DNA of 64,000 nucleotides from positions 5,234 to 69,233 of the forward strand of contig CAILMQ010000063.1 of the NCBI GenBank assembly GCA_903835385.1. Direction: 5' to 3'. The notes beneath the pieces were generated by a model, which made no database searches, was not told the origin of the DNA, and worked only from the letters and a program-made list of their open reading frames with translations. Below, one piece after another: positions 1 to 64,000 of the stretch. The stretch comes from an uncultured Candidatus Micrarchaeota archaeon. GTDB taxonomy: Archaea > Micrarchaeota > Micrarchaeia > Anstonellales > Bilamarchaeaceae. The translations under genes and the position numbers were made by a program. Each line of letters begins with the position of its first letter. Position 1 is the first letter of the stretch.

Positions 1-1
1 A

Positions 2-2752
2 TATTCGCCCATATTCATGGAGCTGGACCCCTACTACTACACCTATGTCAGCCAGCAGGTCCTGGTTGGCGGGGGCAATTTCCCCAATGACCAGACCGCC
101 TGGTACCCTGACGTGATCGTGGATCACCGGGAGGTGCCGGAAATCTCCTATCTGGAGGCGACATGGTACTCGTTCTACACCGGAGGCGGGGCATACGACA
201 ACATGCTCCTGGCCGCCCTGGCATCGCTCTATCCGCCCATAGCCGCGGCATTGGCGGTGTTCTTCATCTACCTGTTCCTGTCCGCCTATTACAAGAAGGA
301 ATGGGCAGTGCTCGCGGCAGGCATCACCGCCTTCATACCCGTGTTCCTGATGAAGACCGTGGCAGGCGAGATGGAGATACAGCCCTACGCGTTCTTCTCC
401 ATCGCGTTCTTCCTCGCAATGTACGCCTCCATGCTCAGGGAGAAGCACATAAAATTCGCCTTCCTCTCGGCAATCGCATTCATAGCAATGACCCTCGGCA
501 GCGGCTCGGACCTGGTGATAATCACAGCGCTGCTGCTTTTCATCCCGCTCCAGTCGGTTTTCATCTTCCTCACGGCCGGGGAAAAGGGCAAAGAGGAGCT
601 CAGGACGCTGTGCATCAACAACGCCGTAATACTCCTGCTCGGCGTATTCCTGTTTTCCTGCGTGATAAAGGGCCTTTTCTACAATGGCGGCATTGGATTC
701 GGGCACACAATCGCCATCACCATGGCAATCGCAATCTGCGGCGCGCTCTACGCCATCCGCACCTACGTGCCTGACGCGAAGCGGGCGCGGAACATGCTCA
801 TCGCAATGATTCTCGCCGGGCTTTTCCTGTTCTTCTTCACTCCACTGGGCGATGTCGTCAGGGACATAGGCACCGCCGGCCTGGGCATAGCGCAGTTCAA
901 CGCGCCCCTCGACCGCACCATAGCGGAGCAGAACGTGGCGGGCTCGGATTTCTCAGGGGAATTCGGCTTTGTGGCAACGGCATACCCGCCGGTGATAGGC
1001 GGCGTGATGGACGTTATAACGTCCATGGTCAACACCGCCCTGGACCTGGCGGTCCGGATACTCAACTGGATTTTCAACACCAGCCTGCAATACGACCCCA
1101 AGGTCAACAGCCTGCTCATGCTCTGGCTGTTCCTGTTCGGCGCCACGCTCGCATACTCGGCCTACCGCCTGTTCAAGGGCGAGGACACGCCCGTGCTGCT
1201 CTTCGCCACGCTCATAATCCCGCCCCTGCTCGTAGGCCTGCTCAAGGCCAAATACAGCATATACTCGGGTTTCCTGCTGGCCGCGGCCATTGGATTCACG
1301 TTCGGCGAGTCCGAGCAGGCCATAACCCGGTTCCTCGCCCGTTCGGCCAAAAACGAGGATGAAAAGAAGGAGTACCTGTCCTATGCATACTACGCGCTCA
1401 CGGTCATCGCCGCCATGCTCCTCATCCTCCAGTTCACCGCAAGCGCGGGCGGCCTGTCGAAGTCGCTCGTGGTCTCCTCGCTCACGGCAACCCGGTTCCA
1501 GGACGACCCCGGGGCGCTCAAGGCGAAATTCCAGTCGCTGTGCGACGAGCTCAACTCGAAAAACATGAGCGAGCAGTCCATCTGTGACCAGTACAGCAGT
1601 TCGGGGATGGGTTTCTGCACCGCATACGACTCGCCGATTTGCACCGTCGCGGCGGACCCGGTCGCCTACGCCAGCCAGGGCACGAACAGCCAGTACAACC
1701 GCAAGCTCTGCTACTACTCGCTCATTTCCGACATACTGAACCCCAAGAACGAGGAGCTGCTTGCCGCGAACCTGAGATGCGAGCGCATATCCGAGTACTG
1801 GATAGAGTCCATGGAGTGGATAAGGTACGACACCGAGAACAATTCGCGCACCACGTCCTGGTGGGACTACGGGCACTGGATAAACTTCTTCGGCCAGAAG
1901 GACACCGTGCTCAGGAACGAGCATGCCTCCAATTTCATGATAGGCGAGGTGGCCCACGACTACATAGACGGGACCCCCGAGGACCTGGCGCAGTTCATGC
2001 GCAGCAGGAACAGCTCGTACGCCCTCTTCGACATGGAGCTCGTCGCGGGCGGCAACCCATTCGGCGGCAAATACGGCGCCCTGAACTATCTTTCCTGCGC
2101 CAGGGACAACGAGACCAACGTCTCGCTCCAGCCGGGCATGTCCCAGTGCGAGGCCGAGCACCTCTGGGAGATGGTCTACATCCCCAAGGACAGCACCGGC
2201 AGGACCTGCACCATATCCAAATCCGGGAACAAGACCGGGGTGATAGGCTACGAGGCCTACTGGACCTATGACCGCTCGGTGCAGCCCCTTCTCAGCACCA
2301 CCTACCCGAACGTCATGGGCTATAACTGCTACGGGGATCACCTCAACGACCCGACCACGCTGGCGGTATGCCAGAACATGGTCATGCTCAGGCCCACCTA
2401 CTGCGTGGGGCCCGCGCTTCTCGCGAACGGGCAGCAGACCTACGGGACCTATCTGCTCAACGAGACCTATCCGAACGGCGACCTCAAGCTCAACAAGGCC
2501 CAGCTGGTCTCGCCGCAAAGCTATGCGCAGACCTATCATCTCGGTGACGCCTACGGCGTGGCGCTCATATACAACGAGGACCCGGTGTTCCTTGAAAACG
2601 GCCAGGTGACATCCGGCTATGATGATCGGAGGACGAAATTCTACTCATCAAACATTTACCGGGCTCTGTTCGTGGGCGACCTGCCGGGCTTCAGCCTGGT
2701 TTTCCAGACCAAGGACGGCCAGGTCAAGATTTACAGGCTGAACCCGCAGTGA
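2..2752 (+). CDS. aglB: Archaeal oligosaccharyltransferase AglB (STT3 family), probably 5'-truncated by the window edge
   Basis: The frame of ORF 17..2752 stays open back to nt 2. The N-terminal half is polytopic and hydrophobic. ELDPYYY at the very start resembles the acidic first-external-loop motif of STT3, which normally follows TM1, so TM1 probably lies upstream. The canonical WWDYGHW (WWDxG) motif is present, followed by a large soluble C-terminal domain. Confidence 0.9.
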   Translation, partial: YSPIFMELDPYYYTYVSQQVLVGGGNFPNDQTAWYPDVIVDHREVPEISYLEATWYSFYTGGGAYDNMLLAALASLYPPIAAALAVFFIYLFLSAYYKKEWAVLAAGITAFIPVFLMKTVAGEMEIQPYAFFSIAFFLAMYASMLREKHIKFAFLSAIAFIAMTLGSGSDLVIITALLLFIPLQSVFIFLTAGEKGKEELRTLCINNAVILLLGVFLFSCVIKGLFYNGGIGFGHTIAITMAIAICGALYAIRTYVPDAKRARNMLIAMILAGLFLFFFTPLGDVVRDIGTAGLGIAQFNAPLDRTIAEQNVAGSDFSGEFGFVATAYPPVIGGVMDVITSMVNTALDLAVRILNWIFNTSLQYDPKVNSLLMLWLFLFGATLAYSAYRLFKGEDTPVLLFATLIIPPLLVGLLKAKYSIYSGFLLAAAIGFTFGESEQAITRFLARSAKNEDEKKEYLSYAYYALTVIAAMLLILQFTASAGGLSKSLVVSSLTATRFQDDPGALKAKFQSLCDELNSKNMSEQSICDQYSSSGMGFCTAYDSPICTVAADPVAYASQGTNSQYNRKLCYYSLISDILNPKNEELLAANLRCERISEYWIESMEWIRYDTENNSRTTSWWDYGHWINFFGQKDTVLRNEHASNFMIGEVAHDYIDGTPEDLAQFMRSRNSSYALFDMELVAGGNPFGGKYGALNYLSCARDNETNVSLQPGMSQCEAEHLWEMVYIPKDSTGRTCTISKSGNKTGVIGYEAYWTYDRSVQPLLSTTYPNVMGYNCYGDHLNDPTTLAVCQNMVMLRPTYCVGPALLANGQQTYGTYLLNETYPNGDLKLNKAQLVSPQSYAQTYHLGDAYGVALIYNEDPVFLENGQVTSGYDDRRTKFYSSNIYRALFVGDLPGFSLVFQTKDGQVKIYRLNPQ

Positions 2753-2893
2753 AGCGACGGATGCGCCAAAAAAACAAAAAGCGCGAGCGCTCGCGGGCAT
2801 TTGAAGAACGGGACGGGCGACCACGGAAATCAGGTGTCTGTTTAGAAAGTCTTTAAATGCTCAAGAAAGAAACTTCAGTTAGAGGGTGGCAGA

Positions 2894-3109
2894 ATGAAAA
2901 GGGAAAGTTTAGTGGTGATTCTTACTGAAGAAGGCAAACTTGACTCACTGATGATCGCGTCTCGTGCCTCTAGAGAGGATATCGAACTCGCACTTTCCGA
3001 AACTTACTCGCTAAATGGCATTCAATGGATGGAGATACGCAAAGTTTCAATGCAATCCCTGAAAGCACTCAATAAAGCATTTGGCAAAAGGTACACTACG
3101 CACTCATGA
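2894..3109 (+). CDS. Hypothetical small protein (71 aa) in the AT-rich islet
   Basis: ATG start preceded by GAGGGTGG (Shine-Dalgarno-like). Same strand as, and 35 nt upstream of, the DpnI-like gene. No recognisable motif. Confidence 0.35.
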   Translation: MKRESLVVILTEEGKLDSLMIASRASREDIELALSETYSLNGIQWMEIRKVSMQSLKALNKAFGKRYTTHS

Positions 3110-3143
3110 AAGATTAATAAGTTGCTGACTTGTTTTAAGCTGT

Positions 3144-3917
3144 ATGGACCTTGATTTGCATGATACCTGGGTTTTAACAAATTATAAAAGTCCTTCACAA
3201 CAAGCCCGTTTGATTACAGAACGGTGGTTCGCTTCGCAGATGTACTGCCCCAATTGTCTGAATTTGCATATTACCCCCGCGGAAACCAATGCTAAAGTTA
3301 TTGATTTTTTATGCAAGAACTGTGCCCATGAGTTTCAGCTCAAAAGTAAGAAAAGCAAAATATCTGGCAAGATAACCGATGGTGCATATCGTCCAATGAT
3401 TGAGAGGATTGAAGCCAATACTGCGCCAGACTTTTTCTTTATGGAATATTTGCCAGAAGAATGGATGGTGAAGAACCTTTTTCTTATACCGCGTTTTTTC
3501 ATGAATAAAACGATAATAGAAAAACGGCGCCCGCTCTCGAGCACTGCTGAAAGAAGAGGGTGGATTGGTTGTAACATCCTGTTTTCAAAAGTGCCGGAAG
3601 AAGGCCGAATAGCCGTAATCAAAGATGAGACCGCTATTCGAAAAGAAGATGTCCAAAAAAAATATCGAGCACTGGCCTTTTTGGACTCAAAAAACTACGC
3701 CCAGCGAGGGTGGTTTGCAGATGTTTTATATTTCGTAAGAAAATTGGACTCAAAATCCTTCAGTTTGAGTGATATGTACGGGTTTGCAGATGAATTGGAA
3801 AAATTACATCCCGAAAATAAGCATATCCATGAGAAGATACGGCAGCAACTGCAAATACTGCGAGACCGCCGTATCCTGCACTTTGACGGGAACGGAAGAT
3901 ACAGTATCGTAAAATAA
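3144..3917 (+). CDS. DpnI-family type IIM (methyl-directed) restriction endonuclease
   Basis: From memory, it is collinear with S. pneumoniae DpnI. Shared elements: YKSPSQQARLITERW, CPNC...CKNC zinc site, FQLKSKK, DGAYRPM, APDFFF, ERRGWIGCNI, and a C-terminal winged-helix tail ending HEKIRQQLQILRDRRIL..GRY. Length (257 aa) is similar. The gene is markedly more AT-rich than its flanks. Confidence 0.85.
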   Translation: MDLDLHDTWVLTNYKSPSQQARLITERWFASQMYCPNCLNLHITPAETNAKVIDFLCKNCAHEFQLKSKKSKISGKITDGAYRPMIERIEANTAPDFFFMEYLPEEWMVKNLFLIPRFFMNKTIIEKRRPLSSTAERRGWIGCNILFSKVPEEGRIAVIKDETAIRKEDVQKKYRALAFLDSKNYAQRGWFADVLYFVRKLDSKSFSLSDMYGFADELEKLHPENKHIHEKIRQQLQILRDRRILHFDGNGRYSIVK

Positions 3918-4028
3918 GGGTCAGTGTTTTCGCTGCCAGGTATTTATGGCATTATGGTGTCTATTCGCTTTTTACAAAGAACATAGTGGAGAAGCGACGA
4001 ATAACCGAACTAATGAGAATATGTAAGT

Positions 4029-6278
4029 TTATTGCAGCAGCTTGGACTTCTTCTTCCACTCCTCGATGGTGTCCTTGAACTTCTCGCGCGGTATGAAAAG
4101 CGCGCTGTCCGTATCCTCGTCCTTCATGATTACGAACACCAGCCTGTCGCCCACCGCGGCGAAGCTGGAGAGCTCGGCATGCCCGAGGGATTTGGCGAGC
4201 GAGCGCAGGTAGCCCCGCAGCTTGAGCGAGAGCGCCGCAGGGACCGTTGCTGCGCCCCGCGCCATGTGCGCCGCCGCCAGCTCGTCCTTGCGGATGACAA
4301 TGGCCCCTTCGAGCAGCCCGTGAGCCACCATGCCGGCGATGAGCGATTCGGAGGTGACCTTCTTCTTCTTTATCCCATCATGCTCGAACACAACGCCTTC
4401 GGCGGCGTGTTCCCTCGCATAGCGCGACAGGCACCATGCCCGCAGCGAGGCGGGCACGGTGATGAGCGAGCTTATATCCACCTCGTCCTGCTCGGCAAGC
4501 AGCTGGTTTATGTGCTCAGACCATTTCGGCCAGCTCGCATCCGCAGTCTTCTTCCTCTCCGCGAGCCGTTCGATGGCGCTCTCCACGTCGCCCAGGTCCT
4601 TCTCTATCATCTTCTTGCTGTCCGGCGTCATTTTCCTGGCGGACTCGTCCACCCTCTCCGGGGAGATGGAGGCCAGTATGTCGTACTCCGCGCTCACATC
4701 GAACTCCTCCCTGGAGCAGGCGTCCACCAGCTGCTGGAGTTCCGTAATCTTGTCCTTGACGCTGGCCGCCCTGGCGATGAACAGGTCCTTCTCCTCCCGT
4801 ATCACAACCCCGTAAATCCTTTCCAGCGCCATTATCTTCAGCCGGTTCTCCAGCGCAGTGTAGAGCAGGAAAAGGCCGATGAACATGCAGCCCACGCTCA
4901 CGAGCGACGCGGCCGCGTTTATGCTCAGGACGAGCCCGGTGAAATAATCCACCGAGCTGAACAGGGAGCTCGGGGCCGTCGCGTCCGGCGCCACGAACGC
5001 CGCCACGTAATAGCCGATGACGAGCAGGACGATGCCGATGATGGCGTCAGTCTTCCAGCGGGGCTCCGCCTTGCCGATGGCCTTGCGGACTCCGGCCATC
5101 ACGCCCAGCTTGTTCATCTCTGCCCATGCCACATTATATGCGATGGCCAGCAGGTTGACCGCTATCATGAGGATTATGAGCGTGAGCGAGAGCGATATGC
5201 CGAGCGCTATGAAGAAGCTGCCCGTGATGCCGTAGAGGATGTTGAACAGTGAGTCGGGCACTATGAAAAGCCTGAGGTCAAGCTTGTTCACCACGAACGC
5301 GGGGGAATGCAGGCCTGCCACAAGCTCTTCGGGCAGCCTGGCTGACTTGAACCTGTACGCCATCATGTCGCCCGAGGACGTCGTCCGTTCCGAATCCCAG
5401 TCTATGGTGTAGGCGGAGCCGTTCCTGGCAACCTTTATCAGCTGGTTGGAGCTCAGGTTGTCCTCGCTTGCCAAAAATCCAGGCGGGATGGTGTCCGCGA
5501 GCTCCACGTTGCTGCCGGGTTCGCCATTGGTCCAAACAGTGACGAAATAGTTGTAGCTCGCAGGCCGGGCTTCGTAGGTGCCTATCTGGCCCGCTGTGGA
5601 GGCGAGCATGTCCGCCCCTACATCCGTCCTTGTGCAGAGCAGCAGTTGCTGGCTGTTGTACATCGGGTTGCTGTACATGTCGGCCATGGCCCCGACCAGG
5701 CCGAGCACCTTGTTGAGATAGGCGTTCTTTTCGTCCACCGACGCGTTCCTCTGCCTGATGATTTCGTCGCGCACCTGGAAGAAAATCCCGTCCATGCGGT
5801 TCCTGTCGTTTACGAATTCCACCATCGAGGCGGGCACCGCGTCCTGGTAGCCGGTGAGCAGCTTGTTGCATTTGTAGGCGCCCTTGCACAGCGCGGTGCA
5901 GGTGCTGACGTCGGTGCAGTCCTTCTTCAATCCGGCGTTGGCCGCGCACGCCTCGAAGGCGAGGGAAGAGTCTCCCGAAACCGCATCAAGATTCGAGCGC
6001 ATGGTCACGAGCTGGAGGTCGCTGAGGTTCTTGAAGGACGTGTAAGCGGCAGTGTTGTGCACCGCCACCGCGATTTGCCTCCTTATGGTGTGGCCTTCCA
6101 CAGTGACCGGGTAGAAATCATAGACCATGAGGTCCGTCGCCCCGTCCCCGTCCAGGTCGTACTTCTGCGTATTGAATACGGTTTCCTGCTTCGTCTCGGG
6201 ATAGGCCTTGGTTATGGTGCAGCCGTATGCCATTGACAGGGCTAGCACGGCTAGGAGGATGAGGGCCGGATTGCGCAT
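4029..6278 (-). CDS. Large membrane protein with lipoprotein-like signal peptide, function unknown
   Basis: N-terminus MRNPALILLAVLALSMAYGC resembles a signal peptide with lipobox Cys. A DLDGDGATD Ca-binding-like loop is present. A Cys-rich extracellular region is followed by a cluster of TM helices mid-protein and a charged, coiled-coil-like C-terminal domain. Confidence 0.6.
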   Translation of the reverse strand: MRNPALILLAVLALSMAYGCTITKAYPETKQETVFNTQKYDLDGDGATDLMVYDFYPVTVEGHTIRRQIAVAVHNTAAYTSFKNLSDLQLVTMRSNLDAVSGDSSLAFEACAANAGLKKDCTDVSTCTALCKGAYKCNKLLTGYQDAVPASMVEFVNDRNRMDGIFFQVRDEIIRQRNASVDEKNAYLNKVLGLVGAMADMYSNPMYNSQQLLLCTRTDVGADMLASTAGQIGTYEARPASYNYFVTVWTNGEPGSNVELADTIPPGFLASEDNLSSNQLIKVARNGSAYTIDWDSERTTSSGDMMAYRFKSARLPEELVAGLHSPAFVVNKLDLRLFIVPDSLFNILYGITGSFFIALGISLSLTLIILMIAVNLLAIAYNVAWAEMNKLGVMAGVRKAIGKAEPRWKTDAIIGIVLLVIGYYVAAFVAPDATAPSSLFSSVDYFTGLVLSINAAASLVSVGCMFIGLFLLYTALENRLKIMALERIYGVVIREEKDLFIARAASVKDKITELQQLVDACSREEFDVSAEYDILASISPERVDESARKMTPDSKKMIEKDLGDVESAIERLAERKKTADASWPKWSEHINQLLAEQDEVDISSLITVPASLRAWCLSRYAREHAAEGVVFEHDGIKKKKVTSESLIAGMVAHGLLEGAIVIRKDELAAAHMARGAATVPAALSLKLRGYLRSLAKSLGHAELSSFAAVGDRLVFVIMKDEDTDSALFIPREKFKDTIEEWKKKSKLLQ

Positions 6279-6315
6279 GGCGAACCTTTATTAGATTACG
6301 TTTAAATCCTTTACC

Positions 6316-7632
6316 ATGCCTTCCCATTTGTTCAGAGACGTGCTTGAGCGGATACGGCCCTCCAGGAAGGAGCGCGAGGAGGAGCTGCTGGTCGCCAGGC
6401 GCCTGATACGGAAGGTGGCCTCCGTGCGGCCAAAAGGCTGCAGGGTGGTGCTCACGGGCTCTGTCGCCAAGGGCACGTTCCTTCGCGATTCCAAGGACAT
6501 AGACGTGTTCGTGCTTTTCAGCCGCACCTTCCCGAAGTCGGGATTCGAGCCCGCCATCGAAGCGATGGTGAAGAAGGCGTTTCCGGGCCTTGGCTACAGG
6601 CTGAGCTATGCCGAGCACCCATATGCAAGGTTCCATTTCCAGGGCAGGCGCATAGACCTGGTGCCTGCCTACGCAATAAAAGGGGCGCAGGAGCGGCTGA
6701 GCGCGGTGGACCGCTCCGTGCTCCATACGAAGTACGTGCTCGGCAACATGGGCGCACGGCAAAAAGACGAGGTGCTCCTCCTCAAGCAGTTCCTGAAGGC
6801 GAACGGCCTCTATGGCGCGGAAATAAAGGTGGAGGGGTTCTCCGGCTACCTCTGCGAGCTGCTCGTAGTGCAATACGGCTCCTTCGCGAGGCTGCTCTCG
6901 GCCGCATCCTGCTGGAAGCTTCCGCTGCTCGTGGACCCGAAGGGGTTGTATCGCAGGGCTGGCAAAAAGGAGCGGGAGGCGCTGTTCGCGGGTTTCGGCT
7001 CCGATTTCCTGGTGATAGACCCGACAGACAGGGACAGGAACGTGGCGGCAGCGGTTTCAGGGGAAAACGTCGCGCGCTTCGCCGGCCTTGCCAGGCGGTT
7101 CCGGAAGCGGCCGTCCGCCGGTTTCTTTTTCAGGACGCAACCCTCCTTCGCCGGGAGGGCCGCCGCCCTCGCCTCCAGGGGCCATGCATACGTAATCAGC
7201 CTGATGAAGCCGGATGTGGTGGACGACGTGCTCTGGGGCCAGCTCAAGAAGGCCATGAAGCAGCTGTCCGCCCGGCTCATGGAAGACGGTTTCCGGTCCC
7301 GCGTCCCGGGTTTTGGCATGGAGGCCGACGATTCCGGAGGCCTGCTGAGAATCGCATTTTCCGTTGAACAAGACCTGCTCCCCAGGTCCGCAATGGTGGA
7401 AGGCCCCCCTATTTCCATGCTCCAGCCCACGCTGAACTTCATGAGGCATCACGCCCATGCCAAATTCGCGAGGAAGAGGGGCAGGATATCCGCGGTCGTG
7501 CGGCGCGCGATACGGATGCCGGAACAGTCCGTGGATGCAGTCTTCTCGTCAATGTGCGGGAAGGGGAAATCGCATTTGTTTTACCCGCTGTCGGTGGCGA
7601 AGGTGCCGAAGCCGGAAAAGAAGCGAAGATGA
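6316..7632 (+). CDS. cca: CCA-adding tRNA nucleotidyltransferase (archaeal class I)
   Basis: The motif GSVAKGTFLRDSKDIDVFVLF is the class-I nucleotidyltransferase signature. Length and architecture (438 aa) are typical of archaeal CCA enzymes. The tRNA in this window lacks an encoded CCA. Confidence 0.85.
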   Translation: MPSHLFRDVLERIRPSRKEREEELLVARRLIRKVASVRPKGCRVVLTGSVAKGTFLRDSKDIDVFVLFSRTFPKSGFEPAIEAMVKKAFPGLGYRLSYAEHPYARFHFQGRRIDLVPAYAIKGAQERLSAVDRSVLHTKYVLGNMGARQKDEVLLLKQFLKANGLYGAEIKVEGFSGYLCELLVVQYGSFARLLSAASCWKLPLLVDPKGLYRRAGKKEREALFAGFGSDFLVIDPTDRDRNVAAAVSGENVARFAGLARRFRKRPSAGFFFRTQPSFAGRAAALASRGHAYVISLMKPDVVDDVLWGQLKKAMKQLSARLMEDGFRSRVPGFGMEADDSGGLLRIAFSVEQDLLPRSAMVEGPPISMLQPTLNFMRHHAHAKFARKRGRISAVVRRAIRMPEQSVDAVFSSMCGKGKSHLFYPLSVAKVPKPEKKRR

Positions 7633-7769
7633 GCTACGGTACGTACGGAAAGTACGCAAAAGGATAATTCAACAAAAACTTCAAGGTTCGAGCAGTTCGC
7701 GAATCAATAGCGAGGTCCGCGAGACCGAAGAATCGGGCGCGAGCTCGTTTCGAGCGAACGATAAGCGAA

Positions 7770-7785
7770 TTTTTTTTTATTTTTT
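7770..7785 (+). terminator. T-tract (T9 A T6), candidate archaeal terminator downstream of cca
   Basis: Long oligo-T run on the + strand in the gap between the convergent cca and beta-CASP genes. Confidence 0.35.
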
Positions 7786-7811
7786 AGGCGAATCAAGGGT
7801 AAGTCAAGCCG

Positions 7812-9059
7812 CTACAATTCCAGCCTTTCGCCCGTCTTGGGAGCCACGGCATCATAGCCGAAGTCGTCCCGCAGCTCGGTGGCGAACCTTTCGGTTTCGT
7901 CCCCGTGCACGAGGACTATGCGCCCGGGGTTGGCCCATTTTATGAAGTTCAGCAAATCCGCCCTGCCTGCGTGCGCGGAAAGGTCGAAATACTCAACCGG
8001 CAGGTCCACCTCCAGGTCCCGCTCGTCCACCGTGATGTAGCCGTCCTTCTGGAGCTTCCAGCCGTTCGTGCCCTCGATGCAGTATCCCGTGAACACCACC
8101 CTGGAGTCCTGGTTGACATTGAACAGGTAATTCAGTATCGGGCCTCCGGACAGCATGCCTGCCGACGAGATTATCACCCCTGGCGTCTGGACCGCCTCCC
8201 GCTTGTCGTTGGGGCCCCGCACCATAGTTGCGCTCCTGACCGCCTTCTTGAAAAAGTTCGGGTCCTTGAGGTACTTCGGGTGCTTCATGTAGATGTCGGT
8301 TATTTTCCTGCCCATGCCGTCCACATATATCGGGACCCGCGGCTCGTGCTTCCGCACGAGCGATAGGAGCTCCTGGGTCCTGCCCAGCGAAAACGAGGGG
8401 AACAGCATGGTGCCGCCCTCCTTCACCGTCGCCCTCACCTCGTCCATGACCTGCTTCTCCACCTCCGCCCTGGGCGGGTGGTCGCGGAACGCGTAGGTGC
8501 ACTCTATTATCAGGGTGTCCACGTCCTCCACGGGCCTGGCGCCGCGGTGCATGCAGGTCTCCTCCATCTTCAGGTCGCCGGTATAGCAGATGGTCTTTCC
8601 CCCGTGCTCTATGTTCACTATCGCCGCGCCGGATATGTGGCCGGCGTCGCTCAGGGTTATCTTCGTGTCCCCGGTGTGGAGCGTCTGCCCGTACATGACC
8701 GGCGTCCAGTCCTTGAGAGCCTTATTCAAATGGCTGTCCTGGTAGGGGAGCTGGGGGCCCATGATTTTCATGGAGTCGGCCCAGAGCAGCTCGCAGAATT
8801 CCACCGTAGGCGGAGTGGCATACCACCGCAGCCTCTTGTTGCCCTTGTAAAGCGCGGGTACGAATCCGGAATGGTCCAGGTGGGCGTGGGATATCACCGC
8901 GAAATCGGGATTTATACCCTCGAGCGGGAACTGCGGCTGGCCTGTCTTGTCGAATATCTTCACGCCGTAGTCAAGAAGCACTTTTTTGTCGGTCTGGAGA
9001 AGGAAGGCGCTCCGGCCCACTTCCCCTGATGCGCCGTAGCAGTCAAGATGTATGGTCAT
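7812..9059 (-). CDS. Metallo-beta-lactamase / beta-CASP family ribonuclease (aCPSF2-like)
   Basis: HAHLDHSG metallo-beta-lactamase motif. About 415 aa with a beta-CASP-like C-terminal half. The ORF-track start at 9068 is TTG; the first ATG is at 9059 (MTIHLDCYG...). Confidence 0.8.
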   Translation of the reverse strand: MTIHLDCYGASGEVGRSAFLLQTDKKVLLDYGVKIFDKTGQPQFPLEGINPDFAVISHAHLDHSGFVPALYKGNKRLRWYATPPTVEFCELLWADSMKIMGPQLPYQDSHLNKALKDWTPVMYGQTLHTGDTKITLSDAGHISGAAIVNIEHGGKTICYTGDLKMEETCMHRGARPVEDVDTLIIECTYAFRDHPPRAEVEKQVMDEVRATVKEGGTMLFPSFSLGRTQELLSLVRKHEPRVPIYVDGMGRKITDIYMKHPKYLKDPNFFKKAVRSATMVRGPNDKREAVQTPGVIISSAGMLSGGPILNYLFNVNQDSRVVFTGYCIEGTNGWKLQKDGYITVDERDLEVDLPVEYFDLSAHAGRADLLNFIKWANPGRIVLVHGDETERFATELRDDFGYDAVAPKTGERLEL

Positions 9060-9113
9060 ACACCACAATTACCTGTGCAATGTTTATATTGTTTTCCGAT
9101 TCTAACTCCGAAT

Positions 9114-9518
9114 ATGCCAGACCTCCGGGACGTGCTAAAGAACCTTTACATGTCGGTAGCGCTCCTCTGCATAATTTATGTCGTGGGAACGGTATTCTAT
9201 CACCACGTCGAGGGATGGTCCTACCTGGACTGCGTATACTTCATCACCACGACCGTGGCGACAGTCGGCTATGGGGACCTCCACCCGGTAACCCCTCTGG
9301 GCAAAATGTTCACCATAGGCCTTATACTCGTCGGAGTGTCCATCGCGCTGTCGGCGATTTATTCCATAGCGGCCTACCGCGAACGGACCTTCGACCAGCA
9401 GCTACTGAACAGGCTGTCCATACTCCGGAACCTCACATCGCTCCATGGCCTCCGCCACGAGGACAAGAAGAAGCCCAAGTTCCTCCAGTCCCTTGGCCAA
9501 AAAATCGGCGAAGTCTGA
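9114..9518 (+). CDS. Minimal two-TM potassium channel (KcsA-like pore)
   Basis: TTVATVGYGD selectivity filter flanked by two hydrophobic helices. The ATG at 9114 avoids overlap with the divergent gene that starts at 9059. Confidence 0.75.
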   Translation: MPDLRDVLKNLYMSVALLCIIYVVGTVFYHHVEGWSYLDCVYFITTTVATVGYGDLHPVTPLGKMFTIGLILVGVSIALSAIYSIAAYRERTFDQQLLNRLSILRNLTSLHGLRHEDKKKPKFLQSLGQKIGEV

Positions 9519-9523
9519 TTCAG

Positions 9524-10207
9524 ATGCCATACCAGGGGAAATTCTCCAGGAATTTTCCATCGCTCAGTGCGAAACAGCAGGCGAAAGTACGAAGCTCGCG
9601 TTTCTGCATCATCGGGCTCGGGGGAACGGGCGGATTCGCGCTGGAATGCCTCTCGCGCCTGGGCGCGGAACATTTCGTTTTTTTCGACCATGACCGGTTC
9701 GGGCTGACGAATTTCAACAGGCAGCTTCTTGCGACGGACAATGCCCTTGGCATGAGAAAAACAGATGCCGCAATCTCCCGCGCCCGCTCCATAAACAAAA
9801 AAATAAAAATAAAAAAATACGGCGCGTTCGGTTCGAAAAGCGCGACATTAATTGCCAGCTGCGACATAGTCCTTGACTGCACGGACAGGTTCGCCACGAA
9901 GCTTCTCATCGCGGAATCGTGCCGCAGGGCCGGAGTTCCGTACGTCTTCTGTTCGGCACAGGGCACCCGCGGCATGGTGAGCGTTTTTGCGGGCTATCCC
10001 TTTGCGAAGGCGTTCCAAACCAATGAAAAAAAACCCACCTCCAAATCCTGCGCCTCCATACTTTGCCCGGCCGCCGCCCTCGCAGGCACGCTCGCCGCAG
10101 TGCAGGCCCTGGACCTGGCAATCGGCAAACCGGCAATCCGCGCCCCGAATGCGCTGTTTTTTGATATCTTCGACAGAAGGTTATTCTGGAAAGCGAGGCT
10201 CGGATAA
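9524..10207 (+). CDS. ThiF/MoeB/HesA-family E1-like adenylyltransferase
   Basis: IIGLGGTGG dinucleotide-binding loop followed by FDHDRFGLTNFNRQ. The true start is probably MPYQGKF at 9524; the upstream part of ORF 9029..10207 overlaps the K-channel gene. Confidence 0.75.
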   Translation: MPYQGKFSRNFPSLSAKQQAKVRSSRFCIIGLGGTGGFALECLSRLGAEHFVFFDHDRFGLTNFNRQLLATDNALGMRKTDAAISRARSINKKIKIKKYGAFGSKSATLIASCDIVLDCTDRFATKLLIAESCRRAGVPYVFCSAQGTRGMVSVFAGYPFAKAFQTNEKKPTSKSCASILCPAAALAGTLAAVQALDLAIGKPAIRAPNALFFDIFDRRLFWKARLG

Positions 10208-10489
10208 ATGGACTTTTACACGGTGGAACCCTGTGCGACGTCGAACGCGTTCGAGGTGAAGTTCAAGAAGGACGCGAGGATAGACATTGAGCGGGCGGAG
10301 AAGGCTCTTGCGAAGCTGGGCCAGGTGCTGGCCAAGACCGCGGTCGTGCTCGTGCTGAAGCGCGAGGACTGCTCTGCCAGCCTTTACGCCTCCGGAAGGA
10401 TAATGCTCAAGGGCGTGACGAGGGAGGAGGCGGAGGCGCTGGGAAAGAAGCTGTCCGCGGCGCTGGAAAAAGGGGGCGCGTTCATATGA
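10208..10489 (+). CDS. Small protein resembling a single TBP-type domain (half-TBP); function unknown
   Basis: The segment SASLYASGRIMLKGVTREEAEALGKKLSAALEKGG aligns by eye with the TBP repeat segment [22 protein letters not shown].KL. The gene abuts the thiF-like stop and overlaps the PHP gene by ATGA. Confidence 0.5.
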   Translation: MDFYTVEPCATSNAFEVKFKKDARIDIERAEKALAKLGQVLAKTAVVLVLKREDCSASLYASGRIMLKGVTREEAEALGKKLSAALEKGGAFI

Positions 10490-11139
10490 TGCGGGTGGAT
10501 TTCCACGTGCATTCAAAATACTCCATAGACACCCTTACCGAGCCGAAGGCTATTGCGGAAAAAGCTGCCAGGCTCGGAATGGTTTTCGCATGCACTGACC
10601 ATGACACAATTGATGGCCATGCGGAGTTCAGGAAACTGAAAGCAAGGTTCATTCCCGGAGAGGAGGTGGGCACCGATGCCGGCGACGTAATCGGGCTCTA
10701 CGTAAGCGAATCCATCCCCAGGAAGACCCCGATAGGGGAAACCATGGACCTCATACACGGGCAGGGCGGCCTGGTGTATTTGCCGCACATGTTCGACAGG
10801 TCCAGGCACGGCACAGGGGGGCATCCCGACGCTGCGAAGGCGGACGTAATAGAGGCATTCAATGCCCACTGCCTCCAGGCAAGCTTCAATGAAAAGGCGA
10901 AGGAGTTCGCGGAAAAAAACAACAAGCCCATGGCGGCAGGCTCGGATTCGCACGCGCTCTGGGAGTTCGGCACCACCTACACCGAGGTCCCTGATTTCGA
11001 CATTGAAAGCCCCAAAGAGCTGCTCAAGGCGCTGGGGAAATCAAGAATCGTGGGAGTGAGGGCGCCGTTCTACGCAAGGGGGCCGGGCTTCGTCACCAAG
11101 TTCTTCAAGAAGCTCGCGCACAGGGCAAAGAAAAAATAA
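10486..11139 (+). CDS. PHP-domain metal-dependent phosphoesterase
   Basis: N-terminal DFHVHSKYS and later TDHD / GSDSH histidine motifs typical of PHP domains. Confidence 0.8.
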   Translation: MMRVDFHVHSKYSIDTLTEPKAIAEKAARLGMVFACTDHDTIDGHAEFRKLKARFIPGEEVGTDAGDVIGLYVSESIPRKTPIGETMDLIHGQGGLVYLPHMFDRSRHGTGGHPDAAKADVIEAFNAHCLQASFNEKAKEFAEKNNKPMAAGSDSHALWEFGTTYTEVPDFDIESPKELLKALGKSRIVGVRAPFYARGPGFVTKFFKKLAHRAKKK

Positions 11140-11189
11140 AAGTTCGGGCCCGAAGGGATTTTCGCACCGATGAATGGTTTTTGAACCCT

Positions 11190-11410
11190 TATCTCGGGGT
11201 AGCTCCTGCAATCAGGAGAGTGCATCCGAAGCCCCGCCGGTTATCCAGGTTGCCGCACGGGCCCGTTCTGTACATTCTTCCTGTGTTCCCATTATTATGT
11301 TTTTCGTTGTCTTCTTTCTGTGTCCCTCATGTTCGACGCATCGAACATGGGGCTCCGCATCCGACGCTTCGGATGCGAAGTCTAAGAATCGCTCGTCTCC
11401 TGTTTTTTAA
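11190..11410 (+). ncRNA. Candidate structured non-coding RNA (family unknown)
   Basis: Nested hairpin CGGGG..CTCCTG-CAAT-CAGGAG..CCCCG. A pyrimidine-rich tract follows. Then come two consecutive perfect 9-bp hairpins (CATGTTCGA-CGCA-TCGAACATG and CGCATCCGA-CGCT-TCGGATGCG), followed by a T6 run at about 11403-11408. There is no convincing ORF. Confidence 0.2.
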
Positions 11411-11527
11411 ATGCTCGCGAAGTCCCCCGGTATCCGGCTCGCGTCTTCAATCTGACTCGCGCTCCGTAGGTCCATGCGCTTTTCGTTGCCGTTAGCCAGA
11501 AATAGTTATCTGAAAATAAGGGAATCG

Positions 11528-11540
11528 AAAAAAATAAATT
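11528..11540 (-). terminator. Oligo-T terminator candidate for gene 11551..12207
   Basis: An A7 run on the + strand (T7 on the - strand) lies 17 nt past the stop codon. Confidence 0.4.
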
Positions 11541-11550
11541 CTCGCTGCGT

Positions 11551-12207
11551 TCAGCGGCTTCTCAGGAACCTGCCCTTGGAAGCCTTGAACCCGGCATATT
11601 TCCTGGCCGGTGACGCGCTCCTTCTCCTTGCAGCGCTCCTGAAGCCTCGGTACCTTCTTTTCACCGCCTGCCTGTTGGTCAGCCTGCAGTATTCCTCCCA
11701 TTCGGACGGCATGCCGGTTATGGGCTCGCCCTTGTTGCCCTTGTCAACCATCCACTTCACGAAGCGTTCCAGGTCGTCCACGTCGACATTGCTCTTGCGC
11801 CTTGCATAGAACCTGGCGGCGCTGCGCAGCGTGACGCCCGCATCCGCCGCCTTGAGGTTGCATACGGCGGCAATGGAGGCCATGGCGCCCAGGCCAAGGC
11901 TGTTCCTCTCGCGGATGCTCGCGAACACGACCGTGTCCACGGGCCTCTCGGCGAGGTTCTTGAGCACGTCCACGGTGTGGAGGGTGTCCCTTATGCGGGT
12001 GTTGTCATAGCCGAGCATCCTCAGGGACTGGTGCGTCCTGGCAGAGCATGCGATGTGCTCCCCGCCTTCGGTCAGGGTGGAGAACTCGAGGTTCCTGTCC
12101 TGCAGCTCGTGGCTCTCTCGCTTGAATTCGGGCCTTTGCGCGGGTTTTTCGCTTTCTTTCTCAAACTCCAGACTCCTGGTCCGGAAGATTCTGTTGGGGC
12201 TGGTCAT
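11551..12207 (-). CDS. Hypothetical protein with basic C-terminal tail
   Basis: 218-aa ORF with an ATG start and ordinary composition. No diagnostic motif recognised. Confidence 0.5.
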   Translation of the reverse strand: MTSPNRIFRTRSLEFEKESEKPAQRPEFKRESHELQDRNLEFSTLTEGGEHIACSARTHQSLRMLGYDNTRIRDTLHTVDVLKNLAERPVDTVVFASIRERNSLGLGAMASIAAVCNLKAADAGVTLRSAARFYARRKSNVDVDDLERFVKWMVDKGNKGEPITGMPSEWEEYCRLTNRQAVKRRYRGFRSAARRRSASPARKYAGFKASKGRFLRSR

Positions 12208-12280
12208 GAAGTGATTCCGAGGAAAAACTTAAAAAGGGTTTCTCTGGCCTCCGCCGGCAACCTTCCGCGTTTCCGCCACC

Positions 12281-13186
12281 TCATTTCGTGAGGACTTCCA
12301 CGCCGTCAGCGCTTATGTAAATTGTGTGCTCGGACTGGGCCACCATGCCGCCGTCGGATTCGCGCAGCACCGGGTACGCCCTTATGAAGTGGTTCTTGAG
12401 CAGCTCCTTGAGCCCCATGCTCACCATGACCTTGGACTGGAATTCCTTCATCACCCAGCGCTCCGCAAACGGCAGCATGCCGAAGTTGGTGAGCGCGTAC
12501 TCCACTATTTTCCTTGACTGCTGCATCCTTATCTTCGCAGGCGCGAAAAGCGAGTATATCTCCACCTGGTTGAGGTCCGCCACGTAGCCGCCTCCCGTGG
12601 TCGCGAATGGCTCCACCGCGAACACGTCGCCCTCCATGAGCTCGAACGGGTCGTCGGTCTTGACGTTCGGTATTTCCACGCCCGCGTGCAGGTCGTTTGA
12701 TTTTATCATGTGCCCCGTGAGGTTCGCTATGGGCCTGTAGCCGTGCTTCTTTATGGCCTCCTCTATCACGCCGCCGATGCTGCCCACGGCCACGCCCGGC
12801 TTCATCATTTTCAGCGCCTCCTCGAGCGCCTCCTCCGAGGCCTTCACGAGGTTGCCGTTCTCCCCTCCAAGGTCTATGGTGTAGGCCGTGTCGCCGATGG
12901 CGCCCTCGAACTCCACGCCAATGTCTATCTTCACCAGGTCCTTCTCGCCGAGCATCTCAATGGAACCGGCACCCGGCGTGTAGTGTGCCGCGATTTCGTT
13001 TATGGAGATGTTCACCGGGAACGCGGGCTTCGCTCCCTCCTCGGCTATCATCTGTTCCGTTGTTTCGGCGATGTCCAGCAGCGAGGCGTCCACCATGATG
13101 AGGGATTTGCTGTCCTCGCGCACCTTGGATGCGATTCTGCCCGCCTGCCTGAAATTCTCCAGTTCTTTCTCGTCCATGGATACCAT
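12281..13186 (-). CDS. map: Methionine aminopeptidase, type 2 (archaeal)
   Basis: Pita-bread fold signatures (AFPVNISINE.AAHYTP, DIGVEFEG..GDTAYT, LTGHMI, FAVEPFATTG) and an archaeal-type length of 301 aa. Confidence 0.9.
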   Translation of the reverse strand: MVSMDEKELENFRQAGRIASKVREDSKSLIMVDASLLDIAETTEQMIAEEGAKPAFPVNISINEIAAHYTPGAGSIEMLGEKDLVKIDIGVEFEGAIGDTAYTIDLGGENGNLVKASEEALEEALKMMKPGVAVGSIGGVIEEAIKKHGYRPIANLTGHMIKSNDLHAGVEIPNVKTDDPFELMEGDVFAVEPFATTGGGYVADLNQVEIYSLFAPAKIRMQQSRKIVEYALTNFGMLPFAERWVMKEFQSKVMVSMGLKELLKNHFIRAYPVLRESDGGMVAQSEHTIYISADGVEVLTK

Positions 13187-13255
13187 TTGCCAGCGTACTT
13201 TTTAAAAAACAGCCGTGTGGTATATATTTAAAAAGAGTGGCTGTATAATATATAC

Positions 13256-13562
13256 ATGCACGTCCACATGGAGCGACTCAAGCCCGTAACGATGCAATGC
13301 GGCACGCTTAGGCCCAGAACGACCCCAAAGCTGCCCGCCCTCGAGGACATAGTGCCTCTGGTGGACATAATAGGCATACAAAAGAGGCATGACGAAAGGA
13401 GGCAGCCCGCCATCCGCCCCCAGCTCGACATACGCGATAGCGGCGAGTGCGACGGCCGGCTCCCGGAACAGGAGCGCCGGCAGCCTTCTGTCGAAGAGCC
13501 CAAACGCGGCGTGTGCATCATGTCCATGTGATTGCGCGGTCCCAGCCCCTATTTATCCTTTT
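13256..13562 (+). ncRNA. Candidate structured RNA in the map/helicase divergent gap (SRP-RNA-like; speculative)
   Basis: A roughly 400-nt gap without a convincing CDS. TATA-like AT blocks lie at 13221-13255. CACATGGA (13265-72) is complementary to TCCATGTG (13523-30). There is a 7-bp stem TGCCTCT/AGAGGCA. A GC-rich irregular hairpin CGAC-GGCCGGCUCC-C-GGAA-CA-GGAGCGCCGGCAGCC..GUCG has an apical GGAA. A T5 run sits at 13559-63. Confidence 0.3.
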
Positions 13563-13591
13563 TCGCTCCATTCTAGCCATTACTGATATTT

Positions 13592-16171
13592 ATGACAGAC
13601 GTAGCCGGCCTGGTAAAGGAAAGGTTCGGCGAGCTCACCGAAATCCAGAAACTCGCCATGCCCAGGGTCCTTGCCGGAGAGAACGTGCTAATCCTTGCCC
13701 CCACTGGCAGCGGAAAGACCGAGACCGCCCTGCTCCCGGTGCTGGAGAAGATAAGAACAGGGCAGGACAGAGGACACGGAACACTGGACACCGGAATCTG
13801 CGCGCTTTACATCACTCCGCTCCGCGCCCTGTCCCGCGATTTGCTCAAAAGGTTCCACTGGTGGTGCGAGCGGCTGGACATATCGCACGACGTGCGCACC
13901 GGGGATACGACACTCGCCGAAAGGGCCGCCCACAGGAAGAACCCGCCCAAAATCCTGCTCACCACGGTGGAATCCCTCCAGGCACTGCTTCTGGGCAGGG
14001 TTATGCGGAAACATCTCGCGAACGTGAAGTTCGTCATAGTGGACGAGGTGCACGACGTCCTGGACAACAAGCGCGGCGCCCAGCTCTCCATGGGCTTGGA
14101 GCGGCTCGGGCTCATAGCGGATTTCCAGCGCATAGGAATAAGCGCCACTGTGGCCAACGAGATGGAGGCCAGCCGCCTGCTGTTCGGGGACAGGATGCAT
14201 GCGGTCTGCGAAATGGGCAAGAACCGCAGGATGGACGTCTCGGTGGAGATGGCCGGAGACACGGAAAAACTCACTGCCAGGATGAAGGAGCTGGCGCAAA
14301 TGCACAGGGCTCTCATGTTCGTGAACACCAGGAGCATGGCCGAGGAGCTTTCCGCATCCCTGAGAAAAGCGGAGGCCCCCATAGACGTGCACCACGGCTC
14401 GCTTGCAAAGGAAATCAGGCTCGCGGCAGAGGACGGGTTCAAGTCAGGCTCGGTCCGCTCCCTGCTCGCCACGTCTTCCCTGGAACTCGGCATAGACATA
14501 GGCGACGTGGAGCTGGTGGTGCAGGTGGGCTCGCCGCACCAGGTGTTCAGGCTCATACAGCGCGTGGGCAGGTCGGGCCATTCGCTGGACAAGACTCCCA
14601 GGGGCATAGTGCTCGCCTCTGACACGGACGATTACCTGGAGGCGGAGGTCATCCGCTCCCTTGCGGAGAACGGCTGGATGGAGGACAAGAAGGCGGAGCG
14701 GGGCGCGTTGGACGTAATCGGCCACCAGCTCGTGGGGCTGTGCCTTGACCTGGGCAGGCTGGAGCTGAAAAAGGCGCACGAAATCCTTTCCAGGAGCTAT
14801 GCCTACGGGATATCCTACGACCAGCTGCGCCGCGTCGCGCTCCAGCTCTACGGGGAGAGCCTGGTCTATTACGACGAGCATCCTGACGGCGGGGTGGCCA
14901 TAAGAATCCGGCCCAGGGCGCGCGAGTACTACTATTCCAACCTCAGCACAATTCCCAAGGAGAAGCGCTACAGCCTCCGGGAGATAGCCTCCAACAGCAT
15001 AATCGCCTCCCTGGACGAGGGCTTCGTGGCGAACCTGGAGCCGGGCGCGTCCTTCCTCGCCAGGGGCAGGCCATGGCAGGTCGTAGACATAAGCGACAAG
15101 GAGGTCCTCGCCCAGCCCAGTTTTGCCTCTGACATAGCCATACCGGAATGGACAGGGGAGGACATCCCGGTTTCGTTCGAAGTGGCGCAGGGCGTCGGCA
15201 GCCTCAGGAATTCCGTGAAAAAAGACATCAGACCGCTGCCCGACGAGCGGACCGTGGTCGTGGAGATAATATCCGACGTGGTGATTGTGCATGCCTGCTT
15301 CGGCACCAGGGTGAACGAGGGCCTTGCGCGGCTGTTCTCCGCGAACCTCTCAAGGATAATCGGCGAATCCGTGCGCGCGGTCGCCGACCCCTACAGGATA
15401 ATGGTGAAGCTCCCCTTCCCGCTCGCTGAGGAGCACATCATGGGCGCCTGGGATTCCATAAACTCCGTCCGCGGCCCGCTGGAGGAGGCGCTTTCCGGGT
15501 CCTATTTGCTCAGGATGAAGTTCATCCACGTGGGCAGGCTGTTCGGCATGCTTTCAGAGGATGCGAGCGTCACCGGAAGGTTCATAACCGCTTTGCGCCA
15601 CTCCGCGGTGTACGAGGAGGCGGTGCGCTCGGTGTTCTCAAGATACTTCGACGTAGGGAAAACCGAAGATGTGCTCCGGCGGATGCGCAAAAAGGAAATC
15701 GCGCTCGTAGTTGACAAGAGGAGCAAGCCCAGCTATTTCGCAAAGCTCGGCCTGGACCGGCTCTCCAGCAAAGAGGCAATGGGCGGCTTCGAGCCCCGCG
15801 AGCAGATGGTCGCGGCTTTCAGGGAGCGGGCGCTTTCCAAGACCCTGCAGCTGAGATGCATGAGCTGCGGCGCCACGCGCTATCTTCATTTGGCAGGCGC
15901 GCCTGAGCAGCTCCCCTGCCACAAGTGCGGGGAAAAGGCCTACGCGCTGATAGAAAGGGAGGGCGAGGCAGAGGCCGAGCTGAGGTTCAAGGCGGGCCTG
16001 GTAAGGGCGTACGGGAAGAAGGCGCTCATCGCGCTCAGCACCTACGGCATAGGGGCCACGACCGCGGACCGCGTGCTCAGGAAGCTGCACCGCGACGAGC
16101 AGGGCTTTTACCTTGACCTGATAGAGGCGCAGAAGAACTTCATAAAGAACAAGCGGTTCTGGAAGCCCTGA
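13592..16171 (+). CDS. Lhr-family ATP-dependent DEAD/DEAH-box helicase
   Basis: Walker A APTGSGKTE, DEVH box (VIVDEVHD), SAT-like ISATV, helicase C motifs (HHGSL, LATSSLELGIDIG, QRVGRSGH). Long C-terminal extension with a CxxC...CxxC zinc ribbon. 859 aa. Confidence 0.85.
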   Translation: MTDVAGLVKERFGELTEIQKLAMPRVLAGENVLILAPTGSGKTETALLPVLEKIRTGQDRGHGTLDTGICALYITPLRALSRDLLKRFHWWCERLDISHDVRTGDTTLAERAAHRKNPPKILLTTVESLQALLLGRVMRKHLANVKFVIVDEVHDVLDNKRGAQLSMGLERLGLIADFQRIGISATVANEMEASRLLFGDRMHAVCEMGKNRRMDVSVEMAGDTEKLTARMKELAQMHRALMFVNTRSMAEELSASLRKAEAPIDVHHGSLAKEIRLAAEDGFKSGSVRSLLATSSLELGIDIGDVELVVQVGSPHQVFRLIQRVGRSGHSLDKTPRGIVLASDTDDYLEAEVIRSLAENGWMEDKKAERGALDVIGHQLVGLCLDLGRLELKKAHEILSRSYAYGISYDQLRRVALQLYGESLVYYDEHPDGGVAIRIRPRAREYYYSNLSTIPKEKRYSLREIASNSIIASLDEGFVANLEPGASFLARGRPWQVVDISDKEVLAQPSFASDIAIPEWTGEDIPVSFEVAQGVGSLRNSVKKDIRPLPDERTVVVEIISDVVIVHACFGTRVNEGLARLFSANLSRIIGESVRAVADPYRIMVKLPFPLAEEHIMGAWDSINSVRGPLEEALSGSYLLRMKFIHVGRLFGMLSEDASVTGRFITALRHSAVYEEAVRSVFSRYFDVGKTEDVLRRMRKKEIALVVDKRSKPSYFAKLGLDRLSSKEAMGGFEPREQMVAAFRERALSKTLQLRCMSCGATRYLHLAGAPEQLPCHKCGEKAYALIEREGEAEAELRFKAGLVRAYGKKALIALSTYGIGATTADRVLRKLHRDEQGFYLDLIEAQKNFIKNKRFWKP

Positions 16172-16199
16172 CACGCATTGCAAGCCGCGACTCCGGGCC

Positions 16200-16206
16200 T
16201 TTTTTT
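16200..16206 (+). terminator. T7 tract just after the helicase stop
   Basis: CCGGGCC followed by TTTTTTT, 29 nt after the stop at 16171. A second T6 lies at about 16231. Confidence 0.4.
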
Positions 16207-16264
16207 GCCGCCAGCAGCAGCTTTTTTAAACTCATACCAACACAGTTATTTTAGGTGTAATTCA

Positions 16265-16675
16265 ATGCACGCCAAAAGAACTGTTCACGGAGCCGGAGCC
16301 AACGAACAAGCGGGCGGGAAGCCCCATGGTTATCCGAGGCCCGGGCAGATTGAGGCTCCGGCAGGTTCGCGGACTTTGGAGGGCGCCAGGAGAAAGGTCA
16401 CCGAAGTCAAGGCGCGGATGGGCGTGGATGGCTTCAAAAGAGACCTTGGGATGGGCAGGAGTGAAGTGCGCGCCTTCTTTGCCCGGTTTAGTGAAATATT
16501 TCCAGACATTGAAACACTCCTATCCAGCACGGTAGCGGCTGATAGAAAGTTAGCAAAAGGCGCGCTCGCGGAGTTCCAAGCGGCGTGCGAAACGGTAAAG
16601 ATATACCCGCACCTGCTCGCTGTTTCCGAAGCCCCGGCTGCCCGAGCCAGCGAGCTACTAGCCAGGGCGCAATAG
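16265..16675 (+). CDS. Hypothetical protein
   Basis: ORF with its first ATG at 16265 (MHAKRT...); the track start at 16178 is further upstream. No motif recognised, so coding status is uncertain. Confidence 0.3.
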   Translation: MHAKRTVHGAGANEQAGGKPHGYPRPGQIEAPAGSRTLEGARRKVTEVKARMGVDGFKRDLGMGRSEVRAFFARFSEIFPDIETLLSSTVAADRKLAKGALAEFQAACETVKIYPHLLAVSEAPAARASELLARAQ

Positions 16676-16722
16676 CGTTCCGTCCGCGCATTCTTTTAAC
16701 TTTTCTTTGCCATTCTTCCTAC

Positions 16723-17073
16723 ATGTACAAGCAGGCAATAATCGTACGCGCGGATTTGGGCATGGGGAAAGGGAAGCTTGCGGCTCAAAGCTCGCACGCC
16801 TCGCTCAGCGCATACAAGAAGGTCCTCAAGGCTGACCCCGACGTCGCGCGCGCATGGGAAATGGAGGGCCAGAAGAAAATCGTGCTCAAGGTCCAGAGCG
16901 AAGAGGAGCTTCTGGACTGCTTCCAGAAGGCGAAGGCCGCGGGCATACCCTGCGAGCTCATCCGCGACGCGGGCCACACCCAGGTGGAGCCCGGCACCAT
17001 CACCTGTTTGGGCGCAGGCCCGTGGAACGAGGGCGAACTGGATGCCATTTTCGGGAAGCTGAAGCTGCTGTGA
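16723..17073 (+). CDS. pth2: Peptidyl-tRNA hydrolase, archaeal type (Pth2)
   Basis: MYKQAIIVRADLGMGKGKLAAQSSHASL... and the C-terminal GPWNEGELDAIFGKLKLL are typical of Pth2 (116 aa). The upstream part of ORF 16585.. is not Pth2-like. Confidence 0.85.
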   Translation: MYKQAIIVRADLGMGKGKLAAQSSHASLSAYKKVLKADPDVARAWEMEGQKKIVLKVQSEEELLDCFQKAKAAGIPCELIRDAGHTQVEPGTITCLGAGPWNEGELDAIFGKLKLL

Positions 17074-17077
17074 TGCA

Positions 17078-17656
17078 ATGAAATTCTTCCTTTTCCACTG
17101 CTGGGGCGGAGACGGGAAAAGCTGCTGGAGCGGATGGCTCAAGGAACAATCGCGTGTCCAGTGTCCTGTGTCGAGTGTCCTGAACCCGGATTTTCCGGAA
17201 ACAAACAGCCCGAAACTGGAAAAATGGCTCGCCAAAACGCGCTCGCTCGTCCCGCGCTTCGACTCTTCCGACAATTGGGTTCTCGTTGGACACAGCCTGG
17301 GCTGCCCCACAATCCTGCGATTGCTCGAAACCTTTGACGAACGCGAGCGGGCCGCGTGCATTATTCTGGTTGCCGGTTTTGCAAAGGACCTGGGAATACC
17401 GGAAATCCGCAATTTCGTGGACAGGGATTTCGACTGGGAGAAGATAAAGAAAAAAGCCGGCAAAATCATCATCATAAACTCGGACAACGACCCCTATATA
17501 GAGCTTGCCGAGGCAAAAAGGATGCAGAAGCTTCTTGGTGCGGAACTAATCGTGGAACACGGAGCAGGGCATATAAACGAGGGCGCGGGATTCACGGAAT
17601 ATCCGCATCTGCTTGAAATCATACGCGCACTGGCTGGAGAAAAAAAGGCAAAATAA
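17078..17656 (+). CDS. Alpha/beta serine hydrolase (YdeN/RBBP9-like)
   Basis: Nucleophile elbow VGHSLGC, later SDNDPY and GAGH catalytic-triad-like motifs. About 190 aa. Confidence 0.7.
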   Translation: MKFFLFHCWGGDGKSCWSGWLKEQSRVQCPVSSVLNPDFPETNSPKLEKWLAKTRSLVPRFDSSDNWVLVGHSLGCPTILRLLETFDERERAACIILVAGFAKDLGIPEIRNFVDRDFDWEKIKKKAGKIIIINSDNDPYIELAEAKRMQKLLGAELIVEHGAGHINEGAGFTEYPHLLEIIRALAGEKKAK

Positions 17657-17708
17657 GAAGGGAAAATAAAAAATAAAATGAAAAATTAAAATAAAATAAA
17701 AAAGAAAT

Positions 17709-19016
17709 TCAGCTCGCTGTCACGTTCACGTTGTCCAGTTTGCAGGTTTTGCTCACCGCGCTGGCCGTGCACTGGAACCTTATCATGAACGCGGGGTTGT
17801 TCCCGGCTGAGGCAGGCAGCACATACTGCTTGTAGGCATACGCCGCATCATTGAACACAGTGCCATGGCTCGATTCCATGACGTTCCAGTTCGTGCCGTC
17901 GAACCACTGGGCCTCGAAGTCATTAAGCGCGGTCAGCACCAGGCGGCGGTAGTAGCTCACCGTCACATTGCTGTAGTTGGCAGTGCTTATCGCAACCTGC
18001 ATGGTCGTGGCCGGGTTCGTGGTGGACATCGGCTTGCCCAGCGCGTAGTAGGCGCCCTGGTACGGCGTGTCGGTCGCAGCAGCCCAATAGTTGGCGTTTG
18101 ACTGCTTGCTCAGGGTCCACGCGCCCATGCCGTTTTCGAAACCGTCGAAAAAGAGCTGCCCTGGGGCGCTCCCGTTGGTCTGGTTCGACTGGTTGTCGGG
18201 CGGCGTGTAGGGCGGAACGTTGAAGCTGGTGTTCGCCACGGTGTTAATCATGTTGGCGAGCCACTTGTAGTTCTCCACCCTCTGCGCAGTGCTCAGGCCG
18301 CTTATGCCGTCGTTCTCAAAGGCTTCCAGGTGCACGCTTGTCAGCAGCATATTGCCGTCCATAATGACTGCCGGAAGCTGGCCCGGAATCGCGGAGAAGG
18401 TCGCATTCGCCGTTCCGGGGAACGTAGCGGGCGTCTGCCTCCAGCCCCTTGTCGGGCCGCCGTAGTATATCGCGTTCTGGCCGTTGCTCAGGCTCGTCAT
18501 CGCATAGCCCGGGGAAACGTCGTAATCCGCGATGTCTGTTATGGAGCCTTCCACTGTCGGGAATCGCATGAGCAGGTTGGGCCAGTTGTAGTACGAGCCC
18601 TGCCAGTAATAGTCGTTTGCGGCATAGTAGAAGCCCGCGCACACGCCGAAATAGGCCTTGCCGCTGTCAATGAACCCTAGGATATTGTTCTTCCCCGCCT
18701 GCCCGAGCGTCCTCTGCTGGCTATAGGCGTCCCCGCCCGGCTGCACGTACAGCTTCAGGTTGGGGTAGCCCGCCAGGTTGCAGTCGCTCTTGACATTCGT
18801 GTCGCTCAGGACAGTGTAGTTCAGCGACGAATCCTGCGTTTTCCACCAGTTGAAGAAATGCGTCATCCATGATAAACTCGGGGCTCCTACCCCTCCGGCT
18901 CCTGTCTGCCCGTACACGACTACGTTCGTGCTTGAATTTATCGGGCACGTGCCGCCTTTTGCAAAGGCAAGCGACATGAGGCAGACGCCGGCAAGTACCA
19001 GCAAAACAAGTTTCAT
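17709..19016 (-). CDS. Secreted protein with BPL_N / class-I glutamine-amidotransferase-like N-domain; function unknown
   Basis: Signal peptide MKLVLLVLAGVCLMSLAFA. The GKAYFGVCAGFYYA motif resembles the BPL_N/GATase1-like nucleophile elbow. Several N-x-S/T sequons. Confidence 0.6.
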   Translation of the reverse strand: MKLVLLVLAGVCLMSLAFAKGGTCPINSSTNVVVYGQTGAGGVGAPSLSWMTHFFNWWKTQDSSLNYTVLSDTNVKSDCNLAGYPNLKLYVQPGGDAYSQQRTLGQAGKNNILGFIDSGKAYFGVCAGFYYAANDYYWQGSYYNWPNLLMRFPTVEGSITDIADYDVSPGYAMTSLSNGQNAIYYGGPTRGWRQTPATFPGTANATFSAIPGQLPAVIMDGNMLLTSVHLEAFENDGISGLSTAQRVENYKWLANMINTVANTSFNVPPYTPPDNQSNQTNGSAPGQLFFDGFENGMGAWTLSKQSNANYWAAATDTPYQGAYYALGKPMSTTNPATTMQVAISTANYSNVTVSYYRRLVLTALNDFEAQWFDGTNWNVMESSHGTVFNDAAYAYKQYVLPASAGNNPAFMIRFQCTASAVSKTCKLDNVNVTAS

Positions 19017-19172
19017 CCTATCAACCTCCCTATTTCTTTCCGGTCCAGCCGGGATTATTCAGGACGCTCACGCGAGCAATAAAAGCGTTCATTTCCACGG
19101 CGGCGGGCCCCTTACATGGCGGGTTTGTTTGACACACATCCTGCTGCCCGCAGCCCGGTTCCACTCCCAGCG

Positions 19173-19180
19173 TTTATAAA
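19173..19180 (+). promoter_or_regulatory. TATA-box-like element (TTTATAAA)
   Basis: Lies 30 nt upstream of the ATG at 19210, a spacing compatible with a leaderless or short-leader archaeal transcript. Confidence 0.35.
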
Positions 19181-19209
19181 ACCTTTCTTACAACAATATA
19201 TGTTATAAT

Positions 19210-19821
19210 ATGCAAATTCATGGAACAAAAAACGAGGTGGATGGAATGGCTGAAGCGAGCAGAAGTGCAAAGGCGACTGCGCCTATGCAGAATGCGGTGG
19301 AGAACGCGGTCATGGCACAGCTGATAAGCGCCAGATATAGTGCAGACGAAGCCAAGCGTTTGCTGGGTTTTGCCAAGAAGCAGGGTTCAGGCAGTAACAT
19401 CACAATCGCAGCTGATTCTGATTTGAAGCTCCCGTTCAACCAGAACATAAGGAAATCCGACGTGATTGCAGTGGCGAAAGCGCTTGCAGACATACACAAC
19501 AATCCCAAATCCCAGGATATGATACTCACGAAACTCGGCGTCCGGGGGCCGCAGACGAGCCCGGAGCCCGTAAAAGCGGAAGTGCCCGGCGGCGCGGTCC
19601 AGTTATACTCAGTGAAGATAGACGGCGACAGGACCTACGCGATTTCGGTAAGGCCGGGCGGAGACCCGAAGAAGATTGCCGATGTGACGATGGCAACGGT
19701 GGTCGACCCTGTCAGCGGCAACAAAATCGATGTTACCGCAGCCTACCTGAAGGCGTTCGACAGTGCCGATTCCGAGGCAATCCACATATTCAAGCCGATT
19801 GTCCCCAGGAAGCTTCAGTGA
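19210..19821 (+). CDS. Hypothetical protein
   Basis: 203-aa ORF with an ATG start and a TATA-like box upstream. No motif recognised. Confidence 0.45.
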   Translation: MQIHGTKNEVDGMAEASRSAKATAPMQNAVENAVMAQLISARYSADEAKRLLGFAKKQGSGSNITIAADSDLKLPFNQNIRKSDVIAVAKALADIHNNPKSQDMILTKLGVRGPQTSPEPVKAEVPGGAVQLYSVKIDGDRTYAISVRPGGDPKKIADVTMATVVDPVSGNKIDVTAAYLKAFDSADSEAIHIFKPIVPRKLQ

Positions 19822-20654
19822 TTTTTGGACAGGTCCAGGTCCCAGACGCCCGGGCCATTCGCCTTTATTTCAAATTCTTGTTTTTCGTTTCCGTAGAAAA
19901 GCCTTCCGTTCCTGACTGAAAAACGCGCTTCGGAGTCCCCTGCGATGGGCAGGTATCTCGTCTCATCCTTTCCCTTGAAGGAGAACGCGATAAGATTTTC
20001 GTCCTGCGCTGCCATGAAAAGAAATCCCGAGTAATAAAACATCTTCGCCGTACCCGCCTGGAACGGCAGCCTGTAAACATGCGTTTCCGGCTTTTCCTCT
20101 CCCTCGTCGAACAGAACCACGGTCAGCTCACGGTCGTGCGTCAGCACGTAGCACGCGCCATACGACTGTTCCCACGTGGCGACGCCTTTAGCGGCAAAAT
20201 CAATCTCGACCCACGACTCTTTTGACTGGGGGGTAATCTCCATTTTTCCCATGCGGCTCTTCCTCCCCCCCTCTTCCGCCGCGTCCACGTTGGTTATGGA
20301 CAGCAATCTCTTGCTGGTCAGTATGAAAGCGCGGTCCTGGATGCATGCGCTGCGGAGCACCTTCTCGCCATCGCGCAACGATACCGGCACTGTGTTCGTG
20401 CCCTCGGGCGAGTAATATTCCACCTGTTTGTCATTTACCCTGCAGCCCAGCTGGCTCTTGCCCGGCTTTCTCATAATCTCGTTCTTCGGCGCCCTGTCCA
20501 GCATGGGCCCCCTTGCCGTGGTTCTGGCCGTTGCAAAAGCATCCGATGCAAACCCATATGCGCGTGGCACCGGCCCTGCCAGTGTGAACATGATTGCGGC
20601 CCCGATTAGCGGCCTCGCAAATCCCCTGCCGTAAGCGAGCGTTTTCCTGTCCAT
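19815..20654 (-). CDS. Hypothetical protein, possibly exported
   Basis: 279-aa ORF. Its N-terminal hydrophobic stretch (LIGAAIMFTLAGPV) follows a basic segment. It converges on and slightly overlaps the previous gene. Confidence 0.5.
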   Translation of the reverse strand: MDRKTLAYGRGFARPLIGAAIMFTLAGPVPRAYGFASDAFATARTTARGPMLDRAPKNEIMRKPGKSQLGCRVNDKQVEYYSPEGTNTVPVSLRDGEKVLRSACIQDRAFILTSKRLLSITNVDAAEEGGRKSRMGKMEITPQSKESWVEIDFAAKGVATWEQSYGACYVLTHDRELTVVLFDEGEEKPETHVYRLPFQAGTAKMFYYSGFLFMAAQDENLIAFSFKGKDETRYLPIAGDSEARFSVRNGRLFYGNEKQEFEIKANGPGVWDLDLSKNH

Positions 20655-20741
20655 GAATACCGATACTACCTTTGTTTGTTATATTTTATAATACTATGTG
20701 TGTCTGCGTTTCACGCCTGTTTTCCATCAGCCCGTGCCGCA

Positions 20742-21818
20742 TCATCGGAAAGGCCTCCCCGCTCTGCGCAGCGGCCTTGCAGCGCCCCCTGTGAGCGCGA
20801 ACAGCGAGCGTTTTATCTTGTCCATCTCGAGGGGCCCGAGCGCCGCGCACATGTCGGCCTCTATGAGCGCAGCCGGATATGCGAACGCCCTGCTTATTGA
20901 CGAGAGCGCGTAAACCGCGGACGCGATTTCGGCAGCGCTCTTTTCCTGCGCCAGGAACTCTATGCGCAGCGGCATGTCAACGCCGGAGGGCTTCATGTAG
21001 AACAGCCTCATCCTGTTGCCCCATTCGCCCAGGCTTTTGAGGACCTGGTGTTTCTGAGGGTCGTTGCTGTATGCCACCGAAGAAGTGCGCTCGCCTTCCT
21101 CCAGAAGCGCGTCCGCGAGCATGGCGTCCGGAACGTCCACAAGCAGCTGCCCCTTCAGGATTTCGGCAAGCCGCTTCCCCCTGCTGTCCTTTATCACTCC
21201 CACGAGCTGGCAGTTGAGCGAATCGCATTTTTCGTATAGTTTTTTGTAGGACGCGAGCAGCGAGGCGTATTCTTCGTACAGCGCAGAGCCATCCCCGGGC
21301 CTGTCAGAGCCCAGCAGAGCGACGGAGCCGTCCAGCAGCAGGAAGTTTGGCCTGAACCTGTCCAGGGCCTCCATCGCATTGCCTATCTCGCCCCTGAGCC
21401 TGAACAGCGAGCGGAAAACAAGCGCCTCGCGCTCGTCCAGGCCGCTGCGGAAATCCACCTCGTTTTCAGGGAATTTCCTGGGGTGGTGCTCCACCGAGGC
21501 GAGCTTCCCATTGGCGTATCTGAAGCAGGCGGCAACCGAGCGCCGCACCAGGATGTCCGAGCCCGTGAACCTGTCCGCAAGGAGCCCGCCGTCCACTGCG
21601 CAAACTGAGAAATCCGCCGCAGCGCGCTCCATCCGGACCACGAGCCTTCCCTCGTACAGTTCCGGCATCGCGCCGTCACTCTTCCTTATCTCCGACGCGT
21701 TCTCCGCCAGTCTCCGCCTCGCCTCCCGGATGCGCTGCGCCAGCGGCTCCAATCCCTCAAGCATGGGAGTAAGGTCGTCGGGAAGTGATTTTAAACCATG
21801 GCGGAGGAATAGGGCCAT
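20742..21818 (-). CDS. nurA: NurA-like 5'-3' nuclease (start uncertain: 21818 or 21764)
   Basis: The CAVDGG... and LLLDGSVAL motifs resemble NurA catalytic Asp motifs, and the size fits. ORF-track residues upstream of 21818 would overlap dcd. Confidence 0.55.
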   Translation of the reverse strand: MALFLRHGLKSLPDDLTPMLEGLEPLAQRIREARRRLAENASEIRKSDGAMPELYEGRLVVRMERAAADFSVCAVDGGLLADRFTGSDILVRRSVAACFRYANGKLASVEHHPRKFPENEVDFRSGLDEREALVFRSLFRLRGEIGNAMEALDRFRPNFLLLDGSVALLGSDRPGDGSALYEEYASLLASYKKLYEKCDSLNCQLVGVIKDSRGKRLAEILKGQLLVDVPDAMLADALLEEGERTSSVAYSNDPQKHQVLKSLGEWGNRMRLFYMKPSGVDMPLRIEFLAQEKSAAEIASAVYALSSISRAFAYPAALIEADMCAALGPLEMDKIKRSLFALTGGAARPLRRAGRPFR

Positions 21819-22332
21819 GACGTTTTCGGATGTCGACATAAGGGAATACCTGAAGAAAGGCGCCATAAGGATAGAGCCGCTGGACGAGGCCCAGATAGGG
21901 CCGGCGTCCGTGGACCTCACGCTCAGCGACGAGTGGTATTTCTTCAAGGCCAAATACAAGGGAAAGCGGGTGGACCTGTCCAAAACGCCCTTTACCGAGG
22001 CCTACAGCATGAGAAAGGCCGCCAGCATCGAGCTCAAGCCGGGCGAGATGTGCCTGGGGAAGACCGTGGAAAAGGTCACGCTGGCGCCCAACATCATCGG
22101 CAAGCTGGAAGGGCGGTCGCGCTACGCCCGCATGGGGCTCATCATCCACATCACGGCCGCCGTGGTCCAGCCAGGGAGCGACAACCACCAGGTGCTGGAA
22201 ATCGTCAATCTCGCACCGTTTCCCGTGGTGCTCAGGGCCGGGATGAGGATATCCCAGATACTTTTCGAGGAGCTCAGGAGCCCCACGTCACGGCCCTATG
22301 CGAAGTACGGGGAGATAGCCAAGAGGCAGTGA
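21817..22332 (+). CDS. dcd: dCTP deaminase
   Basis: MTFSDVDIREYLKKGAIRIEP...GPASVDLTL and the later GRSRYARMGL motif are typical of Dcd. GGAGG lies 10 nt upstream of the ATG at 21817. Confidence 0.85.
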   Translation: MTFSDVDIREYLKKGAIRIEPLDEAQIGPASVDLTLSDEWYFFKAKYKGKRVDLSKTPFTEAYSMRKAASIELKPGEMCLGKTVEKVTLAPNIIGKLEGRSRYARMGLIIHITAAVVQPGSDNHQVLEIVNLAPFPVVLRAGMRISQILFEELRSPTSRPYAKYGEIAKRQ

Positions 22333-22342
22333 GGACGAGCGA

Positions 22343-22984
22343 ATGCCCAGATTCAACATTCCGCACTTCAATCTACAGGACCAGAAGCTCATACTCGCAA
22401 CCGTAATACTGGTGCTGATACTGGTGTTCGCGTCCCTGACGCTCAAGCCCCAGCTCGACAACCCGCAATTCGTGGCCAGGGAAGCGCCGCTTCTGAAAAA
22501 CGCGAAGCTGGCAATATCACCGGGCGAGAGCTATACCTATGAGTACACCATGGGGAATGCCTCGGCCAACCTCACCTATGTCATCCTGGGCGGCAATGGC
22601 TGCACCGTGATAGCCCTCGCCGAAGCCCAGGGGGCGTCCGTATGCGTGGACAAGGGGGGCAATGACGCCACCATGCAGAACGCCAGCTACGGGGTGCCAA
22701 CCATAATCCTGACCCGGCCCTGGATGCTCGCAGTGCATGGGGGATGGCGCTGGAACGTCTCAAATTACATGATGTTCGGCACCTGGGGGAAGCATCTGGT
22801 GGACACGAACTACACCGTTGTCAGGGAGGAGGACTACCGGGGCAGGGACGCCTACGTGGTAAGGGTGGAATCCAGCGAGGGGAACCTGGCCATGGACTGG
22901 GTGGATGCGGAAAAGAGGATACTTCTCAGGGAAGCCGGCCAAGGCTACGAGATTGTGCTCACCGAAGGGCTTCCATTGAACTGA
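22343..22984 (+). CDS. N-terminally membrane-anchored hypothetical protein
   Basis: One TM helix (LILATVILVLILVFASLTL) followed by a soluble domain containing N-x-S/T sequons. Confidence 0.5.
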   Translation: MPRFNIPHFNLQDQKLILATVILVLILVFASLTLKPQLDNPQFVAREAPLLKNAKLAISPGESYTYEYTMGNASANLTYVILGGNGCTVIALAEAQGASVCVDKGGNDATMQNASYGVPTIILTRPWMLAVHGGWRWNVSNYMMFGTWGKHLVDTNYTVVREEDYRGRDAYVVRVESSEGNLAMDWVDAEKRILLREAGQGYEIVLTEGLPLN

Positions 22985-22996
22985 TGAACGGAGTTC

Positions 22997-23167
22997 CTAG
23001 CCCCGCATGACGGAGAGCGGGAGCACCTTTTTTTCGAGTTCCAGCTCTGCCACGTTTATGAAGCTCATCTCCTGCCCCGGCTTCACCAGCGGCGGGGCTC
23101 CGGTGGCCAGCTGCAGCGCCCGTGCGCCGATTATGCGCGCGAGCTCGTATTTCGTCAGGTCTTCCAT
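22997..23167 (-). CDS. rpoK: DNA-directed RNA polymerase subunit K (Rpo6/omega-like); absent from the ORF track because it is under 60 aa
   Basis: Hand translation of the - strand gives MEDLTKYELARIIGARALQLATGAPPLVKPGQEMSFINVAELELEKKVLPLSVMRG followed by a stop (56 aa). LTKYE.ARIIGARALQL..GAP is the RpoK/Rpb6 signature. Confidence 0.8.
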   Translation of the reverse strand: MEDLTKYELARIIGARALQLATGAPPLVKPGQEMSFINVAELELEKKVLPLSVMRG

Positions 23168-23201
23168 AAAGTTCACTACTCAATTAGCGGAATCACTATG
23201 C

Positions 23202-24362
23202 CTACAAAACAATATAAACATTGCCCTTTTTGCTGATGGTGAGCGCGGTTTCCCCTGAGAACTCGAACGTCTTGACGTATCCCTTGACTATGCGTATCTT
23301 CACGCCGGCCTTCACTCCGCTGCCCCTGCCGTCGAACAGGTACACCACACCCTCGTTGCCCTCCTCGTCGTTCACCAGCATGCGCGTGACCGTGCCCTTC
23401 ACTTTCTTGCTCTTTTCATATTCCATGCTTTCCGCTTCCTTCACGAGCAGGTCCTCGGTGTTCACGTTGCGCATGCCATTCCTTATCTTGGTGATATGGG
23501 TGATATTGGTCTCCTTGAACCTCTTCCTCGCGAGCGTGTAGGCGAGCTTGACATCGTGTTTCGCGTTCTTGATCGCCCGCTCCATCTCGTGCTTCATTAT
23601 CTCGTCATCGCCGTCCGAAAGCATCATGGCCTCATAGGCCTTCTTGAAAACAGTGTCCGGCAGCCTTTCCACGGTGATGTCCTGCCTTCTTTCCGTGACT
23701 TCCTCGGCCGCCTCTATCTCGCCCACTTCCCGGGCGACCATCTCGAACTGCTTCTCCTTGGTCGCCACCTCGCCCAGCTCGTCCGCCAGCTGCTCGCGCA
23801 CCTGGAACTCGTCCGGAACCGCGTCTCGTTTATCCTCGGCCTCGGGCCGTGGCGGCGTCATCTCCCCGACATCCGAAACCGCCTCCAGGTATGACGTCAG
23901 GAACTCCTGCATGGCCTGCCTGCCTGACTCCTCGGTGGGTTCCCTTTCGCGGTCTTCAACGGTCTTCATGTATATCTTTTCTATGGCCGGCATCATCTTC
24001 TGCCTCACGCGGTCGGCCTTCTCCTTGCCCAGCCTTTTTTCGAACAGCATGGTTATGGGCTGAAGCACCTTCTCCTTGGTGTCCATGGGCTGGTTGGCGC
24101 CGCGGGGCTCCTCCTTCCTGCCGCTGGAGAACATCTCCGCAAACGACATGACCTCCTTCTCGCTCCTCTTCTTCTGGTCCAATATGTCCTGGGCTATCGT
24201 CTTTACTGTTGGGTCCTTGTCATAACTGAGCTCCACGAGGGCGAAAAGCGCGGCCGGGTCGTCCAGCGCGCCCAGCGATTTGGCAGCCTCCCTTCTGACC
24301 TTGGGGCTTTCATCGAAAGTGAGCGAAACGAGCTTGTTGAGCGACGGCGGCGCGGACTGCAT
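23202..24362 (-). CDS. HEAT-repeat protein with acidic linker and C-terminal beta-rich (OB-like) domain
   Basis: DESPKVRREAAKSLGALDDP..LVELSYDKDPTVKTIA are HEAT/PBS-lyase-type repeats. The track start at 24401 is TTG; the first ATG is at 24362. Confidence 0.6.
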   Translation of the reverse strand: MQSAPPSLNKLVSLTFDESPKVRREAAKSLGALDDPAALFALVELSYDKDPTVKTIAQDILDQKKRSEKEVMSFAEMFSSGRKEEPRGANQPMDTKEKVLQPITMLFEKRLGKEKADRVRQKMMPAIEKIYMKTVEDREREPTEESGRQAMQEFLTSYLEAVSDVGEMTPPRPEAEDKRDAVPDEFQVREQLADELGEVATKEKQFEMVAREVGEIEAAEEVTERRQDITVERLPDTVFKKAYEAMMLSDGDDEIMKHEMERAIKNAKHDVKLAYTLARKRFKETNITHITKIRNGMRNVNTEDLLVKEAESMEYEKSKKVKGTVTRMLVNDEEGNEGVVYLFDGRGSGVKAGVKIRIVKGYVKTFEFSGETALTISKKGNVYIVL

Positions 24363-24402
24363 GAGGGCACCCTTGTGATTCCGGTTATATCTCCGCAACA
24401 AA

Positions 24403-25476
24403 CTATTTAAGCGTGCCTACCTTTTCCAGCACGAGCTCCAGCTCCTGCTGCGTGAAGTTGCCGATGTGGCAGATTCGTATCATTTTCTCCTTGGTTTCAC
24501 CCATTCCGGTCGCGATCTCAATGTCATATCTCTCGCGCATCTGCTTCTTGATTTCCTTTGCCTTGTCTGTCCAGAGCGCGGTGATGGTGTTGGAGCGGAA
24601 ACCCGGCTCCGCGACGACCCCCATGTTATTCATTTGCGCCCATTCCTGCGTGAACTGCGCCGCCTTCATGTGCCTATGTTCGCAGCCCCTGGGCCCTCCC
24701 TCGGCATCCAGATGGCCGAACGCGGCCTTGAGTGCGAAATAAAGCGAGACCGCGGGCGTGAAGGGGGTCTGTTTCTTTTCCACAAAGAATTTCCTGTGCT
24801 TTTTCATGTTCATGTAAAAGGACGGAATCGGCTCGGCGCGCTTTTCGCTGAATTCCGCGCCCTCCTTGCTCACTGCGAGCATGGCGATTCCCGGAGGTGC
24901 CGCTATCGCCTTCTGGGAGCCTGTGGAGAAGAAGTCAATGCCCATGGCCTTGATGTCCAGCTCTGTCGCGGGCCAGGCCGACACGCCGTCGATTATCGTG
25001 CGCATGCCCTTCTTCTTCGCATAGAGGCAGATTTCCTTTATGTGGTTTCGCGTCCCGTTGGAGGTTTCGTTATACACCATGCCAAAAACACCAACACCCC
25101 TCGCGCTCGAATCATCTATAATCGCCTTGGTGCGCTCGAGATTCCATCCTTTTCCGATTTCGGTTTTTTGTTCCTCGACATTGTCGCAATGCACGCGCGC
25201 TATCTCCGCGAACCTCTTCCCGAACTCGCCGTTGGCGAGCGTGAGCATCCTGTCGCCACGCCTCACGCAGTTGAGGATGTTCATCTCTATGCCGAGCGTG
25301 CCCGAGCCCGTGACCAGGTATGCCTCCTGGGCGTTGGTGTATTTCTTGAACCGCTCCACGAGGCCTCCGTACAGCTCGCTCCACCGCTGCTCGCGGTGCG
25401 ATATCATCTCCTGCGACTGCGCGATGCGTATCTCGTCTGTCAGCTTAACCGGTCCGGGGGTGAATAGCATGGTCAT
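24403..25476 (-). CDS. Class V (AGXT/SerC-like) pyridoxal-phosphate aminotransferase
   Basis: N-terminal LFTPGPV, then GSGT, DGVS, and SGSQKA (PLP-lysine motif). About 357 aa. Confidence 0.8.
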   Translation of the reverse strand: MTMLFTPGPVKLTDEIRIAQSQEMISHREQRWSELYGGLVERFKKYTNAQEAYLVTGSGTLGIEMNILNCVRRGDRMLTLANGEFGKRFAEIARVHCDNVEEQKTEIGKGWNLERTKAIIDDSSARGVGVFGMVYNETSNGTRNHIKEICLYAKKKGMRTIIDGVSAWPATELDIKAMGIDFFSTGSQKAIAAPPGIAMLAVSKEGAEFSEKRAEPIPSFYMNMKKHRKFFVEKKQTPFTPAVSLYFALKAAFGHLDAEGGPRGCEHRHMKAAQFTQEWAQMNNMGVVAEPGFRSNTITALWTDKAKEIKKQMRERYDIEIATGMGETKEKMIRICHIGNFTQQELELVLEKVGTLK

Positions 25477-25547
25477 TTTAATCACCTGAGGGACTTTAGA
25501 ACGAGAAAACGATAAAAGGGGCGCGGTTCAAGCCCAGCCCGTTGAAG

Positions 25548-26348
25548 TCAGTATATTACTACAACCGGCTCGTAGTACTTGCGCACGTTGCCGCTGTAGG
25601 CGCGGCGCTTGAGCATCTCCATCATTTCCTTTTTCGCCGCCTCGCGCTCGAAGTGCAGCCAGCCGAGCTTCATGTTGAGCCGTATTATCCTGCCCGGAAT
25701 CAGGTGCCTGGTGGACTTGGGCGGGAACGGGGCATGGTCTTTGGCGGATTTCACTATCTCTTCCTTTGTGTAGGGCCTCCTGTAAAGGGCAGTGTATCCC
25801 CGCCCAAGCCACTGGTCCAGTTCGTTGTCATGGACATAGGTCACGTCCGCATCGCTGAAAAGGGAGAGCAGGAACACCTGTTCCTCCACCATCTCGCGGA
25901 GCTTGTATTTGCCCGGGTTGAGCAGGAACGCGGCCTTTGACTTCCTGCTGAATGCGGCAAAGGGCGCCCGCGTGGCCCCAACGGCCGCAACGGCAGCGGA
26001 GCGGTCCGCCTTCTCGGCCTTGACATTTGCCATTTTGATTATTTCCTCAGGCTCCTTCTTCACCACCGGCAGCCAGGTTCCGACCTTTATCTCCGGGTTC
26101 TGGTAATCCACCACCTGGCATGCGGAATTCGGGCACTCTATTATCTCCAGCACCTTGAGCCTGTGGTTGCCGTCCAGCACCACGTTGGTTTTGCCATCCA
26201 CTATCAGGGGGTCCACCAGGTGCCCGATGTTGAGCATGCCCTCCTTCAGGCGCTTGAGGTTCTTGGATATGGTCTGCTCGTGGCTGAGCAGGTCCTTGGT
26301 CGGTCTCACGTCCAGCACGGACATCAGTTCTTCAGGCAGGTCTTCCAT
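25548..26348 (-). CDS. ParB/sulfiredoxin-fold protein (possible small-molecule kinase such as SerK; unverified)
   Basis: LVDPLIVDGKTNVVLDGNHRLKVLE is a ParB-like N-terminal domain motif. The start was chosen at MEDLPEEL (26348). Confidence 0.6.
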   Translation of the reverse strand: MEDLPEELMSVLDVRPTKDLLSHEQTISKNLKRLKEGMLNIGHLVDPLIVDGKTNVVLDGNHRLKVLEIIECPNSACQVVDYQNPEIKVGTWLPVVKKEPEEIIKMANVKAEKADRSAAVAAVGATRAPFAAFSRKSKAAFLLNPGKYKLREMVEEQVFLLSLFSDADVTYVHDNELDQWLGRGYTALYRRPYTKEEIVKSAKDHAPFPPKSTRHLIPGRIIRLNMKLGWLHFEREAAKKEMMEMLKRRAYSGNVRKYYEPVVVIY

Positions 26349-26463
26349 TTCATGCACCGCTGTGATTACGATTTGAAAAATTACATCGGACGAGGGTTTA
26401 TATTGGTTCCGCGCTCGCGGGCGGAATTTTGGCGATTGACGATGTGCTTTCCGGTGAAATCTG

Positions 26464-27030
26464 CTAAGGGCCAAGTGCGTAACCAATGAGGAATACAATG
26501 AACAGGATGGCTATCAGGGCAATCATGGCGGTATGGACATATTTCCATGGGCGTGTTTTGAAATCCAGGATGCACATCATTCCGACAAGCCCTACTGCCA
26601 TGCCCGCCCCCTGGGCGGTTTCTCCGGCCCTGGCCACAGACTTATTGCCAATCAAATTGCCCCCGCTTTGGGCAAGAGTGCCGGCTGCGACCCCCGCACC
26701 TCCGATTCTGGCCAAACCTACCGCCTTTTCATAATTAAGTCCCACTTCTGCCAGGGGGACAAAGAAGGCCAGCACGAACGGGGCCAGGCATGCGATTGTG
26801 CTGGCCACCAATATTTTCGTAGTCGCGTAGTCGAGCGTAAAATTGATATAATGCCAAAGGTACCATGTAAAGGCCGTGAGGATGGCGTAAAGTATCAGCC
26901 ACGGGACCACTTTTGAGAACGGGATGGCCACCTTCTTGGCCAGCATGGCGCGCCACAAAACAGTCGCTATGAACAGGAAGTACAAATCAGACAATATGAA
27001 CGCCCAGCCTCCATATGCCGCCAGATTCAT
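26464..27030 (-). CDS. Integral membrane protein, function unknown
   Basis: 188 aa with about five hydrophobic helices. Confidence 0.5.
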   Translation of the reverse strand: MNLAAYGGWAFILSDLYFLFIATVLWRAMLAKKVAIPFSKVVPWLILYAILTAFTWYLWHYINFTLDYATTKILVASTIACLAPFVLAFFVPLAEVGLNYEKAVGLARIGGAGVAAGTLAQSGGNLIGNKSVARAGETAQGAGMAVGLVGMMCILDFKTRPWKYVHTAMIALIAILFIVFLIGYALGP

Positions 27031-27304
27031 GGATTGCCATGGGGCTTAGATTTAATTATTCTATGCTTTGGGCGCAAGCAGAATCGCGGCAGGGAGCCAG
27101 AACGCCAGCAACCGTGTTCAAGCCAAGCACTCATCGCTTTTCGTAGCACGAGTCAAACACCGATTAACTTTCGGAGCATCAGTCAAACTGAAGACGACGA
27201 ATTCTAAGAAAACAGTAAGAACATGATGAATTACCGCACTAACGAGAAAATGTAATAAAACACAGATGCGACAGAGTGGTCGGCGCACCGACCACGTGTC
27301 CCAA

Positions 27305-27322
27305 ATTTTGTAAAACAAAATT
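27305..27322 (-). terminator. T-rich tract immediately 3' of tRNA-Gly
   Basis: The - strand reads AAATTTTGTTTTACAAAATTTGG directly after the tRNA 3' end. It also forms a 9-bp AT-rich palindrome (CAAATTTTG/CAAAATTTG). Confidence 0.45.
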
Positions 27323-27394
27323 TGCGACCGCCGGGAATTGAACCCGGTCCGCGAGATTGGCAACCTCGAATCATAACCGGTAGACTACGGTCGC
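27323..27394 (-). tRNA. tRNA-Gly (anticodon GCC), no encoded CCA
   Basis: The reverse complement is GCGACCGTAGTCTACCGGTTATGATTCGAGGTTGCCAATCTCGCGGACCGGGTTCAATTCCCGGCGGTCGCA. It has a 7-bp acceptor stem, anticodon stem CGAGG/TCTCG with loop TTGCCAA, and a T-arm GGGTTCAATTCCC. Confidence 0.9.
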
Positions 27395-27509
27395 TGCAAT
27401 AGAGAAAGACTGATTGTTGAGAAAGTTAATTAATGATTGGCATTGTTGCCCGCAAAACCGGCAAAGAACGGGGTGAGCTTTTTAAAGCTTCGCTTTCTAT
27501 TTAAGGCAC

Positions 27510-28808
27510 ATGAATTTCCGCTATTTGCTATTACTCCTATTGTTGCCATGCATGGTATGCTCGGCAGATACGCTCAGCACGGACACGCCCGAGTGCAACG
27601 TGTCATTCCATGATACGCTGCTGATGCGGGCGCTGGATGCCGCGCACAGGCCCATCGAGGGCGCGGCGCTATACGCATATTACCAGTACTCGGGTTCCAT
27701 CGGGACCCACGGCCAAGACAGCACCTACTATGGCGTGGGCCCGCTCACCACGAACAGCTCCGGCCTGGCGCAGGCCCAGATAGTGAACATCGAGGCTGAT
27801 GAATCCAGGGTGGACTGCAACGTGGAAATAAGCGCCGTGGCCGGGGGAGTGAACGTCACCACGGACATAACCGCCATGCAGCACCCGCATATCATAGACG
27901 TGGGCATCCCCGTATACCTGGTGGTTTTCCATGTCATCGACCCGACCGCAGCCCCGCTCGCGAACGCAACCGTGTGGTTCAACAACGAAACCAAAACCAC
28001 GGACGCGCGGGGGTTCGCGAAGTTCTACGCCCCGATTGGCGCAGCGGACTACCTCATCAGCTATCTGGACGGCAAGCAGCCTGGCAGCATCATGGTTTCC
28101 AACGATGTCAATTTCCAGGCTATAATAAAGTATTACCCGGTCACGGTCCAGGTGGTTGACGATAACGGCAATCCGCTCAATGCCACGCTCGCAACCGGCA
28201 CCAAAGTGGTCCAGCTCGGTTCCAACGGCACCTATTACGACCCGAAGGTCTTCGGCAACAGCTTCCAGTTCAACGTTTCCTACGCGGGCGTGGTCAAGGA
28301 GTCCGTGATGAATCCGGAAACCGACAACCCGAAAAAGGTCCTATACGATTTCACATCGCCGGCCATCGGCACAGTCGTCAAATCGGAGTCGGACGGCAAG
28401 GTCAGGCTTACCATACCGGTCACTGACCCCGGCCTCTACCCGAGTGGCGTGGACCCGGCAAGCATCTCGGTCACCTACAGGGCGGAGTCTGCGACACAGT
28501 GGAGCAGGGCGGTCACTTTCACATCAGCGAAAGGCGTGTTCGCGGCGGATTTTCCGGAGTTCCCTCCGAACAGCGTGATCCAGTTCAAGGTTGAGGCGTC
28601 GGACCTGGAGGGCAACAAGGCCTCGGTGGACGGCCGCTTCAGCACGCTGCCTCCGCCGCCTGCAAACAGCTCCAACAGCTCCATAACCCCGCAGTCACAG
28701 GCGCCCGCGGGGCAGGGGCTTCCGCTGGTCGGCATAGTGGGCGCAATCGCGCTCCTCATTTTCCTGGTTTACATGTTCTATCGTCTGAAAGGGGGTGGTG
28801 ATTCATAA
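27510..28808 (+). CDS. Secreted surface protein with C-terminal TM anchor (S-layer/adhesin-like)
   Basis: Signal peptide MNFRYLLLLLLLPCMVCSA. Many N-x-S/T sequons. A Pro/Ser-rich stalk is followed by LPLVGIVGAIALLIFLVYMFY and a basic tail. Confidence 0.6.
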   Translation: MNFRYLLLLLLLPCMVCSADTLSTDTPECNVSFHDTLLMRALDAAHRPIEGAALYAYYQYSGSIGTHGQDSTYYGVGPLTTNSSGLAQAQIVNIEADESRVDCNVEISAVAGGVNVTTDITAMQHPHIIDVGIPVYLVVFHVIDPTAAPLANATVWFNNETKTTDARGFAKFYAPIGAADYLISYLDGKQPGSIMVSNDVNFQAIIKYYPVTVQVVDDNGNPLNATLATGTKVVQLGSNGTYYDPKVFGNSFQFNVSYAGVVKESVMNPETDNPKKVLYDFTSPAIGTVVKSESDGKVRLTIPVTDPGLYPSGVDPASISVTYRAESATQWSRAVTFTSAKGVFAADFPEFPPNSVIQFKVEASDLEGNKASVDGRFSTLPPPPANSSNSSITPQSQAPAGQGLPLVGIVGAIALLIFLVYMFYRLKGGGDS

Positions 28809-28912
28809 GTGGTAAATGTGGTTAAAAAAGGCAGGTTTAAAAACGCTATGTTTTATAAGTAAGTACATAAGTGTTCATAAAGTGCAATATGTAGGTATGA
28901 AGCAAGGTGATT

Positions 28913-29653
28913 ATGATGCCACGGGGGAAAAAGATTGTTATTGAAACTGAAATAGAAGACGAATTCATTGACAAGTACAGGTCAATCGACCTGGTGGGCA
29001 TAAAGGCCCGCAGGGACAATGTGGAAAAGGGTCTCGCAAGCTCTGTGGCCAGCGTGTTCAAGGTGGCCCAGAACCTTTACAAGCAGAAGGCGAGCGAGGA
29101 CGAGCTCGAAGGCAAGCATGAGCTCTTCTCCGTAAGGTCGGCCTACGACTACCTCAAGGAGAACGGAGTGTACATCTCCTTCAGGGCGTTCGGCGGCAGG
29201 ATAGAGCGCGGCACAGTCCCGTTCGTGAAGGTCGGAAGGAAGAGATTCATCCCGAAAGCCATATTGGAAGACGTGGTGAACACCAAGAGCGAGTTCTTCA
29301 CCGTGAAGGAAGCCTACCAGGAGTACAAGAAATCCAATCCGCAGATAAACTTCCGCGCGTTCATAGGCAGGATAGAGAAGGGCTCCGTGCCATCCGTGAA
29401 ATTCGGCACCAGGAGGCTCGTGCCGAGGGATGCCGTGGATGCGCTCACACACATCAGCAACAATTACTTCTCCGTGAGCCAGGCGGTGAAGGAGCTCCAC
29501 AAGAACGGCATAAGGCTGAAGCGCAACGCCTTCGAGCGCAGGCTCGACCGCGGCAGGATACCGCACGAGAAGGTCGGCGGCAGGCGCTTCATCCACGAAG
29601 ACGTCCTCCAGGAGCTGGTGGACAAGGAAGTCGCGCTTCGCTCCAGGCAGTAA
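28913..29653 (+). CDS. DNA-binding protein with three tandem excisionase/MerR-type HTH repeats
   Basis: Three repeats of about 55 aa share F(S/T)V..A...(L/Y)......I..RAF..RI(E/D)(R/K)G..P..K.G.RR(F/L)(I/V)P. The track start at 28907 is GTG; the first ATG is at 28913. Confidence 0.6.
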   Translation: MMPRGKKIVIETEIEDEFIDKYRSIDLVGIKARRDNVEKGLASSVASVFKVAQNLYKQKASEDELEGKHELFSVRSAYDYLKENGVYISFRAFGGRIERGTVPFVKVGRKRFIPKAILEDVVNTKSEFFTVKEAYQEYKKSNPQINFRAFIGRIEKGSVPSVKFGTRRLVPRDAVDALTHISNNYFSVSQAVKELHKNGIRLKRNAFERRLDRGRIPHEKVGGRRFIHEDVLQELVDKEVALRSRQ

Positions 29654-29707
29654 AGCCCGGAGTCCTTATTTTTTATTCTCTTTTCTTCTAATCATACCTG
29701 ATTCTGA

Positions 29708-32155
29708 ATGGTTATCCGCAAGGCTTACCTGCTTGACGTCGATTACATCGTGAGGAACGGCCAGTCCTACATCCGCCTCCTGGTGAAAGGCAAAAAGGCG
29801 GCCCGGCTCTACTACCGCTACGACCCCTATTTCTACGCCGAGGTTCCCCTGGAGCGGAAGGAGGAGCTGCTCAACATGGCGGCATACGCCAGGGACGGCA
29901 CAAGGGTGAGCCCGAAGGAAGTGCTGGAGGCCGAGCTGCAATGGGGCCAGAAAAAGAAGCGGCTCGTGAAGGTGGTCTGCAAACAGCCGTCGGACGTCCC
30001 GGTCCTGCGCAGTGCGATTCCATTTCCCTGCTACGAGGACGGCATCCCGTTCGGCCGCAGGTTCATATTCGACATGCGGCTCACCCCGCTCGGCCTCATC
30101 CGCTACGAGCGCGAAAAGCAGCTTATAAAGAGGATAATATCGTGCGAACCGGGCACAATGTTGCCGCTTTCTTCGCAGCGGCAACGTGCGCCTTGTTCGC
30201 CCGAGGCGAACAAGTGCGACCCGAAACTCAATACCCTCGCCTTTGACATAGAAACGTACAATCCCGCCGGAGCGCCGCGCGAAAAGGTCGACCCTGTCAT
30301 AATGATAAGCTGGTGCGGCAAGGACGAGGGCGTGCTCACGACCAAGCCGGACAGCCAGCCGTTCGTGCGAACAGTGGGCAGCGAGAAAATGATGCTCGAG
30401 GAATTCGGCCGCCTGGTAAAGGAGCAGGACCCTGACATAATTTTCGGGTACAACAGCGCGAATTTCGACCTCCCCTACCTCGCCACCCGTTCCACGGCCA
30501 CTGCCGCCGGCCTGCAGCTGGGCCGCTACAGGGCGCAGCTGAAGCAAACCAAGCGCGGTCTGACCACCGGGGTTAAAATAGCGGGCAGGATTCACGTGGA
30601 CATCTATCCCATGCTCCGTTTCTTCGGCCACATCGGCATGATAAAGGTGCCGGACTACACGCTGCGAACAGTCGCGGCGGCGCTCACCAAGAGCGGCAAG
30701 AAGGATGTGAAAGGGGACGACATCTGGAGGCTCTGGGATTCGGATAACATAGGGGAGCTGGCTGAATACGCGCTCACGGACTCCAGGGTCACGAAGGAAA
30801 TCGGAGACCGCTACCTTCAGGTTGAGGCGGAACTATCCAGCCTAGCCAAGCTTCCGCTCTACGACACATCGCTGGCCACCTCGGGCCAGCTGGTGGAGAA
30901 CCTGCTGATGTTCGAGGCGGTCGGCAAGGGCATGCTCATACCCCCCAAGCCAGCCGGAGGCGCAATAGCGGAACGGCTCGCGGCCCCCATACAGGGCGCC
31001 TATGTCAAGCTCCCCGAGCCGGGCGTGTACGAGAACATCGCGGTGCTGGATTTCCGCGGCCTGTACCCGTCCATAATAGTCGCCTACAACATAGACCCGG
31101 GAACCATGGTGGCGGACGGCGCCGGCCCCAAAGAGGAAGATACCAATATATCGCCAACCGGTGCGCTATTCCTCAAATCCCCGACCGGTCTCATCCCATC
31201 CGTGCTCGACCACCTCATCGACGTCAGGTCCGAAATCAAGAAGCAGCTCAAGGCGCTGGACAAGGATTCCGACGAGTACCGGATGCTGCACGCCCGTTCC
31301 AACGCAATCAAGGTGGTGTCCAATTCCTTCTACGGCTACCTCGCCTACGCCCGCTCGAGATGGTACTCCCGCGAGTGCGGCGAATCCGTGACCGCCTACG
31401 GCCGCAAGCACATCATGGAAACCATGGACAAGGCCGAGAAATTAGGGTTCAGGGTGCTGTACGGCGATACTGACAGCGTGATGTTAATCTACAAAAACAA
31501 AGACGATGTCCTGAAATTCATGAAGGACACGAACGCATCCCTTCCCGAGAAGATGGAGCTCGAGCTCGAGGGCTTCTACCCCCGCGGAGTGTTCGTTTCG
31601 AAAAAAGGCGGAAGCGAGAAGGGCGCCAAGAAAAAATACGCGCTGCTCGGCGACGACGGCCGCATAAAGATACGGGGATTCGAGCTGGTGCGCAGGGACT
31701 GGTCCCAGATAGCGAAAAAGACGCAGTTCGCGGTGCTCGAGGCCATACTCCGCGACGGTTCAAAGGAGAAGGCGGTGAAAATCGTGCGGGACACCTTAGA
31801 GCGGGTGCTGCGCGGCGACGTTTCCATGGAGGAGCTCACAATAGTGACGCAGCTCAAGAAGGACCCCCGCGGCGGCTACGAGGTCGCGTCCCCGGAGCTG
31901 TCCGCGGCGCAAAAGGGCATCGGGCGGGGCATGGCAATGGAGACCGGCAGCGTGGTCTCCTTCGTGATAACGAAGAAAGGAAAGTCCATATCCGAAAAAG
32001 CCGAGCTGGCCGAATATGCGAAGGACTACGACCCGGACTACTATATAAACAATCAGATACTCCCCGCGGTGATGAAAATCCTCAAGGAGCTGGGCTACGA
32101 CGAGTACAGCCTGAAGGTCGGCGGCAGGCAGAAGACGCTGGACCTTTTCGTCTGA
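29708..32155 (+). CDS. polB: Family B DNA polymerase
   Basis: Exo I FDIETYN, pol motif A DFRGLYPSIIVAYNI, motif B KVVSNSFYGY, motif C YGDTDS. 815 aa. Confidence 0.92.
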   Translation: MVIRKAYLLDVDYIVRNGQSYIRLLVKGKKAARLYYRYDPYFYAEVPLERKEELLNMAAYARDGTRVSPKEVLEAELQWGQKKKRLVKVVCKQPSDVPVLRSAIPFPCYEDGIPFGRRFIFDMRLTPLGLIRYEREKQLIKRIISCEPGTMLPLSSQRQRAPCSPEANKCDPKLNTLAFDIETYNPAGAPREKVDPVIMISWCGKDEGVLTTKPDSQPFVRTVGSEKMMLEEFGRLVKEQDPDIIFGYNSANFDLPYLATRSTATAAGLQLGRYRAQLKQTKRGLTTGVKIAGRIHVDIYPMLRFFGHIGMIKVPDYTLRTVAAALTKSGKKDVKGDDIWRLWDSDNIGELAEYALTDSRVTKEIGDRYLQVEAELSSLAKLPLYDTSLATSGQLVENLLMFEAVGKGMLIPPKPAGGAIAERLAAPIQGAYVKLPEPGVYENIAVLDFRGLYPSIIVAYNIDPGTMVADGAGPKEEDTNISPTGALFLKSPTGLIPSVLDHLIDVRSEIKKQLKALDKDSDEYRMLHARSNAIKVVSNSFYGYLAYARSRWYSRECGESVTAYGRKHIMETMDKAEKLGFRVLYGDTDSVMLIYKNKDDVLKFMKDTNASLPEKMELELEGFYPRGVFVSKKGGSEKGAKKKYALLGDDGRIKIRGFELVRRDWSQIAKKTQFAVLEAILRDGSKEKAVKIVRDTLERVLRGDVSMEELTIVTQLKKDPRGGYEVASPELSAAQKGIGRGMAMETGSVVSFVITKKGKSISEKAELAEYAKDYDPDYYINNQILPAVMKILKELGYDEYSLKVGGRQKTLDLFV

Positions 32156-32208
32156 AGCCCCATCTCAAGCTATTTTAACCTTGCCTGAGATAGGTTAATG
32201 GCGATTAT

Positions 32209-32673
32209 ATGGCGGGGCCTGCACCAGAGCAAAAAACCAAAAAAAAGGAACAGAGCAAACTGGACGAGCAGTTCGCACAACTTATGCAACAGCCGCTCTC
32301 GAAACCGAAGGTTGTGGAAACCGAGCTGAAGGAATACGAGAAACTGGCCCTTGCGCAGGCCAAATCGCCGGGCCTGTCCTGGCGCGTTTTCCTCAAGAAG
32401 GTCCTGGAATCCCCGCTTCCTAAGGACGAGGATCAGTCACTTGAGGGCTATGTGAAGGCTGCCATATCGTCCCAGACCCCAATTCCGGTAAAAAAGGCCG
32501 AACCTGAGAGCGTCCGGGCTATAAAGGACATGGTCGCGATGAAAACCCCCAGCGATGCCAAGCTCACCAAAGAAGCCGTCGCCGACACATTGAAGCTGGC
32601 GCTCATCCTGGAGGCGCATGACCCCAGAACGAACTTCCGGAAAAATTGGTGCGGAGAGGAGAAGGTGGTTTGA
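32209..32673 (+). CDS. Hypothetical protein
   Basis: 154-aa ORF abutting the next gene (stop 32671-73, next ATG at 32674). No motif recognised. Confidence 0.45.
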   Translation: MAGPAPEQKTKKKEQSKLDEQFAQLMQQPLSKPKVVETELKEYEKLALAQAKSPGLSWRVFLKKVLESPLPKDEDQSLEGYVKAAISSQTPIPVKKAEPESVRAIKDMVAMKTPSDAKLTKEAVADTLKLALILEAHDPRTNFRKNWCGEEKVV

Positions 32674-33021
32674 ATGGTGGATTTCGATTATGTGAGCGAG
32701 GACACTAAGCGTACGATAATGAGCATCTGGACCGGCATGTCCGAATCCGACAAGACCCATTTCATAAACCAGGTGGCCCTTGCCCTGAGCGTTTGGGGCG
32801 ACGACGTGAGGGGCAAGCGGCTGGTGGTGGAAGTCCTCGAGCGCATGGCGGAGAACAGCACAAAGACGCTCGCGGATTTCGGGATTTACGCAAGAAAGGC
32901 CGAGGACTCGCGGCTCGCCCGCGACCGGGTGGCCAGGATGAAAAGGGCATCCCTCGTCCTGGAAGGCTACCGCATAAAGCACGGCCTGCCCTCAATGCCT
33001 CACAAAGAGCTAGGCCTATGA
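32674..33021 (+). CDS. Hypothetical protein
   Basis: 115-aa ORF that overlaps the pus10 start by ATGA. Confidence 0.45.
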   Translation: MVDFDYVSEDTKRTIMSIWTGMSESDKTHFINQVALALSVWGDDVRGKRLVVEVLERMAENSTKTLADFGIYARKAEDSRLARDRVARMKRASLVLEGYRIKHGLPSMPHKELGL

Positions 33022-34109
33022 ATAAGCCGCCCAAAAGCGTGGCAGCGCTGGTGAAAACCGCACTGCCCCTGCTTTCTGCAGCATCCTCCTTCTCAATATC
33101 CACGAAAATCCCCAAGGAATGGCTCTCAGCCGAGGAATCGGGCTTCGACAGGAAGCTCGCCTGGGCCGAATCAATAAAAAGCGCGCTCAACAAAAAAATA
33201 TCCTCGGCGCTCGCAAAGTCGTCCGGTATCCCCTACGACGCCGAGGGCGACGTGCGCGTGGTTTTCGATTTCACAGGCGACAAGGCAATAGTCTCAAGCG
33301 AACGCATCCCTTTGTTCGTTTTCGGCAGGTACAGGAAGCTCGTGCCCGGGCTGTCCCAGAGCAGGTGGATTTGCGCGGACTGCCAGGGCAAGGGATGCGG
33401 AAAGTGCGCCGGCAGGGGCAGGCACTACGACTCCGTGGAAGAGCGCATCGGGGACGTGATGAAAAAATATTTCGCAGCAGAAGATTACACCATACACGCG
33501 TCCGGCCGCGAGGACGTTGACGCGACGAATACCGGGGGAAGGCCGTTCGTGATGGAGATAAAAAACCCTGGCAGCCGCAAAGCAGACATCCATGCAATCG
33601 AGAGCGAGGTCGCCTCGGGCAAGGAGGTCGCAATAGCCAATTCCATCATAGTCCCGCGCACCTTTGTCGAGCTCGTTACGGAGTCGCATTTCGACAAGGA
33701 GTACGAGGCGGAAGTGGAGTTCGAAAAGGACGCGCTCGTGCCTGAATTGCAAAAAATCCTGGCGCTCGCAGGCACGGTCCTGGAGCAGCAGACTCCTGAA
33801 CGCGTGGCGCACAGGAGGGCGGACCTGGTCCGCAAACGCAAAGTCATCGAGCTTGAACTCATCGAGACCCAAGACTCGACGCGAGGAAGCGAAGCTTCCG
33901 GGCGTCCCCTGCCCGAAACAACGGGCAAGTGGAGACATGCGACCTTCAGGATAAAGGCAGAGGCAGGAACCTACATCAAGGAACTGGTTTCCGGGGACAA
34001 CGGCCGGACAATTCCGAGTTTCACCGGGGTTTTGGGCTTCGGTGCGAAATGCACGCGGCTCGCAGTCACGAAAATAGAGGACGGGTTTCTGGACACCTGC
34101 CTTCCCTAG
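33018..34109 (+). CDS. pus10: tRNA pseudouridine synthase Pus10
   Basis: Zinc ribbon CADCQGKGCGKCAGRG, the GREDVDATNTGGRPFVMEI catalytic-Asp motif, and C-terminal YIKELVSGDNGRT. The start at MNKPPKS (33018) removes the non-homologous track extension. Confidence 0.8.
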   Translation: MNKPPKSVAALVKTALPLLSAASSFSISTKIPKEWLSAEESGFDRKLAWAESIKSALNKKISSALAKSSGIPYDAEGDVRVVFDFTGDKAIVSSERIPLFVFGRYRKLVPGLSQSRWICADCQGKGCGKCAGRGRHYDSVEERIGDVMKKYFAAEDYTIHASGREDVDATNTGGRPFVMEIKNPGSRKADIHAIESEVASGKEVAIANSIIVPRTFVELVTESHFDKEYEAEVEFEKDALVPELQKILALAGTVLEQQTPERVAHRRADLVRKRKVIELELIETQDSTRGSEASGRPLPETTGKWRHATFRIKAEAGTYIKELVSGDNGRTIPSFTGVLGFGAKCTRLAVTKIEDGFLDTCLP

Positions 34110-34762
34110 ACGCCGTACTTTTTCCTGTAGGCCAGGAACGATTCGTAGCTCTCGTTGTCCACGTACACCTTCCCGTCAATGTCCCTGCCCTTGAGGTGCT
34201 CGAAGATATCCGCGATGGTCGTTATGGGGAAGACGGGAATTCCCATGTCCTCCGTGAACTCCGCAACGGCGCTGCCCCTCCTGCCGCGCTCCATCCTGTC
34301 CACTGCGATGACTATGCCGCACACCTCGGCCTTCAGCCCCTTCTGGAGCTTGGCTATGGCCTCCAGCTTGGTCTCGCCCGTGGTCATCACGTCGTCCACC
34401 ATCACAATCCTGGCGCCGTGGTCCACGGAGCCCACGAACGCGCCAGCGTCCCCGTAGGTCTTCTTCTCCTTCCTGTCGAAAAGCCAGCTTTTGTTCATCC
34501 CGAAATCCTTTGCCAATGCCACGCTCGCGCAAACCGCGAGCGGTATTCCCTTGTAGGCAGGGCCGAAGACCGCATCAAATTGGTCCCCGAACGAGTCCTT
34601 TATCTTCTGCGCATAGTGCCTGCCCAGCTCGTAGGACACGGCTCCTGCGGACAGGTCTCCGGTGGATATGAAATAGGGCGACTCCCTGCCTGATTTGAGC
34701 ACGAAATCCCCGAATTTGACAGCCCCGGTCCTGGCCAGGAATTCTATGAATGAGGTATTCAA
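34106..34762 (-). CDS. pyrE: Orotate phosphoribosyltransferase
   Basis: GDFVLKSGRESPYFI and the PRPP-binding loop IVMVDDVMTTGETK. There is an apparent TTG start at 34762 and no nearby in-frame ATG. Confidence 0.8.
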   Translation of the reverse strand: MNTSFIEFLARTGAVKFGDFVLKSGRESPYFISTGDLSAGAVSYELGRHYAQKIKDSFGDQFDAVFGPAYKGIPLAVCASVALAKDFGMNKSWLFDRKEKKTYGDAGAFVGSVDHGARIVMVDDVMTTGETKLEAIAKLQKGLKAEVCGIVIAVDRMERGRRGSAVAEFTEDMGIPVFPITTIADIFEHLKGRDIDGKVYVDNESYESFLAYRKKYGV

Positions 34763-34819
34763 TGTATCACCGTAGCCATTTACCAGTTAAACTTATTTAC
34801 CTTGCGCGGCAAAGGTGCG

Positions 34820-35677
34820 ATGATGAAAGGGAAACTCGGTGCAGCGAAGCTGTCGTTTTTCGTGAATCTCACCCTGCTCGCCAGCAAAATCGCAGCCGCA
34901 TTCATAACCAACAGCATCGGCCTTTACGCCGAATCAGCCCACTCCCTTTTCGACCTCCTGGCCTCCGTGCTCGCCTACCTGGGCATAAAGAAGGCGGGCG
35001 AGCCCGAGGACGCGGACCACCACTACGGCCATGAGAAGTTCGAGACGCTCTCGTCCATGCTACAGGCGCTCCTCATAGCCGGCACCGCGCTCGTCATCCT
35101 GTTCGAGGCATGGCAGAAGCTCTCCTCGCCCGGAAAGGTGGAGATGTCCGAAGTGGGCATCGGCCTCATGCTCCTGTCCATCCCCCTGGCTTACCTGACA
35201 TCCAAGAAACTCGAGCGTGCGGCGAAGGAGGCCGGCGGCAGCCAGGCGCTGGAGGCGGATTCCGCGCATTTCACCACCGACATAATCAGCTCGCTCGCGG
35301 TCCTCTTAGGCCTGGTGCTCGTGCGCTTGGGCTATGCGGCCGGGGATCCGGTAGCGGCGTTCGTGGTCGCGCTGGTGATGCTCTACATATCCTTCGAGCT
35401 GCTCTCCCGCTCATTCATTGTTTTCATGGATTTCAGCCCTGACCAGGGTACCATGAACCTGATAGAGGGAATACTAACCACCGACGGGAGAATAACCCGG
35501 TTCCACAAGCTCAGGGCAAGGTATGCCGGGAGCAGAATCCTGGTGGACGTCCATATCCAGGTGCCGCACCATACGGGCATAAAGCAGGCCCATTCAATCG
35601 CCCACGAAGTGAAGGGGAAGATAATGAAGGCGGTGCCTGCGGTCAAGGAAGTGAACATACACATAGAGCCGGACTAG
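34820..35677 (+). CDS. Cation diffusion facilitator (CDF) family metal efflux transporter
   Basis: AHSLFDLLAS, HHYGHEKFE and DSAHFTTD motifs, six hydrophobic helices and a C-terminal cytoplasmic domain. The first ATG is at 34820. Confidence 0.8.
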   Translation: MMKGKLGAAKLSFFVNLTLLASKIAAAFITNSIGLYAESAHSLFDLLASVLAYLGIKKAGEPEDADHHYGHEKFETLSSMLQALLIAGTALVILFEAWQKLSSPGKVEMSEVGIGLMLLSIPLAYLTSKKLERAAKEAGGSQALEADSAHFTTDIISSLAVLLGLVLVRLGYAAGDPVAAFVVALVMLYISFELLSRSFIVFMDFSPDQGTMNLIEGILTTDGRITRFHKLRARYAGSRILVDVHIQVPHHTGIKQAHSIAHEVKGKIMKAVPAVKEVNIHIEPD

Positions 35678-35692
35678 TTGCGCTTCGCCAAT

Positions 35693-36379
35693 TCAGAACC
35701 CGAAAATCACGTACTTCAGAATCATCCATGCCGCGTAGAACACCATTCCAACGGCAAAAGTTGCAACAGTATCCCTCGAATTTATTTCGCTCATGCTTCC
35801 GTCGGACTGGCGTATGGTTTGGGGGGCTCCGGGCCCGAAATTCTTCCTGACAAGCGCCAGGTTTTCAGCCTCGGTTTTCGGGAAAATCCTTGCCATTGCC
35901 TTTCCCATCCAGGTTCCAAAAAACAGTACCCCGAAAATGCCAACCCCATACCAGACGAAAAGAACCACGAAAGAACCGGGGTTCATGACTGCGTAATAAG
36001 CTTCCTGCCCGATGGACAGGAAAAAAAGCGCGACAGGCAGGATAGAGTCATCCCCTCTTTTCCTGATCTTGCGGACAACCAGATAAGAGGCAAGGAACGC
36101 GAACAATAAAAGTATCGGCAAGCCGTTGCATACGTTGCACAACCCACCCCGCAGGAGCATGTCCGGCACGCCCTTAAGAAGCATATAAGGCACTAGTACG
36201 AGAACGAAACTGAGCAGGAATATAATGTAATTGTCCTCGCTCGCCGTGACCAGCCAGACCGCCCATTTTTTGGGCTCGAAATAGCGGGATATGAAAACCC
36301 AGGCAAGGGCAAGGTAGTTGAATATGAGAAACGCGGTGCCGAGATAGCCGATTGCCTGCGACGGAAAATCAAACGCCAT
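35693..36379 (-). CDS. Integral membrane protein, function unknown
   Basis: 228 aa with multiple hydrophobic helices. Confidence 0.5.
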   Translation of the reverse strand: MAFDFPSQAIGYLGTAFLIFNYLALAWVFISRYFEPKKWAVWLVTASEDNYIIFLLSFVLVLVPYMLLKGVPDMLLRGGLCNVCNGLPILLLFAFLASYLVVRKIRKRGDDSILPVALFFLSIGQEAYYAVMNPGSFVVLFVWYGVGIFGVLFFGTWMGKAMARIFPKTEAENLALVRKNFGPGAPQTIRQSDGSMSEINSRDTVATFAVGMVFYAAWMILKYVIFGF

Positions 36380-36381
36380 AT

Positions 36382-37146
36382 TTATCTGCTCTTCGCCCCT
36401 TCCCTTACCGCTTTCACAATCTCCTTTATCTTGGAAACAGAGCCCTCCCTTTCGAACGCGGTTCCGACCTGGATGATGTCGGCGCCCGCCTTCACAACGG
36501 CCCGCGCCTCATCCGGCGTCCTTATGCCACCTGCCGCGATGTACGGGATTGATATCGAGGACTTCACGGCCTTCACCATGTCAAGGGGGATGTGCCCTTC
36601 AGCGGGATTGCTTCCGGCATCCGTGATGAAGAACCTGAAGCCCATGCATTCGGCGGCCATTCCGAAGGCCGCGGCGATTTTCGGCTTGTTCCTGGGTATG
36701 CGCTTGGCGTCCCCGACCCAGCCCACGGTTCCCCCGGGTTCCACGACCACATAGGCCACTGGAAGCGGCTCCACGCCGTACATCCTCACCATAGGCGCGG
36801 CGAGCATCTGCGCCTCGCTTATCCAGTAGGTGTTGCGCGAATTGAGCATGGACATGAAATAGACCGCGTCCGCGTATTTGGTGAGCGTGCCTACGTTGCC
36901 CGGGAAAAGCACGACCGGCTTGGACACGCTCTCCTTTATCTGTTTCGCGATTGAGTCCAGCGGCTCGCCCTGCACTCCGGTGCTTCCGCCTATGAGTATG
37001 ACGTCAGCGTCCGCCTCGTCCGCGTTCTTCGCGGTCCTGACTGCCTCTGCCGGCGACTTGTAATCCAACGGGTCTATGAGCGCGAACAGGAGGCCTTTTT
37101 TCCTTCCCAGTTCGTCCAGTATGTATTTTTCCGTCTTTCCTATCAT
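36382..37146 (-). CDS. Geranylgeranylglyceryl phosphate synthase (PcrB/GGGPS family)
   Basis: LIDPLD..., ILIGGSTGV, FPGN and AGGIRT..EA motifs of the TIM-barrel GGGPS family. Adjacent to a geranylgeranyl reductase gene. Confidence 0.8.
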   Translation of the reverse strand: MIGKTEKYILDELGRKKGLLFALIDPLDYKSPAEAVRTAKNADEADADVILIGGSTGVQGEPLDSIAKQIKESVSKPVVLFPGNVGTLTKYADAVYFMSMLNSRNTYWISEAQMLAAPMVRMYGVEPLPVAYVVVEPGGTVGWVGDAKRIPRNKPKIAAAFGMAAECMGFRFFITDAGSNPAEGHIPLDMVKAVKSSISIPYIAAGGIRTPDEARAVVKAGADIIQVGTAFEREGSVSKIKEIVKAVREGAKSR

Positions 37147-37180
37147 GGAAAAGTATTAGGTGCGCTACCCTTAAAAAGCG

Positions 37181-38263
37181 TCATTCCAGCCCAATCAGCG
37201 CCCTTGCAACATGGGAGAGCATCTGCGGCTTTATCATCCTGGTGGGCCTGTCCATGCTGCCGTGCCTGGAAAGATAGCTGTCCAGCCGCAGCCGCTTGAG
37301 ATGCCTCGCAAGGCCCGCGAGCTGGTGGTCCTGCAAGCTGTCCAGGTGGTCCCTGAGTTTCCTGTGCAAAAACAGGTCCGGCCCGAACCGCGCCCGCCAT
37401 TCCAGCTCGTAGCCACGGGGGCTGTGGGCATGCTTCCCGGCCAGCGCGGCGCAGTTGCCCCCGAAAATCACGCCTCCGCCGGTCGTCGCCTTCACCTGGC
37501 CCGCCGCATCTCCCGCGAGCAGCACTTTCAGCTTTCCGGATTGCATGGAGGTCCTGCGCCTGGGCTCCACCGGTATGATGTCCGAAGCCACCCTGCGCGG
37601 CTTCCTCACGCCGTACATGCCAAGCAGGTGGTCCCAGGCCGCGCCGGCAGGCCCGGGCAGCGCCACTCCGACGCCGAACTCCGCCAGGTCGTTGGCATGC
37701 GGTATCATCCACCCGAAAAATCCCGGGAAGCGCTTCTGGGAGAGGTGCATCGTAATTATGGACCTGTCGGTTTTCGCCGCCACGTCGTATTCCATCACGG
37801 CCTTCATGGTGCAGACGTACCTTCCCATAGGAGGGAAATGGAAATGCCTCGCCACGAAAGAGCCGGGCCCGTCCGCCCCTATCACGCAGTCCGCCCTGAA
37901 CACGCCCTTCACGGTTTCGTTGTAAACGACCTTCGCGCCCGCCGACTCCGCGTTTTCCGCAAGCTTGGCGTCGAACGCGTGCCGGTCGCAGACATATGCC
38001 ACCGGCTCTTTCGTCCTGACCGAGAGCACCTCGTCCGCGAAATGGATGTCCGCCCCCTTTATCCGGTTCACCACCAGTTTCCTGTAATCTATGAAATCCG
38101 AGAGCGACCTGAGCCCTTCCGCAGAGAAAAGCCCGGAGCAGGTGGCGTGGCTGCCCGCATCAGCGTGCTGCTCCGACACGACGACGCGGTGGCCCTGCCT
38201 GGTTGCGGCCATGGCTGCTATGGAACCCGCCGGCCCTGCGCCTACCACGTGGACATCTGTCAT
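37181..38263 (-). CDS. Geranylgeranyl reductase family flavoprotein (archaeal lipid saturation)
   Basis: FAD-binding VVGAGPAGS, later GADGP and LAGDAAG motifs. The first ATG is at 38263 (the track start at 38272 is TTG). Confidence 0.8.
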   Translation of the reverse strand: MTDVHVVGAGPAGSIAAMAATRQGHRVVVSEQHADAGSHATCSGLFSAEGLRSLSDFIDYRKLVVNRIKGADIHFADEVLSVRTKEPVAYVCDRHAFDAKLAENAESAGAKVVYNETVKGVFRADCVIGADGPGSFVARHFHFPPMGRYVCTMKAVMEYDVAAKTDRSIITMHLSQKRFPGFFGWMIPHANDLAEFGVGVALPGPAGAAWDHLLGMYGVRKPRRVASDIIPVEPRRRTSMQSGKLKVLLAGDAAGQVKATTGGGVIFGGNCAALAGKHAHSPRGYELEWRARFGPDLFLHRKLRDHLDSLQDHQLAGLARHLKRLRLDSYLSRHGSMDRPTRMIKPQMLSHVARALIGLE

Positions 38264-38281
38264 AATCGCCAACCTGGATTG

Positions 38282-39514
38282 TTATTGCCTGGAAGGATAT
38301 AAAACAAGCAGCCCGAGAAGGAGGAATGCCGTTGGGCAGGCCTGCGCAGGCTCGTTCCCGCCGCCATTAGTGCCCGGAGCCGGCAGCGCCGGCACGTCCA
38401 GGCTCAGGTTCCCCGAGACCGACGCGTCGTCCAGCGATGCCGCCAGCGGCATGGTGTAATGGTAGCCCGGCTTGAGCATGGAAAAGTCCAGGCCGTATTC
38501 CCTGGCCGCGTTCTCATAGGGCCCCAGGAGCACCACCGTGCTCTCATTCACCCCGCCGGCCCCGGAAAGCTGCGCCTGGTACATGCCGAAAACATAGTCG
38601 TCCCTCCCGTTCTCCAGCGTGACATTGAGCTCATGGGCAGGCCCGTCGAAAACGAATGACAGGCTGCGGCCTTTCGGGTCATTGCTCTGGTTTATGAACT
38701 CCGCGGTACCGCTCGTGTTGAACCGGAGACCGCCGTTCCCGGGCCCCAACGAGCGCACAATGTCGAACACGTCGTTCTGGTCCCTCCCCTTCTCGCCGGC
38801 AACATGGGAATTGTCCAGCATGCCGGCTTCTCCGAAGGTGGAATCCACGGGCAGCCAGCCGTAACCCGGCACGTATATCTCGGCCCATGCATGCGGCTGC
38901 CATCCCCCTCCGTTCACGAACCCGCTTACGAACCTGGTGTCCATGCCGAGATAGCGGGCCATGGATATGGTGAGGTGCGAATATTCCACGCACACCCCCT
39001 GCCGAACCGCGTAGACGTCCGTGGCGCTGAGCACCCTGCCGAAATACGAGTCGTTGTAGGTGATGTAGCCGTGGACGAAATTCGTTATGTTCCTGACGGT
39101 CTCCAGCGTGGTGTCCGCAGCGAGGCCGTCCGCTGCGGCCGCGATATCCGGGTTCCACCTGGTGAGGTTCGTTGCGTTGAGCGGCCACGTCCTGCCCAAT
39201 GCCGGGTCAGCCCTGATGTCGCTGTTGAAATCCACCAGGACAACGGCGCTCGCCCTGAGCGTGCTTTCCGTTCCGTTGTATCTCAGGCGGATGTTGCCTT
39301 CCTGGTCGCTGACCACCTGCATCGGCGGGTCCGTCTCTATGCCCAGCACCTTCTGGTTGGAATCATTGACCGCCAGCGCGCCTTCGAAATAATAGCCGCC
39401 GCTGCTCACAATGGTCCAGGTGCGCTCCACCCTGACCGTTGCAGGGCCGAAGCCCATGCCGAGGCAGGACGATGCGAGGACGAGCAGGAGCAGGGCGGCA
39501 ACCGGGGTTTTCAT
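38282..39514 (-). CDS. Secreted transglutaminase-like cysteine protease-fold protein
   Basis: Signal peptide MKTPVAALLLLVLASSCLG. GVCVEYSH (Cys), HAWAEIY (His) and PVDST (Asp) form a transglutaminase-core triad. There is a hydrophobic C-terminal segment. The start overlaps the purD stop (ATGA). Confidence 0.7.
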   Translation of the reverse strand: MKTPVAALLLLVLASSCLGMGFGPATVRVERTWTIVSSGGYYFEGALAVNDSNQKVLGIETDPPMQVVSDQEGNIRLRYNGTESTLRASAVVLVDFNSDIRADPALGRTWPLNATNLTRWNPDIAAAADGLAADTTLETVRNITNFVHGYITYNDSYFGRVLSATDVYAVRQGVCVEYSHLTISMARYLGMDTRFVSGFVNGGGWQPHAWAEIYVPGYGWLPVDSTFGEAGMLDNSHVAGEKGRDQNDVFDIVRSLGPGNGGLRFNTSGTAEFINQSNDPKGRSLSFVFDGPAHELNVTLENGRDDYVFGMYQAQLSGAGGVNESTVVLLGPYENAAREYGLDFSMLKPGYHYTMPLAASLDDASVSGNLSLDVPALPAPGTNGGGNEPAQACPTAFLLLGLLVLYPSRQ

Positions 39515-40803
39515 TTTCTCAGCTCCTTCATGTGCTCCACGCGCTTTTGGACGAGTTCCGGGGTCCCTATGTCATGCCTGTGCCACACCGGGCCTGAGAC
39601 GCATTTGCATCCCTTCTCGGCAATCCCCTCGGCCTCTGCAAGCGTGCCGCCCATGCCCAGTATGCCGAAGGTGCGGGAGCCCGTGGTATAGACATTGCCT
39701 TCTTTTTCATAAACCGACGCATAGTACGCGCTCGCGCCGGTTTCTGCGAGCGCAGCCTCGTCCACCTTCACTTCAGCGTCAGCCCTTGACTTGCCAGGGT
39801 ATCCCTCGGGCACGAGGTATTTGACCACCGTGCATTGATTTGCGAATTCCGGCTTCAGGAGTTTTCCCTCGGCCATGGAGCGGAAGACCTCCGGAAGCGG
39901 CGTGCGCAGCAAGGCGAGCACGTTCATTGCCTCCGGGTCCCCGAAGCGCGAGTTGAACTCTATCACCTTGGGTCCGTCCGCGGTTATCATGAACTGGCCG
40001 TAGAGCACGCCGGTGAAAGGCGCGCCCTCCTTTTTCATGGCGTTTATCACGTGCTGCATTATGGCCTGCGCCTTTTCCAGGTCAACATCATTCATGAACG
40101 GCAGCAGCCTGCCTGTGGAATATGAGCCCATGCCACCCGTGTTTGGCCCGAGGTCTCCCACGAACGCCCTTTTATGGTCCTGGACCGGCGGCATGAACGC
40201 AAGCACGTTTCCGTCGCAGAACGCCTGGAGCGTGAATTCCTCCCCGATGAGCTTTTCCTCTATGAGCACGGAGCCGTCCTTTGCAATGAGCTCCTGCGCA
40301 TAGGCGAACTTCTCCTCCATGTTCTTGAAATGGTCGCCCGAGACCTTCACGCCCTTCCCGCCCGTGAGCCCCAGGGGCTTCACTGCCACCATGCCGTACT
40401 CCCTTATCGTGGCTATGGCTTCGTTGTCCTCCTGTACGACCCTGTGCCTCGGCAGGCCGGCTATCCTGTGCCTCACCATGAGCGAGCGCATGAAGCCCTT
40501 GTCCCATTCTATCCTTGCCGCGGCCTTGAGCGGCGATGCGGCGGCCATGCCCTTTTCCACGAGCGCGTCCGTCACTCCTGCTGCAAGAACCGCATCAGGG
40601 CTTGCGAATACCAAATCAGCCACAACGTCCACCGCCTTTGCGACAGCGGCCGCATCCGTGGTGTTGGCTATCCAGTATTTCTTGCACAGCCTGGCTATGG
40701 CCGGGTTCTTCCTGGACATCACTGCGTAAAGGTCCGCATCAGCGGCCAGCTTCTCCGCGATTATGTGCTCCCTTGCCCCGTCGCCCACAAGAAGTATTTT
40801 CAT
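39511..40803 (-). CDS. purD: Phosphoribosylamine-glycine ligase
   Basis: MKILLVGDGAREH start, ATP-grasp motifs (VKPLGLTGGKGV, EEKL.GEEF), GPNTGGMGSY, EFNSRFGDPE. 430 aa. Confidence 0.92.
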   Translation of the reverse strand: MKILLVGDGAREHIIAEKLAADADLYAVMSRKNPAIARLCKKYWIANTTDAAAVAKAVDVVADLVFASPDAVLAAGVTDALVEKGMAAASPLKAAARIEWDKGFMRSLMVRHRIAGLPRHRVVQEDNEAIATIREYGMVAVKPLGLTGGKGVKVSGDHFKNMEEKFAYAQELIAKDGSVLIEEKLIGEEFTLQAFCDGNVLAFMPPVQDHKRAFVGDLGPNTGGMGSYSTGRLLPFMNDVDLEKAQAIMQHVINAMKKEGAPFTGVLYGQFMITADGPKVIEFNSRFGDPEAMNVLALLRTPLPEVFRSMAEGKLLKPEFANQCTVVKYLVPEGYPGKSRADAEVKVDEAALAETGASAYYASVYEKEGNVYTTGSRTFGILGMGGTLAEAEGIAEKGCKCVSGPVWHRHDIGTPELVQKRVEHMKELRK

Positions 40804-40855
40804 GATTTCCTTTGCCTGACTTCATTTTATAAACATTATCCGGCTAGATTATGCC

Positions 40856-41266
40856 ATGAAGAAGAAGCAGGACAGGCCGAAGGGGGTTTCCGCGCCCTTT
40901 TTCACAAGTGCCATAAACCCGACCCAGCTTGCAATCAACATCGAGCCCGCCCCGGGACAGGAGGCCCGCATCTTCGAGGCCAGGAGCAGCGCGGTGAAGG
41001 AGCATTTCGACCATGACATGGAGCGCCTGCGCCAGTCGCTCGCCCCTGGAAGGCTTGAGGCAAAGCCGGCTATGGCGCATTCAAACACTCCTGCGGACCT
41101 GCACCTCGCGATGAGGCAGAACATAGACCCGAGAACCGGCAATGTGGATGGCACGAAGATGCTGCCGGCAGGGCCGGTTGCTTCGCTACTGCCAAATGCC
41201 AATCATCCGATGCACCCCGAGAACCAACTAACCGCTGCGATGAAAAAGCTGGGGCACAGGCTCTGA
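40856..41266 (+). CDS. Hypothetical protein
   Basis: 136-aa ORF with no motif recognised. Its Pro/Ala-rich composition suggests disorder. Confidence 0.4.
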   Translation: MKKKQDRPKGVSAPFFTSAINPTQLAINIEPAPGQEARIFEARSSAVKEHFDHDMERLRQSLAPGRLEAKPAMAHSNTPADLHLAMRQNIDPRTGNVDGTKMLPAGPVASLLPNANHPMHPENQLTAAMKKLGHRL

Positions 41267-41464
41267 CGTATCCGCCTTCTATTTCCTTCCGCCGCCAATC
41301 ATCTGCGCGAGCGTGTCGAAAAGCGACTTCTCCATGGGCTTCTTGATGAGGAAGCGGCGATGCGATGGATAGTTCTTCAGGATGTCAAAAGAGTATTGCC
41401 TGACTACCATCTATTCCACCGCCCGCTGCCATTGGAAATCCAGCCCGTCCGTTTCCATCCTCAC

Positions 41465-42169
41465 CTATTCCACCTTCCGTTTGATGTAGCCCTCCTTTAT
41501 GAGCATGTTCAGCCCGTCCTCCACGCGCCCCGGAGGCACGCTGCTGGCCTTGCCGAACTCCATGATGTCTATGTCGCCATTGTGCATCTTGAGCCAGTTG
41601 TAGAGCTCCTCCCTGAGCCGCTCGTCCGACATGGCGCGGAGCTTTTCCAGCAGCTCCCGCAGCTCGTCCCTGCGCCTCTCGCATTCAAGCAGTATGCGCG
41701 CGTTCTCCTCGCTGGAGCCGACCAGGTCCTGGTACCTGGCATTGAGCGAATCCGCCTTCGCCTTCAGCTCCTCAAGCTCCGCCGAGAGCTCCACCGCGTC
41801 CCTGCCCACGACCTTGGATATGTCCGAGAGCAGGCCTATGAGGTGCGAGAATATGGCCGACGGCTTCACTTCGTAATAGTCCTCGGAGAGCGTGAGCACG
41901 TTCATGAGCACGGGCAGCAGCTCCAGCATGCGCACCCGCTTGGAAACGTTCGGCGGAATGCCGTAGACCATCTCTATGGTGCTTTCCAGGAACGTTATCC
42001 GATAATCCAGGTTCGGCTTGCCCTTGAGGTCCTCGCCCTGGACCCTCTCCACAACGAGCCTTTCGTTGGTGTAAGTTATTGAGGTGAAACCCAGCTCGCC
42101 AAGCGCCGAAGCCAGCTTTGCAAGCTGCCCCTTCCTAGACGCCGGCACAGTTATCCTTTCTTCGCTCAT
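41465..42169 (-). CDS. Coiled-coil protein with C-terminal winged-helix-like domain; third gene of the VirB4-like ATPase operon
   Basis: The start lies 2 nt after the ATPase stop. A central heptad-rich segment (ELSAELEELKAKADSLNARYQDL...) is present. The C-terminal IDIMEFGKASSVPPGRVEDGLNMLIKEGYIKRK resembles a wHTH. Confidence 0.55.
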   Translation of the reverse strand: MSEERITVPASRKGQLAKLASALGELGFTSITYTNERLVVERVQGEDLKGKPNLDYRITFLESTIEMVYGIPPNVSKRVRMLELLPVLMNVLTLSEDYYEVKPSAIFSHLIGLLSDISKVVGRDAVELSAELEELKAKADSLNARYQDLVGSSEENARILLECERRRDELRELLEKLRAMSDERLREELYNWLKMHNGDIDIMEFGKASSVPPGRVEDGLNMLIKEGYIKRKVE

Positions 42170-42171
42170 GC

Positions 42172-43608
42172 CTATTCCTCCAGCACAACGTCGACCAGGC
42201 CCTTGGTCGCCTTCCTCATCTTAACGAGCGAGAAGGTCCTTATGAGGTTCCTCTCGTCCATGCCCAGCTGCCTCAGGAACGATATTATCGCGGACTTGCT
42301 GTAGCCGAACTTCTCGAGCATGGCCACGAACTGCTCGCTGTCCATGAGCCCGTCGGTCTTCTCGAACTCCCTTTTTATGAGGCCGAGCTGGTCCTCGGTC
42401 AGGCCGAGCTCGTAGAGCATCTTGACCAGCTGCTCCCTCTCCACCTCTATGTCCATGCCATCACCCGTTATCTTCATGAGGAAAAGCGGTTCCTCGCCGT
42501 CTATCTTGTCCATGAGGAAGGTGTTTATCTTCGATTGCCTCCTCGCGAATATCATGTTCACCGCCGCATCGCCCACTCCGAACTTGCCTATCTCGTTGTC
42601 TATGAACTGGGAGTACCCGATGGAGGTGCGCACGTAGTCCCTGTATTCCCTGAGCACGAGCCGCATCACGAATATGGTCCCGATGTTCGAGAATATGGTC
42701 TTGTGCATGTCCGTCGGGTTCTGGGTGGCCATCAGGAGCGCGAAATTGTACTTGCGCCCCTCGCGCACTATTGCGATGACCTCAGAGCGCTCGTCCTGCG
42801 CGATTTTCCACGCCTCGTCCAGCACTATGAACAGCCGCACCCCGGCTTCCTCCGCCGCGCCCTCGGCCCTCATTATTTCCTTCACGTACTGGAGTATGGT
42901 GAGCCCTGCGAGCGAGCGCACCTCCTCGGTGGGAAGGCTGTGCAGGTCCAGGCACACGAGCCCGGAGCTGGTGAGCGCCTTTATGTCCAGCGTGGAATCG
43001 CCGGCGAAGAAATCGCAGCCCTCGGACGTGAACCTCTTGAGCAGCCGCGCGGCCTTCTTCCTCTTCTTCTTGTCCAGCCACCTGACCACGTCCGAGAGGT
43101 TCGCCTTCTTCTTGGAGCCGTAGACCGCCTCAAGCGCCTCCTCTATCTCGTCGCGCTCGCGGGGGAAGGATTTGAGGTCCACAAGTATGTCCAGTGCGGA
43201 CACTATCTGCTTGATGCGGGAGCTTTTCGGCAGCCCGCCCACCAGGTCCAGCAGGTTGAGCCGCTCCTTGCCCAGGTCAATCACCCGGCCGCCGGCCTGC
43301 CTCACCCATTTGTCGTACTCGCCCACCCAATCCAGTATCAGGGCATTGGAGTTCCAAATCAGCGCGGCCCTTGTGAGGAACGTCTTCACCAGGTAGGACT
43401 TGCCGGAACCGGTTATGCCCACCACCGCCATGTGAGGGTTGATGAGCTTGCGGTGGTCCCAGAACACGGGCGCGTGGAGGAACCTGGTCTTGCCCAGGTA
43501 GATGCCCTCGCCGGGCATGGAGAGCAGCAGCTCCTTGCGCGGCTCCGGCGGATGGACCAGTATCATCTTGCGCGCCAGGTCCTTGGAAAAAAGGTAGGAA
43601 AGCTTCAT
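42172..43608 (-). CDS. VirB4/TraC-type (FtsK-HerA superfamily, DUF87-like) ATPase
   Basis: Walker A GITGSGKSY, ILDWVGEY (compare VirB4 DPKGEY), Walker B FIVLDEAWKI, REGRKYNFALLMATQNPTDM (VirB4-like RK..../ATQ motif). Confidence 0.75.
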   Translation of the reverse strand: MKLSYLFSKDLARKMILVHPPEPRKELLLSMPGEGIYLGKTRFLHAPVFWDHRKLINPHMAVVGITGSGKSYLVKTFLTRAALIWNSNALILDWVGEYDKWVRQAGGRVIDLGKERLNLLDLVGGLPKSSRIKQIVSALDILVDLKSFPRERDEIEEALEAVYGSKKKANLSDVVRWLDKKKRKKAARLLKRFTSEGCDFFAGDSTLDIKALTSSGLVCLDLHSLPTEEVRSLAGLTILQYVKEIMRAEGAAEEAGVRLFIVLDEAWKIAQDERSEVIAIVREGRKYNFALLMATQNPTDMHKTIFSNIGTIFVMRLVLREYRDYVRTSIGYSQFIDNEIGKFGVGDAAVNMIFARRQSKINTFLMDKIDGEEPLFLMKITGDGMDIEVEREQLVKMLYELGLTEDQLGLIKREFEKTDGLMDSEQFVAMLEKFGYSKSAIISFLRQLGMDERNLIRTFSLVKMRKATKGLVDVVLEE

Positions 43609-43622
43609 TCAATCGCTCCGCC

Positions 43623-44402
43623 CTAAAAAATCTCGTCCTTGATGTCTTCCTGCGTCGTGGGGAAGAACTGCTCCCACTCGAAGCACCTGAGCATGTCCAG
43701 GTCCGAAAGCTCGGAGATGTCGCAGCCCAGCGAGCTGGACAGTATGGTTTTCAGCTCCTTAGCCTGCCTGGCCGCCCTGGAAGCCGCCTCGTCCCTTGTG
43801 AGCCCGAATGAGGTCGTTGATGCGAACGCGATGAGCTCCACGGGCCTCTCGCCCCTGGTTATCCTGTCCAGCATCCTGTTCCACATGGCGATTTCCCTGT
43901 CCAGGCGCACTATCTCGTCCGAGGACGAGCCCGCCTTGGCCTTCTTCGCCTCCGCGGCGGAGCGCCTGGTCTTTATGTCCTCCAGCTCTCTTGAAAGCTC
44001 CACTGCGGATACCAGCAGCGATATCTTGACCACGTACTTGAGCGCGGCTATGGCCCTTTCAAAGGATTCGAACATGGTCGTCTTGTCCGCCTCGTTCTTG
44101 TCCATGGAACTCTCGTAGAAACGGATTTCCAGGAATTTCGTGGCGTAGTATCCGGAGGCGGTCTTCTTCGTTATGTAATCCCTGGTCGGGGGCACCTCGT
44201 ATCCGGACCTGACCTCCACCACGTTCGCCGCCCGGGTTATCATGGGTATGAGTATGTAGCCGTATTTCCAGACCGTGAGGCTGGTGCAGAAAAGCAGCGC
44301 GGCAGCCAGCGCCACCACCGAATTGCCATAAACCAGCGATGCGGCAAGCGCCAGCAGGCCGCCGGCGAGGGCTGTGACTGTGATTGCTCGGTTGACAAAC
44401 AT
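43623..44402 (-). CDS. Two-TM membrane protein with cytoplasmic helical domain (VirB3 / VirB4-N-terminal-like position)
   Basis: Two N-terminal hydrophobic helices are followed by a charged helical domain. It ends 14 nt before the ATPase start. Confidence 0.55.
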   Translation of the reverse strand: MFVNRAITVTALAGGLLALAASLVYGNSVVALAAALLFCTSLTVWKYGYILIPMITRAANVVEVRSGYEVPPTRDYITKKTASGYYATKFLEIRFYESSMDKNEADKTTMFESFERAIAALKYVVKISLLVSAVELSRELEDIKTRRSAAEAKKAKAGSSSDEIVRLDREIAMWNRMLDRITRGERPVELIAFASTTSFGLTRDEAASRAARQAKELKTILSSSLGCDISELSDLDMLRCFEWEQFFPTTQEDIKDEIF

Positions 44403-44462
44403 GGTTCTCCCATGGTGCTTTTGACCTGAATGTATTTAAAATACCACTGGCGAAGTGAAACA

Positions 44463-45209
44463 ATGACAAGAACCATCAGAGAAGCCTATCAGAAGATAAT
44501 GGACAAGGAGCCCCATGGGAAAAACCAGGAAGGCAGCCTCCTGCGGCAGGTGATTCTCGGCGGCCAGGACGGGCTTGTCAACGTGCTGGGCATAGTGCTG
44601 GGCCTTGCCGGCGCGGTGGCCGTGAATCCGAACATAAGCTCCAGCGCCCTTCTCGTGGGCGGCCTGGCCGCAACGTTCGCGGAATCCGTAAGCATGGCAG
44701 CGGTCGCCTATACCTCGGGAAAGGCGCAGCGCGATTTCTATTACAAGGAGCTGGAAACCGAGAAAAGAGAGATGAGGGAGATACCCGAAGTGGAGCGCCA
44801 GGAGATAAGGCTAATCTACATGAAAAAGGGCTTCCGCGGCAGGCAGCTGGAAGGCATAGTGGAAAAAATCTGCAGCGACGACGAGCTGTGGCTGGAGACC
44901 ATGATGACCGAGGAACTGGGGCTCGCCGAAAGCAGGAGCATCAACCCTTTGCGCGAGGGCGCGGTGGTCGGGTTCGCGTCTTTCATAGGTTCGCTCGTGC
45001 CTTTGGCCCCGTTCTTTTTCATGAACGCGTCCGCGGCAATAGTCCCGTCGCTTGCAGTCACGGCGGCCGTGCTTTTCGGAGCCGGTGCGTACAAGGGAAG
45101 GACCACGGCCGGCGAGTGGTGGAAAGCCGGGCTGGAGATGGCGCTAATCGGCATGGGCGCCGCCGTCATCGGGTACATCGTCGGCAGCCTGGCAGGAAAA
45201 GTGTTCTAG
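44463..45209 (+). CDS. VIT1/CCC1-family iron/manganese transporter
   Basis: LRQVILGGQDGLVNVLGIVLG and GLAATFAESVSMA motifs, a cytoplasmic acidic helical insert, and C-terminal TM helices. Confidence 0.75.
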   Translation: MTRTIREAYQKIMDKEPHGKNQEGSLLRQVILGGQDGLVNVLGIVLGLAGAVAVNPNISSSALLVGGLAATFAESVSMAAVAYTSGKAQRDFYYKELETEKREMREIPEVERQEIRLIYMKKGFRGRQLEGIVEKICSDDELWLETMMTEELGLAESRSINPLREGAVVGFASFIGSLVPLAPFFFMNASAAIVPSLAVTAAVLFGAGAYKGRTTAGEWWKAGLEMALIGMGAAVIGYIVGSLAGKVF

Positions 45210-45235
45210 CCCGCGTGTCCGGGCTGTTTCTGTTA

Positions 45236-46318
45236 TCAGATATTTATTACCGAAGACAGCCCGATTTCCGAGCCCAGCAGCTTTCCGGCCTCATTCACGA
45301 ATACGATAGTGACCGCAAGCGAAAGCAGCGGTGCGAGGACGGAATAAAGCAGCACCTTTGCCAGGGAATCGGAGTTGGATTGCGCAATCAGCGTGAGGTC
45401 ACCGGTGAAATCCGCCCTGCCGCCGGGGACCGCCATGCCCCCAGTGAAATTGGAGCAGGACGAGTTGGCGGATGAGACGTTGGTAGAATTGCCGGTCATG
45501 TTGCCGGGCAATCCAGCGGTTGAATTGCCGGGCGAACTGCCGGCCGCGCACCTGCCTGACATCAGGTCCAGTTTGCCTGCGATGGCATAGTTGCTGTTCA
45601 GGTCAATCACAGGCACCGTGGCATAAAGGCTGTTGGACGTGAAATTCGCCATCACTTCCGTGGCATTTGCCAGCGACGGCCCGGGGTCCGGGAAAACCAG
45701 CACGAACGCAGGGTAGAATATGTAGAGCCCTATGGCGAGCGCGATGAGGAAGCCGCCTGCCTTCCTGGTTGCGAAAAGCGTCCTGAGCACCAGGCCGACG
45801 GGCAGCAAAAGCAGGAGCGAGTTCTGGGCCACGAAATTCAGCAGCTGTATGTTTAGCTCCAGCAGCATGAGCAGCAGCTGCATGGAGAAGAGCTGTCCTG
45901 CCAGGATGTTGGCCACTCCGGAAAGGTTCATGAAAGGCTGTATGGAGAACGCGACGAAATCCAGCTTGAGCGACTGGTAATAGCCCACCAGCTCCGCGGC
46001 CCTGGATGTCTCCTGGAGCAGGGAAAAGAGCGCGGCCTTCACGCCTCCGAGCGTGCAGGCGAGCTGTGCAGGGGCGTCCCCGGTGCCGCACTGGGTGGTG
46101 ACCAGGGACGAGCTTATTCCCGACATGAGGGCTATGACGGACGCGAGGCCGCCTATTATGGCGGCGTTTATCACGGACTGGGCGAGCTCATCCACGCCGA
46201 AGTTTTCCACCCGCTTGTATCCGAAGGCCCTTCCCACCCCTATTAGTATGCCTGCGAGCGCTATGGATGCGGCCACTATTACGACCGCTATGGACATCCC
46301 AACGTATTGCTCCGCCAT
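45236..46318 (-). CDS. Polytopic membrane protein with Asn/Ser-rich extracellular loop (VirB6-like topology; unverified)
   Basis: At least five hydrophobic helices. An N-x-S/T-rich loop (NSTAGLPGNMTGNSTNVSSANSSCSNFT) is present. It lies 37 nt downstream of the Cys-rich repeat protein gene on the same strand. Confidence 0.55.
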   Translation of the reverse strand: MAEQYVGMSIAVVIVAASIALAGILIGVGRAFGYKRVENFGVDELAQSVINAAIIGGLASVIALMSGISSSLVTTQCGTGDAPAQLACTLGGVKAALFSLLQETSRAAELVGYYQSLKLDFVAFSIQPFMNLSGVANILAGQLFSMQLLLMLLELNIQLLNFVAQNSLLLLLPVGLVLRTLFATRKAGGFLIALAIGLYIFYPAFVLVFPDPGPSLANATEVMANFTSNSLYATVPVIDLNSNYAIAGKLDLMSGRCAAGSSPGNSTAGLPGNMTGNSTNVSSANSSCSNFTGGMAVPGGRADFTGDLTLIAQSNSDSLAKVLLYSVLAPLLSLAVTIVFVNEAGKLLGSEIGLSSVINI

Positions 46319-46355
46319 CCAGGTGATAGTGTGGGGATAGTTAATTAAATGTTAT

Positions 46356-48143
46356 TCACTGTGGCTGGCTGCTGTTGCCGCCTCCGAAAAGGCTTCCGAG
46401 GAATTTGGATATTGCGTCAAATATGCTCGGCTGGAACCCCCCTGCGCCGGTCCCTCCGTTCGTTGGGGAAGGCGGAGGCGCGCCCGCATTGGGGCATGAG
46501 CGCGTTTCAGTGCCGTCGGTGCAAACCTTGTATTCGCATCCGTTGGCATCGGTCACGCTCTTGCATTCCACGGTTTCTTTTCCCGGGCAGCTCGTCCCCA
46601 CGTACTGGCTGCCGCAGGTTTTCACCGAGCATCCGTTCGCGTCGCTAGCCACGGTGCAGTTCTGCTCGTTGCAGTATCTTTCCGTGAAGCCGTTGGTGCA
46701 GGTTTTCACGCTGCAGCCGTTCTCATCATAGACCTTGCACTCCACGTTGTCCTGCGGCGCCGCAGGGCAGTCCTTGGCCTTGTAGCCGTCGCTGCATTCC
46801 TTTATCCGGCATCCGCTCGCCGGGTCCGTGGTCACGTTGCACTGCTGGGTGGCGTTCTGGCAGTAAATGCCGCTTGTGCCATCGCTGCACTTCTTGACGT
46901 CGCAGCCTTTGTTGTCCTTCTCCACGGAGCAGGCCACGGTCGTTGGATTTGCCGTTGGCGTGGCCGCGCACTGCTTCTCCTCATACCCGTCCTCGCAAAC
47001 CTTGTGGTAGCACCCGTTCTGGTCCGTGTACTCCTTGCACACCACCCTGCATTGCAGGAGAAGCTTGCAGGAGTTGTAGTAATAGCCGTCGCTGCACTGG
47101 ATTTCCACGCAATTGTTCTGGTCCACTGACTTATTGCAGCCCGTGGTCTGGCCCGTGCCGGAGCAACGGACCTGCCTGCACCCGAAGTTGTCCTGGTAGG
47201 TGTCGTAGGTTCCGCCTTTGAGCTTGCATCCGCTCATTTGTGCCTGGAGCGCCGTATCGTCAGGGCAGGTAGCCTTGCTGCACGTGACCACCGCGCAGCC
47301 ATTGCTGTCTTTTGTCAATTCATAGTCATAATCCGATTCCTTGCAGGCTTCCGCCTTCCTTTTCATGTCCTCGTCAGACGGGCAAACCGTTGGCTGTTTG
47401 CAGTTTACTACCATGCACTGGTTGCTGTCATAGGAATATGAGACGTCGAAGCCCGCACCAATGCACTTCCTCTCTTCGGCCGCGAGCTGCTCCTTGTCCG
47501 GGCACGGATTCGTGGCCGCGCACTGCCCCGTAGCGCAGTTGCCGGTTGGCGTTGCGTTGCCGGTGGCAGTCTGGTTCACGCATTTGACCTGTTCGCACTT
47601 GTATTGGTCGTAGTAATATTCATACCCCTGCCCGTATCTCTTGCATTCCGTCACCGAAGCGTCGAGCTTGTCGCTTGTAGGGCACGGATTCGTGGCCGCG
47701 CACTGCCCCGTAGCGCAGTTGCCGCCCGGCGTCGCATTCGTGCCTGTGGAGGTCTGGTTCACGCATTTGACCTGCTGGCACTGGTATTGGTCATAGTAAT
47801 ATTCGTATCCGTATCCGCTTGCCTTGCATTCTGACACCGAAGCGCCCAAATCGTCGCTTGTCGGGCATGGATTCGTGGCCGCGCACTGCCCCGTAGCGCA
47901 GTTGCCGGTTGGCGTTGCGTTGCCGGTGGCAGTCTGGTTCACGCATTTGACCTGCTGGCACTGGTATTGGTCATAGTAATATTCGTATCCGTACCCGGTT
48001 CTCTTGCATTCCGTCACCGAAGCGTCGAGCTTGTCGCTTGTCGGGCATACATACCCTGCGACCGCGGTGTTCTGGGTAACGGAGAGCGCCGCGCTGAGAG
48101 AAACCCCAACCAACATCAGAATGAGAAATACGTGCGTCTTCAT
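46356..48143 (-). CDS. Secreted cysteine-rich repeat protein
   Basis: Signal peptide MKTHVFLILMLVGVSLSAALS (ATG at 48143). Three near-identical 60-aa repeats (CPTSD.L.ASV.ECK..GYGYEYYYDQYQCQQVKCVNQT..GN...CATGQCAATNP) are followed by many shorter D.NGC.VK.C.DG....C modules and a Gly-rich tail. Confidence 0.65.
   Translation of the reverse strand: MKTHVFLILMLVGVSLSAALSVTQNTAVAGYVCPTSDKLDASVTECKRTGYGYEYYYDQYQCQQVKCVNQTATGNATPTGNCATGQCAATNPCPTSDDLGASVSECKASGYGYEYYYDQYQCQQVKCVNQTSTGTNATPGGNCATGQCAATNPCPTSDKLDASVTECKRYGQGYEYYYDQYKCEQVKCVNQTATGNATPTGNCATGQCAATNPCPDKEQLAAEERKCIGAGFDVSYSYDSNQCMVVNCKQPTVCPSDEDMKRKAEACKESDYDYELTKDSNGCAVVTCSKATCPDDTALQAQMSGCKLKGGTYDTYQDNFGCRQVRCSGTGQTTGCNKSVDQNNCVEIQCSDGYYYNSCKLLLQCRVVCKEYTDQNGCYHKVCEDGYEEKQCAATPTANPTTVACSVEKDNKGCDVKKCSDGTSGIYCQNATQQCNVTTDPASGCRIKECSDGYKAKDCPAAPQDNVECKVYDENGCSVKTCTNGFTERYCNEQNCTVASDANGCSVKTCGSQYVGTSCPGKETVECKSVTDANGCEYKVCTDGTETRSCPNAGAPPPSPTNGGTGAGGFQPSIFDAISKFLGSLFGGGNSSQPQ
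47501..48043 (-). repeat. Three tandem coding repeats of about 180 bp inside the Cys-rich protein gene
   Basis: Units start at 47501, 47681 and about 47864, each opening with GGCA(C/T)GGATTCGTGGCCGCGCACTGCCCCGTAGCGCAGTTGCC. The third unit matches unit 1 in its first half and unit 2 in its second half, which is a mosaic pattern. Confidence 0.75.
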
Positions 48144-48194
48144 GAGGCGGCTATTCCAGCCAAGATTTAAAAATCTGGACTGTTTCTTCCTGTC

Positions 48195-48956
48195 ATGGAG
48201 CCGTTCCTGAAAAAACTGTATTCCCCGCCGAAGCTTTCGCACAAGGGGCAGAACGGCAAGCTGCTAATCATCGGAGGGAGCAGGCGCTACCACGGCGCGC
48301 CGGTGTTCTCGCTCCTTGCAGCCAGGAGGTTCGTGGACCTGCTTTATTTCTATCCAGGGGAGAACGACCCTCAGCTCATACACGCGGTCAAGCGCATACC
48401 CGAGGCCATGGTGGTCTGGGACCTGAAGCACACCGCCGAGATGGACTGCGTGCTCTTCGGCATAGGCCTCTCGGATGCGAGGTTCGACGTGAATTTCGTG
48501 CTGGAATACGCGCGTTCCGTTGTCGTGGACGGCGACGGGCTGAAGCTGGTGAAAGGGCGCGTGCCGGCCGGCTCCATAATCACGCCGCATGAGGGCGAGT
48601 TCAGGATGCTCTTCGGCATGGAAGGCACGAGGAAGAACGTGCAATCAATGGCAAAGGAGCACAGCTGCGTGATAATCAAGAAGGACCCTGCCGCGGACAT
48701 CATAAGCGACGGGAAGCGGACCGTGCTGAACACGGTCCACAACCAGGGCATGACCAAGGGCGGCACCGGCGACGTGCTCGCAGGCCTCATAGCAGCGTTC
48801 GCGTGCAAGAACGACCCGTTCACAGCTGCGGTCGCAGGCACATATCTCAACGGATATGCAGGAAACCGGCTCGTGAAGCGGTTCGGATACAACTTCTGCG
48901 CATCGGATTTGGCCGAGGAACTCGCCCTATCACTTAAAACACTTTCTAGGAAATAA
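48195..48956 (+). CDS. ADP-dependent NAD(P)H-hydrate dehydratase (YjeF C-terminal / carbohydrate-kinase family)
   Basis: HKGQNGKLLIIGGS..YHGAP near the N-terminus and the GGTGDVLAG motif near the C-terminus. Confidence 0.8.
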   Translation: MEPFLKKLYSPPKLSHKGQNGKLLIIGGSRRYHGAPVFSLLAARRFVDLLYFYPGENDPQLIHAVKRIPEAMVVWDLKHTAEMDCVLFGIGLSDARFDVNFVLEYARSVVVDGDGLKLVKGRVPAGSIITPHEGEFRMLFGMEGTRKNVQSMAKEHSCVIIKKDPAADIISDGKRTVLNTVHNQGMTKGGTGDVLAGLIAAFACKNDPFTAAVAGTYLNGYAGNRLVKRFGYNFCASDLAEELALSLKTLSRK

Positions 48957-48962
48957 CCCCTC

Positions 48963-50075
48963 ATGGCAGGAAAGAAACCGTCAGACGAGATTAGCCACGA
49001 GCAGAGGAAAAAAAACAAGGAATGGCGCCAGCCTGAGGAATACGGGGACGGATATTCAGACGGGCTCCAGGCGCTCACCGCGCTCGATTTGTCCAAATGC
49101 AAGACGGTTAACGATCTCGTGCGCGGCATGGGCACGTGCTCGTTCGGAGCCCGCGAAGTTGGCGAGGCAGCAGACGTGCTCGAGCTAATGGTGCGCGATC
49201 GGAAATGCTTCAAGGTGCTCACGCTCTCGGGTGCAATGACAATCGCGAAAATGGGCCTTGTTGTCTGCGACATGATAGACCTGGGCATGGTGGACGCAAT
49301 AGTGAGCACCGGAGCCCTTATCACGCACGGCTTCGTTGAAACCGTGGGCGGCAGGCATTTCAAATACAAGTTCGGCACAATGGACGACAAGCAGCTATAC
49401 CGCAAAGGGTACAACCGCGTGTACGACACGCTTGAGCTGGAGAAAAATCTCGACGACACGGAAAAGATAATAGAAGCCGTGTTGGACGGCTGGCCAAAGG
49501 AGAAAGAGCTTTATTCAAGCGAGCTCAACCGGAGGCTCGGCGAATATCTCGCTAAGAATGCATCAGGCAGGGGCATACTCAAGTCCGCTTACCAAAAGGG
49601 AGTGCCGGTTTACATTCCGGCATTCACTGACAGCGAGATGGCGCTGGACGTGGGAACGTACAGGAGGAGGCAGATTCTCCGTGGAGAGGCGCCCCTCAAA
49701 TACAACCCCTACTACGACCTTGAGGATTACACCGAGCGCGTGCTCAAGTCCGAGCGCATGGGCATATTCACGATTGGAGGCGGCGTTCCCCGCAACTGGG
49801 CGCAGCAGGTGGGCCCGTATCTTGACATAATAGAGAGCCGCATAGGCCAGGGAGGCGGGTTCAGAAGATTCCATTACGCGGTCAGGATTTGCCCTGAGCC
49901 TGCGCACTGGGGCGGGCTCAGCGGCTGCACCTATTCCGAGGGAGTGAGCTGGGGCAAGTTCGTTCCTGAATCAGAGGGCGGCAGGCAGGTGGAGGTTTTG
50001 GAGGACGCGACGGTTGCCTGGCCCTTGGTCATGAAGGCGGTAATGGAGCGGCTGGAAAAGAATCCGGTGAAGTAG
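48963..50075 (+). CDS. dys: Deoxyhypusine synthase
   Basis: LSGAMTIAKMG....MID.GMVDAIVSTGA.ITHG, IPAFTDSE and GGGVPRNW motifs typical of DHS. 370 aa. Confidence 0.85.
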   Translation: MAGKKPSDEISHEQRKKNKEWRQPEEYGDGYSDGLQALTALDLSKCKTVNDLVRGMGTCSFGAREVGEAADVLELMVRDRKCFKVLTLSGAMTIAKMGLVVCDMIDLGMVDAIVSTGALITHGFVETVGGRHFKYKFGTMDDKQLYRKGYNRVYDTLELEKNLDDTEKIIEAVLDGWPKEKELYSSELNRRLGEYLAKNASGRGILKSAYQKGVPVYIPAFTDSEMALDVGTYRRRQILRGEAPLKYNPYYDLEDYTERVLKSERMGIFTIGGGVPRNWAQQVGPYLDIIESRIGQGGGFRRFHYAVRICPEPAHWGGLSGCTYSEGVSWGKFVPESEGGRQVEVLEDATVAWPLVMKAVMERLEKNPVK

Positions 50076-50077
50076 CT

Positions 50078-50362
50078 TTATCTCCGGTACACCCTGTCAT
50101 GATGGTCGAACTGCACAAAAAGAACGTGCCTCTCCTTTTTGAAAACCCTGAAAATCAGCACGAAACTTCGGTCTATGTGCACTCGCTTGTAGTCTGACAA
50201 ATCATGCCTTAAATTCTTATAATGCTCTATCGCGTCTCCGTCGCTTTCGATTATTTCCTGAATCTTCTTGCGGATTATCTCCGAGCGCCGCGAGTCCTTT
50301 TTCGCGAGTTTCTCCAGCGTTTCGCGCAGTTGGTCTGTCAGATCGAAAGTAAAAGGCATCAT
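50078..50362 (-). CDS. RelE/ParE-superfamily type II toxin (putative)
   Basis: 94 aa, basic C-terminal half (YKRVHIDRSFVLIFRV.KKERHVLFVQFDHHDRVY) typical of RelE-like toxins. Its start overlaps the upstream small gene by ATGA. Confidence 0.6.
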   Translation of the reverse strand: MMPFTFDLTDQLRETLEKLAKKDSRRSEIIRKKIQEIIESDGDAIEHYKNLRHDLSDYKRVHIDRSFVLIFRVFKKERHVLFVQFDHHDRVYRR

Positions 50363-50619
50363 TCCGCCCCGGTTACTTTCTTTAGTTCAGCCATGGACAT
50401 CCGGCGCATCCCGTGCTTCTTTATATGGGCATTGCAGGACGCGATTATTTCCTCTACGACATCCTCCCGTACTTCCTTGTTTATGAACTGTTCCCCGAAC
50501 ATTTCCACGAATTTGTTGAGTGCCTCGGACTTGTTCCTGAGGCCGAACATCTCCTTTATAACTCCAAGCACCCGGTTCGTATAATCGTTCACATGCACGT
50601 TCAACGTAGCTTCGGTCAT
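50359..50619 (-). CDS. Putative antitoxin
   Basis: An 86-aa acidic protein immediately upstream of, and overlapping, the RelE-like gene. Confidence 0.5.
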   Translation of the reverse strand: MTEATLNVHVNDYTNRVLGVIKEMFGLRNKSEALNKFVEMFGEQFINKEVREDVVEEIIASCNAHIKKHGMRRMSMAELKKVTGAE

Positions 50620-50620
50620 A

Positions 50621-50654
50621 TAACCACCAATAACTTCTTATAACTTCTTATAAC
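50621..50654. promoter_or_regulatory. Phased 10-bp direct repeats (TAACcaccaa TAACTTCTTA TAACTTCTTA TAAC), candidate toxin-antitoxin operator
   Basis: Four TAAC motifs at exact 10-bp spacing begin 2 nt upstream of the antitoxin start codon. Confidence 0.3.
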
Positions 50655-50885
50655 TAAACGTTATTAAACCTAACTATCGGAGCCGATTATAAACTCCGGT
50701 CAGCATTATTCTTATTGGCGCGTGCCTAATGGCTCTCCGAGCTTTTAGCGATGAAGGATGAGTTGAACAGCACGCGCTACTATTTTACTTCTGGATACTC
50801 ATCAGTGCGGTTTTACGTCGCCTCTTTTCTGCCCATCCCCAAATGATTATAAACTTCCCTCTCCAATATAATATTCTAGTTCTAT

Positions 50886-51974
50886 ATGGCACGAGGCGGA
50901 ACACGGGCAGTTTTGCTGCTTCAGGATGGCACTGCGCTTCAGGGCGAAGGGTTCGGAGCGCGAGCGATTTCTCAGGGCGAGCTTGTTTTCAACACCTCCA
51001 TGACCGGCTACCAGGAGGCGCTCACGGACCCGAGCTATGCCGGCCAGATACTTCTCATGACAAACCCGCTCATCGGGAACTACGGAATCAACGCCAAGGA
51101 TTTCGAGAGCGACAAGGTCCAGCCGCGCGGCTTCGTTGTCAGGAACCTGAGCCCGGACTTCTCCCACATGGAGGCGATTGAAGGCGTGGACGCGTTCCTG
51201 GAAAGATACGGGGTTCCGGGCATAACCGGAATAGATACGCGTTTCCTCGTCAGGAAAATAAGGACAAAGGGCGTGATGCCAGCGCTTCTCGCAACATATG
51301 AGGGCGATTTCGACTTCAAGAAACTGAAAGTGGATTTCGATTATTCGGGCAAGGATTTCGTGCGCGAGGTCACCACGCAAAAACCAAAAACATTCGGCAC
51401 CAGCGGCCCGAGCGGCAAGCGTGTCGTCCTGATTGACTACGGAGTGAAGATGGGAATCGTCCGTGAGCTTGTCGCAAGGGGGTGCGAGGTGATCGTTGTT
51501 CCCAGTTTCTCGACCGTGGAACAGATAAAATCGCACAAGCCTGACGGCATCCTGCTTTCCAACGGGCCAGGAGACCCGGCAATACTCACGGAAACGCACA
51601 AAACAATACGCGAACTCGCCAAAAGCCACCCGGTTTTCGGAATCTGCCTCGGCCACCAGCTACTCGCCCATGCGTTCAAGGGCTCCACCTACAAGCAGAA
51701 ATTCGGGCACAGGGGCGCGAACCACCCTGTGCTGGAGCGGAAGACCGGGCGTGTTTCCATAACCACGCAAAACCACGGGTACGCTGTGGACCCGGAGCGC
51801 GTGCCGGACGGGTTCGAGATAACGCACGTGAATCTGAATGACAATACGGTGGAGGGCATGGAGCACAAAGAGTTGCCGGTGTTCAGTGTCCAGTATCATC
51901 CTGAGGCGAGCCCGGGGCCGCACGACTCAAAGCAGCTGTTCGACAGGTTCGTGAAAATGATGGAGGCGAGATGA
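50886..51974 (+). CDS. carA: Carbamoyl-phosphate synthase small (glutaminase) subunit
   Basis: N-terminal LLQDGT...GE.VFNTSMTGYQE..TDPSY. GATase catalytic GICLGHQL and the HRG.NHPV and H..YHPE motifs. Overlaps carB by ATGA. Confidence 0.92.
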   Translation: MARGGTRAVLLLQDGTALQGEGFGARAISQGELVFNTSMTGYQEALTDPSYAGQILLMTNPLIGNYGINAKDFESDKVQPRGFVVRNLSPDFSHMEAIEGVDAFLERYGVPGITGIDTRFLVRKIRTKGVMPALLATYEGDFDFKKLKVDFDYSGKDFVREVTTQKPKTFGTSGPSGKRVVLIDYGVKMGIVRELVARGCEVIVVPSFSTVEQIKSHKPDGILLSNGPGDPAILTETHKTIRELAKSHPVFGICLGHQLLAHAFKGSTYKQKFGHRGANHPVLERKTGRVSITTQNHGYAVDPERVPDGFEITHVNLNDNTVEGMEHKELPVFSVQYHPEASPGPHDSKQLFDRFVKMMEAR

Positions 51975-54900
51975 GGATGGCAGGCACGAAAAAAGTCCTC
52001 GTCATAGGAAGCGGCCCCATAGTCATAGGCCAGTCCGCAGAGTTCGACTACTCCGGCACCCAGGCATGCCGTGCCTTGCGCGAGGAGGGAGTGGAGGTCG
52101 TTCTGGTGAACTCCAACCCCGCCACGATCCAGACCGACAAAGAGACCGCGGACCGCGTATACATAGAGCCGCTCACCGCGGAAATCCTGGAGCGCATAAT
52201 AGAGCGCGAGAAGCCCAGCGGCATACTCGCAACAGTGGGCGGCCAGACCGGGCTCAACCTGGCAATGGAGCTCCACCGCAAGGGAATCCTCCAAAAGCAC
52301 GGCGTGGAATTCATGGGCACGGACGCCGAGGCCATAGAGAAGGCGGAGTCGAGGGAAAAATTCAACGTGACCATGCGCTCCATCGGAATCCCGCTGCTGC
52401 CAGGGCAGATAGTCCATGATTTCGAAAGCGCGAAAAAATTCGCGGAGAAAATCGGGTATCCCGTTATTGCCCGCCCCTCATTCACGCTCGGCGGCACGGG
52501 CGGCGGAACCGCTTATGACGAGTCACAGCTAAAAGACATACTGGACCTGGGCTTCCGCCTGAGCGCGACCGGCGAGGTGCTGGTGGAAAAATCCGGAATC
52601 GGCTGGGGCGAGTTCGAGTACGAGGTAATCCGTGACGCGGACGGGAATTCCGTCATCATCTGCACCATGGAGAATTTCGACCCCCTGGGAATCCACACCG
52701 GCGAGTCCATAGTCGCGGCTCCGGTCCAGACCCTTTCGGACAGGGACAACCAGATGCTCCGTGACGCGTCCATCCGCATAGTGGGCGCAATAGGGGTGAA
52801 GGGCAGCTGCAACGTGCAGTTCGCGCTCAACCAGCAGACCGGCCAGTACGTCGTCATAGAGGTGAACCCGAGGCTGTCACGCTCCTCAGCGCTCGCTTCA
52901 AAGGCAACAGGATACCCGATTGCGCGCGTAGCCACCAAAATCGCGCTCGGAAAAAAACTTCATGAGGTGAAGAACGCGATAACAGGCACGAGCGCGGCGT
53001 TCGAGCCCGCCCTTGATTACGTTGTTTTGAAAATCCCCCGCTGGCCCTTTGACAAGTTCTCCAAGAGCAACCGGACGCTGGGCACCATGATGAAGAGCAC
53101 GGGCGAGGCAATGGCCATAGGCCGCACATTCGAGGAGGCGCTCATGAAGGCCATGCGCAGCCTGGACGTGAAGCCTCCGAAGGCGATAAGGCCCCAGTGG
53201 CATCTCAACCCCGCGACAGACCAGCGGCTCTATGCGATTTTCGAGGCCTTGCGCAAGGGGATGACGGTTGACGAGCTGAACAAAGAAACGAAAATCCACA
53301 AATGGTTCCTGGAAAGGGTGAAAGGGCTGGTGGCGCTCGAAACTGAAATCGCAAATACAAACCAGCCACTCACGCCCGAACTCCTTCTTCGCGCGAAACG
53401 GAACGGATTTCCCGATTCGCTGATTGCTAATTTGAAAAGCATGAACGAGCTCGAAGTCCGCTCGCTCAGGAAGAAACACGGTATCCTTCCGACGTACAAA
53501 ATCGTGGACTCCTGCGCAGGCGAGTTCGAGGCAGTCACCCCGTATTATTATTCCACTTACGAAAAGGAAAACGAGGCAATTCCTGAGGCAGCGAGGAAAA
53601 TCCTGGTAATCGGCTCGGGCCCGATACGAATCGGGCAGGGAATCGAATTCGATTATTGCTGCTCCCATGCAGCATTCGCACTCAGGGAACTGGGCATAAA
53701 GAGCATAATGGTGAACAACAACCCCGAGACCGTGAGCACGGACTTCGATTCCAGCGACAGGCTCTATTTCGAGCCCCTTGTTTTCGAGGATGTCATGAAC
53801 ATAGTGGAGAACGAGAATCCCGAAGGCGTGATTGTCCAGCTGGGCGGCCAGACCAGCCTGAATTTGGCGCACAGGCTCGCGGACGCGGGCGTGCGCATAC
53901 TGGGAACGCAGCTGGAAGGCATAGACGTGGCCGAGAACCGCGAGCGCTTCAGGGAGCTATCCGAAAAGCTCGCGATTCCCCAGCCGCCCAACGGCACGGC
54001 GACCGGGGACGGCGAGGCGCACAGAATCGCGAACCGCATCGGCTATCCAGTGGTCGTGCGCCCGAGCTACGTGATTTCAGGGAGGGGAATGGCCATAGTT
54101 AATGACGACAACGAGCTCACCGCGTTCATGGCCGGTGCCGCCGAGATAAGCAACGGCTCGCCGGTGCTCATAGACAAGTACCTGGACAACGCCATAGAGG
54201 CGGAAGTGGATGCCATAGGCGACGGGAAGGACCTGTTCATCGGCGCAATCATGGAGCACATCGAGCCGGCAGGAGTGCATTCCGGCGACGCGAACATAGT
54301 GCTGCCTCCGCTTCGCATGAGCAAAGAGGCGAGGAAAACCATAGTGGAATACAGCGAAAAAATCGCCAGCTCCCTTGCGACAGTCGGCCTCATCAACATC
54401 CAGTACGCAGTGAAGGACAACAAGGTTTACATCTTGGAGGCCAACCCCCGCGCCAGCCGCACCGTCCCCTATGTGAGCAAGGCGATAGGCGTGCCAATGG
54501 TGAAGATGGCAGTGCGCGTCATACTGGGCGAGAAGCTGAAGAATCTCAAGCCTTCGCCCCGTGGCAAAATATTCGCGGTCAAGTCCGTGGTGTTCCCGTT
54601 CCTGAAGCTCGCGGGCACGGACATCTCGCTCGGGCCGGAGATGAGGAGCACCGGAGAAACCATGGGGCTCGGGAAAACCTTCGAGCTCGCCTATTACAAG
54701 GCGCTGATGGCAGCCGGAGTTTCCATGAAGCAGGCTGGCAACGTACCGGTGGCGTTCCTCAGCCTTCGGGACGAGGATAAGAAAATGGTGCCTGAACTGG
54801 CGAAAGTGCTCGCTTCGCTCGGGTTCGAGGTGTGTGGCACCAAAGGCACGGTGGAGGGCATCCCGGGCGCGTGCCCGATTCCGAAAATAGGCCAGGGCTC

Positions 54901-55129
54901 GCCGGACGTGCTGGACACCATACGCTCGAGAAAGGTCGGCATAATCATCAACACGCCTAGAAAGGGCGGAAGCTCCAGCACGGACGGCTTCAAGATACGG
55001 CGCGCGGCGATAGAGCAGGGAATCCCCTGCCTGACCAACATAAACACGGCATTCGAGTTTTTGAAAGCGCTGAAAGAACTGAAGGACAAGCCGCTGGAAG
55101 TGCGCACTGTGGAAGAATGGATTCAATAA
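51971..55129 (+). CDS. carB: Carbamoyl-phosphate synthase large subunit
   Basis: Duplicated ATP-grasp halves (VLVIGSGPIVIGQSAEFDYSGTQA and ILVIGSGPIRIGQGIEFDYCC). IEVNPRLSRSSALASKATGYPIA is present, plus a C-terminal MGS-like domain. 1052 aa. Confidence 0.95.
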   Translation: MRMAGTKKVLVIGSGPIVIGQSAEFDYSGTQACRALREEGVEVVLVNSNPATIQTDKETADRVYIEPLTAEILERIIEREKPSGILATVGGQTGLNLAMELHRKGILQKHGVEFMGTDAEAIEKAESREKFNVTMRSIGIPLLPGQIVHDFESAKKFAEKIGYPVIARPSFTLGGTGGGTAYDESQLKDILDLGFRLSATGEVLVEKSGIGWGEFEYEVIRDADGNSVIICTMENFDPLGIHTGESIVAAPVQTLSDRDNQMLRDASIRIVGAIGVKGSCNVQFALNQQTGQYVVIEVNPRLSRSSALASKATGYPIARVATKIALGKKLHEVKNAITGTSAAFEPALDYVVLKIPRWPFDKFSKSNRTLGTMMKSTGEAMAIGRTFEEALMKAMRSLDVKPPKAIRPQWHLNPATDQRLYAIFEALRKGMTVDELNKETKIHKWFLERVKGLVALETEIANTNQPLTPELLLRAKRNGFPDSLIANLKSMNELEVRSLRKKHGILPTYKIVDSCAGEFEAVTPYYYSTYEKENEAIPEAARKILVIGSGPIRIGQGIEFDYCCSHAAFALRELGIKSIMVNNNPETVSTDFDSSDRLYFEPLVFEDVMNIVENENPEGVIVQLGGQTSLNLAHRLADAGVRILGTQLEGIDVAENRERFRELSEKLAIPQPPNGTATGDGEAHRIANRIGYPVVVRPSYVISGRGMAIVNDDNELTAFMAGAAEISNGSPVLIDKYLDNAIEAEVDAIGDGKDLFIGAIMEHIEPAGVHSGDANIVLPPLRMSKEARKTIVEYSEKIASSLATVGLINIQYAVKDNKVYILEANPRASRTVPYVSKAIGVPMVKMAVRVILGEKLKNLKPSPRGKIFAVKSVVFPFLKLAGTDISLGPEMRSTGETMGLGKTFELAYYKALMAAGVSMKQAGNVPVAFLSLRDEDKKMVPELAKVLASLGFEVCGTKGTVEGIPGACPIPKIGQGSPDVLDTIRSRKVGIIINTPRKGGSSSTDGFKIRRAAIEQGIPCLTNINTAFEFLKALKELKDKPLEVRTVEEWIQ

Positions 55130-55130
55130 A

Positions 55131-55164
55131 TTACCGAAAGGTATATTAAATTATCTTTCGGTAA
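55131..55164. terminator. 10-bp perfect inverted repeat TTACCGAAAG-(14 nt AT-rich)-CTTTCGGTAA between carB and the MNT gene
   Basis: Lies 2 nt after the carB stop and 7 nt before the MNT start. It could act as a terminator hairpin, as an operator for the MNT-HEPN pair, or both. Confidence 0.4.
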
Positions 55165-55170
55165 ATAATT

Positions 55171-55710
55171 ATGTCATTCCGGTCGTTTGCAGGCCTGCGC
55201 CTGCTCGAGTGGTTTCTCGCAAACCCCACCCAAAGAATCCATTTCAAGGAATTGTGCCGCAGGCTCGGGCTCGCGCCGCTGTCCGTGAAAACTTATTGCG
55301 AGGAATTCCTTGCGCAGGGGTGGATACTTGAAGACCGGACCGCAAACCTCAGGATATTCCATCTGAACGACGCGGACTGCCGCATCAGGGCCATGAAAAA
55401 GGCATGGTTCCTGCAAATCCTGAGCGAATTAAAGATAGAAACCGTTGTTGATGACAGGGCCATATCCTTCGCTCTGTTCGGAAGCCATGCGTCGGGCGGT
55501 TTTGACGAAAAAAGCGACATAGACCTTATCGTTATAGGCAGGAAAGAGAACGTTGATTACAGCCGCGCGGAAAAGCTCGGGGATATCATAAAAAAGCAGG
55601 TCCAGCTCACCGTGATACCATTGGCCAGGTGGGAGAAGAACAAAGCCACCGACCCGTTCATCATGTCCGTTGCCAGGAACCACGTTCTGCTCAGGGGGCT
55701 GACGCTATGA
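55171..55710 (+). CDS. Minimal nucleotidyltransferase (MNT) with N-terminal winged-helix domain
   Basis: LFGSHASGGFDEKSDIDLIVI matches the GSxAxG...SDxDLxV MNT motif. The N-terminal roughly 90 aa look like a wHTH. Confidence 0.75.
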   Translation: MSFRSFAGLRLLEWFLANPTQRIHFKELCRRLGLAPLSVKTYCEEFLAQGWILEDRTANLRIFHLNDADCRIRAMKKAWFLQILSELKIETVVDDRAISFALFGSHASGGFDEKSDIDLIVIGRKENVDYSRAEKLGDIIKKQVQLTVIPLARWEKNKATDPFIMSVARNHVLLRGLTL

Positions 55711-56120
55711 CGTTCGAGGATTGCATCAGGAAAGGTTTGATCAGGAAATCCGAAAGCACGAAAGAAAAGATCGAACAGTCTCTCGCCCTTGGCGACAAGT
55801 TCCTCAAAGCCGCCGGGAAAAACCTCAAAATGGAAGAATACGAGGTTTCCGAAATCATATCCTACAATGCACTGTTTCATTATGCCCGGGCATTGCTTTT
55901 CCAAAAAGGGTATAACGAAAGAAGCCACGCCTGCCTTTTCCTGGCATTGAAGGAACTTTATCCGGACAACAAAGAGCTTTTCGACAAGGCTGATAAAATC
56001 AGGGCCGAGCGGCATAACCTTCAATATTCCGGACTGGCCACGGACCTGGAATCGGTTGAGTACGTGCTCGGATTCGTAAAGGAATTCAGGGTCAAGGCGG
56101 AAAAACTGCTGAAACGCTGA
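55707..56120 (+). CDS. HEPN-domain protein (partner of MNT)
   Basis: Overlaps the MNT stop by ATGA. All-helical, 137 aa, with an IRAERHNLQY motif of the R..R(N/H)...Y HEPN type. Confidence 0.7.
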   Translation: MTFEDCIRKGLIRKSESTKEKIEQSLALGDKFLKAAGKNLKMEEYEVSEIISYNALFHYARALLFQKGYNERSHACLFLALKELYPDNKELFDKADKIRAERHNLQYSGLATDLESVEYVLGFVKEFRVKAEKLLKR

Positions 56121-56163
56121 GGCTGGCCAGCCTAACCGACCGAACAGGCAGGCGTTATCGCCT

Positions 56164-56907
56164 TCAATCGGTCTCTATTCTCGGTGCAAGGTAGTACGTT
56201 ACCTGGGCTCCCTCTATTTCATACTGGAGCTTCATGGGCCTGTCGGTTTCCAGGTTCACGGTGACAATCGAGCTCCCGCTCGTCGCCTTTATCATGTCCT
56301 CCAGGTACTGGAGCGGGAAGGTCGCCCTCGCGCCCTTTTCTGTCACTATTTCAGAGACCTCGCCGCCGCCAGCCTCGAACTCCTCCTTCACGTCGCCGTT
56401 CTCGCCCCTCACTTCTATGAGGAACGTGTTCTTGTCCAGGAGCAGCTTGACATGGGAGCTGACGAGCTTCGCATCCTTGAGCGTCTCCTTGAGCGCTTCA
56501 GCGGTGACTTTCGCGTGGCTCGTGTACTCCATCTTGGGCTCGCGCGAGAGCCCCTCCCCTATTTCTATGAGCGGTATCTTGAATGTCCTCTTGCGCTTGT
56601 CCGCGAAGAACTTCACCACCAGCCTGCCGTCCTCCAGGCTGAGCTCGGCCTTCTCCCCCTTCTTGCCGCGTGCGAGCACGTTGCTGAGCTGGCCGATATC
56701 CAGGCCGATTTTCCTCTCCTCCGGCACGTTATACTCCACAAAGGCGCTTTTGGGCATGTGGAAGGACACCATGGAAATCTGCGACGGGTCCATTGCCCGC
56801 AGGTGCAGGCCATCCGCCTTAACCTCGAACTGGCCTTCTTCCACAAGGCTGACAATTGAATCAATGGCTGACTTTAGCGCAGGTGCCTCCTGTACAACGA
56901 GTTTCAT
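56164..56907 (-). CDS. pcn: DNA polymerase sliding clamp PCNA
   Basis: 247 aa. The typical archaeal PCNA N-terminus (..A..LK.AIDSIV.LVEEG.F.V..DGL.LRAMDPS.I.MV) and a two-domain repeat layout. Confidence 0.9.
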   Translation of the reverse strand: MKLVVQEAPALKSAIDSIVSLVEEGQFEVKADGLHLRAMDPSQISMVSFHMPKSAFVEYNVPEERKIGLDIGQLSNVLARGKKGEKAELSLEDGRLVVKFFADKRKRTFKIPLIEIGEGLSREPKMEYTSHAKVTAEALKETLKDAKLVSSHVKLLLDKNTFLIEVRGENGDVKEEFEAGGGEVSEIVTEKGARATFPLQYLEDMIKATSGSSIVTVNLETDRPMKLQYEIEGAQVTYYLAPRIETD

Positions 56908-56991
56908 AAAAAGACCTCCCGCTCATTTGGATGTTCGGTAGATAATAAAAAAGAATCGGGTGGCATGTGAAATCCAACCCATCACCCATCA

Positions 56992-56999
56992 TTTTAAAT
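56992..56999 (+). promoter_or_regulatory. TATA-box-like TTTTAAAT upstream of the HTH_10 regulator
   Basis: Ends 23 nt before the ATG at 57022. Confidence 0.35.
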
Positions 57000-57021
57000 C
57001 CCAGTCTGCGATTTCCCCCTT

Positions 57022-57762
57022 ATGGAAGGAAGAGAGGGCAAAAGGGTCGTGCGCTACACCCACCCGGTGCTCTTTGAAGTGGACATAAACCACCTCTGCT
57101 GGTTCGTTGACCTCACCGAGAGGAACCCGGATGCCAGGCTGGTTTCCACGCTGTCCACGGTCCATGGGAACACAATCATCAACATCGTCCAGCTTTCCTC
57201 CCCAACGCCGAAAAAGGACATAGACTTCATCAAAAGGCATCCGCTTGTCAAGGCCGTGGAAATAGTGATGCTCAACCCCTCGTCCGCGATGCTCAAAGTC
57301 ACGTCCAGCTACCAGGCTATGACGTATCACATCCTTCACCGGACGAACGTCACGCTCCTAGAATCCCCGGTCACCAGCAACGGCCTTGACACGGAACTCC
57401 TGCTCGCCAAGTCGCACAAGGACATGGACGAACTACTCAGCATGTGGAAGGAGCAGAAGGATTACTACGACGTGAAGCTGAAAAAGAAGCGCTACCTGGA
57501 GCCCGGGGAGTCGGCCACGTTCAACGTTTTCAGGACAAGCGGCTTCTTTGACCTCAAAAGCGCGAAGGGCATGCTCACCCCCAAGCAGTTGGAGGTGTTC
57601 CGGCTCGCCTGCGACTACGGCTATTACGACATGCCCAAGAGGATCACAATAGAGGAGCTCGCGGAGCGGACCGGCCTCTCCCCATCCACGCTCGCCGAGC
57701 ACCTCCGCAAGGCAGAGACCAGGCTGCTGCCCGTGCTCTGGAAAGTGCTGAACAAGATGTAG
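57022..57762 (+). CDS. Bat-type HTH_10 transcriptional regulator
   Basis: The C-terminal LTPKQLEVFRLACDYGYYDMPKRITIEELAERTGLSPSTLAEHLRKAETRLL is the bacterio-opsin-activator-type HTH_10 domain. Confidence 0.7.
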   Translation: MEGREGKRVVRYTHPVLFEVDINHLCWFVDLTERNPDARLVSTLSTVHGNTIINIVQLSSPTPKKDIDFIKRHPLVKAVEIVMLNPSSAMLKVTSSYQAMTYHILHRTNVTLLESPVTSNGLDTELLLAKSHKDMDELLSMWKEQKDYYDVKLKKKRYLEPGESATFNVFRTSGFFDLKSAKGMLTPKQLEVFRLACDYGYYDMPKRITIEELAERTGLSPSTLAEHLRKAETRLLPVLWKVLNKM

Positions 57763-57789
57763 CAAACCCGCTGCAGAGCGGCATCAGGG

Positions 57790-57797
57790 ATATATCC
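57790..57797 (+). promoter_or_regulatory. TATA-like ATATATCC upstream of the first array gene
   Basis: Lies 23-30 nt upstream of the ATG at 57820. A second AT block, TATAATTAT, abuts the ATG. Confidence 0.3.
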
Positions 57798-57819
57798 GAG
57801 TTATCAGCAGTATAATTAT

Positions 57820-58593
57820 ATGCAACCAGAGTTACAGGAAGCGCTGAGCAAGGGGTGGAAAAGCACCTGCAAATCAATCTTCGGCGAAGAAATCGGCGAG
57901 CTGGAGGAATACGCGGATTACCTGGGGGAGGCGGTGGTCGGGAGGACGGCGAAATCCTCCTTTTCGGGAAAAAGCCTCTGGGTGGCCTCCAGGAACCATT
58001 GCGAAGGCGCGAGGTTCTTCGACTTTACGGAGGAAAGCGCCCAGCTGGCGAAATTGAAGGGCTCGCTGGACATCAACCGCATAAAGGACATTGATTCGCT
58101 GCTTGAAGGGCTCAGGGAAACCCTGGTATACAGCGGCAACAAGGTGACCGGGAACTCGAAATTCGTGGAGCATTCCGACTCCGTGATAGACAGCATGCTC
58201 ATATTCAACTCCTCCATGGTCATCGGCGGCAAATGCCAGGCATATACCTACGTGCAGCAGTACGCCGAATACGCGTTCGGCTCAACCTCAAGCGGCCAGT
58301 CCGCGAACATCATAAGGTGCTTCTACAACAACAGCCTCAACCGGTGCTTCGAGGTGTGCGCCACGGTGAAGGCCTCGGACTCCCATTTTTCCTACAACAT
58401 CTGGAGCTGCAGCGACTGCATGTTCTCATTCAACCTCAGGAACAAGACGCACAACATAGCCAATGTCCAGCTGGGCAAGGAGCAGTACCACGGCCTCAAA
58501 TGCAAGCTGCTGGCTGAGATTTCCCAGGAGCTGAAGAGGAAAAAGCGGCTGGATTACTCCATACTGGACATAGCAAACGGGGCGGTCGCATGA
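57820..58593 (+). CDS. Cys-rich hexapeptide-periodic paralog, A-type module (A1)
   Basis: N-terminal LSKGWKSTCKSIFGEEIGELEEYADYL, mid INRIKDIDS, C-terminal CSDCMFSFNLRNKTHNIANVQL...Y..LK.KLLAEI. No signal peptide or TM helix. Confidence 0.75.
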   Translation: MQPELQEALSKGWKSTCKSIFGEEIGELEEYADYLGEAVVGRTAKSSFSGKSLWVASRNHCEGARFFDFTEESAQLAKLKGSLDINRIKDIDSLLEGLRETLVYSGNKVTGNSKFVEHSDSVIDSMLIFNSSMVIGGKCQAYTYVQQYAEYAFGSTSSGQSANIIRCFYNNSLNRCFEVCATVKASDSHFSYNIWSCSDCMFSFNLRNKTHNIANVQLGKEQYHGLKCKLLAEISQELKRKKRLDYSILDIANGAVA

Positions 58594-59399
58594 ACGAGGA
58601 GCTGGAAAAGGAGTTTCAGAACACCACGCGGCTGCTGGTTGGGAAGGAGTTGCACGGCCTGGACGACTATTCCGAATGGCTCGGCCAAAGGGTCCCGCTT
58701 CCAAGGGAAACCAAGTCCGCAATCAGCGGCAAGGAGGCCTGGGTCGGCCCGCCGCTAATCTATCTCGGAAAGGAGTTCAACCTCAGGAACGCCATCCTGC
58801 TGGAGGAGATGGACCAGGCGAACGAATCGCCTTTCACTGCCGAAGACGTTGCCAAGGCCTCGCTTAGGGGCATAATGGGGAAGCTCCTGAGCCCTGTCAG
58901 GTACCATATCGCGAACATGCGCTACCAGGCCCATGAAAACGTCTGGAAATGCAGCGGCGCCGGAGGGGGGAGGAACATCTACCATTGCGACGACGTGTAC
59001 CTGGACGTGAAGAACGTGGCATATTCCAACTACACCCTGTGGTCGCACAACGCGTTCGGGTGCCACGGGGTGACGAGTTCCGGCTTCGTGATGCACGCCT
59101 ACAACTGCTCCAGGCTGGCCCGCTGCTTCGAGGTTGACGGCTGCTCGGACTCCAGTGGCCTGCTGTTCTGCCACAACTGCGAGAACGTGCAGGACTCCAT
59201 GTTCTGCTTCAATGCCAAGAACCTGCGCTACGCCATAGGCAACCTGCAGGTTCCGCCGGACAGATACAAGGAGATAAAATCACGCGTTCTCGCTGAAATC
59301 GCCGCAGAGCTGGAGAAAAACAAGTGCCTGAAATGGGACATATTCAACATCGGGTGCAAGAGGGAAGCGCTATGGTATCGCAGGCTTACGACGCCCTGA
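58590..59399 (+). CDS. Cys-rich hexapeptide-periodic paralog, B-type module (B1)
   Basis: ATGA overlap with A1. N-terminal EKEFQNTTRLLVGKELHGLDDYSEWL, C-terminal RCFEVDGCSDS..LFCHNCENVQDSMFCFNAKNLRYAIGN...ELEKNKCLKWDIFNIG. Confidence 0.75.
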   Translation: MNEELEKEFQNTTRLLVGKELHGLDDYSEWLGQRVPLPRETKSAISGKEAWVGPPLIYLGKEFNLRNAILLEEMDQANESPFTAEDVAKASLRGIMGKLLSPVRYHIANMRYQAHENVWKCSGAGGGRNIYHCDDVYLDVKNVAYSNYTLWSHNAFGCHGVTSSGFVMHAYNCSRLARCFEVDGCSDSSGLLFCHNCENVQDSMFCFNAKNLRYAIGNLQVPPDRYKEIKSRVLAEIAAELEKNKCLKWDIFNIGCKREALWYRRLTTP

Positions 59400-60955
59400 A
59401 CCGCTCGTGGAAAAGCACCTGCAGGGTCCTGCTCGGCGATGAAATCGGCGAGCTTGCGAAGTACGAGCCCTGGCTTTCCGAGCACCGCGTGCCTTTGCTT
59501 AGGAAAAAATCAGCCCTCTCGCAAAAGGACATCTATTGCGCGACGACCGATTACGCGGACGGCGCGGAGTTCGTTTCCCTCGACGAGGTGGACTACGGCA
59601 AAAAGTTCCAGCCCCTGGGCATCAACGAGATAAAGGACATCGACTCCATTGTGGGGGCGGTCGGGGAGCGCTTCCGATACTGCGGGAACGTGGTTCTAGG
59701 GAATTCAAGCCACGTGGAAAACAGCTCAGACGTCCAGAACTCGTTCTATGTGCTCGGGTCCAACTTCATCTATGATTCCGAATACGTCGCCTATTCCTCC
59801 TATTGCCGCGGAAGCAAGCACCTTTTCGCGGTCATCAGCGACTACAGTTGCGACCACCTCATAAGGGTGTTCGAAACCCACAAGCAATCCCGCTGCCTTG
59901 AGGCGTGGAAATGCTACAATTCCAGCGACTGCTACTTCTGCTGCAGCGTGGAAGGCTCCCAGGACGCGATGTTCTCCTTCAACCAGAAGAACAAAAGGAA
60001 CGTTATCGGGAACATGGAGCTCCCCAGGGAGAGGTATTTGCAACTGAAGGAAAAGCTCGTCTCGGAAATAAGGGAGGAGCTGCTCAGGAACAAAAAACTT
60101 TTGTCCCTGATGGAAATCGTCTCCGCCAGCGCCAAACCCATGAAACTTCCGAAGCTGGAATCCAAAGTGCTTGGCGAGGATGGCGACAAGGCGCCCATTG
60201 AGGCGGCGTTCGGGAAAACCACGAACGTGGTGCTGGGAAAACCGCTCCATGACTTCGAATCCTACGGCCCATGGCTCAAACAGCACGTCCCCCCCGTGCT
60301 TGAGCGGCGCTCGGCCGCGACCGGGAAAAGAATGCACATTCCCGGCGTAACGCCCTGCACCCTTTTTCCGTCCGACCGCCTTGTGGATATGGACGAGTAC
60401 TGGCAGATAGGCGAGAGCACAAGGCTGGACGAGCCGGACATCAAGTCCCTGGACAGCATAAAGGAATCAGTCGGGAAGATCGCCTTCGCCAATCCGAACG
60501 GCACGCTGGGCGAATGCAGGAATATCATGCTCGTGCCCCTTTGCAACACCTCCATAAACTGTTACTGCTGCCCCATAGCCTCGTTCAACGAAGGCGCGGC
60601 GTTTTCGTACTGGCCAAGGACCTCCAAGTTCGTGTTCGGCTCGGCCCTGGCGTTCTCGTCCAGTTTCTGCATAAACAGCTATTACTCCGTGAACCTTTCC
60701 CGAACGTTCGAGGTGGACGGGTGCAACAACTGCTCGGACGCGTATTTCTGCCACAACTGCGAGAACGTGCAGGACTCCATGTTCTGCTTCAATGCCAAGA
60801 ACCTCAGGTTCGCAATCGGGAACTCGCAGATGCGGCCCGAGGAATACAAAAAGGCGAAAACCCTCATCTTGGGCCAGATTGCGGACGAGCTGGAGAAAAA
60901 CAAGAGCCTGAAATGGGATATATTCAACATAGGAGCCAGGACGGTGGGAACATGA
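59372..60955 (+). CDS. Fused A-type + B-type module protein (A2-B2)
   Basis: The ATG at 59372 gives MVSQAYDALNRSWKSTC..., the same N-terminus as A1/A3/A4. The A-type end (AMFSFNQKNKRNVIGN...EIREELLRNKKL) is joined by a linker to a B-type start at about 60197 (IEAAFGKTTNVVLGKPLHDFESYGPWL). The B-type end is CHNCENVQDSMFCFNAKNLRFAIGN...ELEKNKSLKWDIFNIG. Confidence 0.75.
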   Translation: MVSQAYDALNRSWKSTCRVLLGDEIGELAKYEPWLSEHRVPLLRKKSALSQKDIYCATTDYADGAEFVSLDEVDYGKKFQPLGINEIKDIDSIVGAVGERFRYCGNVVLGNSSHVENSSDVQNSFYVLGSNFIYDSEYVAYSSYCRGSKHLFAVISDYSCDHLIRVFETHKQSRCLEAWKCYNSSDCYFCCSVEGSQDAMFSFNQKNKRNVIGNMELPRERYLQLKEKLVSEIREELLRNKKLLSLMEIVSASAKPMKLPKLESKVLGEDGDKAPIEAAFGKTTNVVLGKPLHDFESYGPWLKQHVPPVLERRSAATGKRMHIPGVTPCTLFPSDRLVDMDEYWQIGESTRLDEPDIKSLDSIKESVGKIAFANPNGTLGECRNIMLVPLCNTSINCYCCPIASFNEGAAFSYWPRTSKFVFGSALAFSSSFCINSYYSVNLSRTFEVDGCNNCSDAYFCHNCENVQDSMFCFNAKNLRFAIGNSQMRPEEYKKAKTLILGQIADELEKNKSLKWDIFNIGARTVGT

Positions 60956-61752
60956 CGGACACGGCCTCTGGAACGGATGACAGCGTCCTGTACGCGGCGC
61001 TGGACAAGGCGTGGAAATCCACGTGCAAGGCGGTCCTGAAAGGCGAAATCGGGGACCTGAAAGACTACAGGGAATACCTGAAAAAATACACCGACCCTGT
61101 GGAATACAGGCGCTCCTTCATTTCAGGGAAAGAGGTGTCCATATCCTCCAGCCGCTTCAACAGCAATGCGCGCTTCCTGGACAACAACGAGGCCGCGGAA
61201 TACAACAGCAGGCTCGCTGCCATGCCCCTGGGCATAAACAGCATAAAGGACATGGACTCCGTTGCGGAGGCGATTTCCGAGAGGGCGTGCTATGCAGGCA
61301 ACATCGTTCTGGGCAATTCCGCGCACGTCGCACGGTCCCACCGCGTGGTGAACACTAACTACGCGCTGGAATGCCAGGACATCTATGACGGGAAATACGT
61401 CGCCTACGCCTCATCCATGCGCTACCCCGAGTATTTCTTCGGAGGCGGGGTGGGGAGCGTGTCCCAGTTCTGCATAAAGACGCAGGAGAACTACAAGATG
61501 GCCAGGTGCATGGAGACCATACACATGAATATCACGTCCGACTGCTATTTCTGCGCCAGTCTGGAGAACTGCAGCGACTGCATGTTCTCCTTCAACCAGA
61601 AGCACAAGCGTTTCCTGATAGGCAACCTCCAGCTGCAGAAGGACGATTATGCCGCGCTCAAGGACAAGCTTCTCGCCGAGATACGCGAGACGCTGCAACG
61701 GGACAAATCCGTCATCTCCATAGCTGAAATCATAGGTGGTCAGCGTGGATGA
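60952..61752 (+). CDS. Cys-rich hexapeptide-periodic paralog, A-type module (A3)
   Basis: ATGA overlap with A2-B2. LYAALDKAWKSTCKAVLKGEIGDLKDYREYL, GINSIKDMDS, SDCYFCASLENCSDCMFSFNQKHKRFLIGNLQL. Confidence 0.75.
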   Translation: MTDTASGTDDSVLYAALDKAWKSTCKAVLKGEIGDLKDYREYLKKYTDPVEYRRSFISGKEVSISSSRFNSNARFLDNNEAAEYNSRLAAMPLGINSIKDMDSVAEAISERACYAGNIVLGNSAHVARSHRVVNTNYALECQDIYDGKYVAYASSMRYPEYFFGGGVGSVSQFCIKTQENYKMARCMETIHMNITSDCYFCASLENCSDCMFSFNQKHKRFLIGNLQLQKDDYAALKDKLLAEIRETLQRDKSVISIAEIIGGQRG

Positions 61753-62524
61753 GTACGAAAAGGCGTTCCAGTCAATCGCCTCGGTCGTGCTGGGAAGGAA
61801 GCTCGCAGGATACCGCGATTACGAGGTATGGCTCACCAGGGGCATAAATGGCATGACCGAGGTCCGGTCTGCCATGAGCGGAAAGCGGACGTACCTGCCG
61901 CTGTTTTCCTTTTACGATGCAATACGCCATAGGCTGCTGACCGAGGACGAGGCCTATGGGACGGCTGGAAAGAGGCACCTGTCCGAAGAGGAGGTGCGCG
62001 GCCTGTCCCTGGCGAACGCAACTCAGGCGCTGAAGGGCATCTCAATCACCACCTCCGAGACGTCCATGGGCACATGCAGCCGCATCAAGGAATGCGGGGT
62101 GTATTTCGATTCCTCGGCGTGCTTCAGGAGCAGCCTCGTGGCCATGAGCAAGTATGCGATTTACACCTTCTGGCCCAGGAATTCGGAATACGTCCTGGGG
62201 TGCAATTACGTCTTCTCGTGCAGCTTCTGCGCCAGGTGCTTCAATTCCGAGAACCTGGCCCGCTGCTTCGAGGTCAGCGATTCAGCCAACTGCAGCGACT
62301 GCTATTTCTGCTACAACTGCGACAGCCTACAGGACTGCATGTTCTGCTTCAATGCCAAGGCCAAGAAATACGCCATAGGCAACGTGCAGCTGCCGCCCGA
62401 GCAATACCGGAAGATAAAGGGATTGCTTCTGGCCCAGATGGCGGACGAGCTGGAGAAAAACAAGAGCCTGAAATGGGGCGTATTCAGCATCGGAGCGCCG
62501 CAGCCAGGGAAGCGGCCGGAATAA
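61736..62524 (+). CDS. Cys-rich hexapeptide-periodic paralog, B-type module (B3); GTG start
   Basis: There is no in-frame ATG near the A3 stop; GTG candidates are at 61736 and 61745. YEKAFQSIASVVLGRKLAGYRDYEVWL start and RCFEVSDSANCSDCYFCYNCDSLQDCMFCFNAKAKKYAIGN...ELEKNKSLKWGVFSIG end. Confidence 0.7.
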   Translation: MVSVDEYEKAFQSIASVVLGRKLAGYRDYEVWLTRGINGMTEVRSAMSGKRTYLPLFSFYDAIRHRLLTEDEAYGTAGKRHLSEEEVRGLSLANATQALKGISITTSETSMGTCSRIKECGVYFDSSACFRSSLVAMSKYAIYTFWPRNSEYVLGCNYVFSCSFCARCFNSENLARCFEVSDSANCSDCYFCYNCDSLQDCMFCFNAKAKKYAIGNVQLPPEQYRKIKGLLLAQMADELEKNKSLKWGVFSIGAPQPGKRPE

Positions 62525-62534
62525 GGGGCAGGAC

Positions 62535-64000
62535 ATGACGCCGCAGGCTTATGACGTACTAAACCGCGCATGGAAGAGCACCTGCAGGGTGGTTCTCGGC
62601 GCCGAGGTCGGCGAGCTGGAAGAATACAAGGGATGGCTCGGGGAATACCTTCCGCCAGTTGGGAAAAGGAAATCCTATATTTCGGGCAGGGAGGTCACGC
62701 TCGCAAACCCGCGCTATCCGGATGACGCAAGGTTCGTCTCCATGGAGGAAATACGCGAGAAGAAAGCCGACCCCTTGGGCATCAACGACATAAAGGACAT
62801 GGATTCCGTAGTCCGGGCGGTCTCCGAGCAATGGGAATACGCCGGCAACAGGGTGCAGGGCAATTCCGCCATGGTGGAAGCGTCCGATATCGTGGTTGAC
62901 TCCCAGTCGGTTTCAGGCTCCACGGACATAGCGCAGTCGCAATATGTCTTTTCTTCGTTCATGGTCAGGGGCGGGTCAAAGTACATATTCGGCTCCGGCT
63001 GGTTCAGCAAAACCGAATTCGCCATAAGGCACGTGAGCGGGTTCAACAATGCCCGGATTCTTGACAGCTCCCTTGTCACGGATAGCAGCGACATATACTA
63101 TTGCCATAACATGGCCGGTTGCATGGACGCGATGTTCTCTTTCTCCCAGAGGAATTCCAGGCATTGCATCGGGAACCTCGTGCTTCCCAAGGACAAATAC
63201 CTGCCTTTGAAGTCCAAGCTCCTCTCGGAGATAAGGGAAGAGCTGAAGGCGAAGAAAAGGTTTCCGTCCCTGATGGACATGGTGGCGGATAAAGGAACGG
63301 CCGGCGGAACCCTCGAGCTGCCGGAGAGGAATGAGAAAACCGACATCGTTCCGGTGGAAAAGGCGTTCTCATCGCTTTTCCGGATCTTGTTCGCGAAAGA
63401 ACCCGCAGGAATGGGCCCGTGCGAGAACTGGCTGCTAAGGAACATCCCGCCCATCCAGGAAGTGGAATCGCCGTTCGGGCGCAGGACATTCGTGCCGGCT
63501 GACGAGTCATTCGCCTGTTTCTACAGGTTCCCCAGAAACCGGATTGTCACGCTTTACGAGGCGCTGGAACTTGGGAAATTGAGATTGAACGAGCGCGATA
63601 TGGCCAGCCTGGGAAAAATACAGGAAAACCTGAAGGAAATAGCATTCTTCACGGCAGAGCTTGTCGGAGGCAATTCCAGCAATGCAATGAAGTCCCCGGT
63701 GGTCTATAACTCATCCAACATATACAAGGTATACGACGCCACATATTCCGAATACGCCAGCATGGGCTCGCTCAGCCTGAATTCCAAATACGCGTTCGGC
63801 TGCTACCGGATAATAGACTCCGAGTTCTGCCTCAAATGCAACAACTCCCTGCGCCTCAGCCGCTGCTTTGAGATGGACAGCTCCTCTAACTGCCTGGATT
63901 CCATGTTCTGCCATAACTCCGAGGCGCTGAGCGACTGCATGTTTTGTTTCAATGCCAAGGCCAAAAGGCATGCCATCGGCAATGCCCAGTTAGCGCCCGA
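62535..64000 (+). CDS. Fused A-type + B-type module protein (A4-B4), 3'-truncated by the window edge; absent from the ORF track
   Basis: Hand translation from the ATG at 62535 finds no stop through nt 63998. MTPQAYDVLNRAWKSTCRVVLGAEVGELEEYKGWL..., GINDIKDMDS, GCMDAMFSFSQRNSRHCIGN. The B-type start is at about 63354 (VEKAFSSLFRILFAKEP...ENWL), leading to SRCFEMDSSSNCLDSMFCHNSEALSDCMFCFNAKAKRHAIGN. Confidence 0.75.
   Translation, partial: MTPQAYDVLNRAWKSTCRVVLGAEVGELEEYKGWLGEYLPPVGKRKSYISGREVTLANPRYPDDARFVSMEEIREKKADPLGINDIKDMDSVVRAVSEQWEYAGNRVQGNSAMVEASDIVVDSQSVSGSTDIAQSQYVFSSFMVRGGSKYIFGSGWFSKTEFAIRHVSGFNNARILDSSLVTDSSDIYYCHNMAGCMDAMFSFSQRNSRHCIGNLVLPKDKYLPLKSKLLSEIREELKAKKRFPSLMDMVADKGTAGGTLELPERNEKTDIVPVEKAFSSLFRILFAKEPAGMGPCENWLLRNIPPIQEVESPFGRRTFVPADESFACFYRFPRNRIVTLYEALELGKLRLNERDMASLGKIQENLKEIAFFTAELVGGNSSNAMKSPVVYNSSNIYKVYDATYSEYASMGSLSLNSKYAFGCYRIIDSEFCLKCNNSLRLSRCFEMDSSSNCLDSMFCHNSEALSDCMFCFNAKAKRHAIGNAQLAP

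Follow-up and report, generated by a model that had tools for sequence, protein, structure and literature searches.

The window, i.e. the whole 64,000-nt stretch of DNA that was analysed here, contains a tandem array of four A-B pairs, of which two are fused into single genes (A2B2 and A4B4) and two are encoded as overlapping separate genes (A1/B1 and A3/B3). The DNA comes from a tiny symbiotic archaeon of the Micrarchaeota. Eight Cys-rich modules of ~255 amino acids (aa) alternate strictly between type A and type B at positions 57820-64000, and the array continues on the contig to position 64118 (Table 1). Taken as a whole, the observations are probably best explained by a coupled array of four old A-B pairs which form obligate heterodimers and work together with an ATPase. 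We infer physical contact between A and B, whose products would be narrow beta-solenoids with a Cys ladder that assemble as obligate A·B (pseudo)heterodimers.

Table 1. Features of the A-B array and its surroundings (positions beyond 64000 are window-equivalent positions on the contig).
Feature	Position	Strand	Basis or remark
Left edge of the 10.9-kb accessory island	56922..57021		Comparison with same-genus genomes G002 and G001
HTH_10 (Bat-type) transcription regulator, 246 aa	57022..57762	+	Pfam HTH_10, E=2.9e-20; first gene of the island
A1, standalone A module, 257 aa	57820..58593	+	ORF; A profile 421 bits vs B profile 139 bits
B1, standalone B module, 269 aa	58590..59399	+	ORF
A2B2, fused, 527 aa	59372..60955	+	Single open frame
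A2B2, A module	59372-60121	+	Open frame and AlphaFold2 model
A2B2, linker	60122-60196	+	Open frame and AlphaFold2 model
A2B2, B module	60197-60955	+	Open frame and AlphaFold2 model
A3, standalone A module, 266 aa	60952..61752	+	ORF; TGA at 61750-61752
B3, standalone B module, ~259 aa	61745..62524	+	GTG start 61745, alternative GTG 61736; TAA 62522-62524
A4B4, fused, 527 aa	62535..64000, leaves the window, ends at 64118	+	Complete ORF on the contig
FtsK/HerA-type ATPase	64129-66147, beyond the window	-	DUF87 and TrwB_AAD_bind above Pfam thresholds
Membrane-anchored threonine-synthase-like PLP enzyme	66267-67658, beyond the window		Within the island

The ORFs and the junction sequences bear out all coordinates that a preliminary description of this DNA had given for the separate, fused and overlapping genes. 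Most junctions of the array are -4 (ATGA) or -8 overlaps. ATGA connects the stop of A1 with the start of B1 (58590-58593) and the stop of B2 with the start of A3 (60952-60955). B1, with its stop at 59397-59399, overlaps A2 (ATG at 59372) by 28 nt, and a gap of 10 nt separates the TAA of B3 from the ATG of A4 at 62535. With GTG 61745 as its start, B3 overlaps A3 by 8 nt. This GTG is the likelier start since the orthologous junctions of four loci (L015, L016, L018 and L022) have an ATG at -8, with GGTGA just before it. The HTH_10 gene ends 57 nt 5' of A1 on the same strand. In the fused genes, A and B are joined by unconserved linkers of ~23 aa, namely SASAKPMKLPKLESKVLGEDGDKAP at 60122-60196 in A2B2, which is stop-free, and ADKGTAGGTLELPERNEKTDIVP at 63285-63353 in A4B4. 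Both genes were confirmed as complete 527-aa ORFs, and their linkers contain no real stops.

The locus would accordingly be read as a polycistronic array with coupled translation, whose genes belong to a Micrarchaeota protein family without annotation, and A and B would pair as an obligate heterodimer at a 1:1 ratio. In the fusions A2B2 and A4B4 the linker would tether A to B. In A1/B1 and A3/B3 the ATGA or GTGnnTGA overlaps would couple translation and thereby hold the stoichiometry. Programmed ribosomal frameshifting at the overlaps could still yield a fused A-B polypeptide in the split pairs, as B lies in the -1 frame (A1/B1) or the +1 frame (A3/B3) and its start coincides with the A stop. 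We regard this as most improbable, because inspection of the sequence revealed no slippery heptamer at either junction, and the junctions vary among orthologs yet always keep a start codon. Moreover, a GGTG/GGAGG-like stretch is often located upstream of this start, which is the pattern of reinitiation, and the same overlaps occur where B of one pair meets A of the next, at which a fusion would not be expected. None of the RNA runs that were searched for the stretch contains it.

Sequencing or assembly errors at the junctions, named in the preliminary description as a result that would refute its claim, find no support in Logan contigs from four runs of two studies, which show zero indels. A diverged strain with 26 substitutions in 684 nt retains the A3/B3 split. 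In a strain variant from run X4 the A3 stop is kept, and its substitutions do not alter the amino acids encoded in the B3 frame. The locus L014 of a relative from another metagenome, at 82% amino-acid identity, has the identical layout of A1, B1, A2B2 and A3, and the split and fused states are conserved in orthogroups spanning several genera, which answers the call for a comparison of orthologous loci. The dN/dS is 0.16 for A1, 0.22 for B1, 0.10 for A2B2 and 0.20 for A3, with 0.11 for the HTH_10 regulator against its L014 ortholog. Hence, A/B genes are under purifying selection (0.10-0.22) whether split or fused, and both states are stable and selected.

That the split pairs are frameshift artefacts of a low-coverage metagenome-assembled genome (MAG), with all four pairs truly fused, has to be weighed against these data. 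The public runs cover the locus at a depth of just 2-6x, repeat-induced B3-B4 joints (63993 to 62394) were made by the assembler, and the frame of B differs from that of A in both split pairs, which is what a 1-nt error would cause. Nevertheless, the chance of this is close to negligible. Besides the indel-free contigs and the same split pairs in the independent metagenome, standalone genes of the A1/B1 and A3/B3 types form clades over 6-8 loci from different genera, and ~75 standalone B1 orthologs were found. In addition, the ~23-aa linker is wholly absent from the split pairs, and a single-base error would not delete it. Similarly, the split genes could be decaying, non-functional pseudogene halves of once-fused genes; A3/B3 is nested among fused relatives, which makes an origin by disruption of the frame within the linker probable. 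This is very hard to credit, since both halves are of full length without internal stops, their dN/dS of 0.16-0.22 is close to that of the fused genes, clean coupled start codons are kept across genera, and the split clades are old.

For a comparison across the family, the modules of 13 loci were mapped with HMMs and trees were built from 107 modules. The A and B profiles separate cleanly, with ~430 bits for the right type versus ~130 for the wrong one. Identity between A and B modules is 25-37%, and the two types are reciprocally monophyletic in the joint tree (support 100). On this sequence evidence, A and B are ancient paralogs. The strict A-then-B alternation holds in 13/13 loci and is unbroken over 54 pairs, of which 37 are fused and 17 split, and splits are confined to the A/B boundary. 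The clean separation by profiles and the recurrence of the alternation show that the pattern did not come about by chance. A1 and B1 are each placed in an all-split clade that comprises 8 loci (support 100 in the A tree and in the B tree, respectively), and A3 falls into an all-split clade of 6 loci (support 99, A tree). Thus, A1/B1 and A3/B3 are members of all-split clades, whereas A2B2 and A4B4 are found in all-fused clades, those of A4B4 comprising 6 loci in both trees. The observed distribution needs 4-5 state changes versus ~14 with shuffled labels. Because the topologies of the A and B trees agree, i.e. each pair of the window groups with the same partner loci in both, the A-B pair is the unit of duplication.

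The preliminary description had proposed that one and the same A-B pair occurs in both states at this locus, by genuine fusion or fission. The mixed states themselves, and fusion/fission within one locus, are supported by the contigs, the L014 layout, dN/dS and the clade-specific states. The idea of a single pair has to be given up, as there are four old paralogous pairs that have separate sets of orthologs. Arrays that mix split and fused pairs are a general trait of the A/B family and no peculiarity of the present locus. In the joint tree, the split B1 clade is sister to the remaining B modules (support 97), and the split A3 clade lies inside a clade (support 98) that includes fused members. 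A1/B1 may retain the ancestral unfused state. A3/B3 is most likely a secondary fission, in which the frame would first have changed in the linker and a start codon 8 nt ahead of the new stop would then have been recruited. Within the A subtree, the deep branches that bear on the ancestral state have support of 15-38, which is too weak to decide between fused and split.

The family is large and lineage-restricted. It comprises ~1,900 representative clusters (50% identity) and occurs almost exclusively in a single Micrarchaeota order, and genomes with the family carry 1-25 pairs each; the ~25 pairs at the upper end amount to ~2.6% of a 1.5-Mb genome. Standalone B1 orthologs of 253-280 aa with 44-83% identity occur in many Micrarchaeota, and A2B2 has >500 homologs of ~525 aa.

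The reality of the mixed state and its conservation across related genera argue that the A and B halves act as partners. Rosetta-stone fusion/fission pairs, which include split genes of DPANN archaea, e.g. Nanoarchaeum equitans, likewise consist of the same two domains, joined in a single polypeptide or encoded by two neighbouring genes, with both forms intact and selected, and the fusion predicts interaction of the split products. The same situation is found here: A and B form one ORF in the 37 fused pairs and two adjacent ORFs in the 17 split ones, and both forms are real, intact and under selection. In contrast to such pairs, both states are represented by paralogs in one operon, each conserved in its own orthogroup across genera, and at least 4-5 state changes have occurred in one family. 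A physical interaction of A1 with B1 and of A3 with B3 is presumed accordingly, in line with the preliminary description, which had argued for it on Rosetta-stone grounds. Since A and B are ancient paralogs, their complex would be a pseudo-homodimer turned heterodimer. Alternatively, A and B may never touch and may be independent, co-regulated paralogs duplicated as a two-gene unit, with the fusions as neutral accidents. Duplication of a tandem two-gene block would likewise give mirrored trees. This alternative is improbable, however, as about two thirds of the pairs (37/54) are fused and the fusions have long been retained, order and alternation are intact in 54/54 pairs, and the pTM of 0.87 for a two-module model implies a predicted mutual arrangement that is defined, rather than beads on a string.

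This AlphaFold2 model of A2B2 has a pLDDT of 88.7, and the A-B arrangement of the fused protein is predicted to be confidently fixed. A coil spans residues 253-273, with the mean pLDDT down to 79 in block 261-270. The solenoid of B1 modelled alone is less confident (pLDDT 65-80), but this is weak evidence because different paralogs and different alignments are compared. In the predicted architecture of each ~255-aa module, a helical/beta region at the N-terminus is combined with a narrow beta-solenoid bearing a Cys ladder and with a long helix at the C-terminus. Columns rich in Cys are repeated at intervals of 3 to 6 residues within 12-residue units, e.g. NCSDAYFCHNCE or NVQDSMFCFNAK; across ~22 residues of the C-terminal solenoid the Cys-enriched columns have a spacing of 3 residues. 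The cysteines vary, with an occupancy of 22-96% per column, which argues against a strict metal centre. Conserved residues are K88, D89, D91, S92, R174, E177 and N214 in A (A2-module numbering) and R172, E175, H189, N190, E192, N202, K204 and N212 in B (B2-module numbering).

The A/B proteins had no match in Pfam (E <= 0.1, including Hexapep), NCBIfam, PADLOC or PHROGs, nor in a profile search of the PDB. Foldseek searches of the PDB, run for both the fused model and the model of B1 by itself, gave best E values of 0.64-1.2 and TM scores <= 0.25, and viral models gave nothing below E = 0.6. The sole Foldseek matches, all of them weak, were left-handed beta-helix proteins, and no antifreeze structure was among them. 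Full-text literature searches found no description of the family. A distant homolog (P0383), which JGI names 'methanogenesis marker 9 / metal-binding transcription factor', had no NCBIfam match, and this lead was dropped. Left-handed beta-helix or hexapeptide-repeat proteins are exemplified by gamma-carbonic anhydrase, PglD, LpxD and dynactin p25/p27, and the beetle antifreeze protein TmAFP is a 12-residue Cys-laddered helix. The predicted A/B core resembles such beta-solenoids in its short strands and 12-residue Cys-rich units. In contrast to them, the A/B proteins are cytoplasmic without a signal peptide, their modules add an N-terminal domain and a C-terminal helix, and the proposed unit is a heterodimer rather than a trimer. 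With the Pfam and Foldseek results given above, the A/B proteins were not assigned to the left-handed beta-helix or hexapeptide-repeat group.

The array is part of an island that extends to approximately window-equivalent position 67807 and is absent from the same-genus genomes G001 and G002. In G002, the match to window-equivalent position 67808 onward begins 84 bp past the PCNA match. HTH_10 gene, array and ATPase gene together would constitute a dispensable accessory island. Judging from its Pfam matches (PF01935, 41.1 bits, cut-off 23.2; PF10412, 26.7 bits, cut-off 20.5), the neighbouring gene encodes a divergent P-loop ATPase of the FtsK/HerA superfamily. It adjoins the array in 9/13 loci, and an HTH_10 homolog heads the array in 6/13. 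Among 41 relatives, 19 carry both the A/B family and the ATPase, none the family alone, 3 the ATPase alone and 19 neither, so that the ATPase is present in 19/19 genomes with the family (Fisher p=8e-9). Because of the 3/41 genomes with an ATPase and no detectable A-B, the ATPase may act without A-B, or these MAGs may be incomplete. The only other recurring neighbour is the PLP enzyme (4 loci). Sir2, DUF4297 and NurA domains, or a further conserved partner, were not found among the neighbouring genes. A link to the VirB4-type operon of the window (41465-44402) was dismissed; its 478-aa protein is present in 41/41 relatives and therefore uninformative on the island.

On the basis of co-occurrence and adjacency, the A·B pairs would act with this single divergent ATPase, encoded convergently beside the array and under the HTH_10 regulator, and one motor would serve an expandable repertoire of A·B dimers. 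Known FtsK/HerA-type modules comprise HerA-NurA, Sir2-HerA, DUF4297-HerA, VirD4/TraD, archaeal Ced, and EccC of the type VII secretion system (T7SS) with Esx or PE/PPE proteins. As in these, one P-loop ATPase is genetically tied to non-ATPase partner genes. By analogy with the T7SS, one motor would go together with many paralogous heterodimeric partners that are encoded as tandem pairs and lack a Sec signal. In contrast, the present ATPase matches the named families at Walker-A only, with NCBIfam and PADLOC scores far below the cut-offs, and no known HerA partner or secretion substrate resembles the 255-aa Cys-rich solenoids. Assignment as HerA, CedD, VirB4 or TraD was rejected, as only the P-loop/Walker-A region matches the models. 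Neither a HerA-based anti-phage system such as Sir2-HerA or DUF4297-HerA (HerA_antiphage, 19 bits, cut-off 800; PADLOC HerA matches at the P-loop only and none for A/B) nor a type IV coupling protein or Ced DNA-transport ATPase (CedD, 35.6 bits, cut-off 600; TraD, 19.8, cut-off 521) is indicated. No hydrophobic segment was obvious by eye in the N-terminus of the ATPase.

As to function, the A·B pairs may serve the ATPase as partners, clients or substrates, either in defence or in interactions between cells, with somewhat less than an even chance. A metal- or thiol-dependent enzyme or binding protein is somewhat unlikely, a role outside the categories named here unlikely, and a structural polymer very unlikely. 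Quite doubtful is a more specific proposal of a Micrarchaeota-specific machine, in which one soluble FtsK/HerA-type motor would be combined with diversifying A·B heterodimers. These would be effectors exported or delivered toward the host archaeon, or interchangeable sensor/effector subunits of a HerA immune complex, and the PDB would as yet lack the fold class of their solenoid. The effector-delivery variant could be modelled on T7SS EccC with its Esx or PE/PPE heterodimers.

One operon that keeps paralogous two-domain pairs fused or split over long evolutionary times represents a natural experiment and offers matched material for comparing tethering with translational coupling in the maintenance of a heterodimer. 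The close genetic association with the ATPase and the island-like presence or absence provide first experimental handles, i.e. the A-B interface, the interaction of A·B with the ATPase and the conserved residues. The family concerned is unannotated, lacks significant structural relatives among PDB entries by Foldseek or profile search, and makes up a notable share of some very small DPANN genomes.

The preliminary description had claimed that pairs of two module types, A and B, occur within one locus both as separate genes (A1|B1 and A3|B3) and as fused genes (A2B2 and A4B4), and had taken this as strong evidence of a physical interaction. Every coordinate that it gave agrees with the ORF list and with direct reading of the junctions, and both linkers lie where it had placed them (60122-60196 and 63285-63353), with no stops within. 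The linker columns are without conservation among 62 homologs. The eight modules are alignable across about 255 residues, with 25-37% identity of A vs B. Most array junctions are overlaps of the type ATGA (-4) or ATGnnTGA (-8), within pairs and between pairs alike. Hence, the arrays are translationally coupled operons. In relatives, the junction corresponding to A3|B3 has GGTGA followed by an ATG at position -8, and orthology makes the GTG at 61745 the most likely start of B3 in the window.

Positions of the array genes and of the two genes that follow them (window numbering, continued along the contig beyond the window end)
Feature	Position	Product	Details
A1	57820-58593		ATGA at 58590-58593 common to A1 and B1
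B1	58590-59399		28-nt overlap with A2 (ATG at 59372)
A2B2	59372-60955	527 aa	single frame; ATGA at 60952-60955 common to A2B2 and A3
A3	60952-61752		stop TGA at 61750-61752; GTGs in the B3 frame at 61736 and 61745
B3	to 62524		TAA at 62522-62524; A4 ATG at 62535 after a 10-nt gap
A4B4	62535-64118	527 aa	continues past the window end
P-loop ATPase	64129-66147	672 aa	convergent, directly downstream of the array
Threonine-synthase-like PLP enzyme	66267-67658 (11501-12892 of the contig locus, L010)	463 aa	divergent in sequence; orientated divergently from the ATPase gene; PALP E=6e-25

Logan contigs of four public sequencing runs (X1-X4), three from freshwater sediment (one study) and one from peat (another study), were compared with the window over 57800-64000, and not a single inserted or deleted letter was found. 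Error-free contigs span 58590 (X1), 59372-59399 (X1, X3 and X4), 60952 (X3), 61745 (X2 and X3) and the A4B4 linker (X1, X2 and X3). Across A3|B3 the peat strain differs from the window by 26 substitutions in 684 nt, gap-free and with the A3 TGA retained; its two changes nearest to the junction (61741 and 61753) are silent when read in the frame of B3. A contig from an independent JGI metagenome (L014) carries PCNA, the Bat-type regulator gene HTH_10, A1 (257 aa), B1 (269 aa), A2B2 (533 aa), A3 (267 aa) and the start of B3, i.e. the same split/fused order as the window, with proteins 82-91% identical to their counterparts. An assembly artefact as the source of the split pairs is disfavoured. 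The same holds for the split genes being pseudogenes: dN/dS between the window and this contig is 0.16 for A1, 0.22 for B1 and 0.20 for A3, compared with 0.10 for A2B2 and 0.11 for HTH_10, and the split genes are as constrained as the fused ones. The coexistence of split and fused pairs within one translationally coupled operon is real, conserved and selected.

A joint with a backward step of 1600, between the conserved motifs at the C-termini of B3 and B4 (62394 and 63993), is also present in the Logan contigs of three runs. Short-read assemblers thus collapse or cross-join these paralogs, and module arrays in MAGs may be mis-counted through such joining.

No model in Pfam or NCBIfam matched the A and B proteins. 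With A2B2 as the query, a word-indexed search gave 535 proteins; among the 120 matches listed, nearly all have about 525 aa, and those that are given a name by their source are hypothetical proteins of Micrarchaeota. In an exhaustive profile search, 1,899 representative clusters passed E <= 1e-3, and 326 of them passed E <= 1e-30 as well; the matches listed mostly comprise two modules and in a few cases a single one (254-264 aa). A search with B1 alone yielded standalone orthologs, about 75 of them, that are 253-280 aa long and 44-83% identical to it. When separate A and B HMMs were mapped on 13 loci from other genomes, the alternation of A and B was strict in all 13, and splits occurred at the A|B boundary only. 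These loci hold 37 fused and 17 split pairs; the majority of the arrays are mixed, and two, with 7 and 10 pairs, are purely fused.

Maximum-likelihood trees of 54 A and 53 B modules place A1 and B1 in all-split clades (8 loci each, support 100) and A3 in an all-split clade of 6 loci (support 99). A2 and B2 belong to an all-fused clade of 4 loci together with L014 and two further loci, L011 and L015 (support 97 for A and 98 for B), and A4 and B4 fall into an all-fused clade of the same six loci on both trees (support 99 for A and 96 for B). The closest relatives of B3 are all split, and no strongly supported clade contains it. Consequently, the four pairs are old paralogs, each with its own orthologs, and the unit of duplication is the pair. 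On either tree 4-5 changes suffice to explain the split/fused state, as against about 14 with shuffled labels. A and B evolve jointly as one unit, and the alternative that they are merely neighbours acting independently is disfavoured.

Combined in one tree, the A and B modules form two reciprocally monophyletic groups (support 100). With A as the root, the split B1 clade is sister to all remaining B modules (support 97), so A1|B1 may retain a pre-fusion state. The A3 clade falls inside a well-supported clade (98) that has fused members, a position which points to a secondary fission for A3|B3. The direction of state change can be read from the trees only in part, as deep branches on the A side are weak (15-38). 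Neither split pair has a linker, and in each of them B is in another frame than A. This fits a route in which the linker would have undergone a frame change, followed by trimming and recruitment of a start codon nearby. Programmed frameshifting, by which the split pairs would be rejoined, is disfavoured.

Some B modules share identical nucleotide runs. B1 and B2 have about 41% protein identity, yet are perfectly identical over 59 nt (59166-59224 and 60746-60804), a run that covers the FCHNCENVQDSMFCFNAKNL motif with all synonymous sites included. At the ELEKNKSLKW motif B2 is identical to B4 over 39 nt and to B3 over 37 nt. Comparison of these runs suggests local gene conversion or nucleotide-level constraint.

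An AlphaFold2 model of A2B2, built with 62 homologs, has a mean pLDDT of 88.7 and a pTM of 0.87; for a chain of two modules, this pTM means that the A-B arrangement is confidently fixed in the model. Each half is predicted to start with two helices, continue with a few strands and a helix, then with a long series of strands that are very short, and end in a long helix at the C-terminus; residues 253-273 form a coil (mean pLDDT 79 in the block covering 261-270). Modelled alone, B1 reached a pLDDT of 82.6 and a pTM of 0.78, its solenoid scoring 65-80 vs 88-96 for the same region of B2 in the fusion; as paralogs and alignments differ, this drop is suggestive only. Foldseek searches of the PDB and of viral models with these models gave no significant match (best E 0.64, TM <= 0.25). 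The weak top matches are left-handed beta-helix proteins, namely gamma-carbonic anhydrases, PglD, LpxD and dynactin p25/p27. Among 107 modules, the C-terminal solenoid is enriched in Cys at each third residue; the units are 12 residues long, e.g. NCSDAYFCHNCE / NVQDSMFCFNAK, and none of the enriched columns is an invariant Cys. Conserved polar residues of B are R172, E175, H189, N190, E192, N202, K204 and N212, and the conserved set of A comprises K88, D89, D91, S92, Y103, G105, R174, E177 and N214. The modules have a near-neutral pI and a negative GRAVY, and inspection by eye revealed neither a signal peptide nor a membrane segment in them.

The ATPase downstream of the array matches DUF87/HerA in Pfam with 41.1 bits (cut-off 23.2) as well as TrwB_AAD_bind; its similarity to named NCBIfam, PADLOC and PDB families is confined to the surroundings of Walker A. 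Of the 13 loci, 9 have a homolog of this ATPase directly beside the array, and 6 have an HTH_10 regulator at the head of the array. One relative has just a single A-B gene; there the gene for the ATPase lies on the same strand and overlaps the A-B gene by 4 nt. Among 41 related genomes, 19 have both the family and the ATPase, none the family without the ATPase, 3 the ATPase without the family and 19 neither (Fisher p = 8e-9). Per genome, one or two ATPase matches are found vs 1 to 51 modules. The family is tied to one FtsK/HerA-type ATPase, the phyletic link being strict and the physical link usual. The ATPase is convergent with the last A-B gene in seven loci (L010, the window's own contig, and L015, L016, L017, L018, L022 and L024), and in several of them the 3' ends overlap or lie a few nt apart (e.g. 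8 nt in L017, 19 nt in L022 and, in the window's contig, a gap of 10 nt). The tail-to-tail layout is conserved and might permit antisense or termination coupling.

The family is present in 35 of 201 sampled genomes of the phylum, 33 of them from the window's order, and its presence is patchy, within genera too. Three genomes, G031 (1.5 Mb), G016 and G022, hold 35-51 modules each; others of the same genus have none. The modules of G031 occupy about 39 kb (about 2.6% of the genome), with 10 fused pairs in a row beside the ATPase (L024). Two genomes of the window's genus, G001 and G002, have neither family nor ATPase. In G002, where neighbouring proteins are 96% identical to those of the window, the match to position 67808 onward starts 84 bp past the PCNA match. 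This empty site delimits a 10.9-kb island with HTH_10, the four pairs, the ATPase and the PLP enzyme. The latter, whose C-terminal part has a membrane-spanning look by eye, lies divergently beside the ATPase in four loci (L010, L016, L017 and L022) and may belong to the cassette as its fourth component. The island is dispensable. Since L014 carries its left half beside PCNA, at the same site (the contig stops within the array), the simpler history is one of loss in G001 and G002.

The PLP-enzyme gene has the motif AAAAGACTAG at its end, close to the right edge of the island (L010, about 12883-12892). The empty site of G002 (L025, about 15000-15060) has this motif too, directly behind GATAATAAAA, a match to the left island edge (window, about 56945-56957). 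AAAAGACTAG may be a short repeat that marks where the deletion or insertion took place, or it may match by chance. An MNT-HEPN pair (55122-56167; nucleotidyltransferase 55171-55710, HEPN to 56120) is missing in G002, where carB is almost contiguous with PCNA, and represents a second small, independent presence/absence island beside the main one; in L011 and L012, which are more distant, a homologous pair is located close to the A-B gene. Core to the lineage rather than accessory is a 478-aa protein of a putative VirB4-type operon nearby (42172-43608, minus strand), which has homologs in 41/41 related genomes, with 2-4 matches in most and some as two separate pieces.

Gene fusion and fission and the Rosetta-stone argument are textbook matter, and split genes are well known from DPANN archaea. 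In the literature searched we found no description of the A/B family or its recurrent mixed split/fused arrays, of its solenoid (no significant structural relative in the PDB) or of its coupling to a divergent FtsK/HerA-type ATPase. We infer that A pairs obligately with B in a 1:1 (pseudo)heterodimer and that these A·B dimers act together with the ATPase. The overall pattern is one motor with many diversified partner pairs, an accessory distribution and no secretion signal. A structural polymer is a less likely role. The pattern would suit an activity that depends on metal or thiols and has its centre in the conserved R/E/H/E/K/N set of B. It would also suit a role of the modules in defence or host-cell interaction, be it as clients of the ATPase, as its substrates or as its subunits.
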